Made by a program: the position numbers and the translations under genes. A stretch of 64,000 nt of DNA, taken from Deltaproteobacteria bacterium. Its GTDB lineage: Bacteria; SAR324; JACQKK01. The notes under the pieces were generated by a model. It searched no databases and had not been told where the DNA came from. It was given only the letters and a program-made list of their open reading frames with translations. The stretch spans positions 9,939 to 73,938 of the forward strand of contig JAOUEW010000008.1 of the NCBI GenBank assembly GCA_029858505.1, in the 5' to 3' direction. Positions 1 through 64,000 of this stretch are shown piece by piece (positions within the stretch are counted from its first letter, which is position 1; each line of letters opens with the position of its first letter).

Positions 1-1
1 G

Positions 2-730
2 GCCAGCGGCAAGGGCGGGGTGGGGAAATCCACCGTGGCGGTGAACCTGGCGGTGGCCCTGGCCGCCCAGGGGCACAAAGTAGGGTTGTTCGACACCGAT
101 ATCTACGGCCCCAGCGTGCCCATCATGACGGGCCTGAGGGAAGCCCGCCCCCAGGTGGAGGGAAACCAGATCATCCCCCTGCAAAAATTCGGGGTGGATA
201 TTCTCTCGTTGGGCAACTTGGTGGATGAGTCGGCGGCGGCCATCTGGCGGGGCCCCATGGTGCATCAGGTGCTGGAACAATTGCTGCGAGACACCCGCTG
301 GCCCGGCGGCGATTACATGATTTTAGACCTGCCCCCCGGCACGGGAGACGTGCAGATCACCCTGGCCCAACTGTGCGAGGTCACCGGGGCGGTGATTGTC
401 TCCACCCCCCAAGACGTGGCCCTGCTGGATGCCATCCGGGCCGTGGCCATGTTTGAAAAAGTAGAAATTCCGGTGATTGGCCTGGTGGAAAACATGAGCG
501 CCTTCCACTGCCCCCACTGCAACAAAGAAACCCCCATCTTCGACACCGGCACCATCGAAAAAGCCGCCCACCAGCGAAACGTGGCCTTTTTGGGGCACAT
601 CCCCATCGAGCTGGACATCCGGCTGGGCGGCGACAAGGGCCAGCCCGTGGCTTTGCGCCCGGCCAGCCCCGCTGGCAAGGCCTTCCACGCGGTGGCCAAT
701 GCCCTGATGGCGCAGATTCAAGAAGGCTGA
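2..730 (+). CDS. apbC: Fe-S cluster carrier ATPase Mrp/ApbC (NBP35 family). 5' end truncated by the window edge.
   Basis: Reading frame is open from nt 2. It encodes the P-loop ASGKGGVGKSTVAVNLA, the CPHC motif and an Mrp-like C-terminus. Confidence 0.85.
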   Translation, partial: ASGKGGVGKSTVAVNLAVALAAQGHKVGLFDTDIYGPSVPIMTGLREARPQVEGNQIIPLQKFGVDILSLGNLVDESAAAIWRGPMVHQVLEQLLRDTRWPGGDYMILDLPPGTGDVQITLAQLCEVTGAVIVSTPQDVALLDAIRAVAMFEKVEIPVIGLVENMSAFHCPHCNKETPIFDTGTIEKAAHQRNVAFLGHIPIELDIRLGGDKGQPVALRPASPAGKAFHAVANALMAQIQEG

Positions 731-776
731 GGGATTCTCCCGCCCTGTTTTCTACCCCCCGTATTTACGAAGCCTC

Positions 777-1277
777 TTAGGCTTCTACATCGGGGGGGTG
801 GAAGGTCATCACCGGGATTGGAGACACCCGCACCAGTTTTTCGGTGGTGGAACCCATCAGCAGACGGGTCAACCCGGTCCAGCCATGGGTGGAAAGCACC
901 AACAAGTGGGCATCCCACGCCTGGATCTCCTCCAAAATCTGATCCAACACCCGCCCTTGGCGCACCCGAACCTCGGCGCCGGGGGCTCCTTTGTGGGCAA
1001 TGGCCTCCAAATGCTGAACGCTTTCCAGGCTGGCTTTTTCCACCAAGCCCCCTGGCAGGGCGTCTGGCGGAGAAACCAGGGCCGGGGCAGATTCAAACAT
1101 GCCCAACTGCCCGTAAAGGTCGTAGGGAGTCAGCTCGACCACGTGCAGCAGCCGCAACTGGGCCCCCAATTTTTTAGCCAAATGAACCGCCAGGGGCAGC
1201 ACCGCCTGGGCGTTGGCAGAAAAATCCACCGCCACCAAAATCCGTTGAATCGGTTGAATTTGCTGAACCATAGGCAC
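777..1277 (-). CDS. Universal stress protein (UspA family).
   Basis: 166 aa. RILVAVDFS...LLHVVE N-terminus and GSTTEKLVRVSPIPVMTF C-terminus are typical of UspA. Confidence 0.7.
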   Translation of the reverse strand: MPMVQQIQPIQRILVAVDFSANAQAVLPLAVHLAKKLGAQLRLLHVVELTPYDLYGQLGMFESAPALVSPPDALPGGLVEKASLESVQHLEAIAHKGAPGAEVRVRQGRVLDQILEEIQAWDAHLLVLSTHGWTGLTRLLMGSTTEKLVRVSPIPVMTFHPPDVEA

Positions 1278-1357
1278 CTCCTGGAAGGGATTGCCCCTCT
1301 GATTCTAATTATACTAGGATCAGGGGGCGCTTCCCACTGGAAACTCACCTCGAAAGC

Positions 1358-2041
1358 ATGATCCCCATGAAAAACAAGCGGTCGTATGAAATCAACGAAT
1401 TGCGTAAAGAGGAATCCTGGCGGCTGTTTCGCATCATGGGAGAGTTCGTGGAAGGGTTTGACTTGCTGCCACGGTTTTCTCCCGCCGCCACGGTGTTTGG
1501 CTCGGCCCGGGTGAAACCAGGAGAGCCCTCTTATCAACAGGCCCAAGACCTGGGGGCGCTGTTGGTAAGCAAAGGCTACGCGGTGTACACCGGGGGCGGG
1601 CCAGGCATCATGGAGGCCGCCAACCGGGGGGCCAAAGAGGCGGGAGGGGTTTCGATTGGGCTGAATATTGAGCTGCCTCACGAACAAGTTCCCAACCCCT
1701 ACACCACCCACAGCGTCAGCTTCCGCTATTTCTTTATCCGCAAGGTGATGCTGGTTAAATACTCCGCCGCGTTCTTTCTGTTCCCCGGGGGGTTTGGCAC
1801 TTTGGATGAGTTGTTTGAAACCCTTACCCTGGTGCAAACCCACAAAATTCGCCCCCTTCCCCTGGTGCTGATCGGCCGGGAGTTTTGGAGCGGCATGCTG
1901 AAATGGATGGACGCGGGCCCCCTGGGCCAGGGATATCTCAGCCCGGAGGACATGAAATTGCTGTACCTGACCGACGACATCGAAGAAGCCGTGGCCCTGC
2001 TGGAAGGCCACCAGACCAACGGGGAGCACTCTCCCCCCTAA
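1358..2041 (+). CDS. LOG family protein (TIGR00730, cytokinin riboside 5'-monophosphate phosphoribohydrolase-like).
   Basis: Motifs GGGPGIMEAANRGA, PGGFGTLDELFE and KIRPLPLVLIGREFW. Confidence 0.8.
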   Translation: MIPMKNKRSYEINELRKEESWRLFRIMGEFVEGFDLLPRFSPAATVFGSARVKPGEPSYQQAQDLGALLVSKGYAVYTGGGPGIMEAANRGAKEAGGVSIGLNIELPHEQVPNPYTTHSVSFRYFFIRKVMLVKYSAAFFLFPGGFGTLDELFETLTLVQTHKIRPLPLVLIGREFWSGMLKWMDAGPLGQGYLSPEDMKLLYLTDDIEEAVALLEGHQTNGEHSPP

Positions 2042-2107
2042 GCCTGCCGCCTGACACCCATGGGGCCCAATTCATGGTAAAATAATTCTGGGCAACAGGA
2101 ATAGAAC

Positions 2108-2629
2108 ATGAGCCATGAGAACGAGTCTCCGCAGTTCACCCCCACCCGAGGCAGCCCGATGAAAGAGAACTACTGGTTCTACGAACGCGGCGAGGGCGAC
2201 CCCGATCCGCGGCCCCTGACGCTGAAATCTTTGATGACCCCCAGCCCGGCCACCCTCTTGGTGAGCCAGTTGGTGCGCGACGCCATGGATCTCATGACCA
2301 AAAAGAACATTCACCACATTCCGGTGCTGGGCAAAGACGGCCGCCTAGCCGGGGTGGTTACCCGCCACGACCTGCTGGCGAAGATTCTGCACGGGCACAC
2401 CCTGACGGGCGACGAGCAATACCATGCCACCCTGGACACCATGCTGCCCCTGGAGCAGGTGATGACCCCCCGGCCCCACGTGCTGGCACCCGATGACCCG
2501 GTGGCCAAAGGGGTGGCCCTGTTTTTAACCCACGGCGTGCACTGCGTGCCGGTGATGGATGGGTCATCCTTGGTGGGGATTGTCACCGAAAAAGACATCT
2601 TCCGGCTGATGGAACACATGGTGTCCTAA
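2108..2629 (+). CDS. CBS-pair domain protein.
   Basis: Two CBS-like modules: HHIPVLGKDGRLAGVVTRHDLL and HCVPVMDGSSLVGIVTEKDIFRL. Confidence 0.7.
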   Translation: MSHENESPQFTPTRGSPMKENYWFYERGEGDPDPRPLTLKSLMTPSPATLLVSQLVRDAMDLMTKKNIHHIPVLGKDGRLAGVVTRHDLLAKILHGHTLTGDEQYHATLDTMLPLEQVMTPRPHVLAPDDPVAKGVALFLTHGVHCVPVMDGSSLVGIVTEKDIFRLMEHMVS

Positions 2630-2638
2630 ACCCTCGCC

Positions 2639-3427
2639 ATGGCCCATCCAAAACAAAAGACCCCCCGGAAAGCCCCCAAGCCCGGCCCCATGATCTTCTT
2701 GGCCGGGGTGACCAAGCGTTTTGGCAAAAAAACCGTGTTGGACGGTATTGACCTGCGCGTGGACCCCAACACCATCCACGCCGTCATTGGGGGGTCGGGT
2801 CACGGAAAATCCACCATTCTCAAATTGATTCTGGGGTTTCTAACCCCCGACGAGGGGGACGTGCTGGTGGCGGGGAACTCCATTTTGGGGCTGGACGACA
2901 TGGCCCGGCTGGAGGTGCTGAAAACCATCGGGGTGTCCTTCCAGCATTCGGCCCTGTTCGACTCCATGAGCGTGTATGAAAACGTGGCCTTTCCCCTGCG
3001 GGAGCACACCCTTTTATCTGAAGAAGACATTGCCCAGCGGGTGGCCGAAACCCTGACCCGTCTGGGGCTGCCCGGCATTGAAGACAAAATGCCAGCCGAG
3101 CTTTCGGGCGGGATGAAAAAGCGGGTGGGGGTGGCCCGCGCGGTGATGCTTCAACCCAAAATCATGCTGTTCGACGAGCCCGAAACCGGGCTGGATCCCA
3201 TCACCACCACCTCCATCGGCAACCTCATCCAAGAAATGCGCGATGACTTCGGCATTACCTGCTTGGTCATTTCCCACAACCTGGAAAACACCATGCGCAT
3301 TTCGGACCGGGTGAGCATGCTGTACAAAGGGCACATCATTGCCGAAGGCACCCCCGCCCAACTGCGGGATCACGATCACCCGGTGGTGCGGCAGTTTCTC
3401 ACCGGCTCTTCCGAGGGGCCCTTCTGA
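2639..3427 (+). CDS. ABC transporter ATP-binding protein (MlaF/Ttg2A-like).
   Basis: Walker A GGSGHGKST, ABC signature LSGGMKKRV and Walker B MLFDEPETGLD. Confidence 0.85.
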   Translation: MAHPKQKTPRKAPKPGPMIFLAGVTKRFGKKTVLDGIDLRVDPNTIHAVIGGSGHGKSTILKLILGFLTPDEGDVLVAGNSILGLDDMARLEVLKTIGVSFQHSALFDSMSVYENVAFPLREHTLLSEEDIAQRVAETLTRLGLPGIEDKMPAELSGGMKKRVGVARAVMLQPKIMLFDEPETGLDPITTTSIGNLIQEMRDDFGITCLVISHNLENTMRISDRVSMLYKGHIIAEGTPAQLRDHDHPVVRQFLTGSSEGPF

Positions 3428-4041
3428 TGGAATCTTTGGAGTGGGTGCGGCAAGCGGCGGCCCTTCCCCCTGGGTGGTTTTACTTGGCCCTGGTGCTGTC
3501 TGGGGTGGTTGAAAACTTGGTGCCCATGCTCCCCGGAGACATGGCCACCGTGGCGGGGGGCTACCTGGCGGCCCGGGGCACCGTGACCTGGCCCCTGGCC
3601 TTTTTGGCCTCGGCCGCTGGCAACTGGTTTGGTTTTTTGTTGGTGTTTGGGGCGGGGCGCTGGCTGGGCCACAGCCGGCTGCACGCCATGCTGCAAGGGT
3701 GGTTCCCCCACCGCGAACTGGAACGGGCCGAAGGTTGGTTTGCCCGCTGGGGGTACGGGATCATTCTGGTCAATCGGTTTCTGGCGGGCACCCGGGCGGT
3801 GGTCTCGTTGTTTGCCGGGGTAGCGGAACTGCCCTGGCGGCCCGTGGCGGTGTTGTCGCTGGTCAGCTCTCTGGCCTGGACCGGGCTGTTAACCCTGCTG
3901 GGCATGCAAATTCAAGAACGCTGGGAGGATCTGCTGCCCCTGTTGGATGCCTATAACCGGTTGATGGTGGCCCTGGTGACCCTGGCTCTGCTGGGGGGGT
4001 GGGGTTGGCTGGCTTGGCGCAAGCGGCAAAGCCCTGGCTAG
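3427..4041 (+). CDS. DedA family (SNARE-associated) membrane protein.
   Basis: VENLVPMLPGD...GYGIILVNRFLAGTR is the DedA core. Start overlaps the upstream stop (ATGA). Confidence 0.7.
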   Translation: MESLEWVRQAAALPPGWFYLALVLSGVVENLVPMLPGDMATVAGGYLAARGTVTWPLAFLASAAGNWFGFLLVFGAGRWLGHSRLHAMLQGWFPHRELERAEGWFARWGYGIILVNRFLAGTRAVVSLFAGVAELPWRPVAVLSLVSSLAWTGLLTLLGMQIQERWEDLLPLLDAYNRLMVALVTLALLGGWGWLAWRKRQSPG

Positions 4042-4679
4042 GCGCCTTCCGGAAACACCACTTCCATGGAATAAATCCGCTCCACGGCAATGGGCTCTAA
4101 AGAAATCACCTGGGCGGTGCGCCCCTCGGCGTTGGACTTGAACAGATGAAGAGAGCGCCCCCTGGGAGAGTCGAGATACAGCCGCACCAAGGGAGAGCCT
4201 TTTTTGCTCACGTGGTTCAGTACCCGTGGAATGCGGGTGTTGTAGTGGGGGTCGTCTCTGTCGGACAAGAACACCGCCCGCATGCCGGACCAAGTGTGGG
4301 GAAAGGGATCCCGCGGCTCCAAATAACCGCAAGCCTGAATGTGCAGCCAGTTCGACAGGGTCGTGGTGTGCTCCAGCCTCCCCGGCCCGGCATAGGGCTC
4401 CCAAAAGGGCAGGTAGGCGTCGGGGATATCGCGCTTCACAATAGCCCGCTTCCCCAAGGTGGGTGAAGAAGACTCCTCAATCGATCCTTGAAGGGGCATC
4501 TGATAGGTCATAATGGGATTTTGTTGGGCATTCTCTCCGGTCAAAGCGGCGGAAAATCCAACGGAGAGCATAAGGGAAATATACCCGAAAAACCGCCCGG
4601 AAAAAAGAGGAAAGTCGAACCCTCTCTTTCCCTTGAGAATTCCACCGGAATTCCTGGCTTTCCCCAACAGAATCCTCAA
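4038..4679 (-). CDS. Hypothetical protein, possibly exported. True start is uncertain; an internal Met at 4571 precedes a hydrophobic signal-like segment.
   Basis: Long ORF with no recognisable family. N-terminal hydrophobic stretch MLSVGFSAALTG. Confidence 0.35.
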   Translation of the reverse strand: MRILLGKARNSGGILKGKRGFDFPLFSGRFFGYISLMLSVGFSAALTGENAQQNPIMTYQMPLQGSIEESSSPTLGKRAIVKRDIPDAYLPFWEPYAGPGRLEHTTTLSNWLHIQACGYLEPRDPFPHTWSGMRAVFLSDRDDPHYNTRIPRVLNHVSKKGSPLVRLYLDSPRGRSLHLFKSNAEGRTAQVISLEPIAVERIYSMEVVFPEGA

Positions 4680-4790
4680 CCCAACTGGGGTCAGGTGTTT
4701 TTTTCACGATGGTCTGATAACTTGGAATCAAACATCACGGTTTTCGGAAGAACCTTCTCGTATCCCCGTTTTATTTCCTTGAGAGCAACC

Positions 4791-6053
4791 ATGAATGCTT
4801 TTCGAATGGGTAAACTGGTGGCGCTAACCCTGGGGTTGACCTTGGGGGTGGTGTTCATTTCCCCGGTGCTGGGGCAAGAGTCCGCCCCGGTGGCAGTGGT
4901 GGAAGCCGAAGGCGTGGCCACGAACCATCCGGGCAACGCCGGGCTGTCTCACGACGAAGCCCTGGAAGCCGCCCTGCGGGCCGCGGTAGAAAAAGCCAGC
5001 GGAACTTTCATCCAAACCGAATCGGAAATGCGAGAGTTCCAACTGGTGAGGGATGAAGTGCTGACCCGCACCGAAGGATACATTCGATCTCACACGGTGT
5101 TGTCGGAGGGTCCCGATGGAGACCTGTACCGCCTGCGGGTCAAAGCCGAAGTGGTGCGAGAGCCCTTCTTAAAGTCCATGGATCAATCCCTTTCCACCCT
5201 GTACCGCCGGGTGGGCATGCCCAGCGTCATGGTGGTCATCCATGAATCCACCGCCGAGGGGCCGAGCCGCCTCAGCACCCCCAACGTGTCCGAAACCGCA
5301 ATCCGCCAGACCCTGATGCAGAATGGATTCAAGTTCATCGACTTCCGCACCTCGGGGGGCGGCCCCCTGCTGGCCCGCCTGACCCCCGGCCAAGAGCTAG
5401 ACCGAGAGGCCGTGATGGACGTGGGCCGCAAAGCGGGCGTGGCTCTGGTGATCATTGGCACCGCCCAGGCCCAAGAGCCCCAACCCCTGGGAAATGGAAA
5501 AATCTTCAGCGCCCTGGCCGTGGTGACTCTCGATGCCATCCGCACCGACACCGGGCAGGCCATTGCCTCGGCCAATGCTTCTCAAACCATGGCCCATCCC
5601 ATCTCCAGCCAAGCCGCCCTGGGGGCCCTGAAAAAATCCACCGCCAAGGCCCTGGACCCTCTGATGGCTCAGGTATCGTACGCCTGGGTGCAAGAGAACA
5701 ACCAGGGCAAGGTGGTGGAAGTGAAAGTGAACAATATCTCTTATCCCCGGCTGGTTGAGCTACAGAAACGGATGGGGGCGGGTATGTCAGGAGTGCGGCA
5801 GGTTCGTCAGCGCTCCTTCCGCCAAAAAACCGCCCTGCTGGAAGTCACCGCCACGGCCACCCCCCAAAAACTGGCGGAACAAATTTTGGCCGTTGCCCCG
5901 GAAGAATGGGATGTGGAAGTGGAGGAAACCTCGGCCCAGCGGGTGACCCTGCGCCTGCCCGATGTCGTGGCCCCCCTCAAACCCCCACCGCCAGCTTCAT
6001 CGCTTCAAACCCCCGAGTCTTCGGATTCGGAGGAAAGCCCGGAAACCCGGTAA
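4791..6053 (+). CDS. Hypothetical secreted protein with a Pro/Ser/Glu-rich C-terminal tail.
   Basis: Start chosen at MNAFRMGKLVALTLGLTLGVVFISPVLG (signal peptide). The ORF-track 5' extension from 4488 overlaps the upstream minus-strand gene. No family recognised. Confidence 0.55.
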   Translation: MNAFRMGKLVALTLGLTLGVVFISPVLGQESAPVAVVEAEGVATNHPGNAGLSHDEALEAALRAAVEKASGTFIQTESEMREFQLVRDEVLTRTEGYIRSHTVLSEGPDGDLYRLRVKAEVVREPFLKSMDQSLSTLYRRVGMPSVMVVIHESTAEGPSRLSTPNVSETAIRQTLMQNGFKFIDFRTSGGGPLLARLTPGQELDREAVMDVGRKAGVALVIIGTAQAQEPQPLGNGKIFSALAVVTLDAIRTDTGQAIASANASQTMAHPISSQAALGALKKSTAKALDPLMAQVSYAWVQENNQGKVVEVKVNNISYPRLVELQKRMGAGMSGVRQVRQRSFRQKTALLEVTATATPQKLAEQILAVAPEEWDVEVEETSAQRVTLRLPDVVAPLKPPPPASSLQTPESSDSEESPETR

Positions 6054-6811
6054 TGGTTCCGGGTTCTCCATTGGCCGAGTCCTTTCAGCACATTCCCCAC
6101 AATTTGGCGCGGGTTCGGGAAGACATGGCCGAAGCCGCCCGCCGGGCTGGCCGACCCCCCCACGACATCACCCTGGTGGCGGTAAGCAAAACCCACCCGG
6201 CCCAGGCCGTGCTGGCCGCCTGGCAGGCGGGCCAGCGGGTGTTTGGCGAAAACCGCGTGCAGGAAGCCCTAGAAAAACAAACCGCCCTGGCGGGCAACGT
6301 TCCAGACCTGGAATGGCACTTGGTGGGGCACCTGCAGTCTAACAAAGCCCGGCTGGTGCCTGGGCGGTTTGCCCTGCTCCATTCCCTCGATTCTGCCAAA
6401 CTGGCCCAGGCGTTAAATCGGCAAACTGAAAATATCCCCCCACAGAACAACCCGGGTATTCCGGCTAAACGCTTGCGGGTGTTATTGCAGGTGAATACGG
6501 GGGGAGAAGACACCAAGTCTGGCGCGCGCAGCCTGGAGGATTTGAAAGCCCTGGCCGCGGCCGCAGCGGAATGCCCAGGGCTGGACGTGCGGGGGTTGAT
6601 GACCCTGCCCCCGCCAGATTTGGGCGAGGCCCCCACCCGCAAGTTGTTTGCCCAGGTGCGGGAGGCCTGCGAGCTCATCCGTGGAGAGTTTGGGTTAACC
6701 GAATGCCGGGAACTTTCCATGGGCATGAGTCACGACTTTGCCTGGGCCATTCAAGAGGGATCCACCCTCATCCGGGTGGGCACGGCCATTTTTGGCCACC
6801 GAGAAGGTTGA
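6053..6811 (+). CDS. YggS-family pyridoxal phosphate homeostasis protein (alanine racemase N-terminal fold).
   Basis: ITLVAVSKTHPAQAV...GENRVQE...WHLVGHLQSNK motifs. ATG overlaps the upstream stop. Confidence 0.8.
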   Translation: MVPGSPLAESFQHIPHNLARVREDMAEAARRAGRPPHDITLVAVSKTHPAQAVLAAWQAGQRVFGENRVQEALEKQTALAGNVPDLEWHLVGHLQSNKARLVPGRFALLHSLDSAKLAQALNRQTENIPPQNNPGIPAKRLRVLLQVNTGGEDTKSGARSLEDLKALAAAAAECPGLDVRGLMTLPPPDLGEAPTRKLFAQVREACELIRGEFGLTECRELSMGMSHDFAWAIQEGSTLIRVGTAIFGHREG

Positions 6812-6840
6812 TTGCGCTTGAGGATTCTTCTCCATTCCCC

Positions 6841-7332
6841 TCATTGCAACATCTCATTTTCTGTTCTTGGTGGCAGGGAAAACTTTCCATAAAGTTTCAC
6901 GGATGCCAGCAGCACCAAGGTGCTGACAATCGTAAAAACCGGCCCCAAAAACAGCACCCAGAAGGCGACCCGCGCGTCATTGATCAATGCGGCAAACAAT
7001 CTTTGTTGCTCCGGTGTTTGCTCCTCCGGGGAAAAAATCTCATCTCCGTTCAAGTCAAATTGGTACAACCGATATTCGATGTATCCGTAATACAATTGGT
7101 AAATCACCATCATGACCCCATAGGCCAAAGCCGCGTGGATGAGCAACAGTTCCAGAATATTGTTTTTGTTCGTCCAGGGTGTTTTTTTCCAGATCAAGAC
7201 AGATACGGCCATGACGGAAAAAGAATAGACCGTCAAAATGACGCTAAGTTTGAAGGTTACCCCTGCCCACAAAGAGAAGAGCAAAAACTGCCAAAACAAG
7301 TGTTTGTTGATCAGGCTTGAACGTACCTTCAT
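6841..7332 (-). CDS. Hypothetical integral membrane protein, AT-rich gene with an EF-hand-like loop.
   Basis: About four TM helices. DLNGDEIFSPEE matches the Dx(N)xDxxxxxxE calcium-loop pattern. Local GC is clearly lower than the flanks. Confidence 0.5.
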   Translation of the reverse strand: MKVRSSLINKHLFWQFLLFSLWAGVTFKLSVILTVYSFSVMAVSVLIWKKTPWTNKNNILELLLIHAALAYGVMMVIYQLYYGYIEYRLYQFDLNGDEIFSPEEQTPEQQRLFAALINDARVAFWVLFLGPVFTIVSTLVLLASVKLYGKFSLPPRTENEMLQ

Positions 7333-7340
7333 AAGTTGTT

Positions 7341-8534
7341 TTATTTCCCCGGCTCATCCGGCTCAGCCCAGGCTTCTTCCAGGGGGCCGCCCCGTTTTTT
7401 TTCTCTTCCCTTAAAGTGAAACACTTCTTTTTCCCGCAGGCGTTTCACCTGCTCTCGGGAGAGAAACGTGTTCAGGGCGGTGCGCCCCTCGGCATCTACC
7501 CCCCGGATATGCACATGATGGCGCCAGCCGCCGTCTTCGGTGGCGTTGGCCTCCAGCACTTCGGCAATGACCACCGTGGGTTTGTTGTGAATGGTCAGCA
7601 TCATCCGCACCAAGCCTTTTTCCTCTAACTTTTCTTTGCAGAGAAACGAGGCCCCCCCGAACGATAGGTCAATTACCCGGCCCTTGGATTCTTCTGGCAG
7701 ACCGGCGGGTGGTTCTTGACCCTGGGGATTCTTGCGCCGAGAGATTTCCTCAGGGGGCAGGTAATGGAAGGTGATGGGGAGGTTCACCGACAGGCGGTAC
7801 TTGGCCCGGCGGGCTTCGGTGTTGCGAAAAGCGTGGGCCGCCCGAAACATGCGCATCCCCCCAGCCTCCACCACCTCCAGAGTAATGGGGAACAACACTT
7901 CGCCGTCCCGCTCGCGCCAAAAAATCAATTGCACGTCGGGGTTTTGGGTCAGCACCCACTGAATTTCCGGGTCTTCCGGAATGTTCAACAGCAGGTGGTC
8001 GGCGGTGGTGCTCATGATGGAGCAATACACATCCAGGCGCTCTTGCTCCACCGAGGTCACCACCCGCACCGGCAGGTCCCGCATCAGTTGGCGGGTGTGG
8101 GTTAGCTCCATGCTGGGGTTCATCACCGTCATCCGCAGCGCCCGGCGCAGGTTATCCAACTCAACGTCTCGGCCCGGGTGGTCGGCCCGCCAACGGTCCC
8201 AGGCGTTCTCAAATTCTTCCGAAGATTGCAAAAGCTGAAAGTCTTTGCGGACATTGGCGTAACGATGGAGTTCCGCCAGCAATTCCTGGTGGCGGGGGGT
8301 CATGTTTTGCAGCCCCGACAATTTGTAATAGGTGTTTCGTTCAGACTGGGCCAGCAGCCGCCGGTAACGCCACCATTGCACGGTCATGAACGCCAGCACC
8401 ACCGCCCCAATCACCATGAACACAAAGATCAGCCAGCCCACTTCTTGGGGGCTGGGAACGGGAAACCGCAGCCAAGACAGGTCGTCTAGGGTGTACTTGG
8501 GGGGTTCCAGGCTGGGGGGGGCGTCGGGGGTCAT
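7341..8534 (-). CDS. PilZ domain-containing membrane protein (c-di-GMP receptor-like).
   Basis: C-terminal RVIDLSFGGASF...VRMMLTI PilZ motif and one N-terminal TM helix. Start placed at MTPDAPPS; the track's longer 5' extension is Cys/Arg-rich and unlikely to be coding. Confidence 0.6.
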   Translation of the reverse strand: MTPDAPPSLEPPKYTLDDLSWLRFPVPSPQEVGWLIFVFMVIGAVVLAFMTVQWWRYRRLLAQSERNTYYKLSGLQNMTPRHQELLAELHRYANVRKDFQLLQSSEEFENAWDRWRADHPGRDVELDNLRRALRMTVMNPSMELTHTRQLMRDLPVRVVTSVEQERLDVYCSIMSTTADHLLLNIPEDPEIQWVLTQNPDVQLIFWRERDGEVLFPITLEVVEAGGMRMFRAAHAFRNTEARRAKYRLSVNLPITFHYLPPEEISRRKNPQGQEPPAGLPEESKGRVIDLSFGGASFLCKEKLEEKGLVRMMLTIHNKPTVVIAEVLEANATEDGGWRHHVHIRGVDAEGRTALNTFLSREQVKRLREKEVFHFKGREKKRGGPLEEAWAEPDEPGK

Positions 8535-8639
8535 GGTCACCAAAGGAAAGAGATACCTTGCCAGATCACAACATCGTGGATCGTTTGTACACGCTCTGCA
8601 TCGTTGATTGGATGGGGGGGCATCCCAACAGCACCCCTC

Positions 8640-8800
8640 CCTGGCGGCTTCGCCGCCTGTCCCTCCCCTTCGTGGAGGGACTTTACCCGAAACCATCGGC
8701 TATTCGATTCATCCGTGCGGATGGTGAAACCGGGCAAAAGATAATACGACATCCGCGGGCTTCGATTCATTTTCCTTCCACGAAGGGGAGGGGTGCCGTT
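8640..8800. repeat. Single copy of the ~125-bp structured repeat family, flanked by inverted hairpin arms.
   Basis: GAAACCATCGGCTATTCGATTCATCCGTGCGGATGG...GCGGGCTTCGATTC is homologous to the units at 31157, 33803 and 36305. The flanks GTCCCTCCCCTTCGTGGAGGGAC and CCACGAAGGGGAGGGG are reverse complements of each other. Confidence 0.6.
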
Positions 8801-8933
8801 GGGAAGCCCCCCCAAAGCCGAAGGAAATCACGAGGAACAAGTGATATCCTTCCCAGAGCCCCTAACCTATACCACAACACCAGAAGCGCAACATTGTAGC
8901 TGTGGATGATATCATATTTCGTGAGCAATCGGG

Positions 8934-9851
8934 ATGAAAGCAAATATGGGAGCATCTGCCATGGGTGCGCGCGGTTGGAGCCTGCTGCTGTTGGGAGTTC
9001 TGGGGGGGCTGGCGCTGGCCAGCCAAACCGCCCCCAGCGCGGAACCGGCCAATTACATACGCCTAGCCACCACCACCAGCGTGGAGGACACCGGGCTGAC
9101 CCTGGCCATCACCCAGGTATTTCAGGCCAGCACGGGCCTGGAGGTGCGGGTGGTGGCCGGGGGAACCGGCCGCACCCTGGCCCTGGGAGCGGCGGGAGAA
9201 GTGGACGTGGTGCTGGCCCACGACCCCGCCCAGGAAATGGAAGCCGTGGCCAAGGGCGGGTTGATCGAACGCCAACCGCTGATGTGGAACTATTTCGTGC
9301 TGTTGGGGCCGCCCCAGGACCCGGCCGGGGCCGGGCAAGCCCCCAACCTAGTCGAGGGCTTCCGCCGGGTGGCCAGGGCCGGAGAACAAGGGCGGGCGGT
9401 GTTTGTGTCTCGGGGAGATCAGTCGGGCACCCATGGCAAAGAACAGGAACTGTGGCGGCTGGCGGGGGTTTCGGCCGAGGGGCGTCCCTGGCTGAAGGCC
9501 ACGGGGCAAGGCATGGGCCCCACCCTCAAAATCGCCGATGAACTGGGGGGCTATGTGTTGTCGGTGGATGCCAACGTCCGCACCTTTCGGGGGAAGAGCC
9601 GCTTGGTTCCGCTGACCCGCCCAGACAAACGCATGATCAACCGGTATTCGGTGCTGCTGGCCAACCCGGCCCACCACCCCCACATGAACCAAAGCGGGGC
9701 CCGCTGCCTAGTGGAATGGCTGCTGGGGCCCCGGGGGCAAGCCGTGATTGCCGGGTTTGGGCAGCCAGACCACCCGGGCCTGTTCATGCCCGTGGGGCGG
9801 GCTTCCCCGCAGAAACCCCCACGGAAGACTGGGCATTGCCAGAGCCAGTAA
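8934..9851 (+). CDS. Periplasmic substrate-binding protein, probably tungstate/molybdate-type (TupA/WtpA-like PBP).
   Basis: Signal peptide, then RLATTTSVEDTGL...VLAHDPAQEM...GDQSGTH as in TupA-like binding proteins. No permease or ATPase partner is adjacent. Confidence 0.5.
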   Translation: MKANMGASAMGARGWSLLLLGVLGGLALASQTAPSAEPANYIRLATTTSVEDTGLTLAITQVFQASTGLEVRVVAGGTGRTLALGAAGEVDVVLAHDPAQEMEAVAKGGLIERQPLMWNYFVLLGPPQDPAGAGQAPNLVEGFRRVARAGEQGRAVFVSRGDQSGTHGKEQELWRLAGVSAEGRPWLKATGQGMGPTLKIADELGGYVLSVDANVRTFRGKSRLVPLTRPDKRMINRYSVLLANPAHHPHMNQSGARCLVEWLLGPRGQAVIAGFGQPDHPGLFMPVGRASPQKPPRKTGHCQSQ

Positions 9852-11207
9852 TCAACCCGCGGGTTCCTCCGCCGCTGGCTTGTCTTCAAAGGCCGAGGGC
9901 ATCAGGTTAAACGGCAGAATCTTAATGACCACCGGCAGAATCAACCCGCCCCCCGGCAGGGCAAAAATGGCCAAGGCCGGAATGGTTTTCAAAATATCGG
10001 CAATTTGCTCCTGAACCTTCTTTTTTTCATCAGGGGTCAGGGGGGTCTTGGTGGATTTCACCAGCAGAGCCGACAGTTCTTTGGTTTCGTTGATTTCCGT
10101 CACCAAGCGGTCCACGTTTTTCCGCACGGCGATGGCGGCCTTTTCCTTAAAGCGCTCTCCCACGTTCAGCAGATGGAACCGTTTTTTGAAGAACTGGAGT
10201 TTGTCTCCCTGGGCCAGCAAAAAGCTTTCCAGGGCAATGCGGCTTTGGGCCAGCTCGTCTTCCCACAGCCCCAGCCGCTCCACCACCCGGGAAAGCATGG
10301 CTTCCTCTTCTTCAGAAATAGAGCGGTCCAGCAGGGTCATCATCAGCACCACCTCCAGCAGATACCGGCGGATCACCCAAGGCATGTCGGGAATGTGGAT
10401 ATTCTCCAACGCCAAACCGTTTTCCATCTTCAGCCGAAACTCCAGCAGTTTTTCCTTGGAAAAGTGCGAGGTGCGGAAGAATTGGTCGATAATGCGTTTT
10501 TCCTCCGGCTCCACCACGGCGTTGGTGAAGGCCGCCATGATAATCAAGTTCAGCAGGGCTTCTCGCTGGGCGCCAATGCTTTGGTATACCTTGTCAATCA
10601 ACCCCTGGTTCAGTTCTTCACCCATCAGCACCAGCCGCTGCAGGCGCACGCAGGCCTGCAGGTCCACAAACATGAAGTTGTTGAAAAAGATTTGGTAGCT
10701 GAGATCCTTCCCCCCAGACACCCGGTAAATAAAATTTTGCTCAAAGCGGGTCAGTTCGTCGGGGGGGCCGAACATTTTGTGCTTCAATCGGGTGATGAAC
10801 CCGTCTTTGGGTTTGTAGATTTCTGGGGCCTTAAGGTAATAATGGCTCACCACATCGGTGGCCACCTGCAGGTAATCGGGATTGTAGTCGGGCATCCCAT
10901 CGGTCTGATAGATGTGATCCGTCACCAGCACGGCAAAGGTGGCATCCAGCAGGGTCAGCATCATCCGGTCCAGCACATCGTGATATTGGCTTTCCGGAAA
11001 CACCACGTCGGTAAAGGGGAGCTTCACCGGCGCCCCGTACACCAGCCCGGTGGGCTGCAAAAAATAATACACCGCCTGGTCCACCTCGTTGTGTACGCCA
11101 GAATCCTCCACCACCTTCACCCCCAGGGTGGGCAGCTTGGCGGGAAAGGGGTTTTTCCGCCGAAAAGCCAGGTATTGTGTAAACCAACCGTGTTTGCTGA
11201 ATTTCAT
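9852..11207 (-). CDS. LETM1-like domain protein.
   Basis: C-terminal IPALAIFALPGGGLILPVVIKILPFNLMPSAFE matches the LETM1 PFxxLLPVAxKLFPNMLPSTF signature. Start set at MKFSKHGW to avoid overlap with the folC start. Confidence 0.5.
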   Translation of the reverse strand: MKFSKHGWFTQYLAFRRKNPFPAKLPTLGVKVVEDSGVHNEVDQAVYYFLQPTGLVYGAPVKLPFTDVVFPESQYHDVLDRMMLTLLDATFAVLVTDHIYQTDGMPDYNPDYLQVATDVVSHYYLKAPEIYKPKDGFITRLKHKMFGPPDELTRFEQNFIYRVSGGKDLSYQIFFNNFMFVDLQACVRLQRLVLMGEELNQGLIDKVYQSIGAQREALLNLIIMAAFTNAVVEPEEKRIIDQFFRTSHFSKEKLLEFRLKMENGLALENIHIPDMPWVIRRYLLEVVLMMTLLDRSISEEEEAMLSRVVERLGLWEDELAQSRIALESFLLAQGDKLQFFKKRFHLLNVGERFKEKAAIAVRKNVDRLVTEINETKELSALLVKSTKTPLTPDEKKKVQEQIADILKTIPALAIFALPGGGLILPVVIKILPFNLMPSAFEDKPAAEEPAG

Positions 11208-11345
11208 GAATAAGTGTTCCCAAGTGGCAGGTGATTCCCCCCAGGGAAAACAGCGTTTGGAGACTTTGATTAGTATCCTAATTTGGCCCTGGGATTCAAG
11301 TTTTTTCCTCCCCCCGCCTTTTGGGCCGGGCAGCCGGGATAGGCC

Positions 11346-12761
11346 ATGAAACAAGACGCGTATCTATTCTGGCTGAACCGGCTGGAGAACCATGCCCAAT
11401 ACCGTCAGGTTCCCCATGGGGCGGACCAGGGGCGGCTGGCCCCCCTGGCCGCCTTGCTCCAGGCCCTGGAAAACCCCCACCAAGCCTTGCGGGTGGTGCA
11501 CTTGGCGGGAACCAACGGCAAAACCACCACCGCCCACCTGATTGCCCGGCTCTTGGCCAGGGAAACCGGCGGAGAACGGGTGGGGCTATATACCTCCCCC
11601 CACTTGGTCGACATCCGGGAACGCATCCAAATTCAGGGTAGGATGATCTCTCGCCGGGACTTTGTGGCGGCTTCTCGGGCGGTGTGGGGGGCGGCGGAAG
11701 AACTGGGCCTGCTGGGGGGAGAATCTTCTTCCCCCCGGCTAAGTTGGTTTGACCTGGTGACCGCCATGGGGCTGTGGCACTTTCGGCGGCGGGGAGCCGC
11801 CTGGGCCGTGCTGGAAACCGGCCTGGGGGGGCTGGCCGATGCCACCAACCTGGCCCCCAAAACCCTGTGCGTCCTCACCCCCATGGGGCTGGATCATGCC
11901 GCCGTGCTGGGGAACACCCTAGGGGCTATTGCCTGGCAGAAGGCGGGCATATTGGCGCCGGGGGTGCCGGTGGTGCTGGGCCCCCAGCCCCCAGAAGCCC
12001 AGCAGGTGGTGCAAGACCGGGCCGCCGCCCTGGGTTGCCCCATCATCCCCTGGGACCGGGTGAGCCTAGAGAAAACCGTGCCCCAACCCGCAAACCCCCA
12101 GCCGGTCCATCGCCAAAGCCAGCGGCTGAACATCACGGCCCGCTGGCCGGGGGGGGCCACCGCCAGCCGTTGGATTGAATCCGAGGGCTGGAATGAACCC
12201 TTCCGCTTGGCGGCCGCCACGGCCCTGTCTGCCGCGGAAGAACTGTTGGCCCCCCCCCGCAAGCCCCAGTCCCGGCTGGCCGCCGTGCTGGGCGGAGCCC
12301 TGCCCGGCCGTCAGACTTTTTTACCCCATTTGCGCCTAGCCAACGGGCACACCCTGCCCTGGCTGATGGTGGACGGCGGCCATAACCCCCCGGCCTTGGA
12401 AGCCCTAGCCCGGCGGCTGGAACACCGCCGGGGCTACACCCTGGTGTGGGGCATGTTGACCGACAAGTTGATCCCCGAAACAGAGCCGCCCCTGGCCCGG
12501 CTGATGGCGGGGGCCCGCCGGGTGCTGGCGGTTCCCCCGCCGGGGCCCCGCTCCCCGGCCCCTGGGGTGCTGGGGGAGATCACCCGCCGGTTGGCCCCGG
12601 CCAACCAGCCCGACCCCCTACCCCAGGAATTCCCCCGGCTGGAGGAGGCCCTGGCCCAGGCCCTGGCCGCTGGAGACCCGGTGGTGGTGGCGGGGTCCCT
12701 GTGGCTGGCGGGGGAGGCGTGGGCTTGGTTACAGAGCAACCAACGGCAAAAACCCGGTTGA
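11346..12761 (+). CDS. folC: Bifunctional folylpolyglutamate synthase / dihydrofolate synthase.
   Basis: Mur-ligase P-loop VVHLAGTNGKTTTAHL and overall FolC architecture (471 aa). Confidence 0.8.
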   Translation: MKQDAYLFWLNRLENHAQYRQVPHGADQGRLAPLAALLQALENPHQALRVVHLAGTNGKTTTAHLIARLLARETGGERVGLYTSPHLVDIRERIQIQGRMISRRDFVAASRAVWGAAEELGLLGGESSSPRLSWFDLVTAMGLWHFRRRGAAWAVLETGLGGLADATNLAPKTLCVLTPMGLDHAAVLGNTLGAIAWQKAGILAPGVPVVLGPQPPEAQQVVQDRAAALGCPIIPWDRVSLEKTVPQPANPQPVHRQSQRLNITARWPGGATASRWIESEGWNEPFRLAAATALSAAEELLAPPRKPQSRLAAVLGGALPGRQTFLPHLRLANGHTLPWLMVDGGHNPPALEALARRLEHRRGYTLVWGMLTDKLIPETEPPLARLMAGARRVLAVPPPGPRSPAPGVLGEITRRLAPANQPDPLPQEFPRLEEALAQALAAGDPVVVAGSLWLAGEAWAWLQSNQRQKPG

Positions 12762-12781
12762 TGAAGAAATCTCAGGATATC

Positions 12782-12816
12782 GGGGGGAGACACGGGGGAG
12801 ACACGGGGGAGATCCG
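12782..12816. repeat. Short tandem repeat (GGGGGAGACAC)x~3 in the folC-pirin intergenic region.
   Basis: Direct reading: ggggggagacacgggggagacacgggggagatccg, followed by an AT-rich gaataag/gaatagg repeat stretch. Confidence 0.6.
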
Positions 12817-12936
12817 ATTGATCAACGTTGATATAAAGATAGGGTGGAATAAGAAGAATAAGAATCGGTGAGAATAGGAGAATAGGGTCGTCAACGTATA
12901 AATGATGTATCCTGGAAGGTATAGACAGAGACCTTT

Positions 12937-12977
12937 GCATAACCCGGGTTTTTGCCGTGAACGGGGGGCATGGGGAG
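12937..12977 (+). promoter_or_regulatory. Copy 1 of the conserved upstream motif TGCATAACCSGGGTTTTTGCCGTGAA, about 70 bp upstream of pirin.
   Basis: Near-identical to 19406-19446 (+) and to the reverse complement of 43740-43760. All three are co-oriented with the downstream gene. Confidence 0.5.
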
Positions 12978-13031
12978 CGAGGCCCCCCAATAAACTCAGC
13001 CCCCCTGCCCCATCATTTCCGGAGACCCCCC

Positions 13032-13910
13032 ATGACCACCATCCGCCCAGTCACCGCCGTGGTGACCGCCATCCAAACCATGGAGGGGGCCGGGTTCCCC
13101 GTGCGCAGGCCCTTTCCCACCCCCTCCATGATTCAGTTTGATCCCTTTCTGCTGCTGGACCACATGGGGCCAGTGACTTGGCCCCCCGGCCAAGCCCAGG
13201 GCGCCCCGGACCACCCCCACCGGGGGTTCGAAACGGTGACCTATATGTTGCAAGGCAGCATGGAGCACCGGGATTCCATGGGCAACGTGGCCCGCATGGG
13301 GCCGGGAGACGTGCAGTGGATGACCGCCGGGGCTGGCGTGGTCCACGCCGAAATGCCTCCGCCAGCCTTTTTGCAAGCGGGAGGGGTGATGGAGGGCTTT
13401 CAAATTTGGGTGAACTTGCCCGCCCGGGAAAAAATGAGGCCTCCCCGCTATCAGGGCATCGCCCGGGACCTGCTGCCCCAGGCAGAAAATCCACAGGGGG
13501 TATCGGTGCGGGTGATTGCCGGAGAAGCCTTTGGGGTGAAGGCCGCCATTCACACCCACACCCCCATTCAACTGGTGCATGTGACGGTGCCCCCCGGCGG
13601 AGAGGGCCGCATTGAAACCGCCAGCGGCCACAACGTCATGATCTATGGGTTTTCCGGCGGGGTGCTGGCGGGGGAGGAACGGGTTGCCGTGGGGGAAGGA
13701 CAGATGGCCGTGTTTGGGCCGGGCGATGCCATCACGTTTGCCCTGCCTGCCAGTGCCCCGGCTTCAACCCATTTTTTGCTGCTGGCGGGAGAACCCATTC
13801 GGGAACCCCTGGCCCGCTGGGGGCCCTTCGTGATGAACACCGAACAGGAAATCATCCAGGCCTTCGAAGACTTCCAAAGCGGCAGAATGGGCCAAATTCA
13901 GGCCGAATAG
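13032..13910 (+). CDS. Pirin family protein.
   Basis: HPHRGFETVTYMLQGSMEHRDSMGN...VQWMTAGAGVVHAE cupin/pirin motifs. Confidence 0.85.
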   Translation: MTTIRPVTAVVTAIQTMEGAGFPVRRPFPTPSMIQFDPFLLLDHMGPVTWPPGQAQGAPDHPHRGFETVTYMLQGSMEHRDSMGNVARMGPGDVQWMTAGAGVVHAEMPPPAFLQAGGVMEGFQIWVNLPAREKMRPPRYQGIARDLLPQAENPQGVSVRVIAGEAFGVKAAIHTHTPIQLVHVTVPPGGEGRIETASGHNVMIYGFSGGVLAGEERVAVGEGQMAVFGPGDAITFALPASAPASTHFLLLAGEPIREPLARWGPFVMNTEQEIIQAFEDFQSGRMGQIQAE

Positions 13911-13912
13911 CC

Positions 13913-14926
13913 TTACATGCCGATGTCTAAAAAGTCGGCCAGTTCCTCGGCTACCCCGCGCTTCAGGGTCACGCTGTGCTGCTGCAGTTTGTCTAAAGGC
14001 ACACTGGCGTGCACCATCAGGTGGTCCGCGTAAAAACGATAGGTGCGGGCCATGGCCCAGGGGCGCCCCAGTTGCAAAGTCAGGATAACAATCGCGAAGT
14101 TCCCCAAAACAAGCCATAAATATGCCCCCCCCTTGCCGGTAAACTGAAAGGGGGCACCCTCTAGCCGCAGACGGCTGAAGCGGTAGCGGGTCAGGTTCAT
14201 CACCATCCAGGGGCGAAATACCCCCAGGGTCAGCAGGGTCAGCAGGGCGTTCCAGGTATACAACCGGTAATAATCCATCCCCCCGGCGTCGGTGGTGAAG
14301 CGCAGGTTCCCCAGCCGGATGCGGCTCCATAAGTATTGATGCATCCGGATGGACACCATGGGGAAATACAACCCCAGCGAGAGAATCACCAGCAGCATGT
14401 CCAGGTACATCCGCCTTACAAAGGCTGAAAACTCTCCCTCACAGGCAAAGTGAATCTGCCGCCAGCTTAGGCGGCTCAACCGGAACCGATAGGCCGCCAG
14501 AATTACCCAAGGCAGCACCAGAAAAAAAGCCGCCATCACGCTGAACTGATAAATGAGCTGAATTTGAATTTCCCACAGATGACTGGTCTGACCCATGGCC
14601 ATCAACCCAATGGCCAACACCGTGATCAGCAGCCGGCCTTTCAGCAGTTCAATGCCCCGCCCGTGAAAATCGAAGGGGGTGTCTAACACCCGAGAATTGT
14701 GGGCCAGCATTTTGTACCAGCGCACCTTGGCCCAGGGAGAATACAACCCCAGGGTCAACAGGGTAAGCAGCGCGTTGGCCAGAAACAATCCAAACAGTGT
14801 TTTGCCGCTACCGGTAAAATATCCCCGCACCCAGGGACCAGCTGGGGCCTCCGCAGGCTGAACCCATGGCGAAGCCGCGGGTGTGGGCGGGGAAGACAAG
14901 GGAGAAGTTGGGGATATCGTTTCCAT
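13913..14926 (-). CDS. DUF898 (YjgN-like) inner membrane protein.
   Basis: Repeated LLTLLTLGLYSPWAKVRWYK / LLTLLTLGVFRPW modules typical of DUF898. Start set at METISP. Confidence 0.6.
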   Translation of the reverse strand: METISPTSPLSSPPTPAASPWVQPAEAPAGPWVRGYFTGSGKTLFGLFLANALLTLLTLGLYSPWAKVRWYKMLAHNSRVLDTPFDFHGRGIELLKGRLLITVLAIGLMAMGQTSHLWEIQIQLIYQFSVMAAFFLVLPWVILAAYRFRLSRLSWRQIHFACEGEFSAFVRRMYLDMLLVILSLGLYFPMVSIRMHQYLWSRIRLGNLRFTTDAGGMDYYRLYTWNALLTLLTLGVFRPWMVMNLTRYRFSRLRLEGAPFQFTGKGGAYLWLVLGNFAIVILTLQLGRPWAMARTYRFYADHLMVHASVPLDKLQQHSVTLKRGVAEELADFLDIGM

Positions 14927-15141
14927 AGTGTGTTGTTGTCGCTTATTTCCCAGCCGAATGCAAATGCTCGTTCTTTTTTCTGTGTTGCTTTGAGATTTCT
15001 GCATATCTTTACTATCACATGTCCGTGTGCGATCTCTTCTCCCGCGGGAAACTCTTCTCCGGCCCTTGCCTGGCCCCGGCTGGGGCGGTAGGTTGAAACA
15101 CGGGGGCACCGCCAGACACGATCATACGCCAGGAAGGCGCC

Positions 15142-17046
15142 ATGGGAACCATTCACCTGCTGGCCGACAACGTCATCAACCACATTGCCGCCGGTGAGGT
15201 GGTGGAACGCCCCGCCAGCGTGGTGAAAGAACTGCTGGAAAACGCCCTCGACGCCGGGGCCGACCGCATCACCGTGCTGTTGGAAGACGGCGGGCGGGAG
15301 TCCATCGTGGTGCTGGACAACGGCCGGGGCATGGACCCTGCCGACGCCCGGCTGGCCTGCACCCGCCACGCCACCAGCAAAATCTCTACCCCCGCCGACC
15401 TGGAGAAAGTGGCCACCCTGGGCTTTCGGGGAGAGGCCCTGGCCTCCATCGCCGCGGTATCTCGCTTCGAACTGCTCACTTGCGCCGATGAATCTCAGGG
15501 GGGCACCCGGATCAACATGGAAGGCGGCCGGGAGGTTTCTGTGGCCCCCCAGGGGTTTGCCCAAGGCACCCGGGTCACCGTTCGAGAGTTGTTTTTCAAC
15601 ACCCCGGCCCGTCGTAAGTTTTTACGGGTCGCCGCCACCGAACTACAGGCCGCCCAAAACCTAACCGCCACCCTGGCCCTGGCCCACACCACCGTGCATT
15701 TCACCCTGACCCACCATGGCCGGGTGCTGTATGACCTAACCCCCTGCGCCACCCTGGCCGAGCGGGCCTTCCAGGTGTTCGGCGGAGAGTTTGCCGAAGG
15801 CATGCTGCCCCTAGACGTGATCACCCCCCAACTGCGCATGGAGGGGGTGGTGTCGCTGCCCTCCCAGGCCAAATCCAGCCGCCGCTGGCAATATCTTTAC
15901 ATCAACCACCGCCCGGTGAAAAACGCCGGGCTGAACCACGCGGTGTACCAGGCCTACCGCACCCTGCTGATGAAGGACCGCCACCCGGCCTATATTCTCA
16001 AACTGTTCGTGGAGCCAGCGGAGGTAGACGTGAACGTTCACCCGGCCAAAACCGAGGTGCGCCTGCGCAACCCTCAATTGCTTCACACCTTGCTGGCCGA
16101 CAGGTTGCACCAAGTGTTGATGGACGGCGCCCGGCAGCGGGCCTTTGGCGAGAGTGATCCGGGGATTTCCCGCAGGCCCCCCCCGCCCCGGCCCAGCCAC
16201 CAAGCCCCGGCGGGCAGCCAGTTGGAGTTGACCCTGAAAGCCGCCCAGGAGCGGGTGGGCGAAAGCGCCCCAACGTCTTTCACTTCTCCCTCTGACCCTC
16301 ATCTCTCTAACCCAAACCCCATCAGCCCCAACCCCTCTCGCCTCCCAACCTCTCCCGCCCTGGCTTCTATTGCTGGGCCTGCGGGTTCTGACCCCCATCC
16401 CCTCACCGGAGAGGCCTTTCACTTTCAGCCCCTGCACCCCGCCCCGGCGGCAGAGGCACCCATGGGCGGGGGGCTGCGCCTGCTGGGCCAGCACGACCAA
16501 ACCTACCTGCTGGTGGCCAGGGGAGAAGATTTGCTGGTGGTGGACCAACACGCCGCCCACGAACGGGTGCTGTTCGAGGCCTATCGCACCCAGTACTACC
16601 AAGGCCGCCTGCAAAGCCAAACCTTCCTGGTGCCCCCCACCCTGGAACTGTCTCCGGCCAACAGCCTGCTGTTGGAACAATACCTGCCCCAATGGGAACG
16701 GCTGGGGTTTCAGCTGGAGCCCTTTGGGGGAACCACCTTTTTGGTGCGGGCAGTGCCCGCCCTGCTGGCCCGGGGAGATATCTCCGCCCTGGTGCTGGAT
16801 GTGCTGGACGACTTGGCCCTGTTTGGCAAAAGCGGCCGGGTAGAGGAAGTCATCAACGATATTTTGGAGCGGGTGGCCTGCCACGCCGCCGTGCGGGCCG
16901 GGCAGTCTTTGGCCAAGGAAGAAATGGAAAGCTTGGTGGCCCGGCTGGAGGGCCTGGACATGAACCTGTACTGCCCCCATGGCCGACCCGTGTGGGTGGA
17001 AATCTCCCAGCGGGAATTGGAGAAACGCTTCAAGCGAATCGTGTAA
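15142..17046 (+). CDS. mutL: DNA mismatch repair protein MutL.
   Basis: N-terminal GHKL ATPase (AAGEVVERPASVVKELLENALDAGA...LDNGRGM) and a C-terminal dimerisation domain. Confidence 0.9.
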   Translation: MGTIHLLADNVINHIAAGEVVERPASVVKELLENALDAGADRITVLLEDGGRESIVVLDNGRGMDPADARLACTRHATSKISTPADLEKVATLGFRGEALASIAAVSRFELLTCADESQGGTRINMEGGREVSVAPQGFAQGTRVTVRELFFNTPARRKFLRVAATELQAAQNLTATLALAHTTVHFTLTHHGRVLYDLTPCATLAERAFQVFGGEFAEGMLPLDVITPQLRMEGVVSLPSQAKSSRRWQYLYINHRPVKNAGLNHAVYQAYRTLLMKDRHPAYILKLFVEPAEVDVNVHPAKTEVRLRNPQLLHTLLADRLHQVLMDGARQRAFGESDPGISRRPPPPRPSHQAPAGSQLELTLKAAQERVGESAPTSFTSPSDPHLSNPNPISPNPSRLPTSPALASIAGPAGSDPHPLTGEAFHFQPLHPAPAAEAPMGGGLRLLGQHDQTYLLVARGEDLLVVDQHAAHERVLFEAYRTQYYQGRLQSQTFLVPPTLELSPANSLLLEQYLPQWERLGFQLEPFGGTTFLVRAVPALLARGDISALVLDVLDDLALFGKSGRVEEVINDILERVACHAAVRAGQSLAKEEMESLVARLEGLDMNLYCPHGRPVWVEISQRELEKRFKRIV

Positions 17047-17102
17047 ACCGACTCCCTCTATCACCTTGAATATTCAAAAAAATAGGACTAGGGTTGCGGT
17101 AG

Positions 17103-18683
17103 ATGGTCCGACCAGGAGGTCTCATGGACATTGCTCAGAACACCACCCTGCCTGTTTCCAAGGGTGATTCCACCCGAACCGCCCGTTTGATCTCCCGTGT
17201 TCTTGCCCCCCTCGATCGCCTCTTTCAACGCTGTTACGACTCTCCCTACAATCCGCTGTATCTGTCTGGGGCCCTGACCCTGTTCTTTCTGCTGCTGGTG
17301 CTGGTCACCGGCGCCTACCTGCTGATTTTCTATCGGGCGGGTTCTCCCTACGAGTCCATGGCGGCCATCCAAGAGCAAGTCTGGGGCGGCCGCTGGATCC
17401 GCGCCCTGCACCGCTATGCGTCAGACGCCGCCGTGGTGACGGCGGTGCTGCACATGCTGCGCATGTTTGCCCAGGGGCGCAGCTGGGGGCCCCGGGCCCT
17501 GGGGTGGATCACCGGGGTGGGCATGCTGGCCCTGCTGTGGGGTGTGGGGTGGACCGGCTATGTGCTGGTGTGGGACCAACACGGGTTGATCCTGGCCAAC
17601 CGGGGGGCCCGCATGCTAGACGCTCTTCCCCTGTTCTCCGAGCCCATCTCCCGCATGTTTGCCACCGGCCAGGTGGTGTATCACTTTTTTTTCTTCAACC
17701 TGTTTTTGCACATGGCCATTCCGCTGGTGATGGGGGCCCTGCTGTGGATGCACGTGATGCGGCTGGCCCGGTCGGTTCTGTTTCCTTCTCGGGGGTTGAT
17801 GTGGGGGTCGGGGCTGCTGCTTACCGGATTGTCTGTGGTTTGGCCAGCCCCCTTGGAAGGCCCCGCCGATGCCTTGTCCTCTGGCGGGCGGGTGGCGGTG
17901 GATGGGTTCTATACGTTTTGGCTGGGGTGGAATCTTTCCGGCGGGGCCCTGTGGTTGTTTTGGCTGGCCCTGTTGGGGGGGTTGACCGCCGTTCCCTGGC
18001 TGTTCCGGCCGGGCCTTTTGGCCCGCCCCAGGCCCGCCGTGGTGGATGAAGCCCATTGCGAGGGCTGCACCCAGTGCTATCAAGACTGCCCCTACGAGGC
18101 CATTCAAATGGTCGCGGTGGAAGGCCGAGAAAAACCGGTGGCCCGGGTGGACCCCGCCGTGTGCGTGGGCTGCGGCATCTGTTCCGGGTCGTGCAAGCCC
18201 ATGGTGATTGGCCCCCCAGAGCGGCGGGGCGGCCACCAAATTCGCCAAGCCCGGGCCCTTACCCAGGCCCACCCCCAAACCGTGGTGTGCCTGGCCTGCG
18301 ACAAAACCCTGGGGCGAAACCCCACCCTGCCCGTTGGCGTAACGTTATGGACCATCTCTTGCGGTGGAGAGATTCACGCCGACACGGTGGACGCCCTGTT
18401 GCGGCATGGGGCGGCGGGGGTGATGGTGGTGTCGTGCCCGCCAGAAAACTGCCAAAGCCGAGAGGGTGCCCGCTGGCTGGCGGCCCGCTGGGCGGGAGAA
18501 CGAGACATGCCCCTGCGGGCGAGGGTGGACCGCCGCCGCACCGCCTGGGTGACCCTGGAACCGGGAGACACCAAAACGCTGGCCAGGCTGGCCGCTCAGT
18601 TTCTAGACCGCCTGAACGAACCCGGCCTGCTGCCGGTCCGTGAGGAATCGGGCATCACGCCCACAGGAGAAACCCTGACGTGA
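17103..18683 (+). CDS. Fusion protein: cytochrome b (two-haem four-helix core) + 2x[4Fe-4S] ferredoxin + MvhD/FlpD-like domain.
   Basis: Cytochrome b signature RALHRYASDAAVVTAVLHMLRMF...GYVLVWDQ plus a His pair in helix D (HMAIPLVMGALLWMH). Ferredoxin motifs CEGCTQCYQDCP and CVGCGICSGSCKP. C-terminal VVCLACD...ISCGGE...VVSCPPENCQ resembles the hydrogenase iron-sulfur (delta) subunit. Confidence 0.65.
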   Translation: MVRPGGLMDIAQNTTLPVSKGDSTRTARLISRVLAPLDRLFQRCYDSPYNPLYLSGALTLFFLLLVLVTGAYLLIFYRAGSPYESMAAIQEQVWGGRWIRALHRYASDAAVVTAVLHMLRMFAQGRSWGPRALGWITGVGMLALLWGVGWTGYVLVWDQHGLILANRGARMLDALPLFSEPISRMFATGQVVYHFFFFNLFLHMAIPLVMGALLWMHVMRLARSVLFPSRGLMWGSGLLLTGLSVVWPAPLEGPADALSSGGRVAVDGFYTFWLGWNLSGGALWLFWLALLGGLTAVPWLFRPGLLARPRPAVVDEAHCEGCTQCYQDCPYEAIQMVAVEGREKPVARVDPAVCVGCGICSGSCKPMVIGPPERRGGHQIRQARALTQAHPQTVVCLACDKTLGRNPTLPVGVTLWTISCGGEIHADTVDALLRHGAAGVMVVSCPPENCQSREGARWLAARWAGERDMPLRARVDRRRTAWVTLEPGDTKTLARLAAQFLDRLNEPGLLPVREESGITPTGETLT

Positions 18684-19264
18684 AACGGGAACCGATCCAA
18701 GGACAGGCCGGGAAAATCTTGCTGGGGGGGCTGCTGGGATTGGGGCTGGCCATCGCCACGGCTTGGCTGTCGGCCTGGCCCGTGCAAATGGGCGACGACA
18801 CGCCCCGCCTGCGGGTGGCCTTCCGGTCGGCCCACCGCCAAACCCGGCTGTGCCGCCCCCCCACCACGGCGGAACTGGCCGGGGTGCCCGCCCACATGCG
18901 GCGGAAGGAACTCTGCCAAGCCTGGGAAATTCCCTATCGGCTGCGGATAGCGGTGGATGAACAGACCCTGGCCGATCATGAATTGAAGGGCGGCGGCATG
19001 CGGGGCGACCGGCCGGTATTTGTGGAGGAGGAATTCCCCCTGGTGCCGGGGGTGCACCGGGTGGCGGTGGCGTTTACCCCCCAGCCCCCAGAGCTTCCCG
19101 CCGAGGCCGCCGGGTGGCGCCCCGCGGACCGGGAACGATTTGTGGCGGAAGGCCGCCAAGCCCCCGCCTGGACAATCCACCGGCCGATCACCTTTACGCC
19201 AGGGCGGGTGGTGATGCTGTCGCTGGGCCAGCCCAGTGAATTTATTGTCACCGGCGAACAGTAA
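18680..19264 (+). CDS. Hypothetical membrane-anchored protein, translationally coupled to the cytochrome b fusion.
   Basis: GTG start overlaps the upstream stop. N-terminal TM helix. No family recognised. Confidence 0.45.
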   Translation: MKREPIQGQAGKILLGGLLGLGLAIATAWLSAWPVQMGDDTPRLRVAFRSAHRQTRLCRPPTTAELAGVPAHMRRKELCQAWEIPYRLRIAVDEQTLADHELKGGGMRGDRPVFVEEEFPLVPGVHRVAVAFTPQPPELPAEAAGWRPADRERFVAEGRQAPAWTIHRPITFTPGRVVMLSLGQPSEFIVTGEQ

Positions 19265-19405
19265 TTTGGATTGCCGCCTGAAAGGCGGCGGGGAGGGGTA
19301 TTTCAAAGAGAGATCATACGGCAGCATGAATGGAGCCTGAACAAACAAAACCATGGTTTCACCCATGATCTGGGACAACCCCCAGAAAGAAAATAGGAGA
19401 CATCT

Positions 19406-19479
19406 GCATAACCAGGGTTTTTGCCGTGAAAAGGGGGAATGGGAGATGGGAAAAAATAGGTTATGCAGAGGTCTCTATA
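19406..19479 (+). promoter_or_regulatory. Copy 2 of the conserved upstream motif, embedded in an inverted-repeat structure about 170 bp upstream of the oxidase operon.
   Basis: TGCATAACCAGGGTTTTTGCCGTGAAAAGGGGGAATGGGAG. Arms CTGCATAACC / GGTTATGCAG flank the core. The distal arm GGTTATGCAGAGGTCTCTATA is the reverse complement of TATAGA(CA)GAGACCTtTGCATAACC at copy 1. Confidence 0.5.
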
Positions 19480-19605
19480 TGAGAACGAGGAGAAAATAAA
19501 TTGAAACGGGTTGAACACCCACGGAACGAACCGGAACAGGGTTCCCCGGATCGTCCGCCATGAACTGGAACCCCGCCATCAGCCACGCTGAGAAAGGAAC
19601 GTGTT

Positions 19606-19770
19606 ATGGCCAATAAATCCAACCCATCTGGAGGGCAGCCCCCCCTGGGCCAGCGGTTGTTCGACAGCCCCTTCCTGCTGCTGGCCGCGGGCCTGGTCAT
19701 CATGCTGGTGTTCTATACCGCCTGGGGAATCATCGAATTGGTCACCATGCCCCAGGCCTTGCTCCCCTAA
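19606..19770 (+). CDS. Small (54 aa) membrane protein immediately upstream of coxB; possible oxidase-associated subunit. Below the ORF-track length cut-off.
   Basis: ATG with RBS-like GAAAGGAAC 8 bp upstream. Encodes MANKSNPSGGQPPLGQRLFDSPFLLLAAGLVIMLVFYTAWGIIELVTMPQALLP with one TM helix. Ends 25 bp before coxB. Confidence 0.45.
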   Translation: MANKSNPSGGQPPLGQRLFDSPFLLLAAGLVIMLVFYTAWGIIELVTMPQALLP

Positions 19771-19794
19771 CCCCTTATCCATCAGGAGAACCCC

Positions 19795-20370
19795 ATGCAC
19801 AGTGGAATCGTCTCTCCCCAGGGCGTTTGGTGGAAACCCGCGGCCAAGCCGGAACGGCGGTGGGTTCTCATCTCTCTCGTCTGGTGTTTAATTCTGTTCG
19901 CCATGATGCCCCTGTGGCACTGGAAAGGCGGCCAAAACCCTTCCGGCATCCGGGGGCGCGTGGATCCCGCGGTGTTTAGCGAGCGGGTCGAGCGCTTCAA
20001 CAAACAGTATCAGGTGGGCGAAGACAACGGCATTCCGGTGGTGCAACCGCCGCCGGGCAGCCATGCCTACTTGATGGGAAGCCAGTTCCAGTGGAGCAGC
20101 GTGCTCAAACTGGAAAAAGGCGCCAAGTACATCCTGCATTTGTCTTCTCAAGACGTGAACCACGGCTTCAGCCTGTACCCGGTGAACCTGAACTTTCAGG
20201 TGGTGCCGGGCTACGATTATGGGTTGGAGATTGTGCCGAACCAAGCGGGAGAATACCGCATCGTTTGCAACGAGTTCTGCGGCATTGGCCATCACACCAT
20301 GATTGGCAAGGTGATTGTGGTGGAACCCGGCCAAGGACATGAACCCCAACCGAAAGGAGGCGCGAAATGA
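19795..20370 (+). CDS. coxB: Cytochrome c oxidase subunit II, short ba3-type (single TM plus CuA cupredoxin).
   Basis: CuA ligand pattern H...CNEFCGIGHHTM. About 190 aa with no cytochrome c domain. Confidence 0.8.
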   Translation: MHSGIVSPQGVWWKPAAKPERRWVLISLVWCLILFAMMPLWHWKGGQNPSGIRGRVDPAVFSERVERFNKQYQVGEDNGIPVVQPPPGSHAYLMGSQFQWSSVLKLEKGAKYILHLSSQDVNHGFSLYPVNLNFQVVPGYDYGLEIVPNQAGEYRIVCNEFCGIGHHTMIGKVIVVEPGQGHEPQPKGGAK

Positions 20371-22082
20371 GCAGCCCAACCCAATTTCGCACCTGCGGGG
20401 TCACCGGTCTGAAGGTGGACCGCAACGCGGAGAACCTGCTGAAGATCAACGCGGTGGTGGCGGTGGTGATGTTCACCATCGGGGTGGTGGCGGCCCTGAT
20501 GATTGTGCTGACCCGTTGGCAGGCCGTGCATTTGCTGCCCGCCGATTGGTATTACCGCCTGTTAACGGCCCATGGGCTGAACATGCTGATCTTCTTTATT
20601 ATCTTTTTTGAAATGGCCATTTTGTATTTTGCTGGACCCATTCTGCTGAACGCCCGGCTGCCAGCGCCCAAGGTGGGGTGGCTGGCCTTTGGGCTGATGG
20701 TGGCGGGGGCTGGCTTGGTGGAATGGATGGTGTTCGCCGGCCGGGCCGATGTCACCTTTACCTCCTACCCGCCCCTGCGGGCCGACCCCCTTTACTACCT
20801 GGGGATCATCCTGTTCGCCGTGGGCGCGCTGGTGGTGGTGATGTTGTTCTTCGCCACGCTGGTGGTGGCCAAAAGGGAAAAAACCTACCAGGGATCGGTT
20901 CCCCTGGTGACCTTCGGGGCCATTGCCGCGGCCATCATCGCGGTGATCACCCTGCTGCACGGGGCCATGGTGTTCATCCCCACCTTACTGTGGTCCATGG
21001 GGCTGATCCCCATGGATGCCGAATTCTACCGGCTGGTCTTCTGGGGCCTGGGTCACTCTTCCCAGCAGATCAACGTGGCGGCCATGGTGGCCATTTGGTA
21101 CTTCTTGGCGGCCATGACCATGGGCGGCGTGGTGCTGAACGAAAAAATCAGCCGCATCGCCTTTGTGTTCTATGTGCTGTTTATCTCCATGGCTTCGGCC
21201 CACCACCTGCTGGTGGACCCCGGGTTTTCACCGGCGTGGAAGGTGTGGAACACCAGCTACTTTATGTACATGGCGGTGCTGGCCAGCATGATTCACGGCT
21301 TCACCGTTCCGGCTGGGATGGAACTGGGGATGCGCCTGCGGGGCTTTAACAAAGGCCGCTTTGAATGGCTAACCCGGGCCCCTTGGGGCGATCCTGGTTT
21401 TTCGGGGATGATCCTGTCGTTGTTCATCTTCGGCTTTCTGGGCGGCATCACCGGGGTGGCCATCGGCACCGAGCAAATCAACATTATTGCCCACAACACC
21501 ATGCGGATTCCGGGGCACTTCCACGCCACGGTGGTGGGGGGCACGGCTTTGGCGTTCATGGCCGTCACCTACTACGTCATTCCCCTCATCTTCCGCAAGG
21601 AAGTGGCCCTGTGGCCCTTGGCCAAGATTCAGCCCTACCTGTTCGGGGGTGGAATCACCATCATGTCGGTGGGCATGATTCTGCAAGGCTTCTTTGGGGT
21701 GCCCCGCCGCCATTGGGACATCTCCGGAGCCGACAGCCCCTTCCCCGCCAGCTACCCGCCGGTGGTGGATGTGCTGCAAGCGGTCATGGCCTTGGGCGGC
21801 GTCATCGCCTTTTTGGGCGGCCTGATTTTCGTTTTGGTTGCCGTGCTGTCGGTGTTCTTTGGCAAGCCCTTGACGGACCAGGCCGTGAAAAACGGCACGG
21901 CCAAGGTGCCCCAGGGGGTGCTGCGGCTGCCGCCTCAAGCGCACGATGAAGCCAAAGCCTTGAAGGCCCACGAGGAAGGAACCCCCGGAACGGTCATTCT
22001 GGTCACGGTGTTCTTCCTGTGTTTCGTGCTGTATTACCTGACCAACTGGCAAACCCTGTCGAAACTGTGGCAGGTGGGTTAA
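20367..22082 (+). CDS. coxA: Haem-copper oxidase subunit I, B-family (ba3-like).
   Basis: 571 aa, 12 or more TM helices, His ligands in the HHL... and GHFHA contexts. Start overlaps the coxB stop. Confidence 0.75.
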   Translation: MSSPTQFRTCGVTGLKVDRNAENLLKINAVVAVVMFTIGVVAALMIVLTRWQAVHLLPADWYYRLLTAHGLNMLIFFIIFFEMAILYFAGPILLNARLPAPKVGWLAFGLMVAGAGLVEWMVFAGRADVTFTSYPPLRADPLYYLGIILFAVGALVVVMLFFATLVVAKREKTYQGSVPLVTFGAIAAAIIAVITLLHGAMVFIPTLLWSMGLIPMDAEFYRLVFWGLGHSSQQINVAAMVAIWYFLAAMTMGGVVLNEKISRIAFVFYVLFISMASAHHLLVDPGFSPAWKVWNTSYFMYMAVLASMIHGFTVPAGMELGMRLRGFNKGRFEWLTRAPWGDPGFSGMILSLFIFGFLGGITGVAIGTEQINIIAHNTMRIPGHFHATVVGGTALAFMAVTYYVIPLIFRKEVALWPLAKIQPYLFGGGITIMSVGMILQGFFGVPRRHWDISGADSPFPASYPPVVDVLQAVMALGGVIAFLGGLIFVLVAVLSVFFGKPLTDQAVKNGTAKVPQGVLRLPPQAHDEAKALKAHEEGTPGTVILVTVFFLCFVLYYLTNWQTLSKLWQVG

Positions 22083-22112
22083 CCCATCGCTTTCTTTTCT
22101 TGCTTTCTTTTT

Positions 22113-22151
22113 CCGCCGGAGGGCCTTGCCAGCCCCCGGCGGTTTTTTTTT
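22113..22151 (+). terminator. Rho-independent terminator after coxA.
   Basis: CCGCCGGAGGGCcttgccaGCCCCCGGCGG hairpin immediately followed by T9. Confidence 0.75.
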
Positions 22152-22182
22152 GTAGGCCCCTGGGGTAGATTGAAAGGCAAGA

Positions 22183-23217
22183 TTGCTTCACCCCATCGAG
22201 ATTCCTTTTCTCTTTTTCCGGAGCCGCCCCTTGACTCGTTCTCTGCCCCCGTTGTGGTTTTACCTGTTGGTAATGGCCTTGTTCGCGGCGCTGGCCAGCC
22301 CCGCCCAGGCGGCCCCCACCGGCAGCGTGACCGGACGGCTGACCGGTGACGCCGACCAGGGCTCCATGGCCGGCAAAACCGTGGTGCTGCTGCAAATGCG
22401 CATTGGCCCCCAGGGTCAACCCCAGCCGGTGGGCCCCCCAGACCGCACACAAACCGGCCCCGACGGCGGTTTTGTGTTTGAGAACGTGCAGATTCAGGTA
22501 GGCACGGTGTTTCAGGTGGGCAGCCGCACCCGGGGCGGAGAACTCACCGCCACCCGCCCCTTTACCTTTCCTCCTCGCGGGGGGCGGATCACCATGAACC
22601 TGCATTTGGCCGAGCGCAAAGCACCGGTGGATGCCGAAAGCCCGCCGGTGTGGTTTCAACGGGTGATCGTGGCGGTGGAAGCCAGGAGCGGCCAGGCCGC
22701 CGTGACCGAAGTCATTCACCTGGTGAACAACACGGGCAAACTGGCCTTTGGGCCGGAACATCCCCTGCGGATTCCCATTGCCCCCGGCACCGACACCCTG
22801 GAACCGGCCGAAGGTTTGGATGAGAGCAACTTGAGAAAAGAGGGCCAAGAAGCCGTCATCACCCGCTATATGCCCGCGGGGCGGACGGTGATGATTTTTG
22901 CCTACATCACCAACACCCCCCTGGGCTCTCTCAACTTGGACCGCCGCTACCCCTACCCCGTAGAGGATTTCGCCATCTATTCCCCCGCCCAAGACAAACT
23001 GATCATTGACGGCACCGGGTTGCTGCCCAGGGCTCCGGAAAACATTCAAAATACCTTGTTTCAAGTGTGGGGCCGCGCCAATATTCTAGCCGACACCGAG
23101 ATCAGCGCCAGCGTGCAGGGGTTGCAGCCTAGCCAATGGATGTTCGGCTTGCCGGCCCTGCTGTTCTTGCTGGTCATGGGTGGGTTGGTGTTCCGCTACC
23201 TGCGGCAAACCAAGTAG
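22183..23217 (+). CDS. Hypothetical exported protein: N-terminal CarboxypepD_reg-like beta domain and a C-terminal TM anchor.
   Basis: Signal peptide ending ASPAQA. GSVTGRLTGDADQGSMAGKTVVLLQ...TGPDGGFVFENV module. C-terminal hydrophobic helix WMFGLPALLFLLVMGGLVF. Confidence 0.5.
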   Translation: MLHPIEIPFLFFRSRPLTRSLPPLWFYLLVMALFAALASPAQAAPTGSVTGRLTGDADQGSMAGKTVVLLQMRIGPQGQPQPVGPPDRTQTGPDGGFVFENVQIQVGTVFQVGSRTRGGELTATRPFTFPPRGGRITMNLHLAERKAPVDAESPPVWFQRVIVAVEARSGQAAVTEVIHLVNNTGKLAFGPEHPLRIPIAPGTDTLEPAEGLDESNLRKEGQEAVITRYMPAGRTVMIFAYITNTPLGSLNLDRRYPYPVEDFAIYSPAQDKLIIDGTGLLPRAPENIQNTLFQVWGRANILADTEISASVQGLQPSQWMFGLPALLFLLVMGGLVFRYLRQTK

Positions 23218-23403
23218 GGAATTCCAGCATCCCCCTCAACCGTTCCGTTGATTCCGCCGGACGGAAGCCATCCCGTCACTTATCGGCTTCAAACCATCCC
23301 CCCCTCCCTGATTGGGGAGGGGGCAGGGGGGAGAGGTGTTGATGGGGGGTGTTGTTGGGAGAGATGTGAAAAATAAAGGTTAAGCAAATGTCTCCGGGAA
23401 CGG

Positions 23404-24453
23404 TTACTCCACCCAGGTGATTTGACCCTTCAGGGCTTCCACGTTGGCCGGGCGGTATTCCGGATCGGCGGCCATTTTTTGTTTCACGCTCACGTGCAGG
23501 TTGGGGGAGCGGGCCGGGTTCAGGCGGCCGTCTTCCAGCACCCCAATTTCCCGAGGCTTTTGGGTCCAACCCGCGGGCAGCACCCGGTGGGGGTAAATAT
23601 CGGCGGCGGGGTTGGGGTGAATCTGTTGGAAAGCGTTGTCTTTAAAGGTCAGCCCCAGGGCCTGGGCTTTCTTCATCATATACGCCAGCGATAGGTCCGA
23701 CAGCCCCTCCTGGGGCACGCCCCCGCCCACGTCCTCGTGGCCGCCGGGGAACCACACTTCTTCCACCTTGTCTTGGCGGTTCATCTGGGTGGGGGTTAAA
23801 ATTTCCCGGTTCTCATCCACCGCCACCAGGTGCAGGGCCTGCTTAATGTTGGGGGCCACCGTGAGGTTTTTGAACAGGTTGATCTTTTGAAAGGGGCCGT
23901 TTGGAATGCCAAAGGCTGCCATGGTCTCCCAAACGCCCACCAATTCAATGTCCACCGGACGAAACCCGCCCCGGTTTTCAAAGGCCACCACCTCGCCCCG
24001 CATGTTTTTCACAATGCGAATGGCTTCGGGAATGCCCCGCTGATGAATTTTCTGGGCCAGCATCCGGGCGATGGCCGCCCCCCGGGAAAACCCAAACAGA
24101 AAAATGCGGTCGCCGGGGCGGTAGTTCGTCACCAACACCACATAGGCTTGGTCGCGCAGCAAGTCGGCGCTGGCGCCGTCTCCTCCCAGGGGGGGGCCGC
24201 CCACAGAGGCCTCGGCCGGGGCCCCAACCCCTGGAAAATAGCGGGCGAACTGCCGGGAAGAATCGGCCAGCAGGCCGTAGAGTTTCAACACGTTGCTGGC
24301 CGAGCCGTTGTTTTTTTCATCTCCGGCGGGCAGGTTCCAGGTGCCATCCACGCACAGAACAAAATTCCGCGGGGATTCCTGCATTTGCCCTAAGTTGGGG
24401 TAATAGGTGTACTCGTGGCGCATGGTGTGGGTAGGAATAAGGGTGTAAGCCAA
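23404..24453 (-). CDS. DUF2235 alpha/beta hydrolase (same family as T6SS Tle1-type phospholipase effectors).
   Basis: FVLCVDGTWN near the N-terminus and a GFSRGAA nucleophile elbow are typical of DUF2235. Confidence 0.65.
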   Translation of the reverse strand: MAYTLIPTHTMRHEYTYYPNLGQMQESPRNFVLCVDGTWNLPAGDEKNNGSASNVLKLYGLLADSSRQFARYFPGVGAPAEASVGGPPLGGDGASADLLRDQAYVVLVTNYRPGDRIFLFGFSRGAAIARMLAQKIHQRGIPEAIRIVKNMRGEVVAFENRGGFRPVDIELVGVWETMAAFGIPNGPFQKINLFKNLTVAPNIKQALHLVAVDENREILTPTQMNRQDKVEEVWFPGGHEDVGGGVPQEGLSDLSLAYMMKKAQALGLTFKDNAFQQIHPNPAADIYPHRVLPAGWTQKPREIGVLEDGRLNPARSPNLHVSVKQKMAADPEYRPANVEALKGQITWVE

Positions 24454-24486
24454 GGAAAGAGTGTGGGCGGAATATAACGCAGCCTA

Positions 24487-25839
24487 TTATCCTCCAATTC
24501 CCTTCCCGCTGACAAATGCCTGAAGGAACGCCGCCTTGGTCTGGGTTTCCCGGTATTCCTCCTGGGGGTCGGACAACAACGTGATGCCCGCCCCCACCGG
24601 CAGTTGAAACCGCCACCTGGGGGGGGTGCTTAGCCCGGAAAACTGGGGAGTGGAATTTTCTGGTATGAGGGTCAAAGTGCGGATGGCCAGGTTGAACACC
24701 GCCCCCCCGCCGGGCAAAAAACACCCCACCGCTCCGGTATAGGCCTCCCGGGGGTGCGCCTCCAGCCGAGCAATCCTTTCTACCGCCGCCCCCTTGGGGC
24801 AGCCCGTGACCGAGCCCCCTGGCAGCAGGGCCAGCAGGGCCCGTGCTGGCCCAATGCCCGCCGCCAGCCGCCCGGTCACCCGGGTAGAGGCATGCCACAG
24901 GGTGGGCAGGGGCCGCACCTGGCGGGGCTGCACCGCCACGCTGCCGGTTTGGCAAACCCGCCCCAGGTCGTTGCGCAGCAAATCGGTGACCATGTTTAGT
25001 TCGGCCTGTTCCTTGGGGCTGTGTTCCAGCGCTTGGGCCAATTGCTGGTCTTCCTCTGGGGTGGCGCCACGGGGGCGGGTGCCCTTGATGGGGGTGGTGC
25101 TAACCGTTTGCTGTTCCACCGAGAGAAAGTGTTCTGGAGAAAGAGAGAGCACCTGAAACCGCCCCCCCTCCCGCCGGGGGCCCTCCAGGTAAGCGCAATA
25201 CCCGCCGGGCCGCTCCGCCGCCAGCCAGGCGAACAGCGGGCGGGGGGCGGTGTCGCTCCACCCCGAAATCCAGCGGGCCAAGTTGACCTGGTAGACTTCC
25301 CCGTCCCGAATCTGCTCTTGAATCCAGCGAATTTGTTGTGGGTAGTCTTCCTCTGGGGGCGGCGGGTGCGGGTGCAGCCGTGGCGGAAGAGACGCCCCAG
25401 GGGGCAGGGATAGAATCCGGATGAGAGCGGACATCTCTTCGTCAGAAGCCGCCGCGCCCTGCCATTGGGGCTGCCCTTCGTTCCATTCCAGCCAACTGGG
25501 GAAGGCCATCAGGTGCACCCAGGGCAGCCCGTTGCCGGGGGCTTGATGTTCTGCCAAGCCATGTTTTCCAAAACTGTGGCATCCCCCCTCGTACGACACC
25601 ATTCCCCCCACCAGCCGCCCCAAGCCCGTGTGGTGCTCCACAAACCGCACCATCTCTTCTGGGTGAAACTCCCCGGCAAACCGGGTAAACCGTTCCACTG
25701 GGTTCCAGGCCAGGCGGGGGGTCCAGGCGTCCTCCCCAGCGCCCCACAACATCAGGGGGTCGGCCTGCGGCGGCAGGGCCGCCCACACCCGCCAGGGATC
25801 GGCGAACAAAGAGGGCAAAAAAGAGGAGGAGCGAGACAT
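24487..25839 (-). CDS. Chorismate-binding enzyme: aminodeoxychorismate synthase component I or anthranilate synthase component I.
   Basis: C-terminal SPEHFL...TTPIKGTRPRG...NMVTDLLRNDLGRV...GGSVTGCPKGAAVERIARLE...YTGAVGCF motifs of the TrpE/PabB family. Confidence 0.7.
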   Translation of the reverse strand: MSRSSSFLPSLFADPWRVWAALPPQADPLMLWGAGEDAWTPRLAWNPVERFTRFAGEFHPEEMVRFVEHHTGLGRLVGGMVSYEGGCHSFGKHGLAEHQAPGNGLPWVHLMAFPSWLEWNEGQPQWQGAAASDEEMSALIRILSLPPGASLPPRLHPHPPPPEEDYPQQIRWIQEQIRDGEVYQVNLARWISGWSDTAPRPLFAWLAAERPGGYCAYLEGPRREGGRFQVLSLSPEHFLSVEQQTVSTTPIKGTRPRGATPEEDQQLAQALEHSPKEQAELNMVTDLLRNDLGRVCQTGSVAVQPRQVRPLPTLWHASTRVTGRLAAGIGPARALLALLPGGSVTGCPKGAAVERIARLEAHPREAYTGAVGCFLPGGGAVFNLAIRTLTLIPENSTPQFSGLSTPPRWRFQLPVGAGITLLSDPQEEYRETQTKAAFLQAFVSGKGIGG

Positions 25840-25877
25840 GGCAAACTTTCAGCCAAACGGCCTGGGAAACACGGGAA

Positions 25878-26405
25878 TCAGGGGGCGTCGATCAACCCCA
25901 GGGCAGCAAGCCCCTGGCGATAAGCATCGCGCTTGAAGGGCACCACTTCTTCCGGCGCTTGGGCCACGTACACCCAGCGGTAATCATCAAACTCTGGGGG
26001 GTGGTGCTGAAAATGAATGGCCGTGACGGGCACTTTCAGCCGTACTAAAAACCAATACTGAGATTGACCCGTGAAGCGGGCCAAGGCGGGCTTGCCCTCG
26101 GTCAACCGCCGCAGCACATCGGGGGGGTAAAGGTAGGGGATGGGCTGGGGGGTTTGCTTCACCACTTCCACTTCGTCGGTGCCAATCTCTTCTTTCAGTT
26201 CGCGCAGCAAGGCTTGCAGGGGGGTTTCGCCCGGGTCCATGCCCCCTTGAGGAAACTGCCAGCGATATTCTCCCAGGCCGTCTCCCACCCGGCGGAACAT
26301 CAGCACCTCGTTCCCGCCTTCGCTGGCCACCACGGCCAGCACCGCCGGGCGCAAATGGGGGTTGTCTGCCTGGAGAGTCACGGACTGGGGGGTTGGGTTA
26401 GTCAT
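25878..26405 (-). CDS. NUDIX hydrolase (RppH/NudH-like).
   Basis: Nudix box GGMDPGETPLQALLRELKEEIG. Confidence 0.8.
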   Translation of the reverse strand: MTNPTPQSVTLQADNPHLRPAVLAVVASEGGNEVLMFRRVGDGLGEYRWQFPQGGMDPGETPLQALLRELKEEIGTDEVEVVKQTPQPIPYLYPPDVLRRLTEGKPALARFTGQSQYWFLVRLKVPVTAIHFQHHPPEFDDYRWVYVAQAPEEVVPFKRDAYRQGLAALGLIDAP

Positions 26406-27522
26406 CGGGGTATCTGCTTTTAATGGCCACCACGTGGTCTATATTGCCCAAGAATTGTTCCACCAAGGTGGGGTCAAAATGGGTTCCCGCCATTTTACGC
26501 ATCATGCTCACCGCCTCGTACCACGAGAAAGCGTCTTTGTACACGCGGCGGTTGGTGAGAGCGTCGAACACATCGCATATGGCCGTGATGCGGGCCTCGA
26601 GGGGGATGTTTTCCCCCTTCAATCCTTTGGGATAGCCCGTGCCGTCCCATTTTTCGTGGTGGTGCAGGGCCACCATCGCGGCCATTTCCAACAGGGGCAC
26701 CTGGGACCCCCGCAAAATTTGATAGCCGATGTCCACGTGAGTTTTCATCAATTCATATTCCGCCGGGGTGAGTTTTTCCGGCTTGTGCAGCACGTCGTCG
26801 GGAATGCCGATTTTCCCAATGTCGTGCAGGGCGGAAGCGGGGCGGATCATCCGCTGGGACGGCTCGTCCATGCCAGCCAGTTCAGCCAAGTATTGAGAGT
26901 AATGACTCATCCGCTGCACGTGGCGGTGGGTTTCGTTGTCGCGGAATTCGGCCACCCGCATCAGGCGGTTCACGATTTCCTCCTGAGCATATACCAAGTT
27001 CTGCTGGGTGTTTTTCAGAGTCACCAGGGTGGTACGCAGGTCTTCCGTCCGTTCCTGAATATCCAGTTCCAGGTTCACGCGTGCTTGGCGCTGGGCCATT
27101 TCCAACTGCCTTCGGCGCAGGGCGTTCGTCACGTTGATGATGAGCTCGATGGTCTTGAAGGGTTTGATTAAGTACCCATAGGCCCCTAAGGCCAGCACCT
27201 TGTCCGAGTTTTCCCGCTGATCGGAGGCGGTGACCATGATGGTGGCCATGTCGGGGAAGACTTTCAGGGTGCGTTCAATCAGTTCCAGGCCGCTCAACCC
27301 CGGCATGTTGATGTCGCACAGCATCAAGTCAAACGTATGCTCGCTTAACTGGGCCAGGGCATCCAAGGCATTCACCGCCTCAACGGGGGCAAAGCCCTCC
27401 CGACGCAAAATATCGCAGATCATTTTGCGCACCAGCCGGTCGTCATCCACCACCAGTGTCCGCACCGATTGGGGCGGCGCCAAAGGCGCTTCGGCGGGGG
27501 GCTGGGGGTTCGGTGGTTCCAT
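26398..27522 (-). CDS. Response regulator with an HD-GYP phosphodiesterase domain.
   Basis: Receiver LVVDDDRLVRKMICDIL...CDINMPGLSG, then HDIGKIGIPDDVL...HHHEKWDGTGYPKGL (HD-GYP). Confidence 0.85.
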   Translation of the reverse strand: MEPPNPQPPAEAPLAPPQSVRTLVVDDDRLVRKMICDILRREGFAPVEAVNALDALAQLSEHTFDLMLCDINMPGLSGLELIERTLKVFPDMATIMVTASDQRENSDKVLALGAYGYLIKPFKTIELIINVTNALRRRQLEMAQRQARVNLELDIQERTEDLRTTLVTLKNTQQNLVYAQEEIVNRLMRVAEFRDNETHRHVQRMSHYSQYLAELAGMDEPSQRMIRPASALHDIGKIGIPDDVLHKPEKLTPAEYELMKTHVDIGYQILRGSQVPLLEMAAMVALHHHEKWDGTGYPKGLKGENIPLEARITAICDVFDALTNRRVYKDAFSWYEAVSMMRKMAGTHFDPTLVEQFLGNIDHVVAIKSRYPDD

Positions 27523-27617
27523 GGGTCTTTGCTTAGGGGGGTCAATATTTAGGGGATAAAAAATAGAGGAAAATTTTTAGGCAAACGGTTTGAACAAACC
27601 TTTTGAAAATACCGAGA

Positions 27618-28316
27618 TCAGCGCCCCAGCACCGTGTTCAACACACGGGGGTCGGCCAAGTTGGCAAACAAATGACCCGGTTGGTGGGCGGCCAAGTCTT
27701 CCAGAGAATACCGCCCCGTGGCCACCGCCACGGCGGTCCAACCCAGGGGCCGACAACAGGCAATGTCTGCCGGGGTATCCCCCACCACCACCACCGACCG
27801 GCCGGGAAACACCGTTCCCCACTCCAAGCGGGCGGCCTCCAGGGCCAGGGGGGGCAGGTCCATCCGGCTTTCGTGGTATTGCCCAAAGGCCCCCAGGGCA
27901 AATTCTTCTTCCAGCCCGGCGGCTGATAATTTTAGGCGGGAAGATTCCTCGCAGTTGCCGGTGAGCAGCCCCACCAGCACACCCTCCATCGCGTTCAGCC
28001 GACGCAACAGGTCTTTCACCCCAGGATGAACCGTGATGTGCTCCGCCGACATGCGCTGGGGCAGCAAAAAAAAATAAGCCTCCCACAGGGCCTCTAGCCG
28101 GGGAGGAACCGCCTCTCTGGGCAAACCAGCCGCCGCGGCAAAGTCATACACAATGGCCAGTTCGGTTTTCCCGTCCATCAGGCGGCCATCGTTGGGCGGG
28201 CGCACGCCGTAAACCTCGGTAAAAGCGTCTTCCAGGGCTTTCACCGCCCGCCCGTTGGTGTCGAGCAGAGTGCCATCGATGTCGAACAACACCATCCGGT
28301 GAAAGGTATGATCCAT
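27618..28316 (-). CDS. HAD-superfamily hydrolase (phosphoglycolate phosphatase-like).
   Basis: Motif I MVLFDIDGTLLDT. Start set at MDHTFHR. Confidence 0.7.
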   Translation of the reverse strand: MDHTFHRMVLFDIDGTLLDTNGRAVKALEDAFTEVYGVRPPNDGRLMDGKTELAIVYDFAAAAGLPREAVPPRLEALWEAYFFLLPQRMSAEHITVHPGVKDLLRRLNAMEGVLVGLLTGNCEESSRLKLSAAGLEEEFALGAFGQYHESRMDLPPLALEAARLEWGTVFPGRSVVVVGDTPADIACCRPLGWTAVAVATGRYSLEDLAAHQPGHLFANLADPRVLNTVLGR

Positions 28317-28563
28317 GGGTGATGATTCGCGTTCAGCCTGAAAATAAAGCCGTTTTTTCACCGCCAGTGCGGCCCCGGAAAGAGGGCCCAAAACCGCCGG
28401 TGAAAGAATATTGGATCCGGTTGATGAACCAAAGTTTACCCCAGGCGCCCCCTGGGGGCAAAAATATTTTTACGGAATTTCTTTTCCATCCGGGGGATTT
28501 TTTTCTAAAATAGGTACCATGGTATAAGAGATTCATTCACCCTTTTTCGTTTGGAATGGCCCC

Positions 28564-29934
28564 ATGGATGTCACCAGTGAAATGCTGAACAAATACAACG
28601 TATCGGCCCCCCGGTACACGTCCTATCCCGCCATTCCCTTTTGGAAGCCCGCCGACGGCACCCAGGCCGCGGCTTGGATTGCCGCCATGGAACCCGCCCG
28701 GCAAACCTCTTTGTCTTTGTACACCCACATTCCCTTTTGCAAAACCCGCTGTTACTACTGCGGCTGTTTCGTGGTGATTTCTCCCCACGAAGAGATTGCC
28801 CAGCCCTACGCCGATGCCCTGGAAAAAGAAATGGAACTGGCGGCGGGGCAAATGAAACACCGCTGGCCGGTGGCCCAGTATCACCTGGGGGGCGGCACCC
28901 CCAATTACCTAAACATTGCCCGAATGGAACGCTTGGTGGCCAAAGCCCGGGCGTTGTTTCCCTTTCAAGACGATGCCGAGATGAGCATTGAGGTTGACCC
29001 CCGCACCCTGAACAAAAATTATCTGGAACGGGTAAGGGCCCTGGGGTTCAACCGGCTGAGCCTGGGGGTTCAAGACTTCGACCCCGAAGTGATGGAAACG
29101 GTGAACCGGGTGCAGCCTTACGACATGGTGGCTGGCGTGGTGGAGCAGGCCCGCAAACTGGGCTTTTTATCGGTCAACTTTGATTTGATCTACGGGCTGC
29201 CCAAGCAAACCACCGCCACCTTTCAAAAAACCATGGCCCAGGTAAAAACCTTGGGCCCGGACCGGGTGGCGCTGTACCACTACGCCCACCTGCCCGACTC
29301 TCATCCCTATCACCGCCGGTTCGACCCAGCGGACCTGCCCGGCAGCCAAGAAAAGATGGATATTTTTCTGCAGGCCAGGGAGCGGTTTTTGTCGTGGGGT
29401 TATCAACCCATTGGGTTGGACCACTTTGCCAAGCCCGATGATGACCTGTCGGTGTCCTTCCGCAACCGCTCTATGCGGCGGAACTTTATGGGCTACACCA
29501 CCAAAGCCGGAACCGACATGCTGGCCTTTGGCATCAGCGCCATCAGCGATTTCAACCATGCCTTCTGGCAAAACGAAAAAAAGCTGCCCCATTATTACAA
29601 AGCCCTGGAAAAAGGCGAGCTGCCCGTGATTCGCGGATTGGAGCTGAGCGGAGACGACCGCCTGCGCCGCCAGGTCATCCAAAACCTGTTCTGCCAGGGG
29701 GGGGTAAATTTTGGGCAGATGGAGCAGGCCTACCAGATTCCGTTCCAAAGCCACTTTGCCGGAGAACTGGAAGCCCTGGCCCCCCTGCAAGACGATGGCT
29801 TGGTGACCCTTTCTCCAGAGGGCATCACCGTCACCGATCAGGGGCAGTTGTTCCTGCGGAACATCGCCATGACCTTCGACGCTTACCTGCGAAAAGGCAG
29901 CAAACCCCCGGTGCAGTTCTCTCGCACGGCATAA
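28564..29934 (+). CDS. hemN: Oxygen-independent coproporphyrinogen III oxidase (radical SAM).
   Basis: YTHIPFCKTRCYYCGC radical-SAM cluster motif. About 456 aa with an HemN C-terminal domain. Confidence 0.85.
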   Translation: MDVTSEMLNKYNVSAPRYTSYPAIPFWKPADGTQAAAWIAAMEPARQTSLSLYTHIPFCKTRCYYCGCFVVISPHEEIAQPYADALEKEMELAAGQMKHRWPVAQYHLGGGTPNYLNIARMERLVAKARALFPFQDDAEMSIEVDPRTLNKNYLERVRALGFNRLSLGVQDFDPEVMETVNRVQPYDMVAGVVEQARKLGFLSVNFDLIYGLPKQTTATFQKTMAQVKTLGPDRVALYHYAHLPDSHPYHRRFDPADLPGSQEKMDIFLQARERFLSWGYQPIGLDHFAKPDDDLSVSFRNRSMRRNFMGYTTKAGTDMLAFGISAISDFNHAFWQNEKKLPHYYKALEKGELPVIRGLELSGDDRLRRQVIQNLFCQGGVNFGQMEQAYQIPFQSHFAGELEALAPLQDDGLVTLSPEGITVTDQGQLFLRNIAMTFDAYLRKGSKPPVQFSRTA

Positions 29935-29982
29935 CGGGCGCCCCACAACCGGGATGGACAACCTCACCCCCAGAGAACCCCC

Positions 29983-31134
29983 ATGGCTGCGTCTCCCACC
30001 GATCAGGCCGAACGGATTTTGGCCGGAAAAAACAAAGAAACCATCCAGCGCCTGATGCAGGGGGTAATGCCCGTGCTGCAAGAAACCTGGGGAAACCCCG
30101 GGCGCTTTCAAGAAAAAGCCGTGGAGGCCCTGGACAAAGCCGCTCCCAGCTTGCTTTCCGAGATGGAAGCCGTGACCCTGTCTGGCCCCCTGGCCCAAAG
30201 CGTGTATCACCTGCTCGATGTCCACTTTCGCGCGGCATCGTCCACCCCAGAATTAAACGCCCTGCAAGTGAAGCTGGGAGCCAGCATGGTGTCTCCCTTC
30301 CGCCAGGGATGCCTGTGGCTGGCGGTGAAACTGCGCCAAGCCCAGTTGGTGTACCTGTCGGGGGAAGGCAAGGGCGCCCTAACCCGGCTGGCGGCGGGGC
30401 TGCAAAAAAACCTGGACAACCTGCCCCCTGAGTTGCGGGGCCTGGAACCCACCACCCTGGCTCGTCTGGAGTCGAAGCTGGCCGACGTCACCCTGCAGAT
30501 TTTGGGTCAGGCGTTGGGGCGGTTCTCGGCGGCCACCCTGGCTGGCCGCCTGCTGGAAATGGCCCGCGGCCAAGCCCGCATAGCTCCAGCGGCGGGGGCC
30601 GCGGAAGCCACGGCACCATCGGGGTACGGGGCCCTGCTGGCCCGCCTGGGCGACGCGGTGGTGAAGGCCGAAACCGCCCAGGCCCAATTCCGGTTTTCTC
30701 ACCTGGATGAAAACGGCCGGAAAACCCTGGCCAACAAAATGCGGCAGGCCATGGGTCAACAGCTTCCCCCCCTGCTGGCCCTGGCGCCGGAAGGATTCGA
30801 AACATTTTGCCGGGGAGTAGAAGCCGTGGTGTTCCCCTACCCCGAACAGGTGGAGTTTATCCGGGGGTTTTTGAAAACCCTGTATACCACCGCCAAGCAG
30901 GCCGCTTGGTTCAACGATTGCCCCACCCAAGCCAGCATCGTTCAGCAATACCGAAAACTGGCCGAAACCAAAACCATCAACCCCCTGACCCTGGCCCTGG
31001 CCAGAACCTTCGCCACCCACTCCCTGGCGGGCGGCGGGTTGACCCAGGCCTCCCTAGACGTGTTCTCCCTGGACCTGGTGGGGGAATTCCATTGGCCCCG
31101 CACGGTCGAAGACCTGCTGGCCCAATCGGCGTAA
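29983..31134 (+). CDS. Hypothetical protein (383 aa, helical). First gene of a three-gene cluster of unknown function.
   Basis: Intact ORF with good codon periodicity. No recognisable family. Confidence 0.45.
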   Translation: MAASPTDQAERILAGKNKETIQRLMQGVMPVLQETWGNPGRFQEKAVEALDKAAPSLLSEMEAVTLSGPLAQSVYHLLDVHFRAASSTPELNALQVKLGASMVSPFRQGCLWLAVKLRQAQLVYLSGEGKGALTRLAAGLQKNLDNLPPELRGLEPTTLARLESKLADVTLQILGQALGRFSAATLAGRLLEMARGQARIAPAAGAAEATAPSGYGALLARLGDAVVKAETAQAQFRFSHLDENGRKTLANKMRQAMGQQLPPLLALAPEGFETFCRGVEAVVFPYPEQVEFIRGFLKTLYTTAKQAAWFNDCPTQASIVQQYRKLAETKTINPLTLALARTFATHSLAGGGLTQASLDVFSLDLVGEFHWPRTVEDLLAQSA

Positions 31135-31156
31135 ATCTTCACCCCCCAATCCTTTT

Positions 31157-31376
31157 CTCGAAGCCATCGGCTATTCTCTACAACCGTTCGGTGGATGAAG
31201 ATTGAACGGATGCAAGCGCATAGCATCGCGGCTTCGAGTGATTCCCAAAAGCACCTCTCCCCTGCCCCCTGGCGGGGGCATCCCCTCCCCAATCAGGGAG
31301 GGGAAAGACTCGAAGCCATCGGCTATTCTCTACAACCGTTTGGTTGGTGAAAACTGAACGGATGCAAGCGCATCAC
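31157..31376. repeat. Two copies of the ~125-bp structured repeat family between the first and second genes of the unknown cluster.
   Basis: CTCGAAGCCATCGGCTATTCTCTACAACCGTTCGG...GCGGCTTCGAG (31157-31238) and a second head CTCGAAGCCATCGGCTATTCTCTACAACCGTTTGG at 31309-31376. A GC hairpin GCCCCCTGGCGGGGGC lies between them. Confidence 0.65.
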
Positions 31377-31501
31377 CCACCGGAGGGGAGTATTGGGTGC
31401 GGATGGGATGCCGCAAATAAAAATACACTTGATCTTGGAAAAACAATTGAATTAAGGTGAGGTGTCCACTGTCGCACTCCTGATCACCCCTCCCCCCCAA
31501 G

Positions 31502-32326
31502 GTGCCCATGCCCCCTGAATCTGGAACTGGCCAAGCGGCCACCATTTTACAAACCTTGTCGGATTTTATCGGCATAGAAGCCGGAAAACTCATTGAGGTC
31601 GGCGAGGTACTGGTGGCGGTAGGCTTACTGGTCATGACCCTGATGGAGCTGGTGAAAAACATGTTTCACCTGCGGTTGTTTTTTCACCGCTGGCAGGTGC
31701 GGCGCTGGCTGAACGCCCGGCCCAACCCCCGAGCCTACGAGCAGTTGATTCTGCTGGCCACGGGCTCCGCCCCCGGATCGTCTCCTGGCCTGTTGGGGCG
31801 GATGTCTGGTTTGCTGCTGGGAGACTTCCACCCCGGCGATGCCCTGTTTGACCAACCCACCACCAAAATGATGGGCCAGATCCAAGCGGCGGCCAACCAG
31901 GCCCTGGACTTCCCCCATTTGTTCCCCCATGTGTATGGCGTGTTGGCGGCGGCCTCCCCCGGCACCCTAAGCCCAGAGGGTGAAACTTGGCTGGCCTATG
32001 CCCAATCTCTCCAGGGCAAATCCACCAAAGGGAAAACACCGGTGTCGCTGGAGCAGGCCCTGCAAGCCAAAACCCAGGTGACCAAACTGGCCGCCCGCAA
32101 ACTAGACGCCCTGCAAAACAAAATAGACACCCTGTGGGCCCAACTGAACCAGCGGGTTTCGGTGGTCTCCGGTGCCCTGTTGATTGGCTACGCCCTGTCG
32201 AACGGAGCCGGGCGTGAAACGATGAGCGGATGGACCATCGCGGGCCTGGCGGTGATGGGCGGCATGATCTCTCCCTTTGCCAAAGACGTGGTGTCGGCGC
32301 TGGCGGGCCTGAAAAAGAGGGGCTGA
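31502..32326 (+). CDS. Hypothetical membrane protein (274 aa). Second gene of the cluster.
   Basis: ORF with N- and C-terminal hydrophobic helices. No family recognised. Confidence 0.45.
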   Translation: MPMPPESGTGQAATILQTLSDFIGIEAGKLIEVGEVLVAVGLLVMTLMELVKNMFHLRLFFHRWQVRRWLNARPNPRAYEQLILLATGSAPGSSPGLLGRMSGLLLGDFHPGDALFDQPTTKMMGQIQAAANQALDFPHLFPHVYGVLAAASPGTLSPEGETWLAYAQSLQGKSTKGKTPVSLEQALQAKTQVTKLAARKLDALQNKIDTLWAQLNQRVSVVSGALLIGYALSNGAGRETMSGWTIAGLAVMGGMISPFAKDVVSALAGLKKRG

Positions 32327-32329
32327 CCC

Positions 32330-33313
32330 ATGGACACCCAACCCTGGCTGGAATTGAGCTTTCGGCAATCCCCCGTGGGGGGAGACACCCAAGAAGCCCA
32401 CGGCGATATTACCGCCCTGGGCGAAGCCCTGGCCGGAGACCCCGCCCTTGGCGTGGTGTTTCTGGTGCATGGGTTTAACGTAACCCAGGCAGAGGGGCGA
32501 GAGGCTTATCGGGGGATGAACTTGGCCCAGGGGGCCCTGGCCCCCGGCCGCGACAACACCCCCCTGGCGTCGGGGCGGCAGGTGGTGCAGGTGTTTTGGG
32601 CCGGAGACCTGGACGCCCCGGAACTGGCGCGGCCCGCCTTTTATCCCTTTGCCATTGGCCGGGCCAGAGAAACAGGCCGGTTGTTCGCGGCCTTCCTGAG
32701 CAGCCTGGGGGCCCACCGCCCGGCGGACCAACCGCTGTCGGTCGAATTCATCGGCCATTCCATGGGCTGCCGGGTCATTCTGGAAACCCTGAAAAACCTG
32801 CCCGTGAAAGATCGGCTGTGGATTCACCGCGTGTTGTACTTGGCGGCGGCGGTGCCCACCCATAAGTTAGAAACCGGTAAGCAGGGAGACCTGCGCCCCA
32901 CCTGGCTGCAATGGAGCCAGGGAGAGATTCCCTGGCACAGCCTGCATTCTTGGGATGACCTGGTGCTGACCTATGCCTTTCCCCTGGGGCAAAGCCTAGG
33001 GGGGCCGGGAGAAGGCGTGCTGCCCACCGCCTTGGGCCGAAACCATTGCTGGATTCCCCTGCCCTACTTTCAGCAAACCCGCATCGCCCACGCCGGGCAT
33101 TCTGACTATTGGGGGAACCAACTGCAAAACCCCGGCGGGTGCTCCAAAGAAGAAACCCAGGCCAACAAAGATGCCGCCTGGGCCATCAACCAATACATGG
33201 GTTTTACCCAGGGCGGCCCCCGAGAATCCGCAGCCCGAGAAACCGCCGCTCGGGCGGTGATGGAAGCTCAGTCTGCCGGGCTGGAGCGGACCACCCCCCA
33301 AGTGGATTTATAA
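32330..33313 (+). CDS. Alpha/beta hydrolase of unknown function (DUF900-like serine hydrolase). Third gene of the cluster.
   Basis: VVFLVHGFN...FIGHSMGCRV nucleophile elbow (GxSxG). Start is 4 bp after the upstream stop. Confidence 0.55.
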   Translation: MDTQPWLELSFRQSPVGGDTQEAHGDITALGEALAGDPALGVVFLVHGFNVTQAEGREAYRGMNLAQGALAPGRDNTPLASGRQVVQVFWAGDLDAPELARPAFYPFAIGRARETGRLFAAFLSSLGAHRPADQPLSVEFIGHSMGCRVILETLKNLPVKDRLWIHRVLYLAAAVPTHKLETGKQGDLRPTWLQWSQGEIPWHSLHSWDDLVLTYAFPLGQSLGGPGEGVLPTALGRNHCWIPLPYFQQTRIAHAGHSDYWGNQLQNPGGCSKEETQANKDAAWAINQYMGFTQGGPRESAARETAARAVMEAQSAGLERTTPQVDL

Positions 33314-33453
33314 TCTTCAACACGATCAAACCGTTAGCCCATGGGGCCCATTTGTGGTTTGTAAACCCCGCCAGGAGAGGATAGAGTGGAGGTAACCTTC
33401 ACTGGGCAGTTCTTGATCTTCTGCCCCTGCGTCGCCCGAATCCCCCGCTTCCC

Positions 33454-33792
33454 ATGACCAAACGAGAACGCACTTACTACCGCGTGACCTTCACCAATGA
33501 AGTCGGTGAAGAAGAAGAAATCATCCAGGTCACGGCCCGGTACGTGTCGCCCTCCGACATGTACGGGCTGGTGGAAATCTCTGGCTTTGTGTTCCCCGAA
33601 GGGGGCCTGCTGCACAACCCCCAAACCGAACGGATCCGCAAAGAATTCGCCGACATCAAGCGCACCTGGCTGCCCTACCACGCCATTTTGCGCATTGACG
33701 AGGTGAGCGATGCCTCTGCGGCGGACCTGCGGGTGGTCCCCATGGACGGCACCCGTAAATCCCCCGAAAAAGTTCCCTCCAAAAACAGTTAG
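33454..33792 (+). CDS. Small conserved hypothetical protein (112 aa).
   Basis: Clean ORF, acidic N-terminus. No confident family assignment. Confidence 0.4.
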   Translation: MTKRERTYYRVTFTNEVGEEEEIIQVTARYVSPSDMYGLVEISGFVFPEGGLLHNPQTERIRKEFADIKRTWLPYHAILRIDEVSDASAADLRVVPMDGTRKSPEKVPSKNS

Positions 33793-33802
33793 GGGCCCTT
33801 TA

Positions 33803-34325
33803 CTCGAATCCACCGGCTATTTCATTCGGCCGTTCGGATGGGTCGGGTGAACGGAAACAAGCAACGCCCTAACGCCATTGAACTCCCCCTCTCTTCGGGA
33901 GAGGGGGGCGGGGGGTGAGGTCCAATGGCTCGAATCCACCGGCTATTCTATTCTCCTGTTCGGATGGGTCGGGCGAACGGAAACAAGCAACGCCCTAACG
34001 CCTTTGAACTCCCCCTCTCTTCGGGAGAGGGGGGCGGGGGGTGAGGTCCAATGGCTCGAATCCACCGGCTATTCTATTCTCCCGTTCGGATGGGTCGGGC
34101 GAACGGAAACAAGCAACGCCCTAACGCCTTTGAACTCCCCCTCTCTTCGGGAGAGGGGGGCGGGGGGTGAGGTCCAATGGCTCGAATCCACCGGCTATTC
34201 TATTCTCCCGTTCGGATGGGTTGGGCGAACGGAAACAAGCAACGCCCTAACGCCATTGAACTCCCCCTCTCTTCGGGAGAGGGGGGCGGGGGGTGAGGTC
34301 CAATGGCTCGAATCCACCGGCTTCG
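33803..34325. repeat. Tandem array of about 4.2 copies of a 126-bp unit of the structured repeat family.
   Basis: Unit starts at 33803, 33929, 34055, 34181 and 34307, exactly 126 bp apart and over 97% identical. Each unit carries the CCGTTCGGATGGGTCGGGCGAACGG hairpin and the CCCCCTCTCTTCGGGAGAGGGGG UUCG-loop hairpin. Confidence 0.85.
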
Positions 34326-34375
34326 AGAATCAAGAGGTGATTGAAGAATAAACGGGGAGAGAAAAACCGAACCCT

Positions 34376-34876
34376 TTACCAGCGGTATTCAACCCGAGAC
34401 CCAGGCCGCAACCCCAACCGTTCGGCCTGCCCGGCAGCCAGTTCCAGCACAAAGTTGGCCTCGGCGTCTGGGGCATAGGTGGGCAAATCACCATCGGGGG
34501 TGCCGGGGGGCTGGAACGGCACCCTGGAAGCCACGTACACCACCTGATTGTTATGCAACCACACGATATCAATGGAAAACACCATTCGCTTCATCCAAAA
34601 CCCATAGCGCCCAGGGCTGGCATACACAAACAACATGCCTTCGTTGGGCCCCAGCCCTTTCCGCCCCCCCAACCCCATGGCCCGCAGGGCGTCGGAGTCG
34701 GCGATGTCTACCCGAATCTCCTTGCCCCCCGCCACCACGACGGCCTGATTCATGCCTTGGTTCTTGGCCCCCCTGGCGGGGGTCCCCTGTAGAACCGAGA
34801 TGCTTAGGGCCAGCACCAGCAGGCCTTTCCCTAACCATGAGAAGCGCACATGTTGATTGGCGGACTTCAAACGCAT
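34376..34876 (-). CDS. DUF192 (COG1430) secreted protein.
   Basis: GMLFVYASPGRYGFWMKRMVFSIDIVWL core motif. Start set at MRLKS with a signal peptide. Confidence 0.65.
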   Translation of the reverse strand: MRLKSANQHVRFSWLGKGLLVLALSISVLQGTPARGAKNQGMNQAVVVAGGKEIRVDIADSDALRAMGLGGRKGLGPNEGMLFVYASPGRYGFWMKRMVFSIDIVWLHNNQVVYVASRVPFQPPGTPDGDLPTYAPDAEANFVLELAAGQAERLGLRPGSRVEYRW

Positions 34877-34983
34877 AGCGGAACCTGGAGAGAATGGGAT
34901 GGGGAAGGCTGATCTTTCGGTATGATAAGATGGACAAGACGGATAAGACCGAATGTGTTGCATGGCAACCGTAACCCGTACCG

Positions 34984-35502
34984 TTAGGCCATGGCGGCCA
35001 CCTTGGCCAGCCGTTTTTTCACCATATCCCGCCGTAGGGGAGGAAGATAGTCAATGAACAATTTTCCCTCCAGGTGATCCACCTCGTGCTGCAGGCACAC
35101 CGCCTCCAGACCCTCCAAGGTTTCCCGGCGGTGTTCCCCCTCCACCGTTTGGTATTCCACCGTTACCCGGCGGGAGCGCTTTACGTCGGCCCGAAATTCG
35201 GGAACGCTGAGGCAGCCTTCTTCCCCCACCCATTCGCCTTCTTGTTCCGTCAGGCGGGGGTTCACCCACACCCTGGGCTTCCGCAGGGCGGGGTCATCGT
35301 CTCCAGCGAAAATGTCGGTCACCACCAACCGGATGGAGCGCCCCACCTGGGGGGCCGCCAAGCCCATGCCCTCATTTTGATACATGGCGGCGGTCATCTG
35401 CCGGGCCAGCTCGGCCAAGGCGGCATCGAAGGTTTCCACCGGATCGGCTTTTCGCCGCAGGAAGGGATCGGGGAAGGTCAGAATGGTAAAGGGGGAAGAC
35501 AT
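34984..35502 (-). CDS. def: Peptide deformylase.
   Basis: GMGLAAPQVG, EGCLSVPEF and HEVDHLEG motifs. Confidence 0.9.
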   Translation of the reverse strand: MSSPFTILTFPDPFLRRKADPVETFDAALAELARQMTAAMYQNEGMGLAAPQVGRSIRLVVTDIFAGDDDPALRKPRVWVNPRLTEQEGEWVGEEGCLSVPEFRADVKRSRRVTVEYQTVEGEHRRETLEGLEAVCLQHEVDHLEGKLFIDYLPPLRRDMVKKRLAKVAAMA

Positions 35503-35799
35503 AAGTAAAACAAGCTCCTAAGAACAATCTTCCGTAAACCGTCTGGGTAAAACCATCGCCCAGTGAGCGCGGGGTGGATGGGTTATATTTTAACGCCAGA
35601 ATGCGCCCCGATCAATGGGATGGTAACTTGGTCACAGTGTAACCTCTGGGGGGATACTATCCTAAGATTGTCTGGATGATCGTTGTCCGTGAAAACCAGG
35701 GCTATGCCCCCGGCAAGTCAACGGCACAAAACAACTGAATAACGGAACCTTTCGCGAAATCTTCCGTTACAACCACAAGATCAATTGGAGGAACAGCCC

Positions 35800-36150
35800 A
35801 TGAGTTTGGTCATGGAATTAACCGATGAAACGTTTGTGAAAGAAGTGGTCGAAGCCGGGGTGCCGGTGATGGTGGATTTCTGGGCCCCCTGGTGCGGGCC
35901 TTGCCGGGCCGTGGCCCCCACCATGGAGGAAGTGGCCAGCGAGTTTCAGGGCCGGGCCAAGGTGGTAAAAGTCAATGTGGATGAAAACCAGGGCGTGTCT
36001 GGGGCCATGAACATTCGCTCCATTCCCACCGTGGCGGTGTTTGTGGGCAACACGGTGGTGGATATGCGGATGGGGGCCCTGCCCAAACCCCATTATCAGC
36101 AGATGTTGAACAATGCCTTGGCTGGCCAGGGAACTTCTCCCACAGCCTAA
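35800..36150 (+). CDS. trxA: Thioredoxin.
   Basis: WAPWCGPCR active site. Confidence 0.9.
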   Translation: MSLVMELTDETFVKEVVEAGVPVMVDFWAPWCGPCRAVAPTMEEVASEFQGRAKVVKVNVDENQGVSGAMNIRSIPTVAVFVGNTVVDMRMGALPKPHYQQMLNNALAGQGTSPTA

Positions 36151-36304
36151 CGTTATACCATAGAACGAGACGCCGTGGGTTCCGGTCGCAGCCCCCCCCT
36201 CCCCAGCGACCGGAGCCCCGGCGTTCCTCGTTTTTTCCCCATCGGATTCTTTCCCTTCCTTTTTTATCCCCTTTATTCTCATTTCTTCTTCCGCCGTCCC
36301 GATA

Positions 36305-36745
36305 CTCGAAGCCAGCGGTTATTCTGTTCATCCGTTAAAGCACCCCTCCCTGGCACCTTCGGTGCCTGTCCCTCCCCATCGTGGAGGGACAATACGGCTT
36401 AGGCCGAGGGGTGGAGATAGAATCCGTTTGGATGAGGAGACCGGAAGGAAGCAAGCGATTAACTTTTCGGCTTCGCTTTATTTCCCCTCCACGAAGGGGA
36501 GGGGATGTCCGCACAGCGGGCAGGGGAGGGGTGCTTTACGAGAGGGGCAGTGCTCGAAGCCAGCGGTTATTTTCTTCAACCGTTCAGTTGGTGAAAACTG
36601 AGCGGAAACAAGCAACGCCCAAACGCCATTGAGCTCCCCCTCTCTTCGGGAGAGGGGGCGGGGGGTGAGGTCCAAATACTCGAAGCCATCGGTTATTTTC
36701 TTCAACCGTTCGAATTGAGAAGACAGGAGGGCGGAAATACACCCC
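36305..36745. repeat. Cluster of three units of the structured repeat family (one expanded unit with nested inverted repeats, one full unit, one partial).
   Basis: Unit heads CTCGAAGCCAGCGGTTATT at 36305 and 36553, and CTCGAAGCCATCGGTTATT at 36678. The 36553-36677 unit is about 85% identical to the 33803 array unit. 36340-36534 contains nested palindromes GCACCCCTCCCTG...CAGGGGAGGGGTGC and GTCCCTCCCC...GGGGAGGGGATGTCC. Confidence 0.8.
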
Positions 36746-36765
36746 CCGATTGCGAACTGCCCCCC

Positions 36766-38694
36766 TTAGGGGGCGGGCTGAGGGGGCTGAGACGAGGCAG
36801 GTTCAGTAGGTGGAGCTGGGGCGGGAGCTTCCAGCATGGGCGCCGCAGTGGTGCCGGGGATATCCACAAACGGGATGTTTTGACGGAACAACACGCCTTC
36901 TTCCGGCGGGCGGCTGCCCTCGAATAAAACCGGGTCACTGGCGGTGAGGTACAAGATGAGGGTTTTTCGGGCTTTCTCCTGGTTGTTCATCCGCCGATAC
37001 ACCCGGCTGAGCCGCTCTAAAAACACCGTGCGGTAATGGTTGTTTTTTTCCAGCCCGGCTTCGAGCAGATCCCGGGCCAGCACCCAGTTGCCGCTTTCTT
37101 CGGCCACCCGGCTGGCCCCCTCAATCAACCCATAGTTTCGGGGATACAACGCCAGCCCCCGGTTGAACACCGCTTCGGCCTGCTTCAGGTTTCCCTCCAT
37201 TTGATACAGGTTCCCCACGGCCCGGTGAAAGGCCCCCAGGCCTTCTCCCCGGGTAAGGTAGGGGGTGAGCATTTGCAGCGCCTTGCGGGTGTTTCCCAGG
37301 CGGCCTTCCGCGGTACCGGCCAGATACACCGCCTCCCAGGGGGGGTCTTTCATGGCCAGCAGGGGTTTCGCCCCCTCCAGCGCGGCATTGTAATCGCCTT
37401 GAATGTAGGCCAGCCTGGCCCGGGCAAACAAGATGGCCGTTCCATGGTCGGGCAGCCCATCCAACACTTGTTTGGCTTCCGCAAAGCGGCCGGTCAGGGT
37501 GAGCCACTCCCCCTTCACCAGCAATCCCCGAAAATCGGTGGGGTTCAATTTCAAGTATTCTTCAATCCGCAGCCGTGCCTCCTCCAGTTTTCGCTCGGCC
37601 ATCAGCCGCTGAATTTTCAGCAGCTTGATCTGCGGATTTTCCGGATTGATTTTTTCCGCGGCGTTCAACAGGGTTTGCGCTTGGTCGGTTTCCTCTGCCC
37701 GGAACAGCAGCACGGCTTTCCAATACAGGGCTTCCTGTTGGTTGGGCTCAATATCTAGCAGGGTATTCAGCGATTCCATGGCCTGGGGGTGTTCCCCCCG
37801 GGAGATGGCCCCCCTGGCCAGGGCCAACAACACCCCCGGATGGGAAGGTTGGTGGCGGGCCAGCCCAGCCAGCAACTGGTCGGCTTGTTGAATTTCTCCT
37901 TTGCTCCGCAAGATCTCCACCCGCACCAATTGATCTTCGGTTTCCAAACCATCTTTTTGGCGCAATTGGCCCATCACCTTCAGGGCGTCGTCCCATTCCT
38001 GTCGCTGGTAATGAATATCCAGTTGCTCACGCAGCAAATCCGGGTCTCCCGGCCACTGGCGAAGGTCATCGCTGATCACCAGGGAAGCCACCGAAAAGTT
38101 ACCGCTGGCCTTCAAGATGCGAATTTTCAGCACCCGGGCATCGTGATCGTTGGGAGACACCCCCAGGGCGGCTTCCACCTCTCGGCGGGCCTCGGCCTGG
38201 CGGCCCAAGGCAAACAGCATGCGGGCATACTGAAACCGGCCTTCGAAATAACGTGGATCCCGCGCGGTGATTTTGGCTAAGATTTCCAACCCGCGGTCGG
38301 TTTGGTTCACCAGTTCATGGGTCATGGCCAGTTTCACGCTGGCCGACAGCAGGTCGGGGTCTATTTGGCTGGCTTGGTTGTAGGCCATCAGGGCGGGGAA
38401 ATACTTCTTTTGCCCCAGGTTGGCATCCCCCAGGGTCACTAAAATTTGGGCGTCGTAGGGATTCAACTTGGCAGCCTGGGCCGCGTAGGGCTCGGCTTCG
38501 GCGGGTTTGTTTTCTTTCACCAGCACCTGGGCCAACTCATGCAGCAATTCGGCATCCTCCGGCTGGCTCTCAACTTGTTTCCGGAGTTCCAACTCTCTCT
38601 GGGCCAGCTGGGTGGATAGTTCTTTGGCGCGCCAGGGGTTCAGCACCGACAGGTCGGAACAGCCGGAGAGGACGATCAACACGCCCGCCAACAT
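36766..38694 (-). CDS. Tetratricopeptide-repeat lipoprotein.
   Basis: Multiple TPR units across the full length. Start chosen at MLAGVLIVLSGC (lipobox); the ORF-track 5' extension is Arg/Gly-rich and overlaps the upstream gene. Confidence 0.65.
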   Translation of the reverse strand: MLAGVLIVLSGCSDLSVLNPWRAKELSTQLAQRELELRKQVESQPEDAELLHELAQVLVKENKPAEAEPYAAQAAKLNPYDAQILVTLGDANLGQKKYFPALMAYNQASQIDPDLLSASVKLAMTHELVNQTDRGLEILAKITARDPRYFEGRFQYARMLFALGRQAEARREVEAALGVSPNDHDARVLKIRILKASGNFSVASLVISDDLRQWPGDPDLLREQLDIHYQRQEWDDALKVMGQLRQKDGLETEDQLVRVEILRSKGEIQQADQLLAGLARHQPSHPGVLLALARGAISRGEHPQAMESLNTLLDIEPNQQEALYWKAVLLFRAEETDQAQTLLNAAEKINPENPQIKLLKIQRLMAERKLEEARLRIEEYLKLNPTDFRGLLVKGEWLTLTGRFAEAKQVLDGLPDHGTAILFARARLAYIQGDYNAALEGAKPLLAMKDPPWEAVYLAGTAEGRLGNTRKALQMLTPYLTRGEGLGAFHRAVGNLYQMEGNLKQAEAVFNRGLALYPRNYGLIEGASRVAEESGNWVLARDLLEAGLEKNNHYRTVFLERLSRVYRRMNNQEKARKTLILYLTASDPVLFEGSRPPEEGVLFRQNIPFVDIPGTTAAPMLEAPAPAPPTEPASSQPPQPAP

Positions 38695-38714
38695 TCCGGC
38701 CAATCCCTTTCCCG

Positions 38715-39548
38715 TTATTGCCGAGCGGCTTCTGCCGGCTGCACCTGAACCACGGGAGACAGCGGCCCCTCTCCGCCGAATTGATCCACCAGCCGCAGGG
38801 CATACTCCACCCGTGGGGAGGGCTTGGTCGGATCGGGTGTGGGGATGGCATCGGTCCAATGGTAGATATCCAAAGGTTTGGGGTTCAGGGGGGCCAAAGG
38901 CCAGGGGTTACCCTCGATTCGACGGTAAAGATTGGCCCTGAAATAGCGGACCTGGGTCTCCCGGGTTTCTGCTGGGTGATAGGAACGCAAAACTTGTTCC
39001 CTTCGGGGCTGCCAAGACAAAAGAAGGTTCCTCCGCCCCGTGGATTCCCGGGAGGAACCATTGGAAGGTGATTCCCAGGCCCAAGATACCGAGTGGGCTG
39101 GGATTTGGTTGAGCCGACCCAGGGGCAATTTAGCGGAAGGGTCTGATATTCCGGATGAATACCTCACAGAAATCTGAAATTCCCACTTTCCCGGCGTGGG
39201 GCGCATTCTGTACAGGGTAAACAGGCGGTCAAACTCCGCTTGCACCTGGTCGGACCCTTCCGGCAGAAAAGCCTGTTCCGTATTGGGAGAACAGGTCTCA
39301 CAATCCACCGGATACACATCTATCCGCAGCCAGTACCCCATCACCTCTCCCCATTGGCCGCGCAAATCGGCAGAGGGACGGATCCAACTGATCAGGGCGT
39401 AATCTTCCCGCTGCTGAATCCGCACCCCGGTGAGGGGGGGAATTCGCCGCAAGTCGGGGTGGGGGGGGGTTTTATACCCACAACCGGCAGGGACCAACAA
39501 ACACCCCGCCACCACCCACCACGACCACATCCTCCGTTTTCCTTTCAT
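38715..39548 (-). CDS. Hypothetical lipoprotein.
   Basis: Start set at MKGKRRMWSWWVVAGCLLVPAGC (signal plus lipobox). No family recognised. Confidence 0.45.
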   Translation of the reverse strand: MKGKRRMWSWWVVAGCLLVPAGCGYKTPPHPDLRRIPPLTGVRIQQREDYALISWIRPSADLRGQWGEVMGYWLRIDVYPVDCETCSPNTEQAFLPEGSDQVQAEFDRLFTLYRMRPTPGKWEFQISVRYSSGISDPSAKLPLGRLNQIPAHSVSWAWESPSNGSSRESTGRRNLLLSWQPRREQVLRSYHPAETRETQVRYFRANLYRRIEGNPWPLAPLNPKPLDIYHWTDAIPTPDPTKPSPRVEYALRLVDQFGGEGPLSPVVQVQPAEAARQ

Positions 39549-39595
39549 ATTACCAAGACCTTTGGATTTCCGGCAAATATCCGGGGGTGGGGAAA

Positions 39596-40387
39596 TTAGG
39601 AGGGTTGAGGAGAAGACAGGCCCCCGCCCAGACCACTGCCTTGGTGCTCTCGCAGGGGCTGCTGAAAGTGAATGTGCACCCGGTACATGCCGATTTCTCC
39701 CGGCACCCGTTCGGTTTTCATCACCGTGCCCTTGGTGGGCTGATACAATCCCGTTCCATCGGGCTTGGGAAATTGCAGCACCAACGTGGTTCCCAGGCCA
39801 TAGTTCAGGTTGGAGCGAACGACGCATTTTTGAGACGATACTTCCTCGCACTCCCCCCGGGAAGCGTTGCGGTCGTGAATCAGGGCCACTGGCATCCGGG
39901 TTTCAAACGAACGAGAGGATTCCAGGGCGATTTTAAAACTATCGGCCCCGGAAATTTGCTTGCGTACTTCCACGGCTTCTTGCACTTTTTCTAAAAACTG
40001 CCCCGCCGAGAAGGGCTTACCCAAAAACACATCGGCCATGGCGTCGAGGGCTTGGTTGGCGGCTTGGGGGGTGTTGTCTTGAGAAGTGAGCAAAAAAGCC
40101 GGTTGAAATTTGATGTCCTTGTCGCTCCGAATCCGGGTGAGGATGTCGATCCCACCCATTTCGGGGAGCAGGTTCGAGCAGATAACCACCTGAAAGTTTT
40201 TATCTTTTTTCCATGCCTGCCAGGTTTCCGCCCCATTCTCTTGGGTGGTGATTTTATAGGCCCCGGCGTCTTTCAAGGCTTTGGTCATCATGCCCAGCAG
40301 GGCTGTGTTTTGCTCGGCCACCAGGTAATGAAACCGGCGCAGTTCATCGCTGAGGGTGGGTTGATCGGCCATGAGAAGGGCTTCCAA
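39596..40387 (-). CDS. Response-regulator receiver fused to a C-terminal PilZ domain.
   Basis: Receiver-like N-terminus (VVICSNLLPEMGGIDIL...FLLTSQ). PilZ-like C-terminus (CVVRSNLNYGLGTTLVLQF...GMYRVHIHF). Confidence 0.6.
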   Translation of the reverse strand: MEALLMADQPTLSDELRRFHYLVAEQNTALLGMMTKALKDAGAYKITTQENGAETWQAWKKDKNFQVVICSNLLPEMGGIDILTRIRSDKDIKFQPAFLLTSQDNTPQAANQALDAMADVFLGKPFSAGQFLEKVQEAVEVRKQISGADSFKIALESSRSFETRMPVALIHDRNASRGECEEVSSQKCVVRSNLNYGLGTTLVLQFPKPDGTGLYQPTKGTVMKTERVPGEIGMYRVHIHFQQPLREHQGSGLGGGLSSPQPS

Positions 40388-40551
40388 AAAGGCGGGGTTT
40401 CTTCGGGTTAAGGGTCAAACTTTTTTTATGTTAGCGGGTTATCGAGAAAAACGGAACCGTGTAGGATGGCCCCATGGCCTTTCCCCAGGCAGGAATGGTA
40501 AGAACAAGAAACTGTGGGAACAGGGTCCCCATTTCAGGAAGGAGAAAGCAG

Positions 40552-41034
40552 ATGACACGGTCAGGAAGACGAATTCAGGGCCTTGGGCAGCGCATCCTTT
40601 GGGGGCTGATCTTCGCCGGAGCGCTGGGGGGGCTCCCGGCCCAGGCCACCCCCAACCGTTACGAGGTGCAGGCCCTGGAGGAAGAATCCATGAAATCCTT
40701 CCGCCGCATTTTAACCATGTGGCAGGAAGAATCGTTTTTTGAGTTGTATGACGAAGGGTGGGCCGACAGCAAAAAACGAATTACCCGCGAAGACTTTGCC
40801 CAGCGGATGGTGGGGCAGAATTGGGTACCCGTGGGGCGGCCCGACCCTCGGTTTCTGAAGGCCGATTTCCGCTTTCGCACCATGGTGTACATTCGCGCCA
40901 AGCTGACTTTTCAAAACAAGGCCAACAAAAAAAACCTAACCCGCGACCTGAACATGCTGCTGTTAAAAGAAGCCGATGGCCGCTGGAAGGTGGACCTGGT
41001 GGAACTGGTGCGGATTCCCTACGGCGGGGCCTAA
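40552..41034 (+). CDS. Hypothetical secreted protein.
   Basis: Signal peptide ending PAQATP. No family recognised. Confidence 0.4.
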   Translation: MTRSGRRIQGLGQRILWGLIFAGALGGLPAQATPNRYEVQALEEESMKSFRRILTMWQEESFFELYDEGWADSKKRITREDFAQRMVGQNWVPVGRPDPRFLKADFRFRTMVYIRAKLTFQNKANKKNLTRDLNMLLLKEADGRWKVDLVELVRIPYGGA

Positions 41035-41044
41035 CCCCGGAAGA

Positions 41045-41638
41045 TCACCAAACCTTGGGCAGCAGCCGTTTTAACCCCTGGGTATGGGTTTTCCAGGCAG
41101 TGTCTTCCCCCCAGCGGGCCTCCTCGGCCCTGATCTGCCACAGCACTGCCCCCCCCACCAAGCCCCCCCCCACCGCCAAGGACCACCAGCCCCCGGTCAA
41201 CAATTCCACCGCCAGCACTTCCCCCAGCACCGCGGCGTATTCTGGATGGCGGAGAAACCGGTAGGGCCCCTGGGTGACTGGGGGGAGCGACAGGTTTTTC
41301 GGGGCATGGGGGGCTTTTGGCCCTGGGTTGACAGGCCATTGCTCCAGAGAAGCCTGGGCCCAGCCCCGCAGAGCCAGGGTGCCCCCCCACAGCCCCAACC
41401 CCACCACCATGGCCCACCCCCCAACGTGGGGGCGGTTCATTCCGTATTCTCCCAGCGCAAGGCCAGCCCACACCAGGGTGGCCCCATAGGGGGCCCAACC
41501 TCCGGAAGAATGCTCGGAGGGTTCGAGGCGGGCGGGGGCCCCGCGCCAGCGGCGCAGCTCCCACAGGCTCCTGAAGCCAATGGCCACCGGAACCAAGTAG
41601 GGAAGAGACAGCAGCCGGATGATGCTTTCAGGGATCAT
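41045..41638 (-). CDS. Isoprenylcysteine carboxyl methyltransferase / PEMT-family membrane methyltransferase.
   Basis: RFLRHPEYAAVLGEVLAVELLTG C-terminal motif plus multiple TM helices. Confidence 0.6.
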   Translation of the reverse strand: MIPESIIRLLSLPYLVPVAIGFRSLWELRRWRGAPARLEPSEHSSGGWAPYGATLVWAGLALGEYGMNRPHVGGWAMVVGLGLWGGTLALRGWAQASLEQWPVNPGPKAPHAPKNLSLPPVTQGPYRFLRHPEYAAVLGEVLAVELLTGGWWSLAVGGGLVGGAVLWQIRAEEARWGEDTAWKTHTQGLKRLLPKVW

Positions 41639-41749
41639 GAAGAACGGAAGGATGTGAAGAGTGTGGGGGAGCGTATGGGGGGAAGACTTTCGTCTAACTT
41701 CTATTTTCCCCTCCCCCCCGACCATACCGGAAGGAACTGTTGAACAGAC

Positions 41750-43639
41750 CTAAAACTGAGAGAGTTCCTGGGGAGATTTCAGGTCAATACTGGCCTGCTC
41801 TCTCAGATGAAAAAACAGTTTCTCCCGGAAATAACTTTCCCACTCGGCGTACATACGAGAGCGGATCTCGTTTTTTCGCTCTTGTTCTTTTTCCGGGTTG
41901 GCGATGAACCGCCGCTTCAGCAGCAGCAGGTAAATATCCGCGCCGGAACCGCTGACTTGAACAGGCTGGCTGTCTCGCAACCGGAAAGCGGCGGAACGAA
42001 ACGCCGGGTTGTTGCCCACTTTGGGGATGGGAGCCCCCGCCGTGACGGTGGTGGTTTCTACCCGAGCGCCCATGGAGCGGGCCAGTTGGGCCAATTCTTG
42101 GGGGGTTTTGATCCGGCCAGCCTGGGCCTGAGCGGCTTGGCGGGTTTTGTCTTGCCGGGCCCGCTCCAAGGCCCGCTGGGTGACCTGGTCCCGCACCTCA
42201 TCCAGGGGGCGCACATGGGCCGGTTCCACCGCGGTCACCCGGTAAATCACATGGCCCATCACTGGGTTGCGGCGCCACAGGCCCCCGGCCCCCGGCTTTT
42301 GCCCACGAGCCATGGAAAACAATTCTCCCGCCGACCCCAGCCCCGGCAGCAGAGAAGCCCCGTTGAACGAGGGGGTTTCGGCCAGGGGCCGACCAGCCGC
42401 ATGGGCCGCGGCCTCAATGCCCTTGTCGGCGGCCAGGGCGTTCAGCCGATCCAATTCGGTTTCCAGTTTGCGCTCGGCCCGCATGTCCAACAGTTTGCGC
42501 TCAATGCCCGCTTTGGCTTGGGCAAAGGGGGTCACGCTGCCGGCTTTCACCGCGGTGGCTTTGATAATATGGAAACCAAACGGCGAGGTGACCACGTCGC
42601 TGATTTCCCCCGGTTTCAGGGCAAAGGCGGCCGCTTCAAACGGCCCCACCATTTGGCCATGACCAAAAAAGCCCAGGTCTCCCCCCTGGCCGCGGCTGCT
42701 GTCTTGGGAGTATTTTTTCGCCAACTGCGCGAAATCGGCCCCTTTGCGGGCTTCCTCCCGAATGGCCTTGGCCTGCTTCAATAACTTCTCCCGTTCGGCG
42801 GGGGGGGTGTCTTTGTTCACCTTGAGCAGAATGTGACTGGCCCGCACCTTTCCAGGGGTAGAAAACTCCTGAAGGTTCCGCTCGTAATAATGCTGGGCGG
42901 CTTTTTCGGGCAGGGTGGTTTGGGCCCGCACCTGGTCTAGGGTCAGGGTAAAGTAACGCACCCGCATGGTTTCCGGCACGGAATACATGCTTTGGCTGAC
43001 CTCGTATTCCTGCTTGATGTCGGCCTCGCTCACGGTTGCGTCTTTCACCTGAGCCGGGTCCAGGCGCACAAACTCCACCTCCACGGTTTGGAACTCTTCC
43101 TGGTAGCGGCGGTCCACTTCGGCTTGGCCCACAAATATTCCCAGGGTGGCGTTTTGGTGAAATTTCTTGGTGAGCTGCTCTTCACGGATACTGGCTTCGT
43201 ACTGCCCCGGAAGCAGGCCGTTTCGGCTGAGCAGGTTTGTATAGGCAGAATAATCGAAGCGGTTTCCCGACTGGAAGCCGGGATTGGTGCGAATGACGGT
43301 TTCTACCTCGTAATCGGTCACCAGCATTCCCCGCTTTTTGGCGGCCTCCAGCACCAGCAGCCGCTCAATCATTTCATCCAACACCCGGCGGGCAAGATTG
43401 GTCTGACGGGCGATTTGCTCGGTTTGGGGGCCAAACTGACCCCGCATATCGTTCAGTCGATATTGGTAGGCCCGTTCAAAATCTCGCTTAAGAATTTCTT
43501 CCCCATCCACCTTGGCCAAAACGGTTTTGCTGGCCTCAAACGAGCCCACGCCAAAGGAGATCACGAAGGTAATGACGATAAACCCCAACAGGGTCTTGAT
43601 GATCCACGATTGAGAGTGGTTGCGGATGGTGGTGAGCAT
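41750..43639 (-). CDS. ppiD: Periplasmic chaperone / peptidyl-prolyl isomerase PpiD.
   Basis: N-terminal TM anchor, SurA-like N domain and a parvulin domain (ASHILLK...GGDLGFF...GFHIIK). Confidence 0.8.
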   Translation of the reverse strand: MLTTIRNHSQSWIIKTLLGFIVITFVISFGVGSFEASKTVLAKVDGEEILKRDFERAYQYRLNDMRGQFGPQTEQIARQTNLARRVLDEMIERLLVLEAAKKRGMLVTDYEVETVIRTNPGFQSGNRFDYSAYTNLLSRNGLLPGQYEASIREEQLTKKFHQNATLGIFVGQAEVDRRYQEEFQTVEVEFVRLDPAQVKDATVSEADIKQEYEVSQSMYSVPETMRVRYFTLTLDQVRAQTTLPEKAAQHYYERNLQEFSTPGKVRASHILLKVNKDTPPAEREKLLKQAKAIREEARKGADFAQLAKKYSQDSSRGQGGDLGFFGHGQMVGPFEAAAFALKPGEISDVVTSPFGFHIIKATAVKAGSVTPFAQAKAGIERKLLDMRAERKLETELDRLNALAADKGIEAAAHAAGRPLAETPSFNGASLLPGLGSAGELFSMARGQKPGAGGLWRRNPVMGHVIYRVTAVEPAHVRPLDEVRDQVTQRALERARQDKTRQAAQAQAGRIKTPQELAQLARSMGARVETTTVTAGAPIPKVGNNPAFRSAAFRLRDSQPVQVSGSGADIYLLLLKRRFIANPEKEQERKNEIRSRMYAEWESYFREKLFFHLREQASIDLKSPQELSQF

Positions 43640-43739
43640 GGGAGCCTAACTCTGGCATAAAGGTGAACGAAGCTGGGGAATAAGAAATACCCCCTACTTT
43701 ACGGTCTGGGTGCCTATGGGGTCAATATGCGGGGTGAAG

Positions 43740-43760
43740 TTCACGGCAAAAACCCTGGTG
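43740..43760 (-). promoter_or_regulatory. Copy 3 of the conserved upstream motif, on the minus strand about 90 bp upstream of ppiD.
   Basis: Reverse complement reads ATCACCAGGGTTTTTGCCGTGAA, matching copies at 12941 and 19410. Confidence 0.5.
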
Positions 43761-43890
43761 ATGCGGCGGTTGGTGAGGCCGAAGTCTCGAAATAAACCCG
43801 GCCATGACAAGACCATAGGGGGATAACATCAGGATATCGGATAGATGGGTCTCAGGATGGCGCCCAGGGGGGGGATCCCAAGAATTTCCG

Positions 43891-44541
43891 TTAGATTCCG
43901 TGGGGCGCTTGGCCTGGTTGGGTGGCCGAGGCGTATCGGTTCATGTAGTCTTGGGCGGTTTGCTCAATGGGAAGAGACAAAGCCGCCGCCACCAGCTTGA
44001 CAAACCCCCGCACGTACACCGATGCCGGAAGGCTGGAAAACGATTCGGCCTCCAGATAGCTCAGATAAGTTTTCCGGATTTTGGTTTGGCTGGCCAGTTC
44101 ATCCAGGCTGATGCCCGCCAGCAGCCGGGCGGCTTTCAGGGCCGAGCCATCGAAAGGTTTGGTGCCCGCGATATAGGGCTGCAAGGCGTTTTTCCCCATG
44201 GGAGGAAGATCATCCTCTTGGGAAGAAACCGATTGGATGGAGGGTTTGTCTGGAGATGCCGGGGTTTTGGTTTTTCGTTTGGTGGTGGAGGTCTGCTCTT
44301 CACTTTGCAGTTGCTGGTCATAGGCTTGGCGCAGGTTCAAGTTGAACAGCGTATTGTAAGCCTTTTGCGTCAGCGTTAAAATCTCCCTGTTTTCCTCGTC
44401 GGAAAACAGGGAATAGGTGGCCAGAGAGTTGGACTCGAAAGTTTGCTTGCTCATTTCGAAGGCTTTGCGGATTTGCTCCGGCGTGGCCTCTCTGGGGATA
44501 CCGAGGATTTCGTAATAATTTTGTTGATGCAAAGGTTTCAT
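43891..44541 (-). CDS. J-domain (DnaJ-like) protein with a C-terminal XRE/RodZ-like helix-turn-helix.
   Basis: YYEILGIPREATPEQIRKAF J-domain N-terminus, Ser/Thr/Pro linker, and a C-terminal LLAGISLDELASQTKIRKTYLSYLE HTH. Confidence 0.55.
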   Translation of the reverse strand: MKPLHQQNYYEILGIPREATPEQIRKAFEMSKQTFESNSLATYSLFSDEENREILTLTQKAYNTLFNLNLRQAYDQQLQSEEQTSTTKRKTKTPASPDKPSIQSVSSQEDDLPPMGKNALQPYIAGTKPFDGSALKAARLLAGISLDELASQTKIRKTYLSYLEAESFSSLPASVYVRGFVKLVAAALSLPIEQTAQDYMNRYASATQPGQAPHGI

Positions 44542-44662
44542 GGTATTTTCATTCCCCCACCCAAAATCAGGTTTCCCCGGCCAGTAGGGTCCGGGGGGCC
44601 GGGTTGGGGATTGGTCTGAGTATAAAAATGTTTTTGGTGTAGAGATAGGTATACCCGAAAAG

Positions 44663-45583
44663 TCACTCGGGTTTCAACTGTTGATTGGACAAAAGATTAA
44701 AGGCGATGGTTTCAAAACTACGGAAGAGTTTTCCTCCCCCCATGGCGGCCAAAGGCTGGCGGGTGCGGATGGAGCGCCACACTTGGTCGTCGTTTTCCAG
44801 ATAACCCACAAAATCCACTTCCAGCCCGAAGTATTTCTGACAGGCCGCCTGCATGGCAAACCCAATCCGGATATCGGCCAGGGAGCGCACCTGATTCAGC
44901 ACAATCCGGGGGCGAAACTGCTTCAGAGAGTCTCGCAACATTTGGCCGGTGGTGGGATCCATTTTCACCACCTGTTCCACCAGTTCCGCCGGGGTGCGAA
45001 TGCCCGCGTCGTTGCGCCGGTCGGAGGCTTTCTCCACCAGGTCCCGCACCGCCGGGTCCGAGGCCAGCACGATCAAACGGCGATAGAGGGCGCTTTTGAT
45101 GAAGCGATAGGCGTTTTCCACCGAGGTCGGCTCGGGCATAACGACCATCACGCCTTTGTCGGCCACCAGAAAAAAATCGAGGGTGTTGTGGCCGGTGCCC
45201 GCCCCCAGGTCCAGTAGCACCACTTCCACATCCACCTCTTGCAGGGCTTTCAATAGTCGCATTTTTTGGGTGTGCTTGGGGTTGGCAATCCCCAAAATGT
45301 CTTGCCCGCCGCTGATCAGCCAAACGTTTTCAAAGGGCGTGCGGATGATGGTGTCTTGGATGGGACGGTTGTGGTGAATGAAATCCGAAAGGTTGGCTTC
45401 GGGGGCGGGAATGCCCAGGCAGGTGTGCAAATTGGCCCCCCCCAGGTCGGCATCCACCAGCAGCACCTTGCGGCCCTTGCGGCCCAGCACCAGGGCCACA
45501 TTGGTGGCCAAGAAGCTTTTACCCACGCCGCCCTTGCCGCTGCCGAAGGCGAAGATTTCTTTGTGATCGAAGAGCTGTCCCAC
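44663..45583 (-). CDS. MinD/ParA-family P-loop ATPase (FlhG/MinD-like).
   Basis: Deviant Walker A GSGKGGVGKSF and a LLVDADLGGANL region. Confidence 0.7.
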   Translation of the reverse strand: MGQLFDHKEIFAFGSGKGGVGKSFLATNVALVLGRKGRKVLLVDADLGGANLHTCLGIPAPEANLSDFIHHNRPIQDTIIRTPFENVWLISGGQDILGIANPKHTQKMRLLKALQEVDVEVVLLDLGAGTGHNTLDFFLVADKGVMVVMPEPTSVENAYRFIKSALYRRLIVLASDPAVRDLVEKASDRRNDAGIRTPAELVEQVVKMDPTTGQMLRDSLKQFRPRIVLNQVRSLADIRIGFAMQAACQKYFGLEVDFVGYLENDDQVWRSIRTRQPLAAMGGGKLFRSFETIAFNLLSNQQLKPE

Positions 45584-45767
45584 GGGTTTCCTTTCCCTTT
45601 GGCCCTTCTGGGCCTATTTCCCTTTGGCCCTTGCGGGCCCTTTGGCTCCCATCCTTCTGCCCCACAAAACCAGGGAAACGGAAGGGTTGTGGCCGATCTA
45701 CCGGCCCAATGCCCAAACAGAAAGCCTATTGAGGCATCCGTTTCAAAGCAAGGACCGGGCCACTGGG

Positions 45768-46910
45768 TTACCGGGCACGCAAAAACAGCCATCCTCCCAG
45801 ACCCGTAAACAAAAAATTGGCCATCCAGGCTCCCAGAAAGGGGGTCAACGTCCCCCCCCGGCCCAACATCTGGAACACCTCGTTCGACACCCAAAAGCAC
45901 AGCCCGATCACAATGGCGATCAGCAACTCACCAGAACCCCGGGCGAATCGCACATGGCCCTGAGACAAACAAACGGCGATCCACACCATCAGGAACATGG
46001 CGTACAGGGCCGCGGGGATGCCATACCAAGCCAACAAGGCGTTGGTCACGTTTCGGCCTTCCTGGGCCAGCCGTTGAATTTCCCCATACAGGTCTAAAAA
46101 CGGGGTGTGGGCCAGGTCCAGGTCCATCGGCCGAAACACCTGAGGAAAGGCCTCTGGGGGAACCCACTGGTTGTCTTGGCTTTCCATCACCCACAGGGTC
46201 CCTTCGGCCCGCTGTTGGGAAATACGCTGGAACCGCCACCCCTCCCCGTCCCGAACGCCCCGTTGAATGGCGGCCAGGACCGAAATTTTCCCGGTCAGGG
46301 GGTCGGTTTGATACATTTGGATTCCCCCCAGGCTGCCGTTGGGCATGTCCATCCGGCTGAAATAATATAACCGGTTCCCGTGAATGCGCCATTTCTGGCG
46401 CTCTGCCGAGGCCTCGGTCAGGCTGGCGTTTTCCGGGTTAAGCCACGGCCGGAAATAACTTTTATTCACGTAAGAAAACGCCGCGATGGGAACCATCAGA
46501 ACCATCAACGGAATCATCATCCGCAGCGGGCTAAAGCCGGCGCTTTTCATGGCCACCAGTTCCGAGGTGCGCCCAAAGCCGGTGAAGGTAAACAGGGCCG
46601 CCAGCAAAATGCCCATGGGCAGCATCAGGTCCAGGGTATCGGGCAGGGTTTGCAGGGTTTTTTCCAGGAACCCCCGCACCCCGGCCCAGCCGTTGAACAC
46701 TTTGTCTACTTCGCCCAAAAACGTGCTGATCACCACCAGAGTGATTAAAAAAGCCACCACCAGGAACAGATTCTTCAAAAAAGCCCGGCTGACATAGCGG
46801 GAAAGAGCATCGGTGGGAAGGTGAATCCCCCAGGCACTGCCGCCCGAAGCCCTGTTTCTCCAGGGGGCACCAGGGTTTAACCGTTTCAACAGCAGCATAA
46901 CAGGGTTCAT
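45768..46910 (-). CDS. LptF/LptG-family LPS export permease (YjgP/YjgQ).
   Basis: 380 aa with six TM helices, a periplasmic beta-jellyroll insert, and an LptFG-like N-terminus (FLKNLFLVVAFLITLV). Confidence 0.7.
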   Translation of the reverse strand: MNPVMLLLKRLNPGAPWRNRASGGSAWGIHLPTDALSRYVSRAFLKNLFLVVAFLITLVVISTFLGEVDKVFNGWAGVRGFLEKTLQTLPDTLDLMLPMGILLAALFTFTGFGRTSELVAMKSAGFSPLRMMIPLMVLMVPIAAFSYVNKSYFRPWLNPENASLTEASAERQKWRIHGNRLYYFSRMDMPNGSLGGIQMYQTDPLTGKISVLAAIQRGVRDGEGWRFQRISQQRAEGTLWVMESQDNQWVPPEAFPQVFRPMDLDLAHTPFLDLYGEIQRLAQEGRNVTNALLAWYGIPAALYAMFLMVWIAVCLSQGHVRFARGSGELLIAIVIGLCFWVSNEVFQMLGRGGTLTPFLGAWMANFLFTGLGGWLFLRAR

Positions 46911-47067
46911 GGCCGGGGCTCGAATTCCTCTGGCAGAAAACGGGCGGATTCTGATACATTGTGAAGATGATCCGCCTTGTTATTTCTATCGTATCGTTTT
47001 ATCAAAGAAGAGTACAAAAGAGTACAAAGCGGTACCCGTCGGTGGCGCCCATGGAGGAAGGAAAAAC

Positions 47068-49602
47068 ATGCCAAAATCTATTCTGATTCTGGAGGAAAAC
47101 TCGGTTGTTCACGGGCTGATTGCCTCCTCCCTCGACGTGGAAGGGGTCACCCTGCATCACGAGTTTGATCCGGCCCGCTTCTTGGAAAAAGTGAAAGAAG
47201 TCCGCCCGGACCTCATCCTGATCAGCAATGAGGAACACCAACAGGGTTACCCCGTGTGCCGCCACCTGGGTGCCGATAAAGCATTTTCAGCCATACCATT
47301 GATTCTGCTGGCCAATTCCAGAGATTTTTTAGAGCCCCAAACCCTGAAAGACCTGCGCATTTCTGGGGTGATTCGCAAGCCCTTCGAGGCGGGAGACATT
47401 CAGCAGCAGGTGAGCAAGCACCTGGATTTGAACGATTTCATGGAATCCTCCTTCGAATTCCGCCGCTCTGGGGCCACTGGAGAGGACACCCCCCATCCCT
47501 TGTCGGGGGTGAAGGTGCTGGATTCGGATGTGTTGGGGTTGCTCCAAGATGACCCCGAAATCCCTGAAGAAGAAGCCATTCCAGACGTAAACTTTAACCA
47601 GGACCTGGAAACCGAGGGTTGGGGTGCCCAGGCGGCAGCCCCGGCGGCCCAGCCCACCCGACCGTTTGCCCCACAGGCCCCTGCTCCGAACGCGTTTCAA
47701 CCCCAAGTTGAGACCCAACAAGATTTTTCGGTGGATTCCTTCCAGGAAGAACCCTACCCGACAGAGACCTTCCCATCAGAGGACTTCCAGCCGGAAGAAA
47801 TCACCGAGTTGGGCGGCCAGGATATTCTATCGGCCCCCCAGCCCGGCCGAGGGGGCATGGCCCCGGCCTTCATGGAACAGCCCCTGAGAACAACCCCCCA
47901 GCCCCCTGCCGTGGAACCGGAGAGGGTGGAAGTGGAAATTCACGCCGAAGAAATCGATTTTCAGCGGATGAGCGCTTCGCTGCAAAGCGGAATTACCTTG
48001 TTTGAGGAAACCCCGGCCCCGCCCTCCCGCTCCTTCACGACCCCCGAGCCCTCTCGCCCGGCTGGCAAGCCAGCAAGCCAGTTTACTTCCCAGCCGGCCC
48101 CCCAGCCCGAACCCATGGTGGAGGCCTCGTCTTTCGACAGTTGGAACGCCGGGGAAGAATTTGACGCCCCTGCCCAGCCTGTGGCTCAACCCGCAGCCAA
48201 ACCCGTTGCCCAACCGGCCCCCCAGCCTGAGCCAGGGATGGAGCCCCTCGACAGTTGGAGCTCCGAGGAAGACTTTGCGGCCCCCTCCCTGGATGCCGAT
48301 GAAACCGGGTTTGAAACCGATCTGTCCTCGGCGGAAGAAGAAGAACTGCCCGACGCGGTCCGCCGGATGACCGAAATGAACTCGCCCCTGTCCATGACCC
48401 CAGAGGAACGGGCTACGATGGTGGAGGGCATGGCCCAAGAGGAAGGGGTGACCTTCGATTCTTCCGATGCCGAACTGTCTTCCATGGCCGACGACATGCG
48501 CAGCGTGGAGCTGGGCCAGCCCGAACCCTCGGCCTTCGAGGCCGCCCTGCCGACCCAAAACATTCCCCGGCGGGCGCCCGAACCAGAGTTTTTCACCACC
48601 CCGGATACCTTCAACGCAAACCCGGCAGACACCGCCAAACCTGTCCAAACCGGCCCGGATACCTGGGAATCTCCCTACCTGGAAAGCCCGCTGGAATACA
48701 GCATCGAGGAAGAATCCCTGACGGCGGACCCCTTTACCCCAGCGGCGCCCGCCCCGCGGGAAACACCCGACTTCCAGTTTGATGACGGCATGACCTATGA
48801 CACCGGAGAATCTTCCGTGCCCCCGGCCAGCAGCGGCCTGGATGCCTTTGAGGCCGAAACCATGGAGGGGCTGGACAGCATGACCCGCTCCTTTGAAGAA
48901 AAGCATTCCACCGAAACCCCCATGGAGTTCACGCCAGAAATTCATCACGAGAGCCCAGGATGGGAATTCGATGGAGCGGCCCCAGAACCCGTCAAAGAAG
49001 AGCCCCTGGCCCTGGATGGATTTTCACGGTCCACCAGCCCCGCCTCGGGAGGGTTAGAAGACCTGGAGGGCGTTCCCTCGTTTGACGAGCAAGAATTTTC
49101 CTTCGACGGGGGTGGGTCCTCTGCCGGAGGCTGGGATTCTTCTCCCCAGGGCGGTGAAAGCGATGGCTTTGATGACGCCCTGAGTATGCTGCGGGAAGAA
49201 ATTTACGCCCACCCGGAAGGCGAGCGGCTGGATGACCTGCTGACCCACGAGGCCGTGCAAGAAGCCGCCGCCAAGTTGGAAATGCCTTCGTTCTCTTCCC
49301 ACTCCACCTACATTCGGGCCATGGGGGTTTCGGTGCTCCCCGCCCAAGGAGACGTAGCCCCCCAAGAGGATGGATTAGACCAAGGCATGTTTGAAACCGA
49401 TTGGGCCAACCCCCCCACCAGATTTCAGCCCCCCGCCGGAGACCTGGACGGCCCCCACGCCTACCTGGACGAAGCCAGCATGGCCAAGCTGAACACTGTG
49501 CTAGACGAGGTGATTTCCACCTCGGTGCGCAGGGCGCTGGAAGAAGAAGTGCCCAAGATGATTCAAAAAGCCAGGCAGGATAAAGGACGGCATGGAGCTT
49601 GA
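47068..49602 (+). CDS. Response-regulator receiver fused to a long acidic, Pro/Glu/Asp-rich disordered region with internal repeats.
   Basis: Receiver ILILEENSVVHGLIASSL...DLILISNEE...IPLILLAN (phospho-acceptor Asp context retained). About 700 aa of low-complexity sequence with duplicated QPAPQPEP...DSW..EE(F/D)..AP blocks. Confidence 0.6.
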   Translation: MPKSILILEENSVVHGLIASSLDVEGVTLHHEFDPARFLEKVKEVRPDLILISNEEHQQGYPVCRHLGADKAFSAIPLILLANSRDFLEPQTLKDLRISGVIRKPFEAGDIQQQVSKHLDLNDFMESSFEFRRSGATGEDTPHPLSGVKVLDSDVLGLLQDDPEIPEEEAIPDVNFNQDLETEGWGAQAAAPAAQPTRPFAPQAPAPNAFQPQVETQQDFSVDSFQEEPYPTETFPSEDFQPEEITELGGQDILSAPQPGRGGMAPAFMEQPLRTTPQPPAVEPERVEVEIHAEEIDFQRMSASLQSGITLFEETPAPPSRSFTTPEPSRPAGKPASQFTSQPAPQPEPMVEASSFDSWNAGEEFDAPAQPVAQPAAKPVAQPAPQPEPGMEPLDSWSSEEDFAAPSLDADETGFETDLSSAEEEELPDAVRRMTEMNSPLSMTPEERATMVEGMAQEEGVTFDSSDAELSSMADDMRSVELGQPEPSAFEAALPTQNIPRRAPEPEFFTTPDTFNANPADTAKPVQTGPDTWESPYLESPLEYSIEEESLTADPFTPAAPAPRETPDFQFDDGMTYDTGESSVPPASSGLDAFEAETMEGLDSMTRSFEEKHSTETPMEFTPEIHHESPGWEFDGAAPEPVKEEPLALDGFSRSTSPASGGLEDLEGVPSFDEQEFSFDGGGSSAGGWDSSPQGGESDGFDDALSMLREEIYAHPEGERLDDLLTHEAVQEAAAKLEMPSFSSHSTYIRAMGVSVLPAQGDVAPQEDGLDQGMFETDWANPPTRFQPPAGDLDGPHAYLDEASMAKLNTVLDEVISTSVRRALEEEVPKMIQKARQDKGRHGA

Positions 49603-52246
49603 CCGTTATTCCCCCGCCCTGCTGGAGGAAAAGTGGTACCGTTACTGGACGGATCGGGGGTTGTTTCAACCCTCCATGGATAAGAACCGCCCGCCCTTCT
49701 GCATCGTCATTCCCCCGCCCAACGTCACCGGCTCCCTGCACATGGGCCACGCCTGGGACAACACCCTCCAGGATTTGTTGATCCGCTGGGAGCGGATGCG
49801 CGGCAAAAACACCCTGTGGGTCCCCGGCACCGACCACGCTGGCATTGCCACCCAATGGATGGTGGAAAAAATGCTGCGGAAAGACGGCAAAACCAAGGAA
49901 GGCCTGGGGCGGGAGGCATTTCTCAAAACCACCCACGCCTTCGCCGAAGAATCGAAGCGAACCATTACCGGCCAGCTGCGGCGGCTGGGGGTTTCGTGCG
50001 ACTGGAGCCGGGAACGGTTTACCCTGGACGAAGGCCTGACCCGGGCGGTTCGGCGGGAATTCGTGGAACTGCACCGCCGGGGGCTGGTGCGCCGCGACAA
50101 ACGCCTGGTGAACTGGTGCCCCCGCTGCCTCACCGCCCTGTCAGACTTGGAGGTGAACCACGAGGAAAAAGAAGGGGGCATGTGGCACATTCGCTACCCC
50201 CTGGCCCAAGGCGGGGGGCACATCGTGGTGGCCACCACCCGCCCGGAAACCCTGCTGGGAGACACCGCCGTGGCGGTGCACCCAGAAGATGAACGCTACA
50301 AGGACCTGGTGGGCAAAATGGTGAACCTGCCCCTCACGGGGCGGGCCATTCCCATCGTGGCCGATGACTACTGCGACCCCTCGTTTGGCTCTGGCGCGGT
50401 GAAGGTGACCCCAGGCCACGACCCCAACGACTTTGCCATCGGCCAGCGGCACAACCTGCCCATCCTCACCGTGATGAACGACGACGCCACCCTCAACGAC
50501 CTGGCGCCAGAAGCCTATCGGGGGATGGACCGGTTCAAGGCCCGCCAGCAAATGGTGGAGGACCTGGCCGCCCAGGGGCTGCTGGAAGGCCACAAAAAAC
50601 ACGTGCACATGGTGGGGGGGTGCAGCCGCTGCCACACCGTGGTGGAACCCCGGGTGTCGCTGCAGTGGTTCGTGAGCATGGAGGCCATGGCCCGCCGGGC
50701 GGTGGAAGCCGTGCGCTCGAAGCAGATAGAACTGCTGCCAGACTATCAGGAAAAGATTTTCTACGAGTGGATGAACAACATCCAAGACTGGTGCGTGTCT
50801 CGCCAGTTGTGGTGGGGCCACCGCATTCCGGTGTGGTACTGCAGCGCTTGCGGAACGGAACACGTGTCGGAGCAAGACTTGGCCGCCTGCCCGGCCTGCG
50901 GCGGGGGGCTAACCCAGGACCCCGACGTGCTGGACACCTGGTTCTCCTCGGGATTGTGGCCGTTTTCGGTGATGGGCTGGCCGGAGAACACCCCAGAGCT
51001 GAAGACCTTTTACCCCACTTCGGTGTTGGTCACCGGGTATGATATTCTGTTCTTCTGGGTGGCCCGCATGGCCATGCTGGGGCTGACCTTCATGGATGAG
51101 GTCCCTTTCCGCCAGGTATTTTTGCACGGCTTGCTGCGCGACAAAAACGGCGAGAAAATGTCGAAGACCAAGGGGAACGGCATTGACCCCCTGGAGGTGA
51201 TTGACCAGCACGGCGCCGACGCCCTGCGCTTTACCCTGGCCGCCCAAACCGTGATGGGCAAAGATATGTCGCTGTCGGAAGCGGCCATTGTGGGCTACCG
51301 GAACTTCATCAACAAAATCTGGAACGCCACCCGCTTTTACCTGGGCCACCAGGAACGCCTGGGGCCGCCCCCAGCCTGGCAGGGCCGGGCCCTGGGGCCC
51401 TTCGATCAGTGGATTCTCTCCCGGGCCGACCTGGCCGCGGGCGAGGCCAACCGCCACATGGAGGCCCGCCGCTTCAACGAAGCGGCCAAGGCCTTGTATC
51501 AGTTTGTGTGGGGCGAACTGTGCGATTGGTATGTGGAAACCGCCAAGCCTTCGCTCACCGGCGGCGATGCCCAGCGGGCCCTCACCACCCTGGGGGTTCT
51601 GCGGAGCGTGCTGGACCAGGCCCTGCGCCTGCTGCACCCCTTCATGCCTTTTGTCACCGAAGAACTGTGGCAGGCCCTGCGGGGAGACGCCCAGGAAAAC
51701 GAACGGCAGGGCCTGAGCGTGATGGTGCAGCCCTACCCCCAAGGAGGGGAGTACGCGGCCCCGGCGGAGCAGGTGGCCCGGGCCGGAGGGGTGATTGCCG
51801 TGGTGGAAGCCCTGCGGGCCATCCGAGGGGAATACAACGTGCCCCCCAAGCACAAAATCGAAGCGGTGCTGGTGACCACCCGGGACGACCTAAAATTGGC
51901 GGTGGAGGGCGAGGGCGACATGCTGCGCTTCTTGGCGGGGGTGGCCCGGCTCGACATCGCCCCGGCCCAGGCCGAACGCAAAGGGTACAGTTCCGCCGTG
52001 GGGGAAGGATTCGAGGTGCTGGTGTCGCTGGCGGGGCTGGTAGACACCGCCGCGGAACGCGCCCGGATGGGCAAAGAAATGGGGCGGCTGAAAGAAAAAG
52101 CGGAGATGCTGGCCGCCAAGCTGGACAACCCAGCCTTCCGCGACAAAGCCCCCCCGGCGGTCATTGAAAAAAACCGGGCAGAACTGGCCAGCCTGGAAGA
52201 ACAAATGGCCGCCCTGGCCAACAGCCTAGAGGCCCTGCCAGGATAG
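49592..52246 (+). CDS. valS: Valine--tRNA ligase.
   Basis: Class I HIGH (PPPNVTGSLHMGHA) and KMSKS (EKMSKTKGN) motifs, plus a C-terminal coiled coil. 884 aa. Confidence 0.95.
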   Translation: MELDRYSPALLEEKWYRYWTDRGLFQPSMDKNRPPFCIVIPPPNVTGSLHMGHAWDNTLQDLLIRWERMRGKNTLWVPGTDHAGIATQWMVEKMLRKDGKTKEGLGREAFLKTTHAFAEESKRTITGQLRRLGVSCDWSRERFTLDEGLTRAVRREFVELHRRGLVRRDKRLVNWCPRCLTALSDLEVNHEEKEGGMWHIRYPLAQGGGHIVVATTRPETLLGDTAVAVHPEDERYKDLVGKMVNLPLTGRAIPIVADDYCDPSFGSGAVKVTPGHDPNDFAIGQRHNLPILTVMNDDATLNDLAPEAYRGMDRFKARQQMVEDLAAQGLLEGHKKHVHMVGGCSRCHTVVEPRVSLQWFVSMEAMARRAVEAVRSKQIELLPDYQEKIFYEWMNNIQDWCVSRQLWWGHRIPVWYCSACGTEHVSEQDLAACPACGGGLTQDPDVLDTWFSSGLWPFSVMGWPENTPELKTFYPTSVLVTGYDILFFWVARMAMLGLTFMDEVPFRQVFLHGLLRDKNGEKMSKTKGNGIDPLEVIDQHGADALRFTLAAQTVMGKDMSLSEAAIVGYRNFINKIWNATRFYLGHQERLGPPPAWQGRALGPFDQWILSRADLAAGEANRHMEARRFNEAAKALYQFVWGELCDWYVETAKPSLTGGDAQRALTTLGVLRSVLDQALRLLHPFMPFVTEELWQALRGDAQENERQGLSVMVQPYPQGGEYAAPAEQVARAGGVIAVVEALRAIRGEYNVPPKHKIEAVLVTTRDDLKLAVEGEGDMLRFLAGVARLDIAPAQAERKGYSSAVGEGFEVLVSLAGLVDTAAERARMGKEMGRLKEKAEMLAAKLDNPAFRDKAPPAVIEKNRAELASLEEQMAALANSLEALPG

Positions 52247-52465
52247 CCCCAGCGCGAAGCAGAACGGGGAACGCACGCAACCCGCGCGAAATTCCTGACG
52301 AACACCTGATTTTACCGAAGGCCATTTTAGTAAGCCAAGGGGCATCAAAGACCACAGCCCCCGAAGTTTTTCATCCATGGAGACCGAATCTGCCCTGGCT
52401 TCAACATGCCTTGGGTGTTCAACATCACGACGTCAACCGACGTATTCTTTTGAGCGAAAACCACC

Positions 52466-54052
52466 ATGACCCACAAAATTCTCATCACTGGCGCCCTGGA
52501 CCCCCTGGCCCTGGAAATCTTCTCCAAGGCCAAAGACGTGAGCGTGGACTACAAGCCCGACATTCCCTACGCCGAGGTGCTGAAGATCATCGGCGACTAC
52601 CACGCCCACGTCAGCCGGTCGGAAACCGACGTGACGGCGGAGATGATTGACAAGGGGGTGAACCTGAAGGTCATCGCCCGGGCGGCGGTGGGCATTGGCA
52701 ACATTGCCGTGGAGCACGCCACCGAGAAGGGCATTCTGGTGATCAACACCCCAGGCAAAAACACCAACTCGGCGGCAGAGCTGGCCTGGGCCCTGCTGCT
52801 GGCCGCCATGCGCAAGGTGGTGAGCGCCCACCTGAACGTGGCCGGGGGCGGCTGGAACCGCCACAAGTTCACCGGCAGCGAACTGATGGGCCGCACCATC
52901 GGCATCATCGGCCTGGGCAACGTGGGGCACCGGGTGGCCCGCTTTGCCAACGGGTTCGACATGAAAGTGCTGGCCTACGACCCCTACATTGCCGATGAGG
53001 TGTTTGAGTCTCACCAGGCCCAGAAAGTGGACCTGGCCACCCTGCTGGCCCAGTCGGACGTGGTGAGCCTGCACGTGCCCAAGACCAAAGAGACCACCAA
53101 CATGATTTCCGCCAAGGAAATTGCCCTGATGAAAGACGGGGCCGTGCTGCTGAACACCGCCCGGGGCGGGGTGGTGAACGAAAAAGCCCTGGTGGAAGCC
53201 CTGACCGCTGGCAAACTTTCCGCCGCGGGCATTGATACCTTCGACGTGGAGCCCCCCAAAGACAACCCCCTGGCCAAACTGGACAACGTGGTGCTCACCC
53301 CCCACATTGGGGCCTCGACCCTGGAAGCCCAGCTGCGCATCGCCGAGTCGATTTCCACCCAAACCATCCGCGCCCTGCGGGGCGAAGTGGTGGATTACCC
53401 GGTGAACATGCCCCGCATGAAGTCCATGATGACCCCCCTGGCCAAATACTACACGGTGCTGGCGGAAAAACTGGGGGTCATCGCCTGCCAGTCGTTAACC
53501 TTCAACCCCCGGCAAATCAGCCTGCTGTACCGGGGGGCCCTAAAGCGCGATGAAGGCGAACTGGTGCGCATGGCCTTCCTCAAGGGCTTCTTAACCATCT
53601 CGGCGGGGGCCAACATTACATTCGTGAATGCCGACAAAACCGCGGCCCAGCGGGGCATTCAGGTGCAAGAAGACGCCGACCCCGGATTCGCCGATTATCA
53701 CTCGGCGGTCAAGGTGGTCATTACCGACAACGAGCACACCTTTACCATCGGCGGGGTGGTGTTTGGCGAGAACAACTACCGGCTGAGCCTGATCAACAAC
53801 TTCGCCTTCGAGGTGGTGCCGGAAGGCCACATGCTCACCATGGTCAACCGGGACCGCCCGGGGGTCATCGGCAAGGTGGGCACCCTGCTGGCCGAAGGCG
53901 AGGTAAACATCTCTCAGTTTGAACTGGCCCGCAACCGCCCCGGCGGAGAGGCCATGAGCGTCATCCGGGTAGACTCCCCCGTGCCCGAAGCGGTCATCGC
54001 CAAAATTCGGGAACTTCCCTTTGTGCTGTCGGTGGTTCCCATCACGGTGTAG
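52466..54052 (+). CDS. serA: D-3-phosphoglycerate dehydrogenase (long form with ASB and ACT domains).
   Basis: NAD-binding GIIGLGNVGHRVA, catalytic His/Glu region, 528 aa. Confidence 0.9.
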   Translation: MTHKILITGALDPLALEIFSKAKDVSVDYKPDIPYAEVLKIIGDYHAHVSRSETDVTAEMIDKGVNLKVIARAAVGIGNIAVEHATEKGILVINTPGKNTNSAAELAWALLLAAMRKVVSAHLNVAGGGWNRHKFTGSELMGRTIGIIGLGNVGHRVARFANGFDMKVLAYDPYIADEVFESHQAQKVDLATLLAQSDVVSLHVPKTKETTNMISAKEIALMKDGAVLLNTARGGVVNEKALVEALTAGKLSAAGIDTFDVEPPKDNPLAKLDNVVLTPHIGASTLEAQLRIAESISTQTIRALRGEVVDYPVNMPRMKSMMTPLAKYYTVLAEKLGVIACQSLTFNPRQISLLYRGALKRDEGELVRMAFLKGFLTISAGANITFVNADKTAAQRGIQVQEDADPGFADYHSAVKVVITDNEHTFTIGGVVFGENNYRLSLINNFAFEVVPEGHMLTMVNRDRPGVIGKVGTLLAEGEVNISQFELARNRPGGEAMSVIRVDSPVPEAVIAKIRELPFVLSVVPITV

Positions 54053-54054
54053 CC

Positions 54055-54267
54055 ATGCCCCAAGACCTGGGCAAAACCCTGATCGTTGTGGGGCTGGGGC
54101 TGGCGGCCCTGGGGGTATTGTTCACCCTGGGAAAAAGCCTGGGTTTGGGCCGCCTGCCAGGGGATTTCCTCCTCAAGCGAGAGAACGTCACCCTTTATTT
54201 TCCCCTGGCCACCAGCGTGTTGCTGTCGGTGGGGCTTTCCCTGGTGTTTTGGCTGTTCCGCCGGTAA
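54055..54267 (+). CDS. DUF2905 small membrane protein.
   Basis: 70 aa, two TM helices, LPGDFLLKREN motif. Confidence 0.55.
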   Translation: MPQDLGKTLIVVGLGLAALGVLFTLGKSLGLGRLPGDFLLKRENVTLYFPLATSVLLSVGLSLVFWLFRR

Positions 54268-54461
54268 GTCCACAATTCCCGCCCTATTTGTTCTATTCTT
54301 TTTATATATATTGCCCTGTCTCTTGCCCCCTTTTTTCCGTTGTCTTCCAATCAAATCAACCCCCTCTTTGTTCTACGGATCCTTTTTTCTGGGATTGTCG
54401 TATATTGAAACAGTGCGTTCTTTTTTGGAGCATCTCCTGAGCATCCCGATCCCAGGTTCCC

Positions 54462-55931
54462 ATGACCGCTGCCCCCCCGGAAAACGAATCTGCCCCCACT
54501 TCCCCCCCGCCCTACAACGTACTGCTGTGCATCGCCGACCCCCGGATGCGTCAATTGCTGGCGTTTAGCTTCCGACGGAGTCAATTGCACGTGGTGGAAA
54601 CCTCCACCGCCCAAGAGGTGCTGGCCCAAAGCAAACAGATGAACTCCTACGCCGCGGTGTGCGTATGCGACCTTCCCCCCCAGGGGATGGACGGAGTGGC
54701 CTTTCTGCGGGCCATGCAAAAAGCCTCAGTCTATCATCCCGTGGTGATGATCACCGAGGATGTGTCTCCGGCGGAATTGATCCGGCTGGAAAAAGCCGAT
54801 GTGTACCGGGTGATCAAGCGAGACGTGGGGCTGGAAGACCTGCGCATGACGGTGCGAAACGCCATGGTGTTCTCTCATCTGCAGATCCGGGTAGAGCAGA
54901 TGGAGCAGGAGCATCAAGGCATCATCCCCGACATGATTGGCAGCAGCGCGGCCATTGTAAAGGTGCGAAAACTGGTGAACAAAGCCCTGAACCGGGATAT
55001 TACCGTTTTGCTGGAGGGAGAAAGCGGCACGGGAAAGGAACTGGTGGCCCGGGCCATTCACACCCAATCCAACCGCAAGGAGCACAAATTCGTGGCCATC
55101 AACTGCGCGGCCATCAACCCCACCCTGCTCGACAGCCAGCTGTTCGGCCACGAGCGGGGAGCCTTCACCGGCGCCATCAACCGCCAGGTGGGCCGGTTTC
55201 AAGAGGCCGACGGCGGAACGTTGTTCTTGGATGAAGTGGGGGATTTAAGCATGGAGCTTCAGGCCAAACTGCTGCGGGTCATCCAAACCCGGGTGGTGGC
55301 CCCCCTGGGTGGAAAGGAAACCAAGGTCGACGTGCGGCTGGTCTCGGCCACCAACGTGGATTTGCAGGCCGCCGTGCGCGCCGGGCGGTTCCGCCAAGAT
55401 TTATACTACCGGCTGGCCGGGTACCCTATTCCTCTTCCCCCCCTGCGTTCTCGGGGAGACGACGTGATCACTCTGGCTCGGTTCTTCTTGCAGCAGTTTG
55501 CCAAAAAGGAAAACAAAAAAATCCAGGGCATCAAGCCCGACGTGGAGAAAGCCCTGTTAAAACACAACTGGCCGGGGAACGTGCGGGAGCTGGAAAACAT
55601 GATCTTCCGCGCGGTGGTGATTTGCGAGGACAAAAAACTGTCCATGGAGGATTTCCCCGCCCTGCTGGGGGAAGACCTGCGGGAAAGCGCTCCTTTTCCG
55701 GCCCCGCCTGCCTGGGCTCCGCCAGCGCAGGCCGTGCCGGTGGCTGCCGCCCCTTCTTTTGGAACTCCAGAGCCTCCCGCCGGGCCGCAGTCGCTGGCCA
55801 ACCTGGAGGCCCATGCCATTCGCCACGCGGTGGAACAAGCCCGGGGAAACCTGAGTCTGGCCAGCCGGACCCTGGGCATCAGCCGGGCCACCTTGTATCG
55901 CAAGGTCGAACGCTACGGGCTGAAAATGTAA
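54462..55931 (+). CDS. Sigma-54-dependent transcriptional activator (NtrC family: receiver + AAA+ + Fis HTH).
   Basis: GESGTGKE Walker A, GAFTGA sigma-54 contact loop, and a C-terminal HTH (LASRTLGISRATLYRK). Confidence 0.9.
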   Translation: MTAAPPENESAPTSPPPYNVLLCIADPRMRQLLAFSFRRSQLHVVETSTAQEVLAQSKQMNSYAAVCVCDLPPQGMDGVAFLRAMQKASVYHPVVMITEDVSPAELIRLEKADVYRVIKRDVGLEDLRMTVRNAMVFSHLQIRVEQMEQEHQGIIPDMIGSSAAIVKVRKLVNKALNRDITVLLEGESGTGKELVARAIHTQSNRKEHKFVAINCAAINPTLLDSQLFGHERGAFTGAINRQVGRFQEADGGTLFLDEVGDLSMELQAKLLRVIQTRVVAPLGGKETKVDVRLVSATNVDLQAAVRAGRFRQDLYYRLAGYPIPLPPLRSRGDDVITLARFFLQQFAKKENKKIQGIKPDVEKALLKHNWPGNVRELENMIFRAVVICEDKKLSMEDFPALLGEDLRESAPFPAPPAWAPPAQAVPVAAAPSFGTPEPPAGPQSLANLEAHAIRHAVEQARGNLSLASRTLGISRATLYRKVERYGLKM

Positions 55932-56058
55932 GCTGGTCTTTTTTTCTTTTCCTCCCGTTTATGGTAGAGATTGACCAGACAAGAAAACGCCAAGAAACGA
56001 AAGCATCGCGCACAGAGAACACAGGCACTGAATCGTTCACCCCTTCCAGGGAATACCC

Positions 56059-57342
56059 ATGACCGACAAAGCAAAGCTAGACGTAGGCGGTAAAACCGTG
56101 GAACTCCCCCTGGTGGTGGGATCGGAAAAAGAGGTGGGAATTGATATTTCCGCCCTGCGCCAAGCCACCGGCGCTATTACCCTTGATTATGGCTACGGCA
56201 ACACGGGTTCTTGCGAAAGCGCCATTACTTTTCTCGATGGCGAGGAAGGCATTCTGCGCTATCGGGGTTATCCCATCGAGGACTTGGCCGAAAAATCGTC
56301 CTTTTTAGAGGTCAGCTACCTGCTGATCTACGGTGAACTGCCCACCCCCCAGCAGATGAAAGACTTCAACCGCAACATCGCCCGCCATTCCCTGCTGCAC
56401 GAAGACATGAAAAATATTTTTCAGGCCTTCCCGCCCGACGCCCACCCCATGGCCATCCTGGGGTCGGTGGTGTGCGCCCTGTCTACCTATTATCAGCACG
56501 GCGATGAAACCCATGAGGAAGGGCTGAATCAGTCGATTTACCGGCTGATGGGCAAGCTGCCCACCATTGCTTCCTTTGCCTATAAAAAATCCATCGGCCA
56601 GCCCTACATTTACCCCCGCACCGACCTGGATTATTGCACCAACTTTTTCCACCAAATGTTCGCCGTGCCCACCGAGCCCTACCCGGTGCATCCCGACATC
56701 GCCCGGGCGCTGGACGTTTTGTTGATTTTGCACGCCGACCACGAGCAAAACTGCTCCACCTCCACGGTGCGGTTGGTGGGCTCTAGCCAGGCCAACCTGT
56801 TCGCCTCCATCTCGGCGGGAATTTCAGCCCTGTGGGGGCCCCTGCACGGCGGGGCCAACCAAGCCGTGCTGGAAATGCTGGAGGCCATCAAGGCCGGCGG
56901 GGGAGACGTGAAGAAATACGTGGCCATGGCCAAAGACAAAAACTCCTCGTTTCGGCTGATGGGCTTTGGCCACCGGGTTTACAAAAACTTCGACCCCCGG
57001 GCCAAAATCATCAAAGCCCATGCCGACCGGGTACTGAGCCTGCTGGGGATGGACGACCCTTTGATCCACATTGCCCACGAGCTAGAGGAAGCCGCCCTGA
57101 AGGACGACTACTTCATTCAGCGCAAGTTGTATCCCAACGTGGATTTTTACAGCGGCATCATCTACCGGGCCTTGGGCATTCCCCAAAACATGTTCACGGT
57201 GATGTTCGCCATTGGGCGGCTGCCGGGCTGGATAGCCCATTGGAAGGAAATGAACCGCTCCGACAAAAACCGCATTGGCCGCCCCCGGCAAATTTACACC
57301 GGCAGCACCAAGCGGGAATACAACCCCATACACAAGCGGTAG
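56059..57342 (+). CDS. gltA: Citrate synthase (type II).
   Basis: GFGHRVYK and HADHEQN catalytic motifs. 427 aa. Confidence 0.9.
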   Translation: MTDKAKLDVGGKTVELPLVVGSEKEVGIDISALRQATGAITLDYGYGNTGSCESAITFLDGEEGILRYRGYPIEDLAEKSSFLEVSYLLIYGELPTPQQMKDFNRNIARHSLLHEDMKNIFQAFPPDAHPMAILGSVVCALSTYYQHGDETHEEGLNQSIYRLMGKLPTIASFAYKKSIGQPYIYPRTDLDYCTNFFHQMFAVPTEPYPVHPDIARALDVLLILHADHEQNCSTSTVRLVGSSQANLFASISAGISALWGPLHGGANQAVLEMLEAIKAGGGDVKKYVAMAKDKNSSFRLMGFGHRVYKNFDPRAKIIKAHADRVLSLLGMDDPLIHIAHELEEAALKDDYFIQRKLYPNVDFYSGIIYRALGIPQNMFTVMFAIGRLPGWIAHWKEMNRSDKNRIGRPRQIYTGSTKREYNPIHKR

Positions 57343-57361
57343 CGCGTGGCGTGGAAAATAA

Positions 57362-57399
57362 GACTGGGGGGTGAACCCCCCAGTCGCCTGTTTTTTCTT
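57362..57399 (+). terminator. Rho-independent terminator after gltA.
   Basis: GACTGGGGGGtgaaCCCCCCAGTC hairpin followed by a T-rich run (CCTGTTTTTTCTT). Confidence 0.65.
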
Positions 57400-58066
57400 A
57401 CCCCTCCAGAATTTCCACCAGGGTTCCCACTTCCACCAGGTCGAACAACTCGGCCACGGCTTGGTTGGCCATCCGCACGCAGCCGATGGAGCGGGGCTGG
57501 CCCAGCCAGCCTTCTTCCCGGGTGCCGTGGATGTAAATGTAGCGGTCGTGGGTGTCCACCTCTCCCCCCTGGTTTTTCCCCGGCTCTAACCCCCCCAGCC
57601 ACAAAATGCGGGTGGTGATGGCGTCCTCCCCCGCTGCCGGCTGGCCTTCCAGCGGCAAAACCACCTGTCCGGTTTCTTTGCGGCCTTTGAACACCGCCCC
57701 CAGGGGGGCGCCTGCCCCGATTTTTTCTTCCACCCGGTGACTGCCCATGGGGGTTTGGTGAGAGCCCCGCTGGCAGCCTAACCCCCGGGCGCTGGTGGAC
57801 ACTGGCCAGGTTCGTTCGATCTTCCCTTCCCGCACCAGCCACAGTTCCTGCCGGGGGGGGCAAACCACCAGCACGGGCTGCCGGAAGCTCAACCCATGGG
57901 GTGCCAAGCGGGCCAGGGCGGCGGCCAGGGCCTGGGCGACGAAAGCGGCAGATTCAGTGGAAGAAGCATTGCTCATGGCAAATGGGCGGCGTGTGCGTTC
58001 AAGGAGGAGTGAGACCCGTTTTGGGGCTTTCCCAGTCATTTTCACCCGGCCCACCCCCAGGAGCAA
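57398..58066 (-). CDS. L,D-transpeptidase family protein (YkuD domain).
   Basis: YIYIHGT...GCVRMAN catalytic His/Cys motif. The exact start is uncertain. Confidence 0.65.
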   Translation of the reverse strand: MLLGVGRVKMTGKAPKRVSLLLERTRRPFAMSNASSTESAAFVAQALAAALARLAPHGLSFRQPVLVVCPPRQELWLVREGKIERTWPVSTSARGLGCQRGSHQTPMGSHRVEEKIGAGAPLGAVFKGRKETGQVVLPLEGQPAAGEDAITTRILWLGGLEPGKNQGGEVDTHDRYIYIHGTREEGWLGQPRSIGCVRMANQAVAELFDLVEVGTLVEILEG

Positions 58067-58214
58067 GGAAAACGGAGAACCAAAGAGGGATTTGTTTGGC
58101 CGTATTTGGCTGGCATGCCAAAAGTTCCTGGCAGCCTGGGCTGTCCAAATGAGTCCGCCAGAAAGCAGAAGTGGAAGGTTTTGTTTTCCTTTTATTCCAG
58201 ATATTATGAGGAAA

Positions 58215-58228
58215 TATGACCGGTCATA
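58215..58228. promoter_or_regulatory. Perfect 14-bp palindrome TATGACCGGTCATA in an AT-rich region upstream of the cNMP-kinase/adenylate cyclase operon.
   Basis: Direct reading. Lies about 90-140 bp upstream of the candidate starts, in an AT-rich stretch. Confidence 0.35.
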
Positions 58229-58318
58229 AAATATATCTTTTTAGGTTATACTCCCCCCAGAAAAGCTACGGGAAGACGAACGATTTTTAGGGGGCTGTGA
58301 AACGGGCCATTCCAAAGG

Positions 58319-60058
58319 GTGATAGATCACAAGATTGGGCTTGGGCTGAAAGGAATTGCGATGGAAAAACCCGGAAACATTCAGCTACAAGAGGAAGTGG
58401 GCGTTTTGGAGGAATTGCGCACCCTGGTTCCCTTTGCCCCGTTTACCCCGGATGAGCGTCGGTTTTTATCTGTCTATTGCAGCCTGAAATCGGCGGGAGA
58501 AGGGGAAGTCTTGATCCGGGAGGGGGACCCCTCCGACAACCGGGCTTATTTTCTGCTGTCTGGCGAAGTGTCTGTGTACGTGAACGAGAAGTTTATTTTG
58601 TCGTTGGGGAGGAAGGGAGACATTTTTGGGGAAATGAGTTTGGTCAGTGCGGAGCCCCGGTCGGCCACGGTGCGGGCCACCCGCCCCTGCCGCCTGATGG
58701 TGGTTACCTCGCCCCTCACCTTTCACGGGGCCGAGGAAGAATCTCTGCTGTCGTACCGCCTGCGTTATTACTTTACCCGGATGTTCAGCAACATCATGGC
58801 CGAAAAACTGCGCACCACCTCGGACCGGGCCAAGATGTACGAGGAGGCCATCGCCCAAAGCCGCCAGGCCGAAGCCCATTCCGCCAGCCTGGAAGAAACC
58901 GTTGCCCATAACCTGGAGCAGATCCGGCTGTACTCTCACCTGGTCGAAAGCGCCAACGATGCCATTTTGCTGCTGAATCTGGACCGGCGGGTGCGGGACG
59001 CTAACCAATCGTTGCATGCCCGGTTTGGGCTAGACACTGGCCAAGTGGTGATGCGCTCGATCAAAGAGGTGCTGCTGCTGCCACCGGGAATGAATTGGGA
59101 TGACGTGTTTGCCCAGGCCGACACCGCGGGTTGGAGCGGGGAAGTGGAAGTAGGAACCGACCGCCATCCCGCCGGGTGCTCCATCTCTTTGGTGGCCGAC
59201 ACCCAGGGCAACCGCATGGCCTACTCGGTGATTCTGCACGACATTCGCGCCCGCAAAGAATATGAAGCCCGTATTCTTCACCAGCAGGCAGAGTTGGAAA
59301 AATCCTACAAGGAATTGCAGGTGATGGACCGGTTGAAAACCCAGTTTCTCACCCTGGTGTCTCACGAGCTGCGCACCCCCATCTCCATCGTGATGGGATC
59401 GCTGGAGGTGTTGGCCATGCCGGGCGACATGGACCCGGCCGATGAAGAGTCCTTTCTGCAGTCTTCCTTGGGGGGTATCCAGCGGCTGGCGTCGCTGGTG
59501 GACCGGGTGATGATGTTCTCGAAACTGGAAAGTGGAGAAATGCCCTTCGACCTGGAGGAAGGCGTGCTGCCCGACCTGGTGCGGGCCCAAATCAACGCCT
59601 GCCAAAAACAGGCCGAAGAACACCATGTGCGGTTGGTTTACCAGGGGCCAGAAAGCTTGCCCCCCTGCGCCTTCGACCACAAAATGATGGCCATGGCTCT
59701 GGACCAGGTGCTGCACAACGCGGTGAAATTCTCCCCCAAGGGAGAGGTGACCGTAAGCCTGGAACAAACACCGGAAGAAACATTGATCCGGGTGCGGGAT
59801 ACGGGTAAAGGTATAGAGATTGACCGCCCCGAACGACTGTTGAACAAGTTTGAACATATGGCCTCCACCCGCGACAAATCCGAAGGCATTGGGCTGGGCC
59901 TGCCGCTTACCCATCTCATTGTCCGGGGGCATCAAGGGTCATTGGATATCACCTCCCAACCTGGCCAAGGAACCGCCGTGACCTTTCACCTGCCCTGTCT
60001 TTCGGCGGCAGACGCCAAAGGCGAAGCCGCGTTCCCATTCCACCGGAAGAACACCTAA
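58319..60058 (+). CDS. Sensor histidine kinase with an N-terminal cyclic-nucleotide-binding (cNMP) domain.
   Basis: cNMP-binding motif GDIFGEMSL...RSATVRA, PAS-like middle region, H-box LVSHELRTP, HATPase N/G boxes. Start may instead be M15 at 58361. Confidence 0.8.
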   Translation: MIDHKIGLGLKGIAMEKPGNIQLQEEVGVLEELRTLVPFAPFTPDERRFLSVYCSLKSAGEGEVLIREGDPSDNRAYFLLSGEVSVYVNEKFILSLGRKGDIFGEMSLVSAEPRSATVRATRPCRLMVVTSPLTFHGAEEESLLSYRLRYYFTRMFSNIMAEKLRTTSDRAKMYEEAIAQSRQAEAHSASLEETVAHNLEQIRLYSHLVESANDAILLLNLDRRVRDANQSLHARFGLDTGQVVMRSIKEVLLLPPGMNWDDVFAQADTAGWSGEVEVGTDRHPAGCSISLVADTQGNRMAYSVILHDIRARKEYEARILHQQAELEKSYKELQVMDRLKTQFLTLVSHELRTPISIVMGSLEVLAMPGDMDPADEESFLQSSLGGIQRLASLVDRVMMFSKLESGEMPFDLEEGVLPDLVRAQINACQKQAEEHHVRLVYQGPESLPPCAFDHKMMAMALDQVLHNAVKFSPKGEVTVSLEQTPEETLIRVRDTGKGIEIDRPERLLNKFEHMASTRDKSEGIGLGLPLTHLIVRGHQGSLDITSQPGQGTAVTFHLPCLSAADAKGEAAFPFHRKNT

Positions 60059-60061
60059 CCC

Positions 60062-62905
60062 ATGAGCAATGGAAAACAACCTGGGGGATCGGACGACCGA
60101 GCGAGAGGAAAAACCCATGGTGGAACGGGCCTGGCCGCGTTGTTTGCCGCCCCCATGGATCTTCCCACGGATTGGACCCAGCTGTTGCGGGCGGGGTATG
60201 ACCAGGGTACGGCCTTTTTCGAGCGCTTCAACAACAACCGGCTGGAACTGGCCTTTAAGGCGTTCGATGAAGAAATGAAGAAGGCCTTGTTCGAGGTGTT
60301 GTTCCTGTTGCACGTCAATGACCCTCGAATGGCCCAATGGAAATTCACGGCCACCCGCCGAGTATCAGAAAACGGAATTTTACGGGAAAAACAGGTGCAA
60401 GAAACCGCCGACCTGTATGTGGACGGCGCCCCCCACGGCCTGGAAGGGATTGAAGCGCTCTCTCCGTTGTTCCGCAAAGAGTTTGAAGAATACACCCGCA
60501 AAGTCTTCGAAATCCCCATCAACCCCCTGTCTTCCTACGGATTCAACCCGGTGGTCAGCGTTCACTCGCTGGGTTCAATTGGCACGGTGGGGCATAAATC
60601 GAAAGCCTCCGACCTGGACCTGCAGGTGCAGTTTGAGTTGGAACCCTTTTTGTTCGACACCTCGGATTGGAGCGACAACACCTTTGTGGATGCCCTGCAG
60701 CGAGAAACCTTGGCCCGGGCCAACCGCATTCGTGCCGCCGACCAACTGCCCCCCGATGCCATGAAGGACCCCAAGTTTCGCCAAGACCTGATGGCCCGGG
60801 CAGGGCAAGACATGCGCAAAGGGTTCCCCACGCTGTACAAATATCTTGTCGCCAAAGAGGGCGACTACTCCCGCGACTTGGCCGGGGCCAAGGGGGGCCC
60901 GCTGCGCAATCAGCTGCTGATGGAAATCATGATGCTGATGAAGCGGGCGGGACGCATGGCCCAGCCCGAGGTCTACAAAAAGCGAGAAACTTCCTTCCGC
61001 GAGAGAATCGGGAAGATTCAAGAATACATCATGGCCAAGTTTCCCGCGGCCGAGATTTATTTGTTTACCTGCAACAACGACGACTACCGGCGCGGCTACC
61101 ATGGAACCACCCTGGAGTCGAAAGAGGCTTCGGGATCGGCTTATGAGTTGATTTTGAATTACGAGACCCTGATGCCGGGAATCCAACTGACCCCCATGAT
61201 TCCCCTGCATTTTGTCGTGCCCAAACCCATGAACGATGAGCCCGCCCGCTATGACCGGGTGGTGGATTACATCCGGTTCAACCTGCTGGATATTTACCAG
61301 CCCGTGCGCAAACGGCTGGTGAACCTGGGCCCCACCCCCGACATGACCCTGGACTACATGGGCGCCCACGGCGGGGCGGTATATTGGGAGGCCTTCAAGG
61401 CGTCCTCTGGCAACCTGCCCAAGGCCACCTTGAACCTGTTCCGCATTGAAATGCTGCTGAACAAGGCCTTTCTGAAAACCATCATTCAATTGATCAAAGA
61501 GCCCAAACTGCTGCACGCCTTTGCCGCCCCCAAGCCGGAAGACCCCGGTAAACAGATCGAGCAAATGGTGGCCGGGAAAATTGGCCTGCCCGCCTGGGCG
61601 GTGATTGAAATGGAAGCCCTGTTCCCAGGCCTAACCTTCGACCCCTGGTGGCTGCGCTACAAAGCCCTCAAGATTGGCTTTGGGGAAGAAAAGGGCGTGC
61701 CTGGGCTGGACAAAGAAGAGCGCGGACGGATTTCGTCGGTGATTGACTTGGCGTTTGCCCTCCATGTCCGCCTGTCCGACGTATTCACCAAACCCGGAGA
61801 CACCCGGCCCCTGGATTCGTTCCGGGAAAAAGTTCTGCTGGAATTCCTCAAACGGGCGTTTCCACCCGTATCCGAACGGCGAACCTATCTGGAACATTTG
61901 TTTATCGGCGAAGTGCGCTCGGTGAATCAGTTTGAAATGGAGCTGCGCGACTTGTTCAAACGCAGTCTGGCCCGGGCCAACAAGCGGCTGGAAGACATGA
62001 ACGTGGCGGGGATGGGCAACAAAAAAGAGTTCGAAATTTGGTTTCACTATTATCAAGAAAACTTCGAGCCCGCCGCCAACGTGGTGCAGCGCACCATCAT
62101 GAACCACTTGAAAACCCCCCGGGGCCGGCTGCAAGTGGGCTATGTCCCCAAAGAAGGATGGTTCTTTAAGTCTCTGCAAAAACAGTCTGGGGTGGGAAAG
62201 CGCTTCGACACGTTTGGAACCCTGGATCACCTGCCCGATGAGGTGATGCTGCTGGAAAAGTCTCCGTTTCTTTCGGGGCTGGCCCACTGCATCATCAACG
62301 GTTACTACGGCATTTTGAACAAGGGTACCCTGAAAGAAAGCCGAACCCAACTGGAGTTCGACGCCCGCCACATGGACATGGGCAACAAAACCGATAACGA
62401 ATACGCCTTCATCCGCCCCGACAGCGTGGAACGAATTGTCGACAAAATCCTGCGGCACTTTCCCTTTCAACCCTATCACTACATGGACTGCATTCGGCTG
62501 AAACGTAAAATTACCGAAGTCATGGTGTTTTACAACCTGGTGCATTACGGGAGGGTCAGCATTTTATACAGAGACAACCTGCGCACCTGGTATGCCGATG
62601 AATTCGACCACCCCGACATTTACGGCCAGGCCCAAAAGCTCGTCCACAGCAGGCAGGCCTCCATGGCCGCCAAGCCGCTGCATATGACCCTCTCCAAGTT
62701 TTTTAAGTCGAAGGGAATTGCCCTGGACGATGTGGCGCTGGATGTGTGGGTGAACCCCCACAGCATCGAAATAGAGGGAGGCCTAGCCCAGATGGGCCAA
62801 AAAGAAGCCGCGCTGGGGCGTGACTTCCTCAATATTTTAATGCAGATTCACGGGCCCAAACCGGTACCCGGAGCCCCCAAGCCGGTCCAGCCGCCCCCAT
62901 CGTAA
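60062..62905 (+). CDS. cyaA: Class I (enterobacterial CyaA-type) adenylate cyclase.
   Basis: Nucleotidyltransferase motif SLGSIGTVGHKSKASDLDLQV parallels E. coli CyaA (MGSTSSVGQSCSSDLDIWV). 947 aa, about 4 bp downstream of the kinase. Confidence 0.65.
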   Translation: MSNGKQPGGSDDRARGKTHGGTGLAALFAAPMDLPTDWTQLLRAGYDQGTAFFERFNNNRLELAFKAFDEEMKKALFEVLFLLHVNDPRMAQWKFTATRRVSENGILREKQVQETADLYVDGAPHGLEGIEALSPLFRKEFEEYTRKVFEIPINPLSSYGFNPVVSVHSLGSIGTVGHKSKASDLDLQVQFELEPFLFDTSDWSDNTFVDALQRETLARANRIRAADQLPPDAMKDPKFRQDLMARAGQDMRKGFPTLYKYLVAKEGDYSRDLAGAKGGPLRNQLLMEIMMLMKRAGRMAQPEVYKKRETSFRERIGKIQEYIMAKFPAAEIYLFTCNNDDYRRGYHGTTLESKEASGSAYELILNYETLMPGIQLTPMIPLHFVVPKPMNDEPARYDRVVDYIRFNLLDIYQPVRKRLVNLGPTPDMTLDYMGAHGGAVYWEAFKASSGNLPKATLNLFRIEMLLNKAFLKTIIQLIKEPKLLHAFAAPKPEDPGKQIEQMVAGKIGLPAWAVIEMEALFPGLTFDPWWLRYKALKIGFGEEKGVPGLDKEERGRISSVIDLAFALHVRLSDVFTKPGDTRPLDSFREKVLLEFLKRAFPPVSERRTYLEHLFIGEVRSVNQFEMELRDLFKRSLARANKRLEDMNVAGMGNKKEFEIWFHYYQENFEPAANVVQRTIMNHLKTPRGRLQVGYVPKEGWFFKSLQKQSGVGKRFDTFGTLDHLPDEVMLLEKSPFLSGLAHCIINGYYGILNKGTLKESRTQLEFDARHMDMGNKTDNEYAFIRPDSVERIVDKILRHFPFQPYHYMDCIRLKRKITEVMVFYNLVHYGRVSILYRDNLRTWYADEFDHPDIYGQAQKLVHSRQASMAAKPLHMTLSKFFKSKGIALDDVALDVWVNPHSIEIEGGLAQMGQKEAALGRDFLNILMQIHGPKPVPGAPKPVQPPPS

Positions 62906-63003
62906 GAATCACTGAAGGGTTGGCCAACGTAGAGCACCCCGTGCGGCGGTGAATGTTCCGCCCCACCGTTTCACCACCCACTGAACTCTTGTCCAAGGCA
63001 CCC

Positions 63004-63432
63004 ATGGACAGCCTCATCGCCCTGCTGCTGTTTATTCTGGTGTTGGCTTTTTCCGCTCACCGGCTCACCCGCCCGGCCCCCACCACCCGTGTTTTGCTGG
63101 AAGACAAGGTGGCCCATATCCATGGGCAAGAGGGAGACATGCGTGAAAAAGTGAAAGCCGTGGTGGAAGCAATCCCCCCGGGCCGGGTGCTGCCGCTGGC
63201 GGTGGTGGGGGAACTGGCGGGGGAGAAAGATACGTTTAAGGTTATTCGGGTCATGCGCCAGCTGGCGGCAGACCCGGCGGTGCCTTGGTGGCGGGTGGTA
63301 AAGGGCACGGCTGGCAGTGGCCACATGGCCGCCTATGCCGATCCGGCCCGGCAAGAGGCACTGCTGGCGCAAGAGGGGGTGACGGTGGAGGGGGGTGCTG
63401 TGGCGTTGGATGTTTTTCGTTGGGAGGTTTAG
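63004..63432 (+). CDS. MGMT-family / alkyltransferase-like DNA-binding protein with an N-terminal TM helix.
   Basis: AAYADPARQEALLAQEG...VPWWRVV resembles the Ogt/ATL C-terminal domain, but the active-site Cys is not evident. Confidence 0.45.
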   Translation: MDSLIALLLFILVLAFSAHRLTRPAPTTRVLLEDKVAHIHGQEGDMREKVKAVVEAIPPGRVLPLAVVGELAGEKDTFKVIRVMRQLAADPAVPWWRVVKGTAGSGHMAAYADPARQEALLAQEGVTVEGGAVALDVFRWEV

Positions 63433-63668
63433 GCAAAGTATTTCGATCTACTAGCGCTGTCGGTTTAATCTTTTTCAGCTTGATCTTTTCTCTCTGCTCT
63501 CTTTGCGCTCGGTTCCCGGTCTCTTCTCTTTTATTCTTTTTTCCTGCGGCTTCTTTCTGGTTCTTACTGCTGCTTATAAAATGTATCTCCCCCCTTTTTC
63601 TTGCTCTCGCTCTTATTCTGGCTTCGCCCCCCCTTTCACGACAACCCCTGGTCGCTCAGAGGTCTCTT

Positions 63669-63738
63669 CTTTCTGGCGGCCTGTCTAGCGGGCTGGGCCC
63701 GCCTTTCTTTCTGGCGGCCTGTCTAGCGGGCTGGGCCC
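63669..63738. repeat. 35-bp direct repeat x2, each carrying a GCGGGCtggGCCCGC hairpin, at the end of a ~300-bp polypyrimidine (CT-rich) tract.
   Basis: CTTTCTGGCGGCCTGTCTAGCGGGCTGGGCCCGCC occurs twice back-to-back. Positions 63430-63700 are about 80% C+T on the plus strand. Confidence 0.6.
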
Positions 63739-63789
63739 GCCCAAGAACGCAGCACTGGAATCTCGTGGGGGATGGAGAAAATCCGCGGC

Positions 63790-64000
63790 CTATTCCTGAA
63801 CCACGGGGGGCAGGCCGGGAATGGTCTCGTCAAAGTCTGGCGGAGGCAGTTCCGGCAGGGTGTTCTCTTGGGGCTGGGGTGCTACTCTAGCGCCGCCCTT
63901 CAGCACAAAGTGAGACATCAGGTCTTTCAGCATTTGCACTTGGCCCTGGAGTTCCTGGGCCGCAGACGCGCTTTCCTCGGCGGTGGCCGCGTTTTGGTGG
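63790..64000 (-). CDS. Methyl-accepting chemotaxis protein, C-terminal end only (continues beyond the window).
   Basis: Reverse-strand translation gives ...AEESASAAQELQGQVQMLKDLMSHFVLKGG...*, the canonical end of the MCP signalling domain. Stop codon at 63790-63792. Confidence 0.6.
   Translation of the reverse strand, partial: HQNAATAEESASAAQELQGQVQMLKDLMSHFVLKGGARVAPQPQENTLPELPPPDFDETIPGLPPVVQE

Follow-up and report, generated by a model that had tools for sequence, protein, structure and literature searches.

A cytochrome b-iron-sulfur fusion protein and its membrane partner encoded beside eNOR: a candidate dedicated electron-transfer module for NO reduction

The window, that is the whole stretch of 64,000 nucleotides that was analyzed, carries a pair of overlapping genes followed by the genes of a haem-copper enzyme. 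The following features were delineated:

17124..18683, + strand: fusion gene, 519 aa; cytochrome b, 2x[4Fe-4S] and MvhD-like domain
17175..18002, + strand: membrane domain of the fusion, aa 18-293; N-terminal surface helix and six predicted transmembrane (TM) helices
18036..18221, + strand: 2x[4Fe-4S] ferredoxin domain of the fusion, predicted cytoplasmic, aa 305-366
18282..18614, + strand: MvhD/FlpD-like domain of the fusion, aa 387-497; assigned from Pfam, NCBIfam, MvhD alignments and Cys conservation
18680..19264, + strand: partner gene, 194 aa; its GTG start overlaps the TGA stop of the fusion as GTGA
19273..19289, + strand: GC-rich hairpin GCCGCC tgaaa GGCGGC, read from the sequence, 9 nt past the partner stop
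19606..19770, + strand: 54-aa single-helix protein (gene call), first gene of the eNOR cluster
19795..20370, + strand: eNOR subunit II; one TM helix and a cupredoxin domain whose CuA motif, CNEFCGIGHHTM, is intact
20367..22082, + strand: eNOR-type haem-copper subunit I (Pfam COX1 7e-64; alignment; Gln signature)
22231..23217, + strand: 328-aa secreted-looking protein (gene call), directly past subunit I

The initial annotation covered positions 17103-19264. The open reading frame of the fusion, 17103-18683 on the forward strand, is present in the ORF list and its translation, but its start is most likely ATG 17124 rather than the upstream ATG 17103, which would give a protein of 526 aa. ATG 17124 is preceded by a ribosome-binding site (AGGAGG, 17114-17119), is the start in the NCBI/JGI gene calls and is also where the database protein P0001, identical to the fusion, begins. 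The three-domain architecture proposed from the sequence was confirmed by a Pfam scan, which returned Cytochrome_B (2.8e-16), a Fer4 dicluster and FlpD (4.5e-11). Similarly, a family profile run against solved structures matched cytochrome b6 (7.5e-24), the C-terminal ferredoxin domain of HdrA (7.8e-14) and MvhD (1.5e-7, nearly full length). The current annotation of the module, "hydrogenase iron-sulfur subunit," is a misannotation.

A frameshift or assembly artefact joining a cytochrome b gene to an Fe-S gene had no point in its favor and was ruled out, its probability being negligible. The uninterrupted ORF also occurs on independent contigs of the source organism, the single-ORF architecture recurs in the genomes of at least 593 species, most of them Gemmatimonadota, and in more than 1100 database proteins, and the AF2 model of the fusion is a confident single chain.

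The membrane domain falls within the bc1/b6 type of cytochrome b. All sequence and structure matches were of this type, and Pfam and NCBIfam scans of the domain gave no NarI/HdrE-type match. It has the four-helix bundle with two bis-His haem sites of Pfam PF00033, and its six TM helices are equivalents of cytochrome b helices A to F. Both bis-His motifs reported initially are there, H96/H110 and H196/H210 in the 519-aa numbering, each a His-x13-His, in helices B and D; H96 and H196 are the ligands of the p-side haem and H110 and H210 those of the n-side haem. In 85 homologues, all four His are invariant and TGYVxxWD is conserved. Structural superposition covered 247 to 281 residues of bc1 cytochrome b versus 176 of b6 alone, with the two extra helices lying on helices E and F and an ef loop present. 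The cd loop of the p-side is strongly conserved (16 of 34 columns at least 90% identical), and an "xDxF" motif stands where bc1 has PEWY. Its Asp260, at least 90% conserved, was aligned with the PEWY Glu in a single hhalign run (probability, 89%) against a hand-entered sequence. Pfam Cytochrom_B_C gave no match in the fusion, and helices G and H are absent. The position aligned with the haem cn Cys (CxGG) is variable and never a Cys (NPLY-x-SGA versus NIFY-C-LGG). By homology to cytochrome b, the N terminus and the end of helix F should lie on the n-side, and the cytochrome b is predicted to span the membrane with its two bis-His haems while its C terminus would continue in the cytoplasm with two [4Fe-4S] clusters and one MvhD-type cluster.

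The eight Cys of the ferredoxin domain (312, 315, 318, 322, 347, 350, 353, and 357) are all invariant. They had been described as two canonical CxxCxxCxxxCP clusters, which is accurate for the first, but the second reads CxxCxxCxxxCxP and is not strictly a "CP" motif. The homology to MvhD/FlpD was upheld, the score for Pfam FlpD PF02662 being 43.3 bits against a cut-off of 22.3 bits. The domain aligns with the MvhD chains 8rvv_F and 9sw2_D, and profile matches to 9sw2_D, 8rvu_F, and 7bkb_F reached 1e-6 to 1e-7 over almost the full length. NCBIfam matched the HdrA2 C-terminal region, and the succession of ferredoxin and MvhD domains is that of HdrA2 residues 568-770. Of its conserved Cys, C392, C413, and C438 show no variation, whereas C443 is at least 90% conserved; three of these four align with Cys of MvhD. 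The four are candidate ligands of the MvhD-type cluster, probably a [2Fe-2S]. At the place of the N-terminal CCxxC of MvhD, only one Cys is conserved in the fusion. No Mvh/Frh-type hydrogenase or HdrA gene was found in the window neighborhood or among the conserved neighbors.

The downstream gene had been proposed to encode a dedicated partner, and this is corroborated by the GTGA overlap at 18680 and by Rosetta-stone fusions: among 111 long cluster representatives, 107 carry the partner as a C-terminal extension of the same polypeptide, in the order MvhD-TM-beta-sandwich. The partner is predicted to add one N-terminal TM helix and a periplasmic beta-sandwich to the unit; a periplasmic location of this domain agrees with the basic stretch at the N terminus, the TM helix, and the Cys pair. 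In the aligned sets, C58 and C79 do not vary, and H72, M73, R74, and an RGDRP motif are nearly invariant. The Cys pair is missing in the one Armatimonadota long form read (P0186), and the loose pattern CR...P-x-H-M-R...C had no match in 62 of 108 fused forms. Since a single-sequence homologue search with the partner returned only itself, homologues were found with a profile built from locus-derived orthologues. A fold search gave generic beta-sandwich matches and no Rieske, cupredoxin, or cytochrome fold. Because of this lack of a recognizable redox-cofactor fold, we dropped the idea that the partner is a redox carrier replacing the Rieske protein. Rare variants, P0317 and P0318, have a cytochrome c domain at their C terminus; such a c-type cytochrome, fused on in a few relatives, speaks for periplasmic output.

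Past the partner stop, the hairpin at 19273..19289 is possibly a transcript end or processing site ahead of a 340-nt, A+T-richer spacer; the terminator scan was silent on it because it lacks a T-run. A promoter scan found nothing. The palindrome TTGAATATTCAA at 17066-17077, unique in the window, is not above chance once mismatches are allowed.

We then turn to the haem-copper enzyme. The gene of the 54-aa protein is kept upstream of subunit II in 70 loci as well as on the Thermomicrobium and Defluviimonas plasmids; by position and size, the protein resembles subunit IIa of ba3-type enzymes. Subunit II gave partial matches to Pfam COX2 and NCBIfam CoxB, and its CuA motif is conserved in all neighbor loci. 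Subunit I had been taken for a B-family O2 reductase, and this identification fell. The cross-linked Tyr is missing: GLGHSSQQ puts a Gln at its position, HSSQQ aligning with HPVVY of the B-family structure 7deg_A, while all six metal-ligand His are kept. Likewise, GH[SAP][SA]QQ was found in 68/68 neighboring subunit I genes. A B-family-related subunit I with six His and a Gln at the Tyr position is the criterion for eNOR (PMC8756737, section 2.7.1 and Table A4). By its Gln signature, its six His, and its CuA subunit II, gene 20367-22082 is classified as eNOR-type, which makes NO reduction, and not O2 respiration, the biological context. Genes of Thermus and Thermomicrobium share 45 to 48% identity with this subunit I and have a GHGAQQ motif, and a Thermus sequence is among the eNOR homologues (PMC8756737). 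Homologues of the CuA subunit have been reported for eNOR (Murali et al. 2024), and the one enzyme for which NO reductase activity without O2 reduction has been demonstrated is that of Rhodothermus marinus (PMC11214002). The eNOR, too, is currently misannotated, as "cbb3-type oxidase." The 328-aa protein, a doubtful member of the system, occupies the place that SCO1 has in most relatives; it had no Pfam/NCBIfam match and no homologue in any related locus.

Surveying spread and neighborhood, as the initial annotation had suggested, showed the fusion to be widespread with a near-constant neighbor, but that neighbor is eNOR and not the B-family oxidase anticipated. The small-II-I eNOR genes adjoin the fusion and partner in approximately 73 of 75 informative genome loci. 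Two loci (L033 and L060) have no eNOR upstream, and their contigs end just downstream; they were therefore counted as uninformative and not as counter-examples. In the reverse direction, well-flanked metagenome loci of the same eNOR subclade, found via subunit I, contained the fusion in 19 of 21 cases. L165 and L166 are true exceptions, in which two molybdopterin oxidoreductases come after eNOR and SCO1 and the fusion is missing. With these two close eNOR loci and the eNOR-type enzymes of Thermus and Thermomicrobium, which also occur without the module, the latter is not universally required. On a Defluviimonas plasmid, small-II-I-cyoE-SCO-fusion-partner-hemerythrin form a single co-directional operon.

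The context in relatives relates to NO: NirK is encoded next to eNOR, the NnrS gene overlaps that of the fusion, and a Crp/Fnr regulator (L089) or a NirK-cytochrome c (L088) lies near the module. An Rrf2 regulator occupies the divergent intergenic region in 60/83 loci; its match being at superfamily level only, we do not assign it to NsrR and claim no NO sensing. SCO1 was present in 61/83 loci, and some loci have thioredoxin or hemerythrin genes downstream of the partner. The reported absence of Rieske and cytochrome c1/f genes was verified within ±10 kb and in the other large window ORFs scanned, and there was no Rieske gene among the conserved neighbors in more than 80 loci. The window cluster has no c-type cytochrome either, which leaves the CuA of eNOR without another local donor. 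No dehydrogenase, hydrogenase, HdrA-like partner, or other cytoplasmic donor is conserved nearby in related loci.

A widespread gene pair almost always found beside eNOR is probably its dedicated, so far uncharacterized, electron-transfer module. Our preferred reading, to which we assign a probability of roughly 50%, is that genes 17124-18683 and 18680-19264 form one membrane redox unit that is dedicated to eNOR and supplies it with electrons. Its parts differ in strength. We are fairly sure that the pair is genetically dedicated to eNOR and NO metabolism, and we propose the donor role and the outward direction tentatively, at slightly less than even odds. As predicted from the sequence, fusion and partner would make a Rieske-less wire of five redox centers running from the cytoplasm to the periplasmic face. 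The entry point of the electrons would be the cytoplasmic Fe-S end, quinol at the p-side pocket that has been kept, or both. From there, they would move via the haems of the n-side and the p-side and leave in the periplasm for the CuA of eNOR subunit II, either directly, in a supercomplex docked via the partner, or through a c-type cytochrome. Here, we infer both the direction of flow through the Fe-S part and quinone binding by the cytochrome b. The NO reductase would thereby gain an electron supply of its own, independent of bc1 or alternative complex III. Against this donor reading, outward export of electrons would waste membrane potential, and Fe-S clusters are NO sensitive. In its favor, the Ferrigenium proteome under denitrifying conditions included the similar cytochrome b/Fe-S proteins from the eNOR operon of that organism (10.64898/2026.01.22.701106). 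A separate idea, that the module replaces haem A synthase, arose from Thermomicrobium, where eNOR comes with a 600-aa haem O synthase but lacks the module, whereas module carriers have a short haem O synthase only; it was rejected, as neither chemistry nor homology supports it and a search with the N-terminal half of the Thermomicrobium synthase gave no identification.

Electrons could also run inward. The module would then be a quinol oxidase, working as a redox loop or by bifurcation: quinol would be oxidized at the Qo-like p-side pocket, one electron going to the very high-potential eNOR/CuA and the other via the haems to the cytoplasmic Fe-S chain and a ferredoxin- or NAD(P)+-linked acceptor, so that NO reduction drives an otherwise uphill reduction. 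The fold kept through helices E and F with the ef loop, the conserved cd loop, and the Asp aligned with the PEWY Glu speak for this, but that alignment is the single run described above, and the pocket lacks a Rieske protein and any other evident primary acceptor of electrons. Precedents exist in QmoABC, a cytochrome b-FeS fusion with an MvhD-like domain that takes quinol electrons inward (PMC3333476), in the NAD(P)-binding Fe-S subunits on anammox Rieske/cytochrome b complexes (PMC5600118), and in the Ferrigenium eNOR operon, with its cytochrome b-FeS-FAD-NADH and cytochrome b-FeS proteins, for which a quinol:NAD+ oxidoreductase, essentially the same proposal, has been put forward (10.64898/2026.01.22.701106). 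The fusion family, however, has no flavin or NAD(P) domain, and no cytoplasmic acceptor is conserved in related loci. Moreover, most carriers belong to the Gemmatimonadota, a largely heterotrophic group in which reverse electron flow would serve no evident purpose. We consider inward flow unlikely overall. In its specific form as a Rieske-less, NO-driven bifurcating quinol oxidase, in which the extreme potential of NO reduction, via CuA, draws one quinol electron outward while the second crosses the two haems and enters the Fe-S/MvhD chain to make low-potential cytoplasmic reductant (ferredoxin/NAD(P)H level), it is decidedly unlikely.

Two further readings take the module out of the catalytic cycle or away from eNOR. 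It has a slim chance of being a maturation or maintenance factor that carries reducing equivalents across the membrane, keeping the CuA-site or Sco Cys and copper reduced, inserting haem or cofactors, or repairing eNOR under NO stress. Assembly genes do surround it (SCO1 as above and, in Defluviimonas, genes for haem O synthase and SCO immediately before it), as do the thioredoxin or hemerythrin genes past the partner in some loci, and MsrPQ is a precedent for transmembrane reductant delivery by haem b in periplasmic repair. The conserved periplasmic Cys pair of the partner would suit such a role, but it is not universal (P0186), and the cytochrome c-fused variants point to ordinary electron transfer. 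Furthermore, a chaperone would hardly call for a wire of five centers with conserved p-side loops of the bc type, and known CuA maturation relies on thiol-disulfide proteins and not on haem/Fe-S wires. More of a long shot is the framing of the initial annotation, a general respiratory entry that passes low-potential cytoplasmic electrons to the quinone pool as a ferredoxin:quinone reductase on a b6 scaffold, with no more than an indirect benefit to a neighboring O2 reductase of the B family. The architecture, in which a ferredoxin domain is joined covalently to a b6-like cytochrome on its n-side, is compatible with this and analogous to the ferredoxin input proposed at the b6f n-side (PMC5600118). 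However, the neighbor is no O2 reductase by the Tyr criterion, and the near-obligate two-way linkage to one eNOR subclade and to NirK/NnrS would be unexpected. Since a CuA-type eNOR is not expected to oxidize quinol, a quinone-reducing module would not explain the linkage.

The enzyme served would matter. eNOR is a recently validated, N2O-producing NO reductase, reported to exceed all other nor types in abundance and transcription in estuarine metagenomes (PMC13592168), and we have found a near-obligate companion for a large eNOR subclade, spread over at least 593 species, mostly of the soil-abundant Gemmatimonadota. If the module is the donor, it would add a new branch to NO reduction, be it respiratory or detoxifying, change how the energy yield of denitrification is modeled, and provide a pair of marker genes for annotation. 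The module also lends itself to testing whether bc complexes arose from cytochrome b anchors of cytoplasmic oxidoreductases. The bifurcating reading, if true, would mean that energy is conserved at the NO step in a way unknown for any NOR and would offer a living example of that proposed ancestral bc state. Literature searches combining FlpD/MvhD, cytochrome b, and NOR found no description of the fusion family; RME88945.1, listed with cytochrome c, b6, and FlpD domains (PMC8756737, Table A3), is likewise in keeping with periplasmic output.

Compared to known systems, the fusion shares with the cytochrome b of bc1/b6f the fold, the His-x13-His ligation, helices E and F, and the ef loop, and it has b6-like motifs before helix A (NxxY-x-xG), after helix B (PRxLxW), and after helix C (TGYxLxWD). 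Unlike these complexes, it lacks Rieske, cytochrome c1/f, helices G and H, and the haem cn Cys, has "xDxF" for PEWY, carries a C-terminal cytoplasmic Fe-S extension and, unlike free-standing cytochrome b, is genetically tied to an NO reductase. Its ferredoxin-then-MvhD order and aligned Cys are those of the HdrA2 C-terminal module and of MvhD in Mvh/Hdr, but here the module hangs on a membrane cytochrome and is not accompanied by an HdrA flavoprotein, HdrBC, or a hydrogenase. The Rieske/cytochrome b complexes of anammox bacteria and planctomycetes likewise combine a bc-type cytochrome b with a cytoplasmic Fe-S oxidoreductase in N-oxide metabolism, but they keep Rieske and c-type cytochromes, and their cytoplasmic part is a separate flavoprotein subunit (PMC5600118). 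The only prior notice of the association that we found is a 2026 preprint on Ferrigenium straubiae, whose eNOR operon encodes proteins with cytochrome b plus [Fe-S] domains, haem O synthase, and sco1; its authors suggest a supercomplex with eNOR and see the genes as unusual Ferrigenium markers (10.64898/2026.01.22.701106). We presume these cytochrome b/Fe-S genes, likened by description, to be orthologous to the fusion; one of the proteins differs in also carrying FAD and NADH domains, and the preprint describes no MvhD domain, partner, fused forms, or wide distribution. In QmoC/QmoB and NarI-NarH-type anchors, too, one polypeptide holds both a dihaem cytochrome b in the membrane and an Fe-S electron-transfer domain in the cytoplasm, and Qmo has an MvhD-like domain and connects cytoplasmic redox partners with quinone or the membrane (PMC3333476). 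Their cytochrome, however, is of the HdrE/NarI type, of another fold and family, and the domain order differs; in addition, Qmo serves the cytoplasmic APS reductase, whereas the fusion adjoins a periplasm-facing haem-copper enzyme. Functionally, there is an analogy with NOX/ferric reductases and MsrQ, in which an N-terminal six-helix dihaem membrane domain precedes, or is coupled to, a domain for electron input in the cytoplasm and the acceptor is outside. These use flavin/NAD(P)H input and an unrelated membrane fold, and no homology was detected. Overall, by analogy, the logic of the module would resemble that of the NOX/MsrQ exporters, with parts from cytochrome b6 and HdrA2/MvhD.

The open reading frame of the initial annotation was present on the forward strand, but its start at 17103 was not retained. 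The ATG at 17124 is better, with an AGGAGG at 17114-17119, and in the database comparison it is also where an identical protein of 519 aa (P0001) begins. P0001 belongs to the MAG of a "Deltaproteobacteria bacterium", and its NCBI annotation reads "cytochrome b N-terminal domain-containing protein"; other MAG records name the fusion "hydrogenase iron-sulfur subunit" or "ferredoxin". A frameshift artefact joining two genes, raised at the outset, was excluded, as the same single-ORF architecture was recovered by database search in >1100 proteins and in at least 593 species-level genomes. The window fusion was an outlier: its nearest relatives are only about 50% identical to it, so that by this measure it is a divergent branch of the family. 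Taxon names follow the MAG records throughout. Its C-terminal tail (18659-18680) has no counterpart of the nearly invariant cysteine found in the consensus I-D-L-x-x-E-C-E of at least 90% of homologues.

Three Pfam domains were found in the fusion; their coordinates are in 526-aa numbering, whereas the ligand positions given below are in 519-aa numbering.

Residues 51-222: Cytochrome_B (E 2.8e-16)
Residues 312-365: Fer4 dicluster domain
Residues 400-506: FlpD (E 4.5e-11, exceeding the curated cut-off)

When 85 homologues were aligned, the haem-ligand histidines H96, H110, H196 and H210, the eight cysteines of both [4Fe-4S] motifs and cysteines C392, C413, C438 and C443 of the MvhD-like domain were invariant or nearly so. 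The p-side cd loop ranked among the most strongly conserved regions of the protein. When the family profile was compared with all PDB sequences, cytochrome b6 came first (7.5e-24), bc1 cytochromes b next, followed by HdrA through its C-terminal ferredoxin domain (7.8e-14) and by MvhD chains, matched almost end to end (1.5e-7). The best partial NCBIfam matches were short Rieske-less and b6-type cytochromes b (ExtP, b6) and, for the C-terminal half, the ferredoxin+MvhD part at the C terminus of HdrA2. The fusion is thus a member of both the cytochrome b/b6 superfamily and the FlpD family, in agreement with the initial assignment and not with a NarI- or HdrE-like cytochrome. Its AlphaFold2 model was confident (pLDDT 86.3, pTM 0.85). 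Furthermore, a conserved aspartate aligned with the glutamate of PEWY in a bovine reference sequence that may be approximate; a Qo-like p-side pocket could be retained as a candidate quinol site.

The downstream gene (18680-19264; 194 aa), predicted to encode a transmembrane helix and a periplasmic beta-sandwich, had been proposed as a dedicated partner on the grounds of its GTG start, which overlaps the fusion stop codon (GTGA). This proposal was borne out: in 74 related loci, a partner homologue lies directly 3' of the fusion, and the two genes usually overlap by the same 4 nt. Conserved elements of the partner are a P-x-H-M-R loop, flanked by a cysteine pair (C58/C79), and an RGDRP motif. 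Additionally, an exhaustive representative search found that 111 of the top 150 cluster representatives are at least 600 aa long, and in 107 of these 111 the extra C-terminal ~170 residues are the partner domain (hmmsearch, E ~1e-40). Judging from these representatives, fusion and partner form a single polypeptide across most of the family's sequence diversity, which shows, by homology, that both window genes belong to one unit. The domain order of the long forms (cytochrome b, ferredoxin, MvhD, transmembrane helix, beta-sandwich) fixes the predicted topology, with cytoplasmic Fe-S domains and a periplasmic beta-sandwich. Two of the representatives (P0317, P0318) carry a c-type cytochrome domain at the C terminus beyond the partner domain; a protein matching these variants appears, uncommented, in a table of PMC8756737. 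The long fusion of an Armatimonadota contig (L089) has a partner domain devoid of the cysteine pair.

Downstream of the module, formed by fusion and partner, lie the following genes.

19606-19770: one-helix protein, 54 aa
19795-20370: CuA subunit II
20367-22082: haem-copper subunit I
22231-23217, forward strand: orphan ORF, 328 aa

The initial annotation had described this enzyme as a B-family oxidase. B-family enzymes were indeed the closest PDB matches of subunit I, and all six histidine ligands and the CuA motif are intact. However, its HSSQQ aligned with HPVVY of the B-family enzymes, placing a glutamine at the tyrosine of the His-Tyr cofactor. By the criterion of Hemp & Gennis, as used in PMC8756737, and of Murali et al. 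2024, an enzyme without this tyrosine is a NO reductase, and glutamine at the site denotes the eNOR family; the eNOR of Rhodothermus marinus reduces NO, not O2 (PMC11214002). On the basis of the glutamine signature and similarity, subunit I is therefore assigned to the eNOR family. The orphan ORF has a signal-peptide-like N terminus and directly follows subunit I, where relatives have SCO1; it had no Pfam or NCBIfam match and no homologue in any related locus.

We then determined how tightly module and eNOR are linked. Among the 80 top-ranking genome loci of the fusion search, together with loci retrieved by exact look-up, the three eNOR genes adjoin fusion and partner in about 73 of 75 informative loci, a count that depends on the chosen flank thresholds; the remaining two end just downstream. 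All 68 subunit I genes of these loci carry GH[SAP][SA]QQ. Rrf2 was present in 60/83 loci and SCO1 in 61/83. In most relatives the two units diverge from a single short intergenic region with an Rrf2 gene, the usual layout in Gemmatimonadota being Rrf2, the three eNOR genes and SCO1 divergent from fusion and partner. In the window both units are in tandem, and neither SCO1 nor Rrf2 occurs anywhere in the 64 kb.

In the reverse direction, we scanned metagenomes with eNOR subunit I (relatives at 67-76% identity), counting only loci with at least 2.5 kb upstream and 4 kb downstream. By these thresholds, on which this count too depends, the fusion was present in 19 of 21 loci, mostly directly after SCO1 on the same strand; the two exceptions (L165, L166) have two molybdopterin enzymes in its place. 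A Defluviimonas plasmid (L085, NZ_CP156080.1) carries one operon of the three eNOR genes, haem O synthase, SCO, fusion, partner and hemerythrin. A 9.3-Mb genome (L088, GCA_942493285.1) has the eNOR genes, SCO1 and a long fusion, with a NirK-cytochrome c gene nearby. In L089, a Crp/Fnr-type regulator precedes NnrS (1012-2298), which overlaps the start of the long fusion (2285-4453), and this unit is convergent with NirK, directly 5' of the eNOR genes, SCO1, hemerythrin and cytochrome c. The module is absent from the more distant eNOR-type clusters of Thermus and Thermomicrobium plasmids (GHGAQQ motif, 45-48% identity), so it belongs to one large eNOR subclade rather than to all eNORs.

Several of these loci showed further features. 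The L088 cluster contains two tandem COX1-family genes (3821-5308 and 6164-7909; 495 and 581 aa), close to a UbiA-family gene and to the NirK fused to cytochrome c domains. On the Thermus thermophilus plasmid pTthSNM6-6b (L087, NZ_AP025614.1), the module-less cluster adjoins Rrf2, DUF542 (ScdA-like), multicopper oxidase, cytochrome P460 and cytochrome c genes, and by this gene content looks like a NO/N-oxide island. On the Thermomicrobium roseum megaplasmid (L086, NC_011961.1), a 600-aa "haem O synthase" (9817-11619) follows subunit I; its CyoE/CtaB match is confined to the C-terminal half, and its N-terminal 300 aa may be CtaA-like. In loci such as L085, L086 and L087, the annotation of subunit II is often "hypothetical" or "cytochrome".

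In the window, a 340-nt A+T-richer spacer (19265-19605), with a GC hairpin at its start (19273-19289), separates the partner from the eNOR genes, which suggests that module and eNOR genes form two tandem transcription units. Some 50 nt 5' of the fusion start lies the perfect 12-nt palindrome TTGAATATTCAA (17066-17077), which has no second copy in the window; it was not significant within the window once mismatches were allowed, and no similar site was found ahead of the eNOR genes. In the product of the MutL gene immediately upstream (15142-17046, forward strand), the N- and C-terminal domains are joined by a long low-complexity linker rich in Pro and Ser. Other neighbours encode an O2-independent HemN-type radical SAM enzyme (28564-29934), a T6SS Tle1-like protein (23404-24453) and a response regulator with an HD-GYP-type domain (26398-27522), and the remaining genes are housekeeping (ValRS, citrate synthase, SerA, LptF/G, SurA-like). 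No denitrification genes besides the eNOR cluster were seen in the 64-kb window.

The module is predicted to hold five redox centres in a line: the MvhD-type cluster and both [4Fe-4S] clusters on the cytoplasmic side, then the n-side haem and, towards the periplasmic face, the p-side haem. It is also predicted to bear a periplasmic appendage, and its genetic coupling to eNOR and NO-related genes is tight in both directions. We infer that it is the electron-transfer partner of eNOR. We favor delivery of electrons to CuA of eNOR at the periplasmic face, because the eNOR cluster otherwise encodes no CuA donor, because of the conservation of the p-side cd loop and because the classical donor of CuA, a periplasmic cytochrome c, forms the C terminus of some variants (P0317, P0318). 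The electrons could enter at the cytoplasmic Fe-S end and be exported in a NOX/MsrQ-like manner, or quinol could supply them at the putative Qo-like pocket with its conserved aspartate. No cytoplasmic partner gene for the MvhD-like domain was conserved among neighbor genes across related loci.

In the main rival reading, electrons run the other way in the cytoplasmic branch: oxidation of quinol would pass one electron to eNOR and one inward. Such quinol splitting was put forward in a May 2026 Ferrigenium preprint (bioRxiv 10.64898/2026.01.22.701106) for two cytochrome b/Fe-S genes of an eNOR operon, one of which has FAD/NADH domains; for the module we consider it unlikely. A role in maturation, entertained because SCO1 and haem O synthase share operons with the module, seems less probable still.

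Compared with bc1/b6f complexes, the module is missing the defining Rieske protein, cytochrome c1/f and haem cn cysteine, the first two as initially noted, and compared with Mvh/Hdr systems it is missing the hydrogenase and HdrA. Functionally, QmoC-type cytochrome b-FeS anchors (PMC3333476) and anammox bc complexes with cytoplasmic oxidoreductase subunits (PMC5600118) are its closest counterparts. By its predicted domains, the module is of an already known type, a membrane cytochrome b/Fe-S electron-transfer module, of real interest for denitrification bioenergetics. The Ferrigenium preprint is the sole explicit earlier notice of an eNOR association that we found, and it treats the genes as a peculiarity of the genus. 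What appears to be new is the two-way linkage with eNOR across the family, the recognition of the MvhD domain, the partner with its Rosetta-stone fusion, the variants ending in cytochrome c and the dominance of the fusion family in Gemmatimonadota.

Follow-up and report, generated by a model that had tools for sequence, protein, structure and literature searches.

A palindrome upstream of a cox operon as a probable member of a decaying MITE-type repeat family in an uncultured deltaproteobacterial genome

A short motif recurs between unrelated genes in a 64,000-nucleotide stretch of DNA from an uncultured "Deltaproteobacteria" MAG (the window; positions given without a locus name are window positions). 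At one of its occurrences, copy 2, the motif lies inside a palindrome, with the arms CTGCATAACC (19404 to 19413) and GGTTATGCAG (19459 to 19468) flanking the core exactly where they were originally placed. From this arrangement, two readings had been proposed, i.e., a small inverted-repeat mobile element and a structured RNA with an optional closing stem. We asked which of these readings the palindrome fits and what the repeated motif represents.

The palindrome and its relatives in the window

The palindrome is real, and its complementarity extends well beyond the 10-nt arms of the original prediction to 17 nt on each side, with 16 of the 17 positions paired, one mismatch, and a 45-nt spacer (19390 to 19480 reads aaaatagGAGACATCTGCATAACCagggtttttgccgtgaaaagggggaatgggagatgggaaaaaataGGTTATGCAGAGGTCTCtata). 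Folding, which had been suggested as a check, gave -34.3 kcal/mol for the stretch from 19390 to 19485 as RNA, compared with -15.3 +/- 2.5 for shuffled sequences (z = -7.6; 0 of 200 shuffles as good), and z = -8.1 for the same stretch as DNA. The structure is one long imperfect hairpin, in which the 17 bp are accompanied by T5/A5 and GCC/GGG pairs. The distance from this highly stable 17-bp stem to the cox operon downstream is 130 nt.

The core CCNGGGTTTTTGCCGTGAA has three exact occurrences in the window (12943, 19412, and 43758 on the minus strand) against 0.21 expected, and a fourth copy without the final GAA was returned by a repeat finder (copy 4). The distal arm GGTTATGCAGAGGTCTCTATA (21 nt; 19459 to 19479) has a single other match in the window, the reverse complement at 12924 to 12944 with three mismatches, where none is expected by chance; allowing a 4-nt indel, the match is TATAGACAGAGACCTTTGCATAACC at 12920 to 12944. 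The claim that the distal arm reappears, reverse-complemented, directly ahead of copy 1 thus holds for the match itself, with the interval (12917 to 12943 as first given) shifted by 1 to 3 nt. Copy 1 had also been described as one arm plus the core, and this description was borne out: its right arm is missing, and its fold is no better than those of shuffled sequences (z = -0.8), in agreement with the presence of only one arm.

Six copies or fragments were found in the window in total (Table 1); copies 5 and 6 were detected with a profile derived from full-length copies (see below). Using the same profile, nhmmer aligned copy 2 in two parts (19396 to 19443, E = 1.8e-10; 19442 to 19482, E = 2.2e-6), leaving out profile positions of about 60 to 110.

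Table 1. Copies of the repeat in the window and the parts of copy 2
Feature	Position	Strand	Description
Copy 1	12920..13012	+	Left two-thirds; nhmmer profile positions 5-97, E = 1.2e-20
Copy 2	19394..19479	+	Short form: both terminal inverted repeats present, both internal hairpins gone; outer ATAG...TATA counted in
Copy 2, left terminal inverted repeat GAGACATCTGCATAACC	19397..19413	+	17 nt, 94% complementary to 19459-19475
Copy 2, left subterminal core AGGGTTTTTGCCGTGAA	19414..19430	+	Motif of the original prediction
Copy 2, right terminal inverted repeat GGTTATGCAGAGGTCTC	19459..19475	+	
Copy 3	43739..43838	-	Rearranged left end, upstream of PpiD-like gene (ATG 43638, minus strand)
Copy 4	12743..12781	-	Degenerate left end GATATCCTGAGATTTCTTCATCAACCGGGTTTTTGCCGT, head-to-head with copy 1; repeat finder
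Copy 5	about 23287..23396	+	Right half only; profile positions 74-146, E = 1.4e-6; between convergent genes
Copy 6	63612..63667	-	Degenerate left part GAGACCTCTGAGCGACCAGGGGTTGTCGTGAAAGGGGGGGCGAAGCC, core decayed; weak nhmmer hit 63628-63667, E = 0.25

Copy 1 comprises the left end TATAGACA, the arm (12928 to 12944), the core (12945 to 12961), and hairpin 1 (about 12972 to 12988), followed by what remains of the first hairpin 2 arm; the start codon of the pirin gene is at 13032. The core of copy 4 encodes the last five codons (RQKPG) and the TGA stop of a FolC-like gene (11346 to 12761), with which it overlaps by 19 nt (12743 to 12761); the C-terminal tail of FolC-like proteins is unrelated and variable among homologues. 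The AT-rich 140-nt spacer between copies 4 and 1 contains an 11-nt tandem repeat (GGGGGAGACAC, 2.7 times; 12783 to 12812) that includes GAGAC, the start of the element's arm. In copy 5, a G-rich, diverged spacer separates hairpin 2 (about 23298 to 23323) from the right arm GGTTAAGCAAATGTCTC (23378 to 23394), and the core is absent. Copy 3 has the terminus GATATCCTGA at 43838 to 43829, about 56 nt of other sequence, and then GCATCACCAGGGTTTTTGCCGTGAAC at 43764 to 43739. The 12-mer CCGATATCCTGA, common to copies 3 and 4, lies about 60 nt upstream of the core in copy 3, which is therefore a rearranged left end and not a bare 26-nt motif. Copy 6 is the least certain of the copies and was recognized by eye together with the alignment. 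A perfect 38-nt tandem duplication (TTCTTTCTGGCGGCCTGTCTAGCGGGCTGGGCCCGCCT, two copies; 63667 to 63741) abuts its left end, and the junction sequence of this duplication (CCAGAAAGAA) also precedes copy 2, at 19383 to 19392. No further copy was found in the 7.9-kb extension to the left of the window.

The full-length unit and its derivatives

A metagenome scan with CATMAMCNGGGTTTTTGCCGT returned 14 loci, seven of which are on four contigs of one metagenome (Ga0224495). The tetranucleotide correlations of the Ga0224495 loci with the window are r = 0.93 to 0.96, compared with 0.97 between the two halves of the window. On the basis of this signature, the seven extra copies most likely belong to the same genome as the window. 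The reading of the Ga0224495 copies as those of a second species, which would have meant remarkable conservation, was withdrawn because their signatures match that of the window genome. The copies outside the window (loci designated L) were found by searching with the core, and the invariance of their core is accordingly an ascertainment effect; among copies found independently, the core is decayed (copy 6), replaced (L039), or absent (copy 5).

Full-length copies with both arms and two hairpins are present at L037 (132 nt) and L025 (129 nt). The unit is composed, in this order, of the left arm (GATA....)GAGACCTCTGCATAACC, the left subterminal segment NGGGTTTTTGCCGTGAAAAGGGGGAATGG containing the core NGGGTTTTTGCCGTGAA, GC hairpin 1 (GGGGGGCRAAGCCCCCC), AATAAAATCA, GC hairpin 2 (CCCCCTTCCC-CCA-GGGAAGGGGG), CAGGGGGATGGGAAAAAATA, and the right arm GGTTATGCAGAGGTCTC. 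As read in L037/L025, the left arm is GAGACCTYTGCATAACC, followed by CGGGTTTTTGCCGTGAAAAGGGGGAATGG, hairpin 1 as GGGGGGCAAAGCCCCCC, and CATAAAATCAT, and the sequence from hairpin 2 through the segment after it to the right arm is as given for the unit. The core motif is the left subterminal (left inner) part of this element of about 130 bp. Copy 2 does have both arms, as originally stated, but it is not a complete unit; it is an internal-deletion derivative of the longer element.

The arms are conserved well beyond copy 2, contrary to the outcome that had been named as refuting the original prediction: they recur in L028, L037, L025, L039, and the window at 23378 to 23394. The 17-nt arms GAGACCTCTGCATAACC / GGTTATGCAGAGGTCTC carry 1 to 3 mismatches in copy 2, L028, L037, L025, and L039, and where the arms differ, usually only one side has changed. 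In some copies, the arms reach about 25 nt (GATATTCTGAGACC...), and the outer ends are variable (GATAGAAN-GAGAC versus GATATYCT-GAGAC). As single-stranded DNA, full-length copies fold into a closing stem formed by the arms and extended by T5/A5, plus the two hairpins; the DNA-fold z values are -6.3 for L037, -4.8 for L039, and -5.2 for L028. The units measure 79 nt (copy 2), 129 to 132 nt (L025 and L037), and 142 nt (L039), and only spurious open reading frames run through them.

The search for further complete and partial copies, also suggested originally, yielded full-length, internally deleted, one-ended, and degenerate forms. L028 is a second short-form copy, with both arms and no hairpins, and is unlinked to copy 2 (copy 2 is upstream of cox, and L028 is upstream of purB). 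These two copies differ from all others that retain this arm in having A instead of C at position 6 of the arm (GAGACA), and their deletion junctions differ by one 7-nt ATGGGAG unit, a difference that one slippage step can explain. Since two unlinked copies share the loss of the hairpins and the diagnostic A, the deletion derivative with intact arms appears to have been copied itself, and this short subfamily is the best single argument for copying by a process that reads the ends. The one-armed copies, unlike the short subfamily, are each unique. Copy 1, L033, L031, and L026 keep the left arm and the core and then break off at different points, while in L024 the sequence jumps from hairpin 1 directly to the right tip GGTCTTATA; truncation points thus differ among L024, L026, L031, L033, and copy 1. 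A G·U-rich pairing of GAGACC with GGGUUUUU, considered for RNA folds of the one-armed copies, was rejected, since these folds do not beat shuffled sequences (z of about -0.7 to -1.1) and the pairing is not kept in copy 6 and L026.

Short direct duplications bounding copy 2, which the original prediction had suggested looking for, were not found (ATAG on the left, TATA on the right). With several definitions of the terminus, no consistent target-site duplication was detected across copy 2, L037, L025, L024, L028, and L039: L039 is flanked by TATT on both sides, no duplication is seen at L037, L025, and L024, and L028 gains a flanking AAG pair only when GATA/TATC are taken as its ends. The flanks are purine-rich or TA-rich.

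A related organism and other repeats

A related organism from the same sample (COX2 70% identical, FolC-like protein about 40%, PurB 73%; tetranucleotide r = 0.79 to 0.88 to the window and 0.91 to 0.94 among its own loci) carries a diverged full-length element of 142 nt at L039:2676-2817, beside its cox operon and between a 189-aa gene and a convergent SCO1 gene. The arms, both hairpins, the right subterminal segment, and the order of the modules are the same, and the left subterminal segment is different. After the left arm, at L039:2693-2707, TGCCAAAAGCTCCCG resembles the reverse complement of the window core (CGGCAAAAACCCG; 19413 to 19426) and is followed by a small hairpin of its own (CGTTTT-GATA-AAAACG); the resemblance may be coincidental or may stem from a small internal inversion. 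The gene order in this organism is cytochrome b fusion, 189-aa gene, the gap, 54-aa ORF, COX2, and COX1, and the element occupies the same gap in both organisms (i.e., after the 189/194-aa gene and before cox). The shared position could result from common ancestry or from chance and carries little weight, as about 1 in 10 intergenic regions has a copy by a rough count. It could also reflect retention rather than mobility, which counts against a MITE-type reading. Beside FolC (L044) and PurB (L049) of the related organism, no element is present, and its intergenic DNA is too diverged to align at base resolution; no alignable empty site was found via the FolC and PurB orthologues.

The genes flanking this gap form an arrangement of their own. 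A 526-aa protein (17103 to 18683; L039:499-2079) combines an N-terminal cytochrome b with two 4Fe-4S motifs and an FlpD-like domain (methyl-viologen-reducing hydrogenase delta). It is followed by a conserved protein of 189 to 194 aa with no Pfam hit and then by the cox operon, whose first gene encodes a membrane peptide of 54 aa. The related organism keeps this arrangement and also has the convergent SCO1.

Farther afield, GAGAGAGTTGCATAACCCGGGTTTTTGCCGT at L027:572-606 (Ga0105109_1004615; 39% G+C content; an unrelated metagenome) matches the left arm plus the core (nhmmer E = 3.9e-5); it may represent either chance or a remote family member carried by another organism. A scan of GTDB (one genome per species) with the core gave 21 single matches in unrelated taxa, against about 17 expected by chance according to our own estimate. 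Three matches on viral contigs were discarded as chance, all being inside coding sequence. BLAST of the full-length element against plasmids gave no matches, and literature searches for the sequences returned nothing relevant.

Two short-read (Logan) contigs, L023 and L042, and probably a third, L040 (E = 0.065), have their start within a copy of the element, which agrees with the expectation for a multicopy repeat that breaks short-read assembly. By exact protein matches, the window itself corresponds to an ENA contig (ERZ27296335) and to Logan contigs of SRR7132115, and its proteins are labeled "MAG: Deltaproteobacteria bacterium" at NCBI.

The genome also contains a second, unrelated inverted-repeat family of about 200 bp (8613 to 8814 and 36336 to 36538), shared with L037:5913-6185 from the same genome; such elements are thus harbored by this genome. 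The first of these copies has 29-nt arms (8613 to 8641 and 8786 to 8814; 93% complementary; TGGGGGGGCATCCCAACAGCACCCCTCCC) with a nested inverted repeat (8661 to 8680 and 8773 to 8792), and a perfect 15-nt inverted repeat is present at 36336/36524. Separately, a 126-bp unit with the hairpin CCCCCTCTCTTCGGGAGAGGGGG in each copy is tandemly repeated at 33803 to 34322 (4.1 copies; 97% identity), and dispersed single copies of part of this unit are located at 8665, 31136, 31288, 36532, and 36658. By coordinate arithmetic, the ENA contig (ERZ27296335) ends at the 126-bp array.

Interpretation and comparison with known repeat families

We consider it fairly probable that 19397 to 19475 is a member of a MITE-type family, i.e., non-autonomous, non-coding elements with terminal inverted repeats, that is now decaying. 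The features of such elements are present: small size (prokaryotic MITEs measure about 50 to 500 bp) without coding capacity, terminal inverted repeats, and several dispersed copies in one genome. We infer mobility from the copy pattern. The first of the two original readings, the small inverted-repeat mobile element, is supported by this dispersed non-coding family at unrelated extragenic sites. A transposase encoded elsewhere would have recognized the arms and spread the copies. In copy 2, an internal deletion between G-runs of the full-length unit would have removed both hairpins and spared both arms; copy 1 would have lost its right third, and the other copies in the window would be one-ended or degenerate relics. 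Most copies are presumably immobile by now and decaying. Their side effects would be incidental, such as a new stop codon for FolC and a 17-bp stem in transcripts that read from the cytochrome b cluster into cox. No transposase, integrase, or Y1 transposase was found among about 45 ORFs of the window, the ENA gene table, and 10 ORFs adjoining other copies, and the 64-kb window, the 7.9 kb to its left, and about 55 kb of related loci yielded neither an insertion sequence bounded by matching arms nor another trans-acting transposase.

The second original reading, a structured RNA, found no support: no significant Rfam match was obtained, changes in the arms are mostly one-sided, and the truncation points vary from copy to copy. 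A broader version, in which the arm plus GGGTTTTTGCCGTGAA would serve as a promoter, an operator, or a 5'-leader RNA for pirin, cox, and ppiD and the inverted arm of copy 2 would be an optional closing stem, is in our view improbable. The orientation of the copies speaks for it to some extent, as 8 of the 13 in the window genome point toward a downstream gene, and so do the identity of the core where the flanks differ (e.g., copy 3) and the presence of the element upstream of cox in both organisms; the remaining five copies (copies 4, 5, and 6, L026, and L031) lie between convergent genes or run into the 3' end of a gene, and the orientation relative to the upstream gene (9 of 12 by hand count) gives a one-sided binomial p of about 0.07 by our own estimate. 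All 13 copies are extragenic, except for the 19 nt of copy 4 in the 3' end of FolC, and their neighbors have no common theme: FolC/pirin, the cytochrome b fusion/cox, a Tle1-like lipase, a DnaJ/HTH protein, PpiD, an MGMT-like protein, DUF350, PilZ, peptidase M23, phosphopantetheinyl transferase (PPTase), and PurB. Some neighbors we take to be RecX-, HisF-, and ApaH-like from our own reading of the ORF translations. Scans around copies 1 and 2 revealed no sigma-70 promoter in or beside the copies and no terminator within the element. Possible sigma-54, sigma-32, ECF, and IHF sites, judged by eye against consensus sequences, were rejected because the spacings do not fit. In the window, nothing reached an Rfam gathering score; around copy 2, nothing was better than E = 0.9 even in a permissive search, and the best permissive match was RAGATH-28 on L037 (21.3 bits versus a gathering score of 45.3; E = 0.07). 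The core, moreover, decays in copy 6 and differs in L039, and its invariance outside the window is an artifact of the core-based search. Correia and similar MITEs are known to carry promoters and IHF sites (PMC10969869), so that a secondary regulatory role is conceivable. We also give little credence to a host-recruited, persistently inherited hairpin module in the manner of REPINs, in which the copy in the gap would act as an RNA-level insulator, a processing site, or a terminator between two respiratory operons and GGGTTTTTGCCGTGAA would be a protein-binding site.

A REPIN-like origin is unlikely, if somewhat less so. According to this explanation, the arms and spacer would form a single-stranded DNA hairpin copied by a single-copy RAYT (IS200/IS605-like), and the one-armed copies would be defunct "singlets." REP sequences are short GC-rich imperfect palindromes with a GTAG-type head, and the arm GAGACCTCTGCATAACC has no internal palindrome of more than 3 to 4 bp and no GTAG-like head. 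The short form does fold as a single long imperfect hairpin (as DNA, z = -8.1 for copy 2 and -5.2 for L028), but the spacer of the long copies makes two local hairpins instead of cross-pairing. REPINs make no target-site duplication, which suits the absence of a consistent one here, and one-armed copies are common. In L039, a change on both sides preserves one pair (C-G to T-A at the innermost arm position), against arm differences that are otherwise mostly one-sided mismatches, and no Y1 transposase was found in the window. The general shape, a long hairpin in which the inverted ends are conserved and the spacer between them is less so, and the extragenic location and frequent one-ended remnants agree with published descriptions of REPINs (PMC3116915); the differences are that the arms here are not short GC-rich palindromes, that the long form contains two internal hairpins that fold autonomously, that no RAYT was seen, and that few changes are compensatory. 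The palindrome was also compared with integron attC sites, i.e., imperfect palindromes of 57 to 141 bp with AAC...GTT core sites, an identification that is effectively refuted. The size of the elements (79 to 142 bp) is suitable, and the arms hold GCATAAC ... GTTATGC, each agreeing at 6 of 7 positions with RYYYAAC / GTTRRRY. In attC sites, R'' (RYYYAAC) and R' (GTTRRRY) are at the outer ends, and the sites form cassette arrays beside intI; here it is the inner ends that carry the AAC/GTT triplets, the copies lie 6 to 24 kb apart among housekeeping genes with no cassette array, the window yielded no integrase, and the internal sequence is conserved between copies.

The nearest known counterparts are prokaryotic MITEs, such as the Correia elements of Neisseria (CREE/NEMIS), and REPINs. 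The Correia elements share with the present family a size of about 100 to 200 bp, the lack of coding capacity, terminal inverted repeats of about 17 to 26 nt, a multicopy and extragenic distribution near genes, the occurrence of both full-length and internally deleted forms, and the formation of a long stem in transcripts. The Correia terminus reads (T)ATAG, and the outer end here is often (T)ATAG as well. However, there is no sequence similarity between the two, the TA duplication typical of Correia elements is not demonstrable here, no promoter or IHF site was detected, and the host is an uncultured "Deltaproteobacteria" MAG. The general features of prokaryotic MITEs, including Correia elements, have been described previously (PMC10969869, PMC3184786). 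ERIC, RUP, and BOX elements are similarly dispersed imperfect palindromes of about 100 to 130 bp in transcribed intergenic regions, with internally deleted or inserted variants (PMC3184786, PMC10969869), but they belong to other sequence families in other hosts, and the relation is one of kind and not of descent.

The MITE-type reading explains the repeated motif of the window, which should not be annotated as a regulatory site, a riboswitch, or a small-RNA gene. The element would be an ordinary MITE-type repeat, with nothing surprising for a specialist in bacterial repeats. It explains short-read assembly breaks in this organism, adds a MITE-type family to an uncultured and little-studied lineage with affinity to SAR324 / Lambdaproteobacteria, and hints at a second one.

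Follow-up and report, generated by a model that had tools for sequence, protein, structure and literature searches.

An operon for a CuA-containing subunit II and a heme-copper subunit I, preceded by a small membrane ORF, can belong either to a ba3-type oxidase that reduces O2 or to a related enzyme with another substrate, and the present locus raises the question of which of these it encodes and which proteins accompany the enzyme. We analyzed a 64,000-nucleotide stretch (hereafter, the window) of a Deltaproteobacteria bacterium (GTDB lineage Bacteria; SAR324; JACQKK01; GenBank assembly GCA_029858505.1, contig JAOUEW010000008.1, positions 9,939 to 73,938), for which an initial annotation had proposed a minimal B-family (ba3-like) oxidase operon. 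The three ORFs of this proposal (54, 191 and 571 aa) were found exactly as described, each with a ribosome binding site (RBS), in the order small ORF, subunit II and subunit I over positions 19606-22082, with a gap of 24 nt between the small ORF and subunit II (Table 1). Genes for subunits III and IV were, as had been claimed, found neither among the called genes of the stretch nor among crude ORF calls for the window. The clean terminator described at the end of the operon was confirmed as a hairpin with a ΔG of -24.7 kcal/mol (z = -3.82), as none of the 200 shuffled sequences folded equally well; it was partly picked up by the scan.

Table 1. Positions of features in the window.
Feature	Position	Strand	Remarks
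Cytochrome b6-like + 2x[4Fe-4S] ferredoxin + MvhD/FlpD-like fusion	17103..18683	+	membrane redox protein
p194	18680..19264	+	194 aa; start overlaps cytochrome b fusion stop by 4 bp
Intergenic region, 340 bp	19265..19605	.	AT-rich, as compared to 60% GC of the window (read from sequence)
RBS of the 54-aa ORF (AAGGA)	19594-19598	+	7-nt spacer to ATG
Small-ORF gene	19606-19770	+	54 aa; ATG start
Subunit II gene	19795-20370	+	191 aa; AGGAG RBS
CuA ligand codons	H123, 20161-20163; C158...M169, 20266-20301	+	
Subunit I gene	20367-22082	+	571 aa; ATGA overlap with subunit II stop
Active-site motif H230-S-S-Q233-Q234-I-N236	21054..21074	+	aligned to ba3 and 7DEG without gaps
C-terminal extra TM helix of subunit I	21969..22079	+	
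Intrinsic terminator	22113..22151	+	GC-rich hairpin 22113-22142, then T9 (U9 in RNA); closes operon

The intergenic region upstream of the small ORF contains the palindrome AAACCATGGTTT (19348-19359) between the flanks AGATCAT and ATGATCT, and a scan of positions 19265-19605 gave no match to the sigma-70 consensus; the three-gene operon probably has its promoter and regulatory sites here. The operon had been placed between a cytochrome b/FeS fusion and an exported CarboxypepD_reg-like protein. The fusion is indeed linked to the operon, but a 194-aa gene between the two (18680-19264) had been omitted, and for the downstream protein (344 aa, 22183-23217) no Pfam or NCBIfam support for CarboxypepD_reg was obtained at E ≤ 0.1. 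This putative exported protein was present only in contigs of its own genome and is outside any conserved unit. No nir, nos, Rrf2, SCO1 or heme O/A synthase genes were found across the 64-kb window.

Catalytic subunits and substrate

Subunit II was, as initially described, a short CuA-only protein, with a single TM helix predicted at residues 21-43, a complete CuA site (H123, C158, E160, C162, H166 and M169) and no cytochrome c domain; its Pfam COX2 match exceeded the cut-off and it matched T. thermophilus ba3 subunit II at 2e-18. Residue E20 corresponds to Glu15 of ba3 subunit II at the entrance of the K-channel, and E20 and the CuA ligands are invariant in 87/87 homologs, bar one Glu-to-Asp change at the E160 position. 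As a one-helix CuA subunit II without subunits III and IV is common to ba3 oxidases and eNOR-type NO reductases, subunit II does not discriminate between them.

Subunit I matched Pfam COX1 (7e-64) and has more than 8000 homologs; a search of the PDB identified Aquifex ba3 (2e-46) and Thermus ba3 (1e-43) as the closest solved structures. In the alignment, H69, H230, H279, H280, H384 and H386 correspond to the six His ligands H72, H233, H282, H283, H384 and H386 of ba3, i.e., the low-spin and high-spin heme His and the three active-site-metal His are all kept, with H230 as the first active-site-metal ligand. At the site of the cross-linked Tyr237 of ba3, however, subunit I carries Q234 (motif GHSSQQIN, in a region aligned without gaps), and N236, V241 and H310 stand in place of ba3 W239, Y244 and T312, respectively. 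Q233, Q234, N236 and H310 were invariant in 88/88 homologs, and GHxxQQ was present in 90/90 related loci. The residue at the Tyr site is diagnostic, being Tyr in oxygen reductases, Gln in eNOR, Asn in sNOR and Glu in cNOR and qNOR (PMC8756737 section 2.7.1, Table A4). In O2 reduction the fourth electron comes from this tyrosine; with Gln in its place, the substrate reads as NO rather than O2. The initial assignment to a B-family ba3 oxidase thus holds with regard to likeness (the best PDB matches are ba3 enzymes) but not with regard to O2 reduction.

Another tyrosine, Y269, is invariant in helix VII, 10 residues before H279 and approx. one turn below the site that supplies the cross-linked Tyr of C-family oxidases, and may reach the active site; Y269 also occurs in Tyr-retaining sister sequences. 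Tyr migration was described as absent from these heme-copper families by Murali et al. The C-terminal helix of subunit I is encoded in some genomes by a separate ORF of 67-69 aa that follows a shorter subunit I of 508-528 aa (e.g., positions 10274-10477 in related locus L004 and 7707-7916 in L007). These separate ORFs matched 87-88 loci, including the window, mostly as the end of subunit I.

The C-family (cbb3) oxidase name found in public records was rejected, as the CcoN score (NCBIfam TIGR00780; 18.6 bits) was far under the cut-off of 583 and subunit I is partnered by a CuA protein rather than by the cytochrome c subunits CcoO and CcoP. CtaD was likewise scored at 74.8 bits against a cut-off of 671.

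A genuine O2-reducing B-family (ba3-type) terminal oxidase, with the small ORF as a true subunit IIa, appears highly improbable. It would agree with B-family oxidases being the best solved relatives, with the arrangement of a small TM ORF before a one-helix CuA subunit II as in cbaDBA, and with the public naming as cytochrome c oxidase subunit I; public records routinely mislabel eNOR as cytochrome c oxidase (PMC8756737). Equivalents of K-channel residues are also conserved, i.e., S307 (S309 in ba3), T313 (T315), Y245 (Y248) and subunit II E20; conversely, only Y248 and S309 are kept among the K-channel residues listed by Prunetti et al. (Y244, Y248, S309 and T312), which places subunit I outside the B-type as they delimit it. 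Besides the substitutions at the active site and the CcoN and CtaD scores, the phylogeny argues against this alternative. B-family representatives in the alignment all carried GH(P/A)xVYFW, were 28-33% identical to subunit I and formed a separate group; the clade with the QQ motif was monophyletic in 199/200 NJ bootstraps, apart from true B-family sequences (GHPxVYFW) and adjoined by a Tyr-retaining archaeal grade (GHxxQY). Moreover, the eNOR cluster of locus L004 coexists with a genuine B-family pair (GHPLVYFW), which has its own small ORF with a weak match to CoxIIa, and the sole characterised eNOR shows no O2 reduction (PMC11214002).

The assignment to eNOR-type NO reductases is supported by the diagnostic residue together with the composition of the clade and the gene context. 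Members of the QQ clade included a haloarchaeon (Natrarchaeobius), Rhodothermales MAGs, Thermomicrobium (T. roseum) and T. thermophilus plasmids. eNOR was first described in haloarchaea, and it contains heme As. The Thermus plasmid copy has VGHFK, in agreement with the ligation of the low-spin heme by His and Lys that was reported for some eNORs (PMC11214002). In locus L006 a NirK-cytochrome c gene and a NirV-like gene lie directly downstream, and the Thermus cluster is flanked by nirS, a multicopper oxidase, Rrf2 and a ScdA-like gene; ScdA/hemerythrin genes were also found among the neighbours in relatives. Across 92 loci, neighbours included SCO1 (72), Rrf2 (42) and, in an adjacent position, heme O synthase (21), whereas the window has no heme O/A synthase gene.

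In an eNOR, electrons would pass from a periplasmic donor to CuA, the low-spin heme and the binuclear site, where the reaction would be 2NO + 2e- + 2H+ -> N2O + H2O. Part of a K-type proton pathway is kept (E20 of subunit II; S307, T313 and Y245 of subunit I), with His at the T312 position. Protons would probably be drawn from the cytoplasm, and the reaction would then be electrogenic. As the 64-kb window holds no nir or nos gene, the role of the enzyme in this genome may be NO detoxification or partial denitrification.

The 54-aa protein

The small ORF had been described as a single-TM protein in the position of cbaD/subunit IIa, and this description was borne out: the 54-aa protein has one hydrophobic segment; its N-terminus varies, and its core (PLGQRLFDSPFLLLAAGL..FYTAWG...LP) is conserved. 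Its conservation, on which the initial annotation had made its proposal depend, was evident, as a same-strand homolog lay directly before subunit II in 87/90 loci, with a gap of 4-29 nt in most. Among called public proteins, 28 homologs with 56-79% identity were found besides its own public copy. pN was 0.275 as compared to a pS of 0.614, and diversity by codon position (0.34, 0.20 and 0.53 for positions 1, 2 and 3) followed the order 3>1>2; judged from its sequence, the small ORF is a real coding gene. It had also been considered unannotated and likely to be missed, which is incorrect: the public NCBI MAG record contains it as hypothetical protein OEV94_10700, ENA, JGI and Logan calls include it as well, and annotated homologs exist in Defluviimonas, T. 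roseum and T. thermophilus plasmids.

Conversely, the suggested relationship to Thermus CbaD/subunit IIa found no counterpart in sequence. Pfam CoxIIa gave no match for the window protein (E ≤ 0.1) or for three orthologs from cultured organisms (E ≤ 1), a profile of the small-protein family retrieved nothing from the PDB at E ≤ 10, the hhalign probability against CbaD was 0.2%, and the hmmsearch score against CbaD/CoxIIa was negative. A published criterion for CoxIIa requires a Gly and a Trp to be conserved, together with a P-X1-3-G-(T/A) motif (PMC3128077). The window protein has P13-L-G15-Q16 and W40, invariant within its subgroup, with a Gly-to-Trp spacing of 25 residues as compared to 16 in CoxIIa, and the orthologs of Defluviimonas, T. 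roseum and Thermus lack the P-x-G motif. The family has a motif of its own, LxDxPFLLLxxG...Y(T/L)xWG...P, which is weakly common to the archaeal Tyr-retaining sister clade and absent from CbaD.

An IIa-like helix has been reported where subunit II has only one helix (PMC3128077); as subunit II has one helix here, the small protein fits this rule. By its conservation and placement, the small protein is a conserved partner of eNOR and the positional equivalent of ba3 subunit IIa. Subunit IIa runs parallel to the helix of subunit II in its complex and takes up the site of helix 1 of A-type subunit II. The small protein would represent a third membrane component from the same operon, with a single helix, most likely placed N-in/C-out (as predicted by positive-inside charge) beside the lone subunit II helix, like ba3 subunit IIa, where it would stabilise the complex or help to assemble it.

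A small protein of this kind could also be a transient assembly or cofactor-insertion factor of an eNOR rather than a stoichiometric subunit, which we consider unlikely. CcoS of cbb3, a small single-TM assembly factor, provides a comparison, and operons of this type often carry assembly genes, e.g., SCO1 and heme O synthase. The protein also has no homology to CbaD/CoxIIa, and purified R. marinus eNOR was reported, according to the legend of Extended Data Fig. 3 of a preprint (bioRxiv 10.1101/2021.10.15.464467), as two bands read as subunits I and II. However, gels routinely miss peptides of 4-6 kDa, and detection of subunit IIa in Aquifex ba3 needed intact-mass MS (PMC3128077). The small ORF also stays first in the structural operon even where assembly genes lie elsewhere or are absent, as in the window, and the one-helix subunit II is the condition under which IIa-like helices were reported.

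The upstream cytochrome b fusion and p194

The fusion upstream of the operon spans 526 aa from its first start codon (519 aa from position 17124, where gene callers start it). Pfam identified Cytochrome_B (2.8e-16), FlpD (4.5e-11) and Fer4 families, and a profile search of the PDB identified cytochrome b6 (1e-25), the HdrA ferredoxin domain and MvhD (1e-10); the best NCBIfam match, ExtP cytochrome b, was far below its cut-off. Conserved ligands comprised H103, H117, H203 and H217, two CxxCxxCxxxCP motifs, and C399, C420, C445 and C450. The adjacent p194 has an N-terminal TM helix, a mostly beta soluble domain, probably periplasmic, and the invariant motif C58-x13-H72-M73-R74-x4-C79. It had no Pfam, NCBIfam or PDB match and belongs to no known family, and a single-sequence AlphaFold model (pLDDT 49.6) was too poor for use.

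A homolog of the fusion was found in 73/92 eNOR loci and, in the reverse test, all 14 loci that were chosen by the fusion alone and had at least 4 kb on both flanks carried eNOR (14/14). p194 homologs followed the fusion in 67 loci and were joined to it as one protein of approx. 675-760 aa in 15, p194 being its constant companion. The fusion and p194 thus co-occur with eNOR in both directions and are co-inherited with it; their function we infer from sequence. No description of a protein combining cytochrome b6, 2x[4Fe-4S] and MvhD parts was found in the libraries and literature searched. The fusion and its approx. 190-aa partner represent the least-described element of the locus. They would form a dedicated accessory module that either feeds electrons across the membrane to the enzyme or reduces and delivers metal during maturation.

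The first of these functions would be an electron-input path that starts at the quinone pool or at a cytoplasmic donor and leads through the two b hemes to a periplasmic carrier and CuA, ending in NO. The initial annotation had imagined such a chain with O2 as acceptor and the downstream protein as a member; the link between fusion and operon survives, the acceptor should be NO, and the downstream protein drops out. We regard this path as rather doubtful, although the association of module and eNOR is tight in both directions, the heme and FeS ligands of the fusion are all conserved, quinol handling in bc complexes is centred on b6-type domains, one homolog, from Chloroflexi, carries a fused c-type cytochrome domain (PMC8756737 Table A3), and p194, with its invariant Cys, His and Met, is predicted to lie on the periplasmic side. 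Neither a redox-cofactor motif nor a family could be recognised in p194, and the predicted cytoplasmic location of the FeS and MvhD domains leaves electrons without an evident way out to the periplasm. The module is also missing from the fully flanked eNOR clusters of T. roseum and Thermus, so it is not essential for catalysis, and R. marinus eNOR turns over on TMPD/ascorbate alone (PMC11214002).

The second function, a maturation system in which, e.g., a membrane metal reductase and chaperone would give reduced Cu or Fe to CuA and the active site, is proposed by analogy and also appears rather uncertain, if slightly more likely than the first. The analogy is with CcoG/FixG, a 2x[4Fe-4S] cupric reductase required in cbb3 assembly, which the layout of membrane domain, 2x[4Fe-4S], TM helix and beta domain recalls. 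Downstream of subunit I, the pair often comes after genes for heme O synthase and SCO1, among assembly genes, SCO1 being present in 72/92 loci, and the invariant C...HM...C of p194 consists of typical soft-metal ligands. Against maturation, neither FixG/CcoG nor PCuAC nor any other family matched in sequence, and SCO1 is missing from the window although the pair is there.

Overall, the evidence from sequence is best explained by an eNOR-type NO reductase that branched off from the B-family oxidases, with the 54-aa protein as a third component and the upstream pair as accessory proteins, a reading that we consider probable.

Comparison with known systems

The upstream fusion resembles cytochrome b6 of the b6f complex over its N-terminal 200 residues, including the four heme-ligand His, while its middle part resembles the 2x[4Fe-4S] ferredoxin domains of HdrA and FwdF and its C-terminus MvhD. 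Unlike b6f, the locus has no Rieske, cytochrome c1/f or subunit IV partner.

T. thermophilus ba3 (cbaD-cbaB-cbaA; PDB 1EHK, 1XME and 3S8F) shares with the window the order of a small TM peptide, a one-helix CuA subunit II and subunit I, and its six His ligands, S309, T315, Y248 and subunit II Glu15 all have equivalents. It differs in the His233-Tyr237 cross-link, W239, Y244 and T312 (Q234, N236, V241 and H310 in the window), in an identity of only approx. 30%, and in a small peptide that is unrelated in sequence. CoxIIa (PF08113; Prunetti et al. 2011, PMC3128077) is likewise a single-TM peptide directly before a one-helix subunit II. The subgroup of the window protein has P-x-G ahead of the helix and an invariant Trp close to where the helix ends, but differs from CoxIIa by the lack of a Pfam match and the Gly-Trp spacing, and the motif is missing from the three orthologs named above. 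The table of Prunetti et al. lists the small ORF of the eNOR-bearing Magnetospirillum magneticum AMB-1 as a putative IIa (PMC3128077).

bNOR (qCuANOR) of Bacillus azotoformans is another NO reductase that derives from the B-family, and it combines a CuA subunit with a K-type channel for protons; its sNOR-like active site (PMC11214002), with Asn at the Tyr site (PMC8756737 Table A4), sets it apart as, by description, a separate lineage.

References for the eNOR family were Hemp & Gennis 2008, Rmar_0161 (Murali et al. 2024, PMC11214002) and the Magnetospirillum "cytochrome a1-like" hemoprotein. As compared to other eNOR clusters, the window copy is stripped down, as the 64 kb hold no gene for a heme O/A synthase or SCO1, no regulator and no nir, and accessible published accounts describe a two-subunit enzyme and mention neither the approx. 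50-aa protein nor the cytochrome b-FeS-MvhD/p194 pair. R. marinus eNOR, which reduces NO but not O2, combines a CuA subunit II with residues resembling those of a K-channel, S309 among them (PMC11214002). The window shares with the family the Gln in place of the cross-linked Tyr, the retained active-site and heme His, the CuA subunit II directly upstream and, at least in part, putative S309-type K-channel residues (S307 at the S309 site, with His in place of T312); its relatives lie beside nirK or nirS, with heme O/A synthase in or near the operon, and have the very wide phylogenetic spread and the abundance in metagenomes that characterize eNOR.

Class of the catalytic subunits

The initial annotation had read the operon as encoding a ba3-type oxidase of the B family. 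Subunit I, which matches Pfam COX1 at 7e-64 (Pfam COX2 was also found at this locus), has its nearest solved structures among B-family oxidases (Aquifex 7DEG, 2e-46; T. thermophilus ba3, ~1e-43) as compared to E-values near 1e-5 for A-family enzymes, and the B-family relationship is thus upheld. A cbb3 oxidase was ruled out by NCBIfam score, and an A-family oxidase by its E-value (~1e-5 vs. 1e-44 for the B family). The six metal-ligand His residues of subunit I (H69/H230/H279/H280/H384/H386) align with those of ba3 (H72/H233/H282/H283/H384/H386). In ba3, Y237 is the Tyr of the His-Tyr cofactor; as the alignment of ba3 G-H233-P-I-V-Y237-F-W239 with G-H230-S-S-Q-Q234-I-N236 of the window is ungapped and pairs Q234 with Y237, the cross-link position is occupied by Gln. 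This site is diagnostic among heme-copper enzymes, with Y in oxygen reductases, E in cNOR and qNOR, N in sNOR and Q in eNOR, a nitric-oxide reductase family for which one proton channel is predicted (PMC8756737, section 2.7.1, Table A4, after Hemp & Gennis 2008). The purified eNOR of Rhodothermus marinus turns over 0.68 NO per second and shows no O2 reduction; its subunit II is of the CuA type, and K-channel-like residues, including the S309 equivalent, are retained (Murali et al., PMC11214002). As judged from diagnostic residue, clade and gene context, with the characterised R. marinus eNOR compared through its published description, the operon encodes an NO reductase of the eNOR type and not a ba3 oxidase; the latter reading fails on the replacement of the cross-link Tyr by Gln, the published eNOR diagnostic.

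An exhaustive homolog search covering 1.84 billion representatives, followed by alignment, separated subunit I into three tiers, i.e., the subunit I of the window and the representatives closest to it (42-100% identity) with GH-x-x-Q-Q-x-N (QQ), sequences from Hodarchaeales and Thermoproteota (37-45% identity) with GH-x-x-Q-Y-x-N (QY), and true B-family enzymes (28-33% identity) with GH(P/A)xVYFW. NJ analysis of 38 taxa recovered the QQ group as monophyletic in 199 of 200 bootstraps, and in 177 of 200 it placed QQ plus QY apart from the B family. GHxxQQ was present in subunit I of all 90 related loci, which come from different genomes. Invariant residues of subunit I (88/88) include Q233, Q234, N236, H310 (ba3 T312), Y245 (Y248) and Y269, while S307 (S309) and T313 (T315) are kept in 87 and 85 of 88, respectively. 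The CuA ligands of subunit II were invariant among 87 homologs, as was E20, which corresponds to Glu15 of ba3 subunit II at the K-channel entrance.

The archaeal grade adjoining eNOR (Thermoproteota, Hodarchaeales; examples in the table) keeps the cross-link Tyr in a GHxAQYxN motif and shows the eNOR-type Q233, N236 and H310 as well as a weakly similar small upstream ORF; the cytochrome b module described below was absent from it. This grade may be intermediate between oxidase and NO reductase. A separate group of subunit I homologs (P0201, from a Dehalococcoidia MAG, with P0209, P0210, P0283 and P0293) carries H-x-x-H-Y in the active-site helix, Y-H for the H-H metal ligands and Tyr for the proximal His of the high-spin heme (ba3 H384), an unusual ligand set. 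The last transmembrane helix of subunit I (window 21969-22079) has its counterpart in a separate 67-69-aa gene in L004 (10274-10477) and L007 (7707-7916), and genomes with this gene have a shorter subunit I (508-528 aa); this is a gene fission/fusion polymorphism inside the family.

We found more than 8000 close homologs of subunit I and, in a genome-collection scan, relatives in at least 584 species-level genomes, the best 80 of which (56-72% identity) include Gemmatimonadota, Bdellovibrionota, Methylomirabilota, Nitrospirota, Acidobacteriota, Myxococcota, Rhodothermales and Gammaproteobacteria, among others. Fodinibius halophilus and the haloarchaeon Natrarchaeobius are also members of the clade, and eNOR was reportedly first described in haloarchaea. 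Plasmid-borne copies occur in Defluviimonas, Thermomicrobium roseum and Thermus thermophilus; the Thermus subunit I (TTHNAR1 plasmid 4, NZ_LR027520.1, 9001-10686; L011) carries VGHFK, with Lys replacing the second low-spin heme His, in agreement with the His/Lys ligation reported for "some eNORs" (Murali et al., PMC11214002). The TTHNAR1 cluster adjoins nirS, a multicopper oxidase, an Rrf2 regulator and a ScdA-like gene in a denitrification island, with no cNOR gene annotated in the ~20-kb stretch around it. The L006 locus has genes for a NirK-cytochrome c fusion and a NirV-like protein directly 3' of subunit I, and ScdA/hemerythrin, Crp/Fnr and Rrf2 genes occur in further loci. Over 92 loci, the neighbours included SCO1 (72), Rrf2 (42), heme O synthase (21) and nir-like genes (7). 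The gene context in relatives is thus nitrogen-oxide metabolism. The full 64 kb of the window contain no homologs of SCO1, heme O/A synthase, Rrf2, ScdA, Crp/Fnr, NirK, NirS or NirV; the window cluster is a minimal version, and eNOR may serve detoxification or partial denitrification in this organism.

HemN-like or other radical-SAM genes recur near eNOR clusters (L003 1-1329 and 6676-7914; L007 456-1793), a 445-aa radical-SAM type being found in 8 of 92 loci, and the window has a HemN-like gene 6.5 kb downstream (28564-29934). These neighbours may relate to heme handling.

Gene layout and the small upstream protein

Features of the operon and its surroundings, with comparable reading frames in related loci
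Feature	Coordinates	Strand	Remarks
Cytochrome b/FeS/FlpD fusion, 526 aa	17103-18683	+	same strand, upstream of operon
p194 ORF, 194 aa	18680-19264	+	between cytochrome b fusion and spacer
Small ORF, 54 aa	19606-19770	+	AAGGA 7 nt 5' of ATG
Subunit II, 191 aa	19795-20370	+	preceded by AGGAG
Subunit I, 571 aa	20367-22082	+	ATG overlaps subunit II stop (ATGA)
Hairpin and nine T, operon end	22113-22142 (hairpin)	+	folding compared with shuffles
344-aa ORF	22183-23217		downstream of operon
Fused cytochrome b fusion-p194 ORFs, ~675-760 aa			L012, L015, L017, L019, L022, L025, L076, L078, L079, L082, L084, L088, L089, L091
Archaeal QY-grade examples	L092 7001-8671 and 10176-11825; L093 7001-8749		also P0155, P0156, P0158, P0173

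The three operon ORFs lie exactly where the initial annotation had mapped them, but its map left out the gene for the 194-aa protein (p194). The clean terminator that it described was borne out, as the hairpin has a dG of -24.7 kcal/mol (z -3.8) and none of 200 shuffles folded equally well. A scan of 17000-23500 found no sigma-70 promoters. The spacer between p194 and the small ORF (340 bp) is AT-rich and carries a perfect 12-bp palindrome, AAACCATGGTTT, at 19348-19359, which lies between the arms AGATCAT (19311-19317) and ATGATCT (19365-19371) of an inverted repeat; the region 19311-19371 may serve as a binding site for a regulator or form a hairpin on the minus strand.

Downstream, the 344-aa protein had been labelled CarboxypepD_reg-like and drawn into the proposed electron chain. 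It has no match in Pfam, NCBIfam or the PDB, and homologs were found only in this genome's own contigs; neither the label nor the role was retained, and the protein lies outside the conserved unit. Just past the operon, the minus strand (23404-24453) encodes a protein with the catalytic domain of a T6SS Tle1-like phospholipase (Pfam 2.5e-48), unrelated to eNOR.

The small ORF had been described as unannotated and likely to be missed by default. It is, however, hypothetical protein OEV94_10700 in the public MAG record ("Deltaproteobacteria bacterium") and is included in the ENA, Logan and JGI gene calls, and was therefore not missed by standard annotation. A check for its conservation in relatives had also been proposed. 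A same-strand homolog was found upstream of subunit II in 87 of 90 loci, usually at a distance of 4-29 nt, the three exceptions being two contigs that end upstream and the Thermus plasmid, where an annotated 41-aa homolog scores 20 bits with the small-protein family profile. The 28 called homologs (56-79% identity, own public copy not counted) vary at the N-terminus and share a conserved core, PLGQRLFDSPFLLLAAGL..FYTAWG...LP. Across 44 aligned codons from 68 genomes, pN was 0.275 and pS 0.614, with nucleotide diversities of 0.34, 0.20 and 0.53 at codon positions 1, 2 and 3, respectively, as in a translated sequence under purifying selection and unlike a leader peptide or chance ORF. A chance ORF or leader peptide was ruled out by the amino-acid conservation across phyla. 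All of this marks the small ORF as a real, conserved protein.

The small protein had been likened to subunit IIa of ba3 (CbaD/CoxIIa). Its position and conservation agree with this proposal, but four types of search gave no sequence match, i.e., there was no match to Pfam CoxIIa, the family profile retrieved nothing from the PDB at E ≤ 10 (in a library that includes ba3 entries), hhalign against CbaD gave a probability of 0.2%, and hmmsearch gave a negative score. We therefore claim no homology, only positional and functional analogy. A single-helix peptide 5' of subunit II is general in B-type enzymes with a one-helix subunit II and absent where subunit II has two helices, and peptides of this type are invisible on gels (Prunetti et al., PMC3128077). 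The small protein and subunit II each have one hydrophobic segment, and the small upstream helix is an instance of this known organisational rule. The charge distribution suggests an N-in/C-out orientation, the same sense as in ba3, where the IIa helix is parallel to that of subunit II (PMC3141039). Since Prunetti et al. tabulate a small ORF of Magnetospirillum magneticum AMB-1, in which an otherwise conserved glycine is missing (PMC3128077), and Murali et al. assign its HCO neighbourhood to eNOR (PMC11214002), a small ORF of the eNOR type is, in effect, already on record.

Archaeal QY-clade operons have a small ORF 5' of subunit II with the weakly similar motif LLDNxWL...Y..W..E. In L004, a genuine B-family pair (GHPLVYFW; 13177-15513) lies ~3 kb downstream of the eNOR cluster, after an Rrf2 gene, and is accompanied by its own 68-aa ORF, which gave a weak, sub-threshold match to CoxIIa (E 0.51) and no match to the eNOR small-protein profile; both enzyme types and both small peptides therefore coexist. 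Given the archaeal motif and the unmatched B-family ORF, the small protein appears specific to the eNOR lineage, including the archaeal QY clade, and its likeness to IIa in function would be no more than an analogy. Two bands, taken as subunits I and II, were reported for the published eNOR purification; the small protein is a candidate missing subunit of eNOR.

The cytochrome b fusion and p194

The association of a cytochrome b/FeS protein with the operon, as initially annotated, recurs well beyond this window. A homolog of the fusion occurs in 73 of 92 eNOR loci; some copies precede the operon on the same strand, others are divergent, and others come after heme O synthase and SCO1 on the downstream side. 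In the reverse test, 80 metagenomic loci were picked solely via the fusion (41-55% identity). Of these, 14 had at least 4 kb on both sides, and all 14 encode p194, the small ORF and both subunits (subunit I with GHxxQQIN); the full set was also present in 17 of the 19 loci having 4 kb or more on one side. The sole full-length fusion homolog among 72,556 plasmids adjoins the Defluviimonas eNOR.

Segments of the fusion match cytochrome b6, HdrA and FwdF ferredoxin domains, and MvhD. Four conserved His form two pairs with a spacing of 14 residues, as would be expected for two b hemes; two CxxCxxCxxxCP motifs are conserved too, as are four Cys of the MvhD-like part, which would be of the [2Fe-2S] type. 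p194 is always encoded 3' of the fusion and forms a single polypeptide with it in 15 loci, which argues that the two products act together. It has an N-terminal helix and an invariant C-x13-HMR-x4-C, and may be a periplasmic Cys/His/Met protein (single-sequence AlphaFold pLDDT, 49.6). Neither p194 nor the small protein has a family match in Pfam, NCBIfam or the PDB.

As the T. roseum, Thermus and archaeal sister loci lack the fusion and p194, this pair is accessory rather than catalytic. It may be a dedicated metal-reducing maturation system, since its neighbours include SCO1 and heme O synthase, the ligands in p194 are of soft-metal type, and the pair is similar in layout to CcoG. The pair may equally represent a dedicated trans-membrane electron-input route to eNOR, as a Chloroflexi homolog is fused to a c-type cytochrome (PMC8756737, Table A3). 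A literature search returned nothing relevant on eNOR structure or on a cytochrome b-MvhD fusion.

Composition and annotation of the eNOR family

Bacterial eNOR could be the core of a conserved five-gene unit (small protein, subunit II, subunit I, p194 and the cytochrome b fusion, a membrane redox protein that seems new to the literature) and not a two-subunit enzyme, a reading that we regard as tentative and rather doubtful. Many phyla conserve both the small protein and the pair, neither of which is mentioned in the eNOR descriptions consulted. The former is a candidate for a missing subunit of this widespread N2O-forming enzyme, the latter for its missing electron-input or maturation machinery, which also affects the question of whether eNOR conserves energy in reducing NO. 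If the pair is indeed an electron route or maturation system, it would be a module new to the respiration or assembly of N2O-producing enzymes.

Reading the locus as an oxidase would credit aerobic respiration to an organism more likely making N2O from NO. Public records of P0001 and of many homologs are mislabelled, a systematic misnomer affecting thousands of entries. With over 8000 close homologs and at least 584 species-level genomes carrying this misnamed enzyme, correct calling affects nitrogen-cycle inventories; in one estuarine study, eNOR represented 860 of 1486 nor genes and showed the highest transcription of the NO reductase types (PMC13592168).

Two points seem undescribed so far, the small-protein family particular to this lineage and, more importantly, the reciprocal association between eNOR and the cytochrome b fusion/p194 pair, which merits experiment. 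eNOR itself is a known, widespread family and the upstream helix follows a known organisational rule; the main practical value of these data lies in annotation correction.
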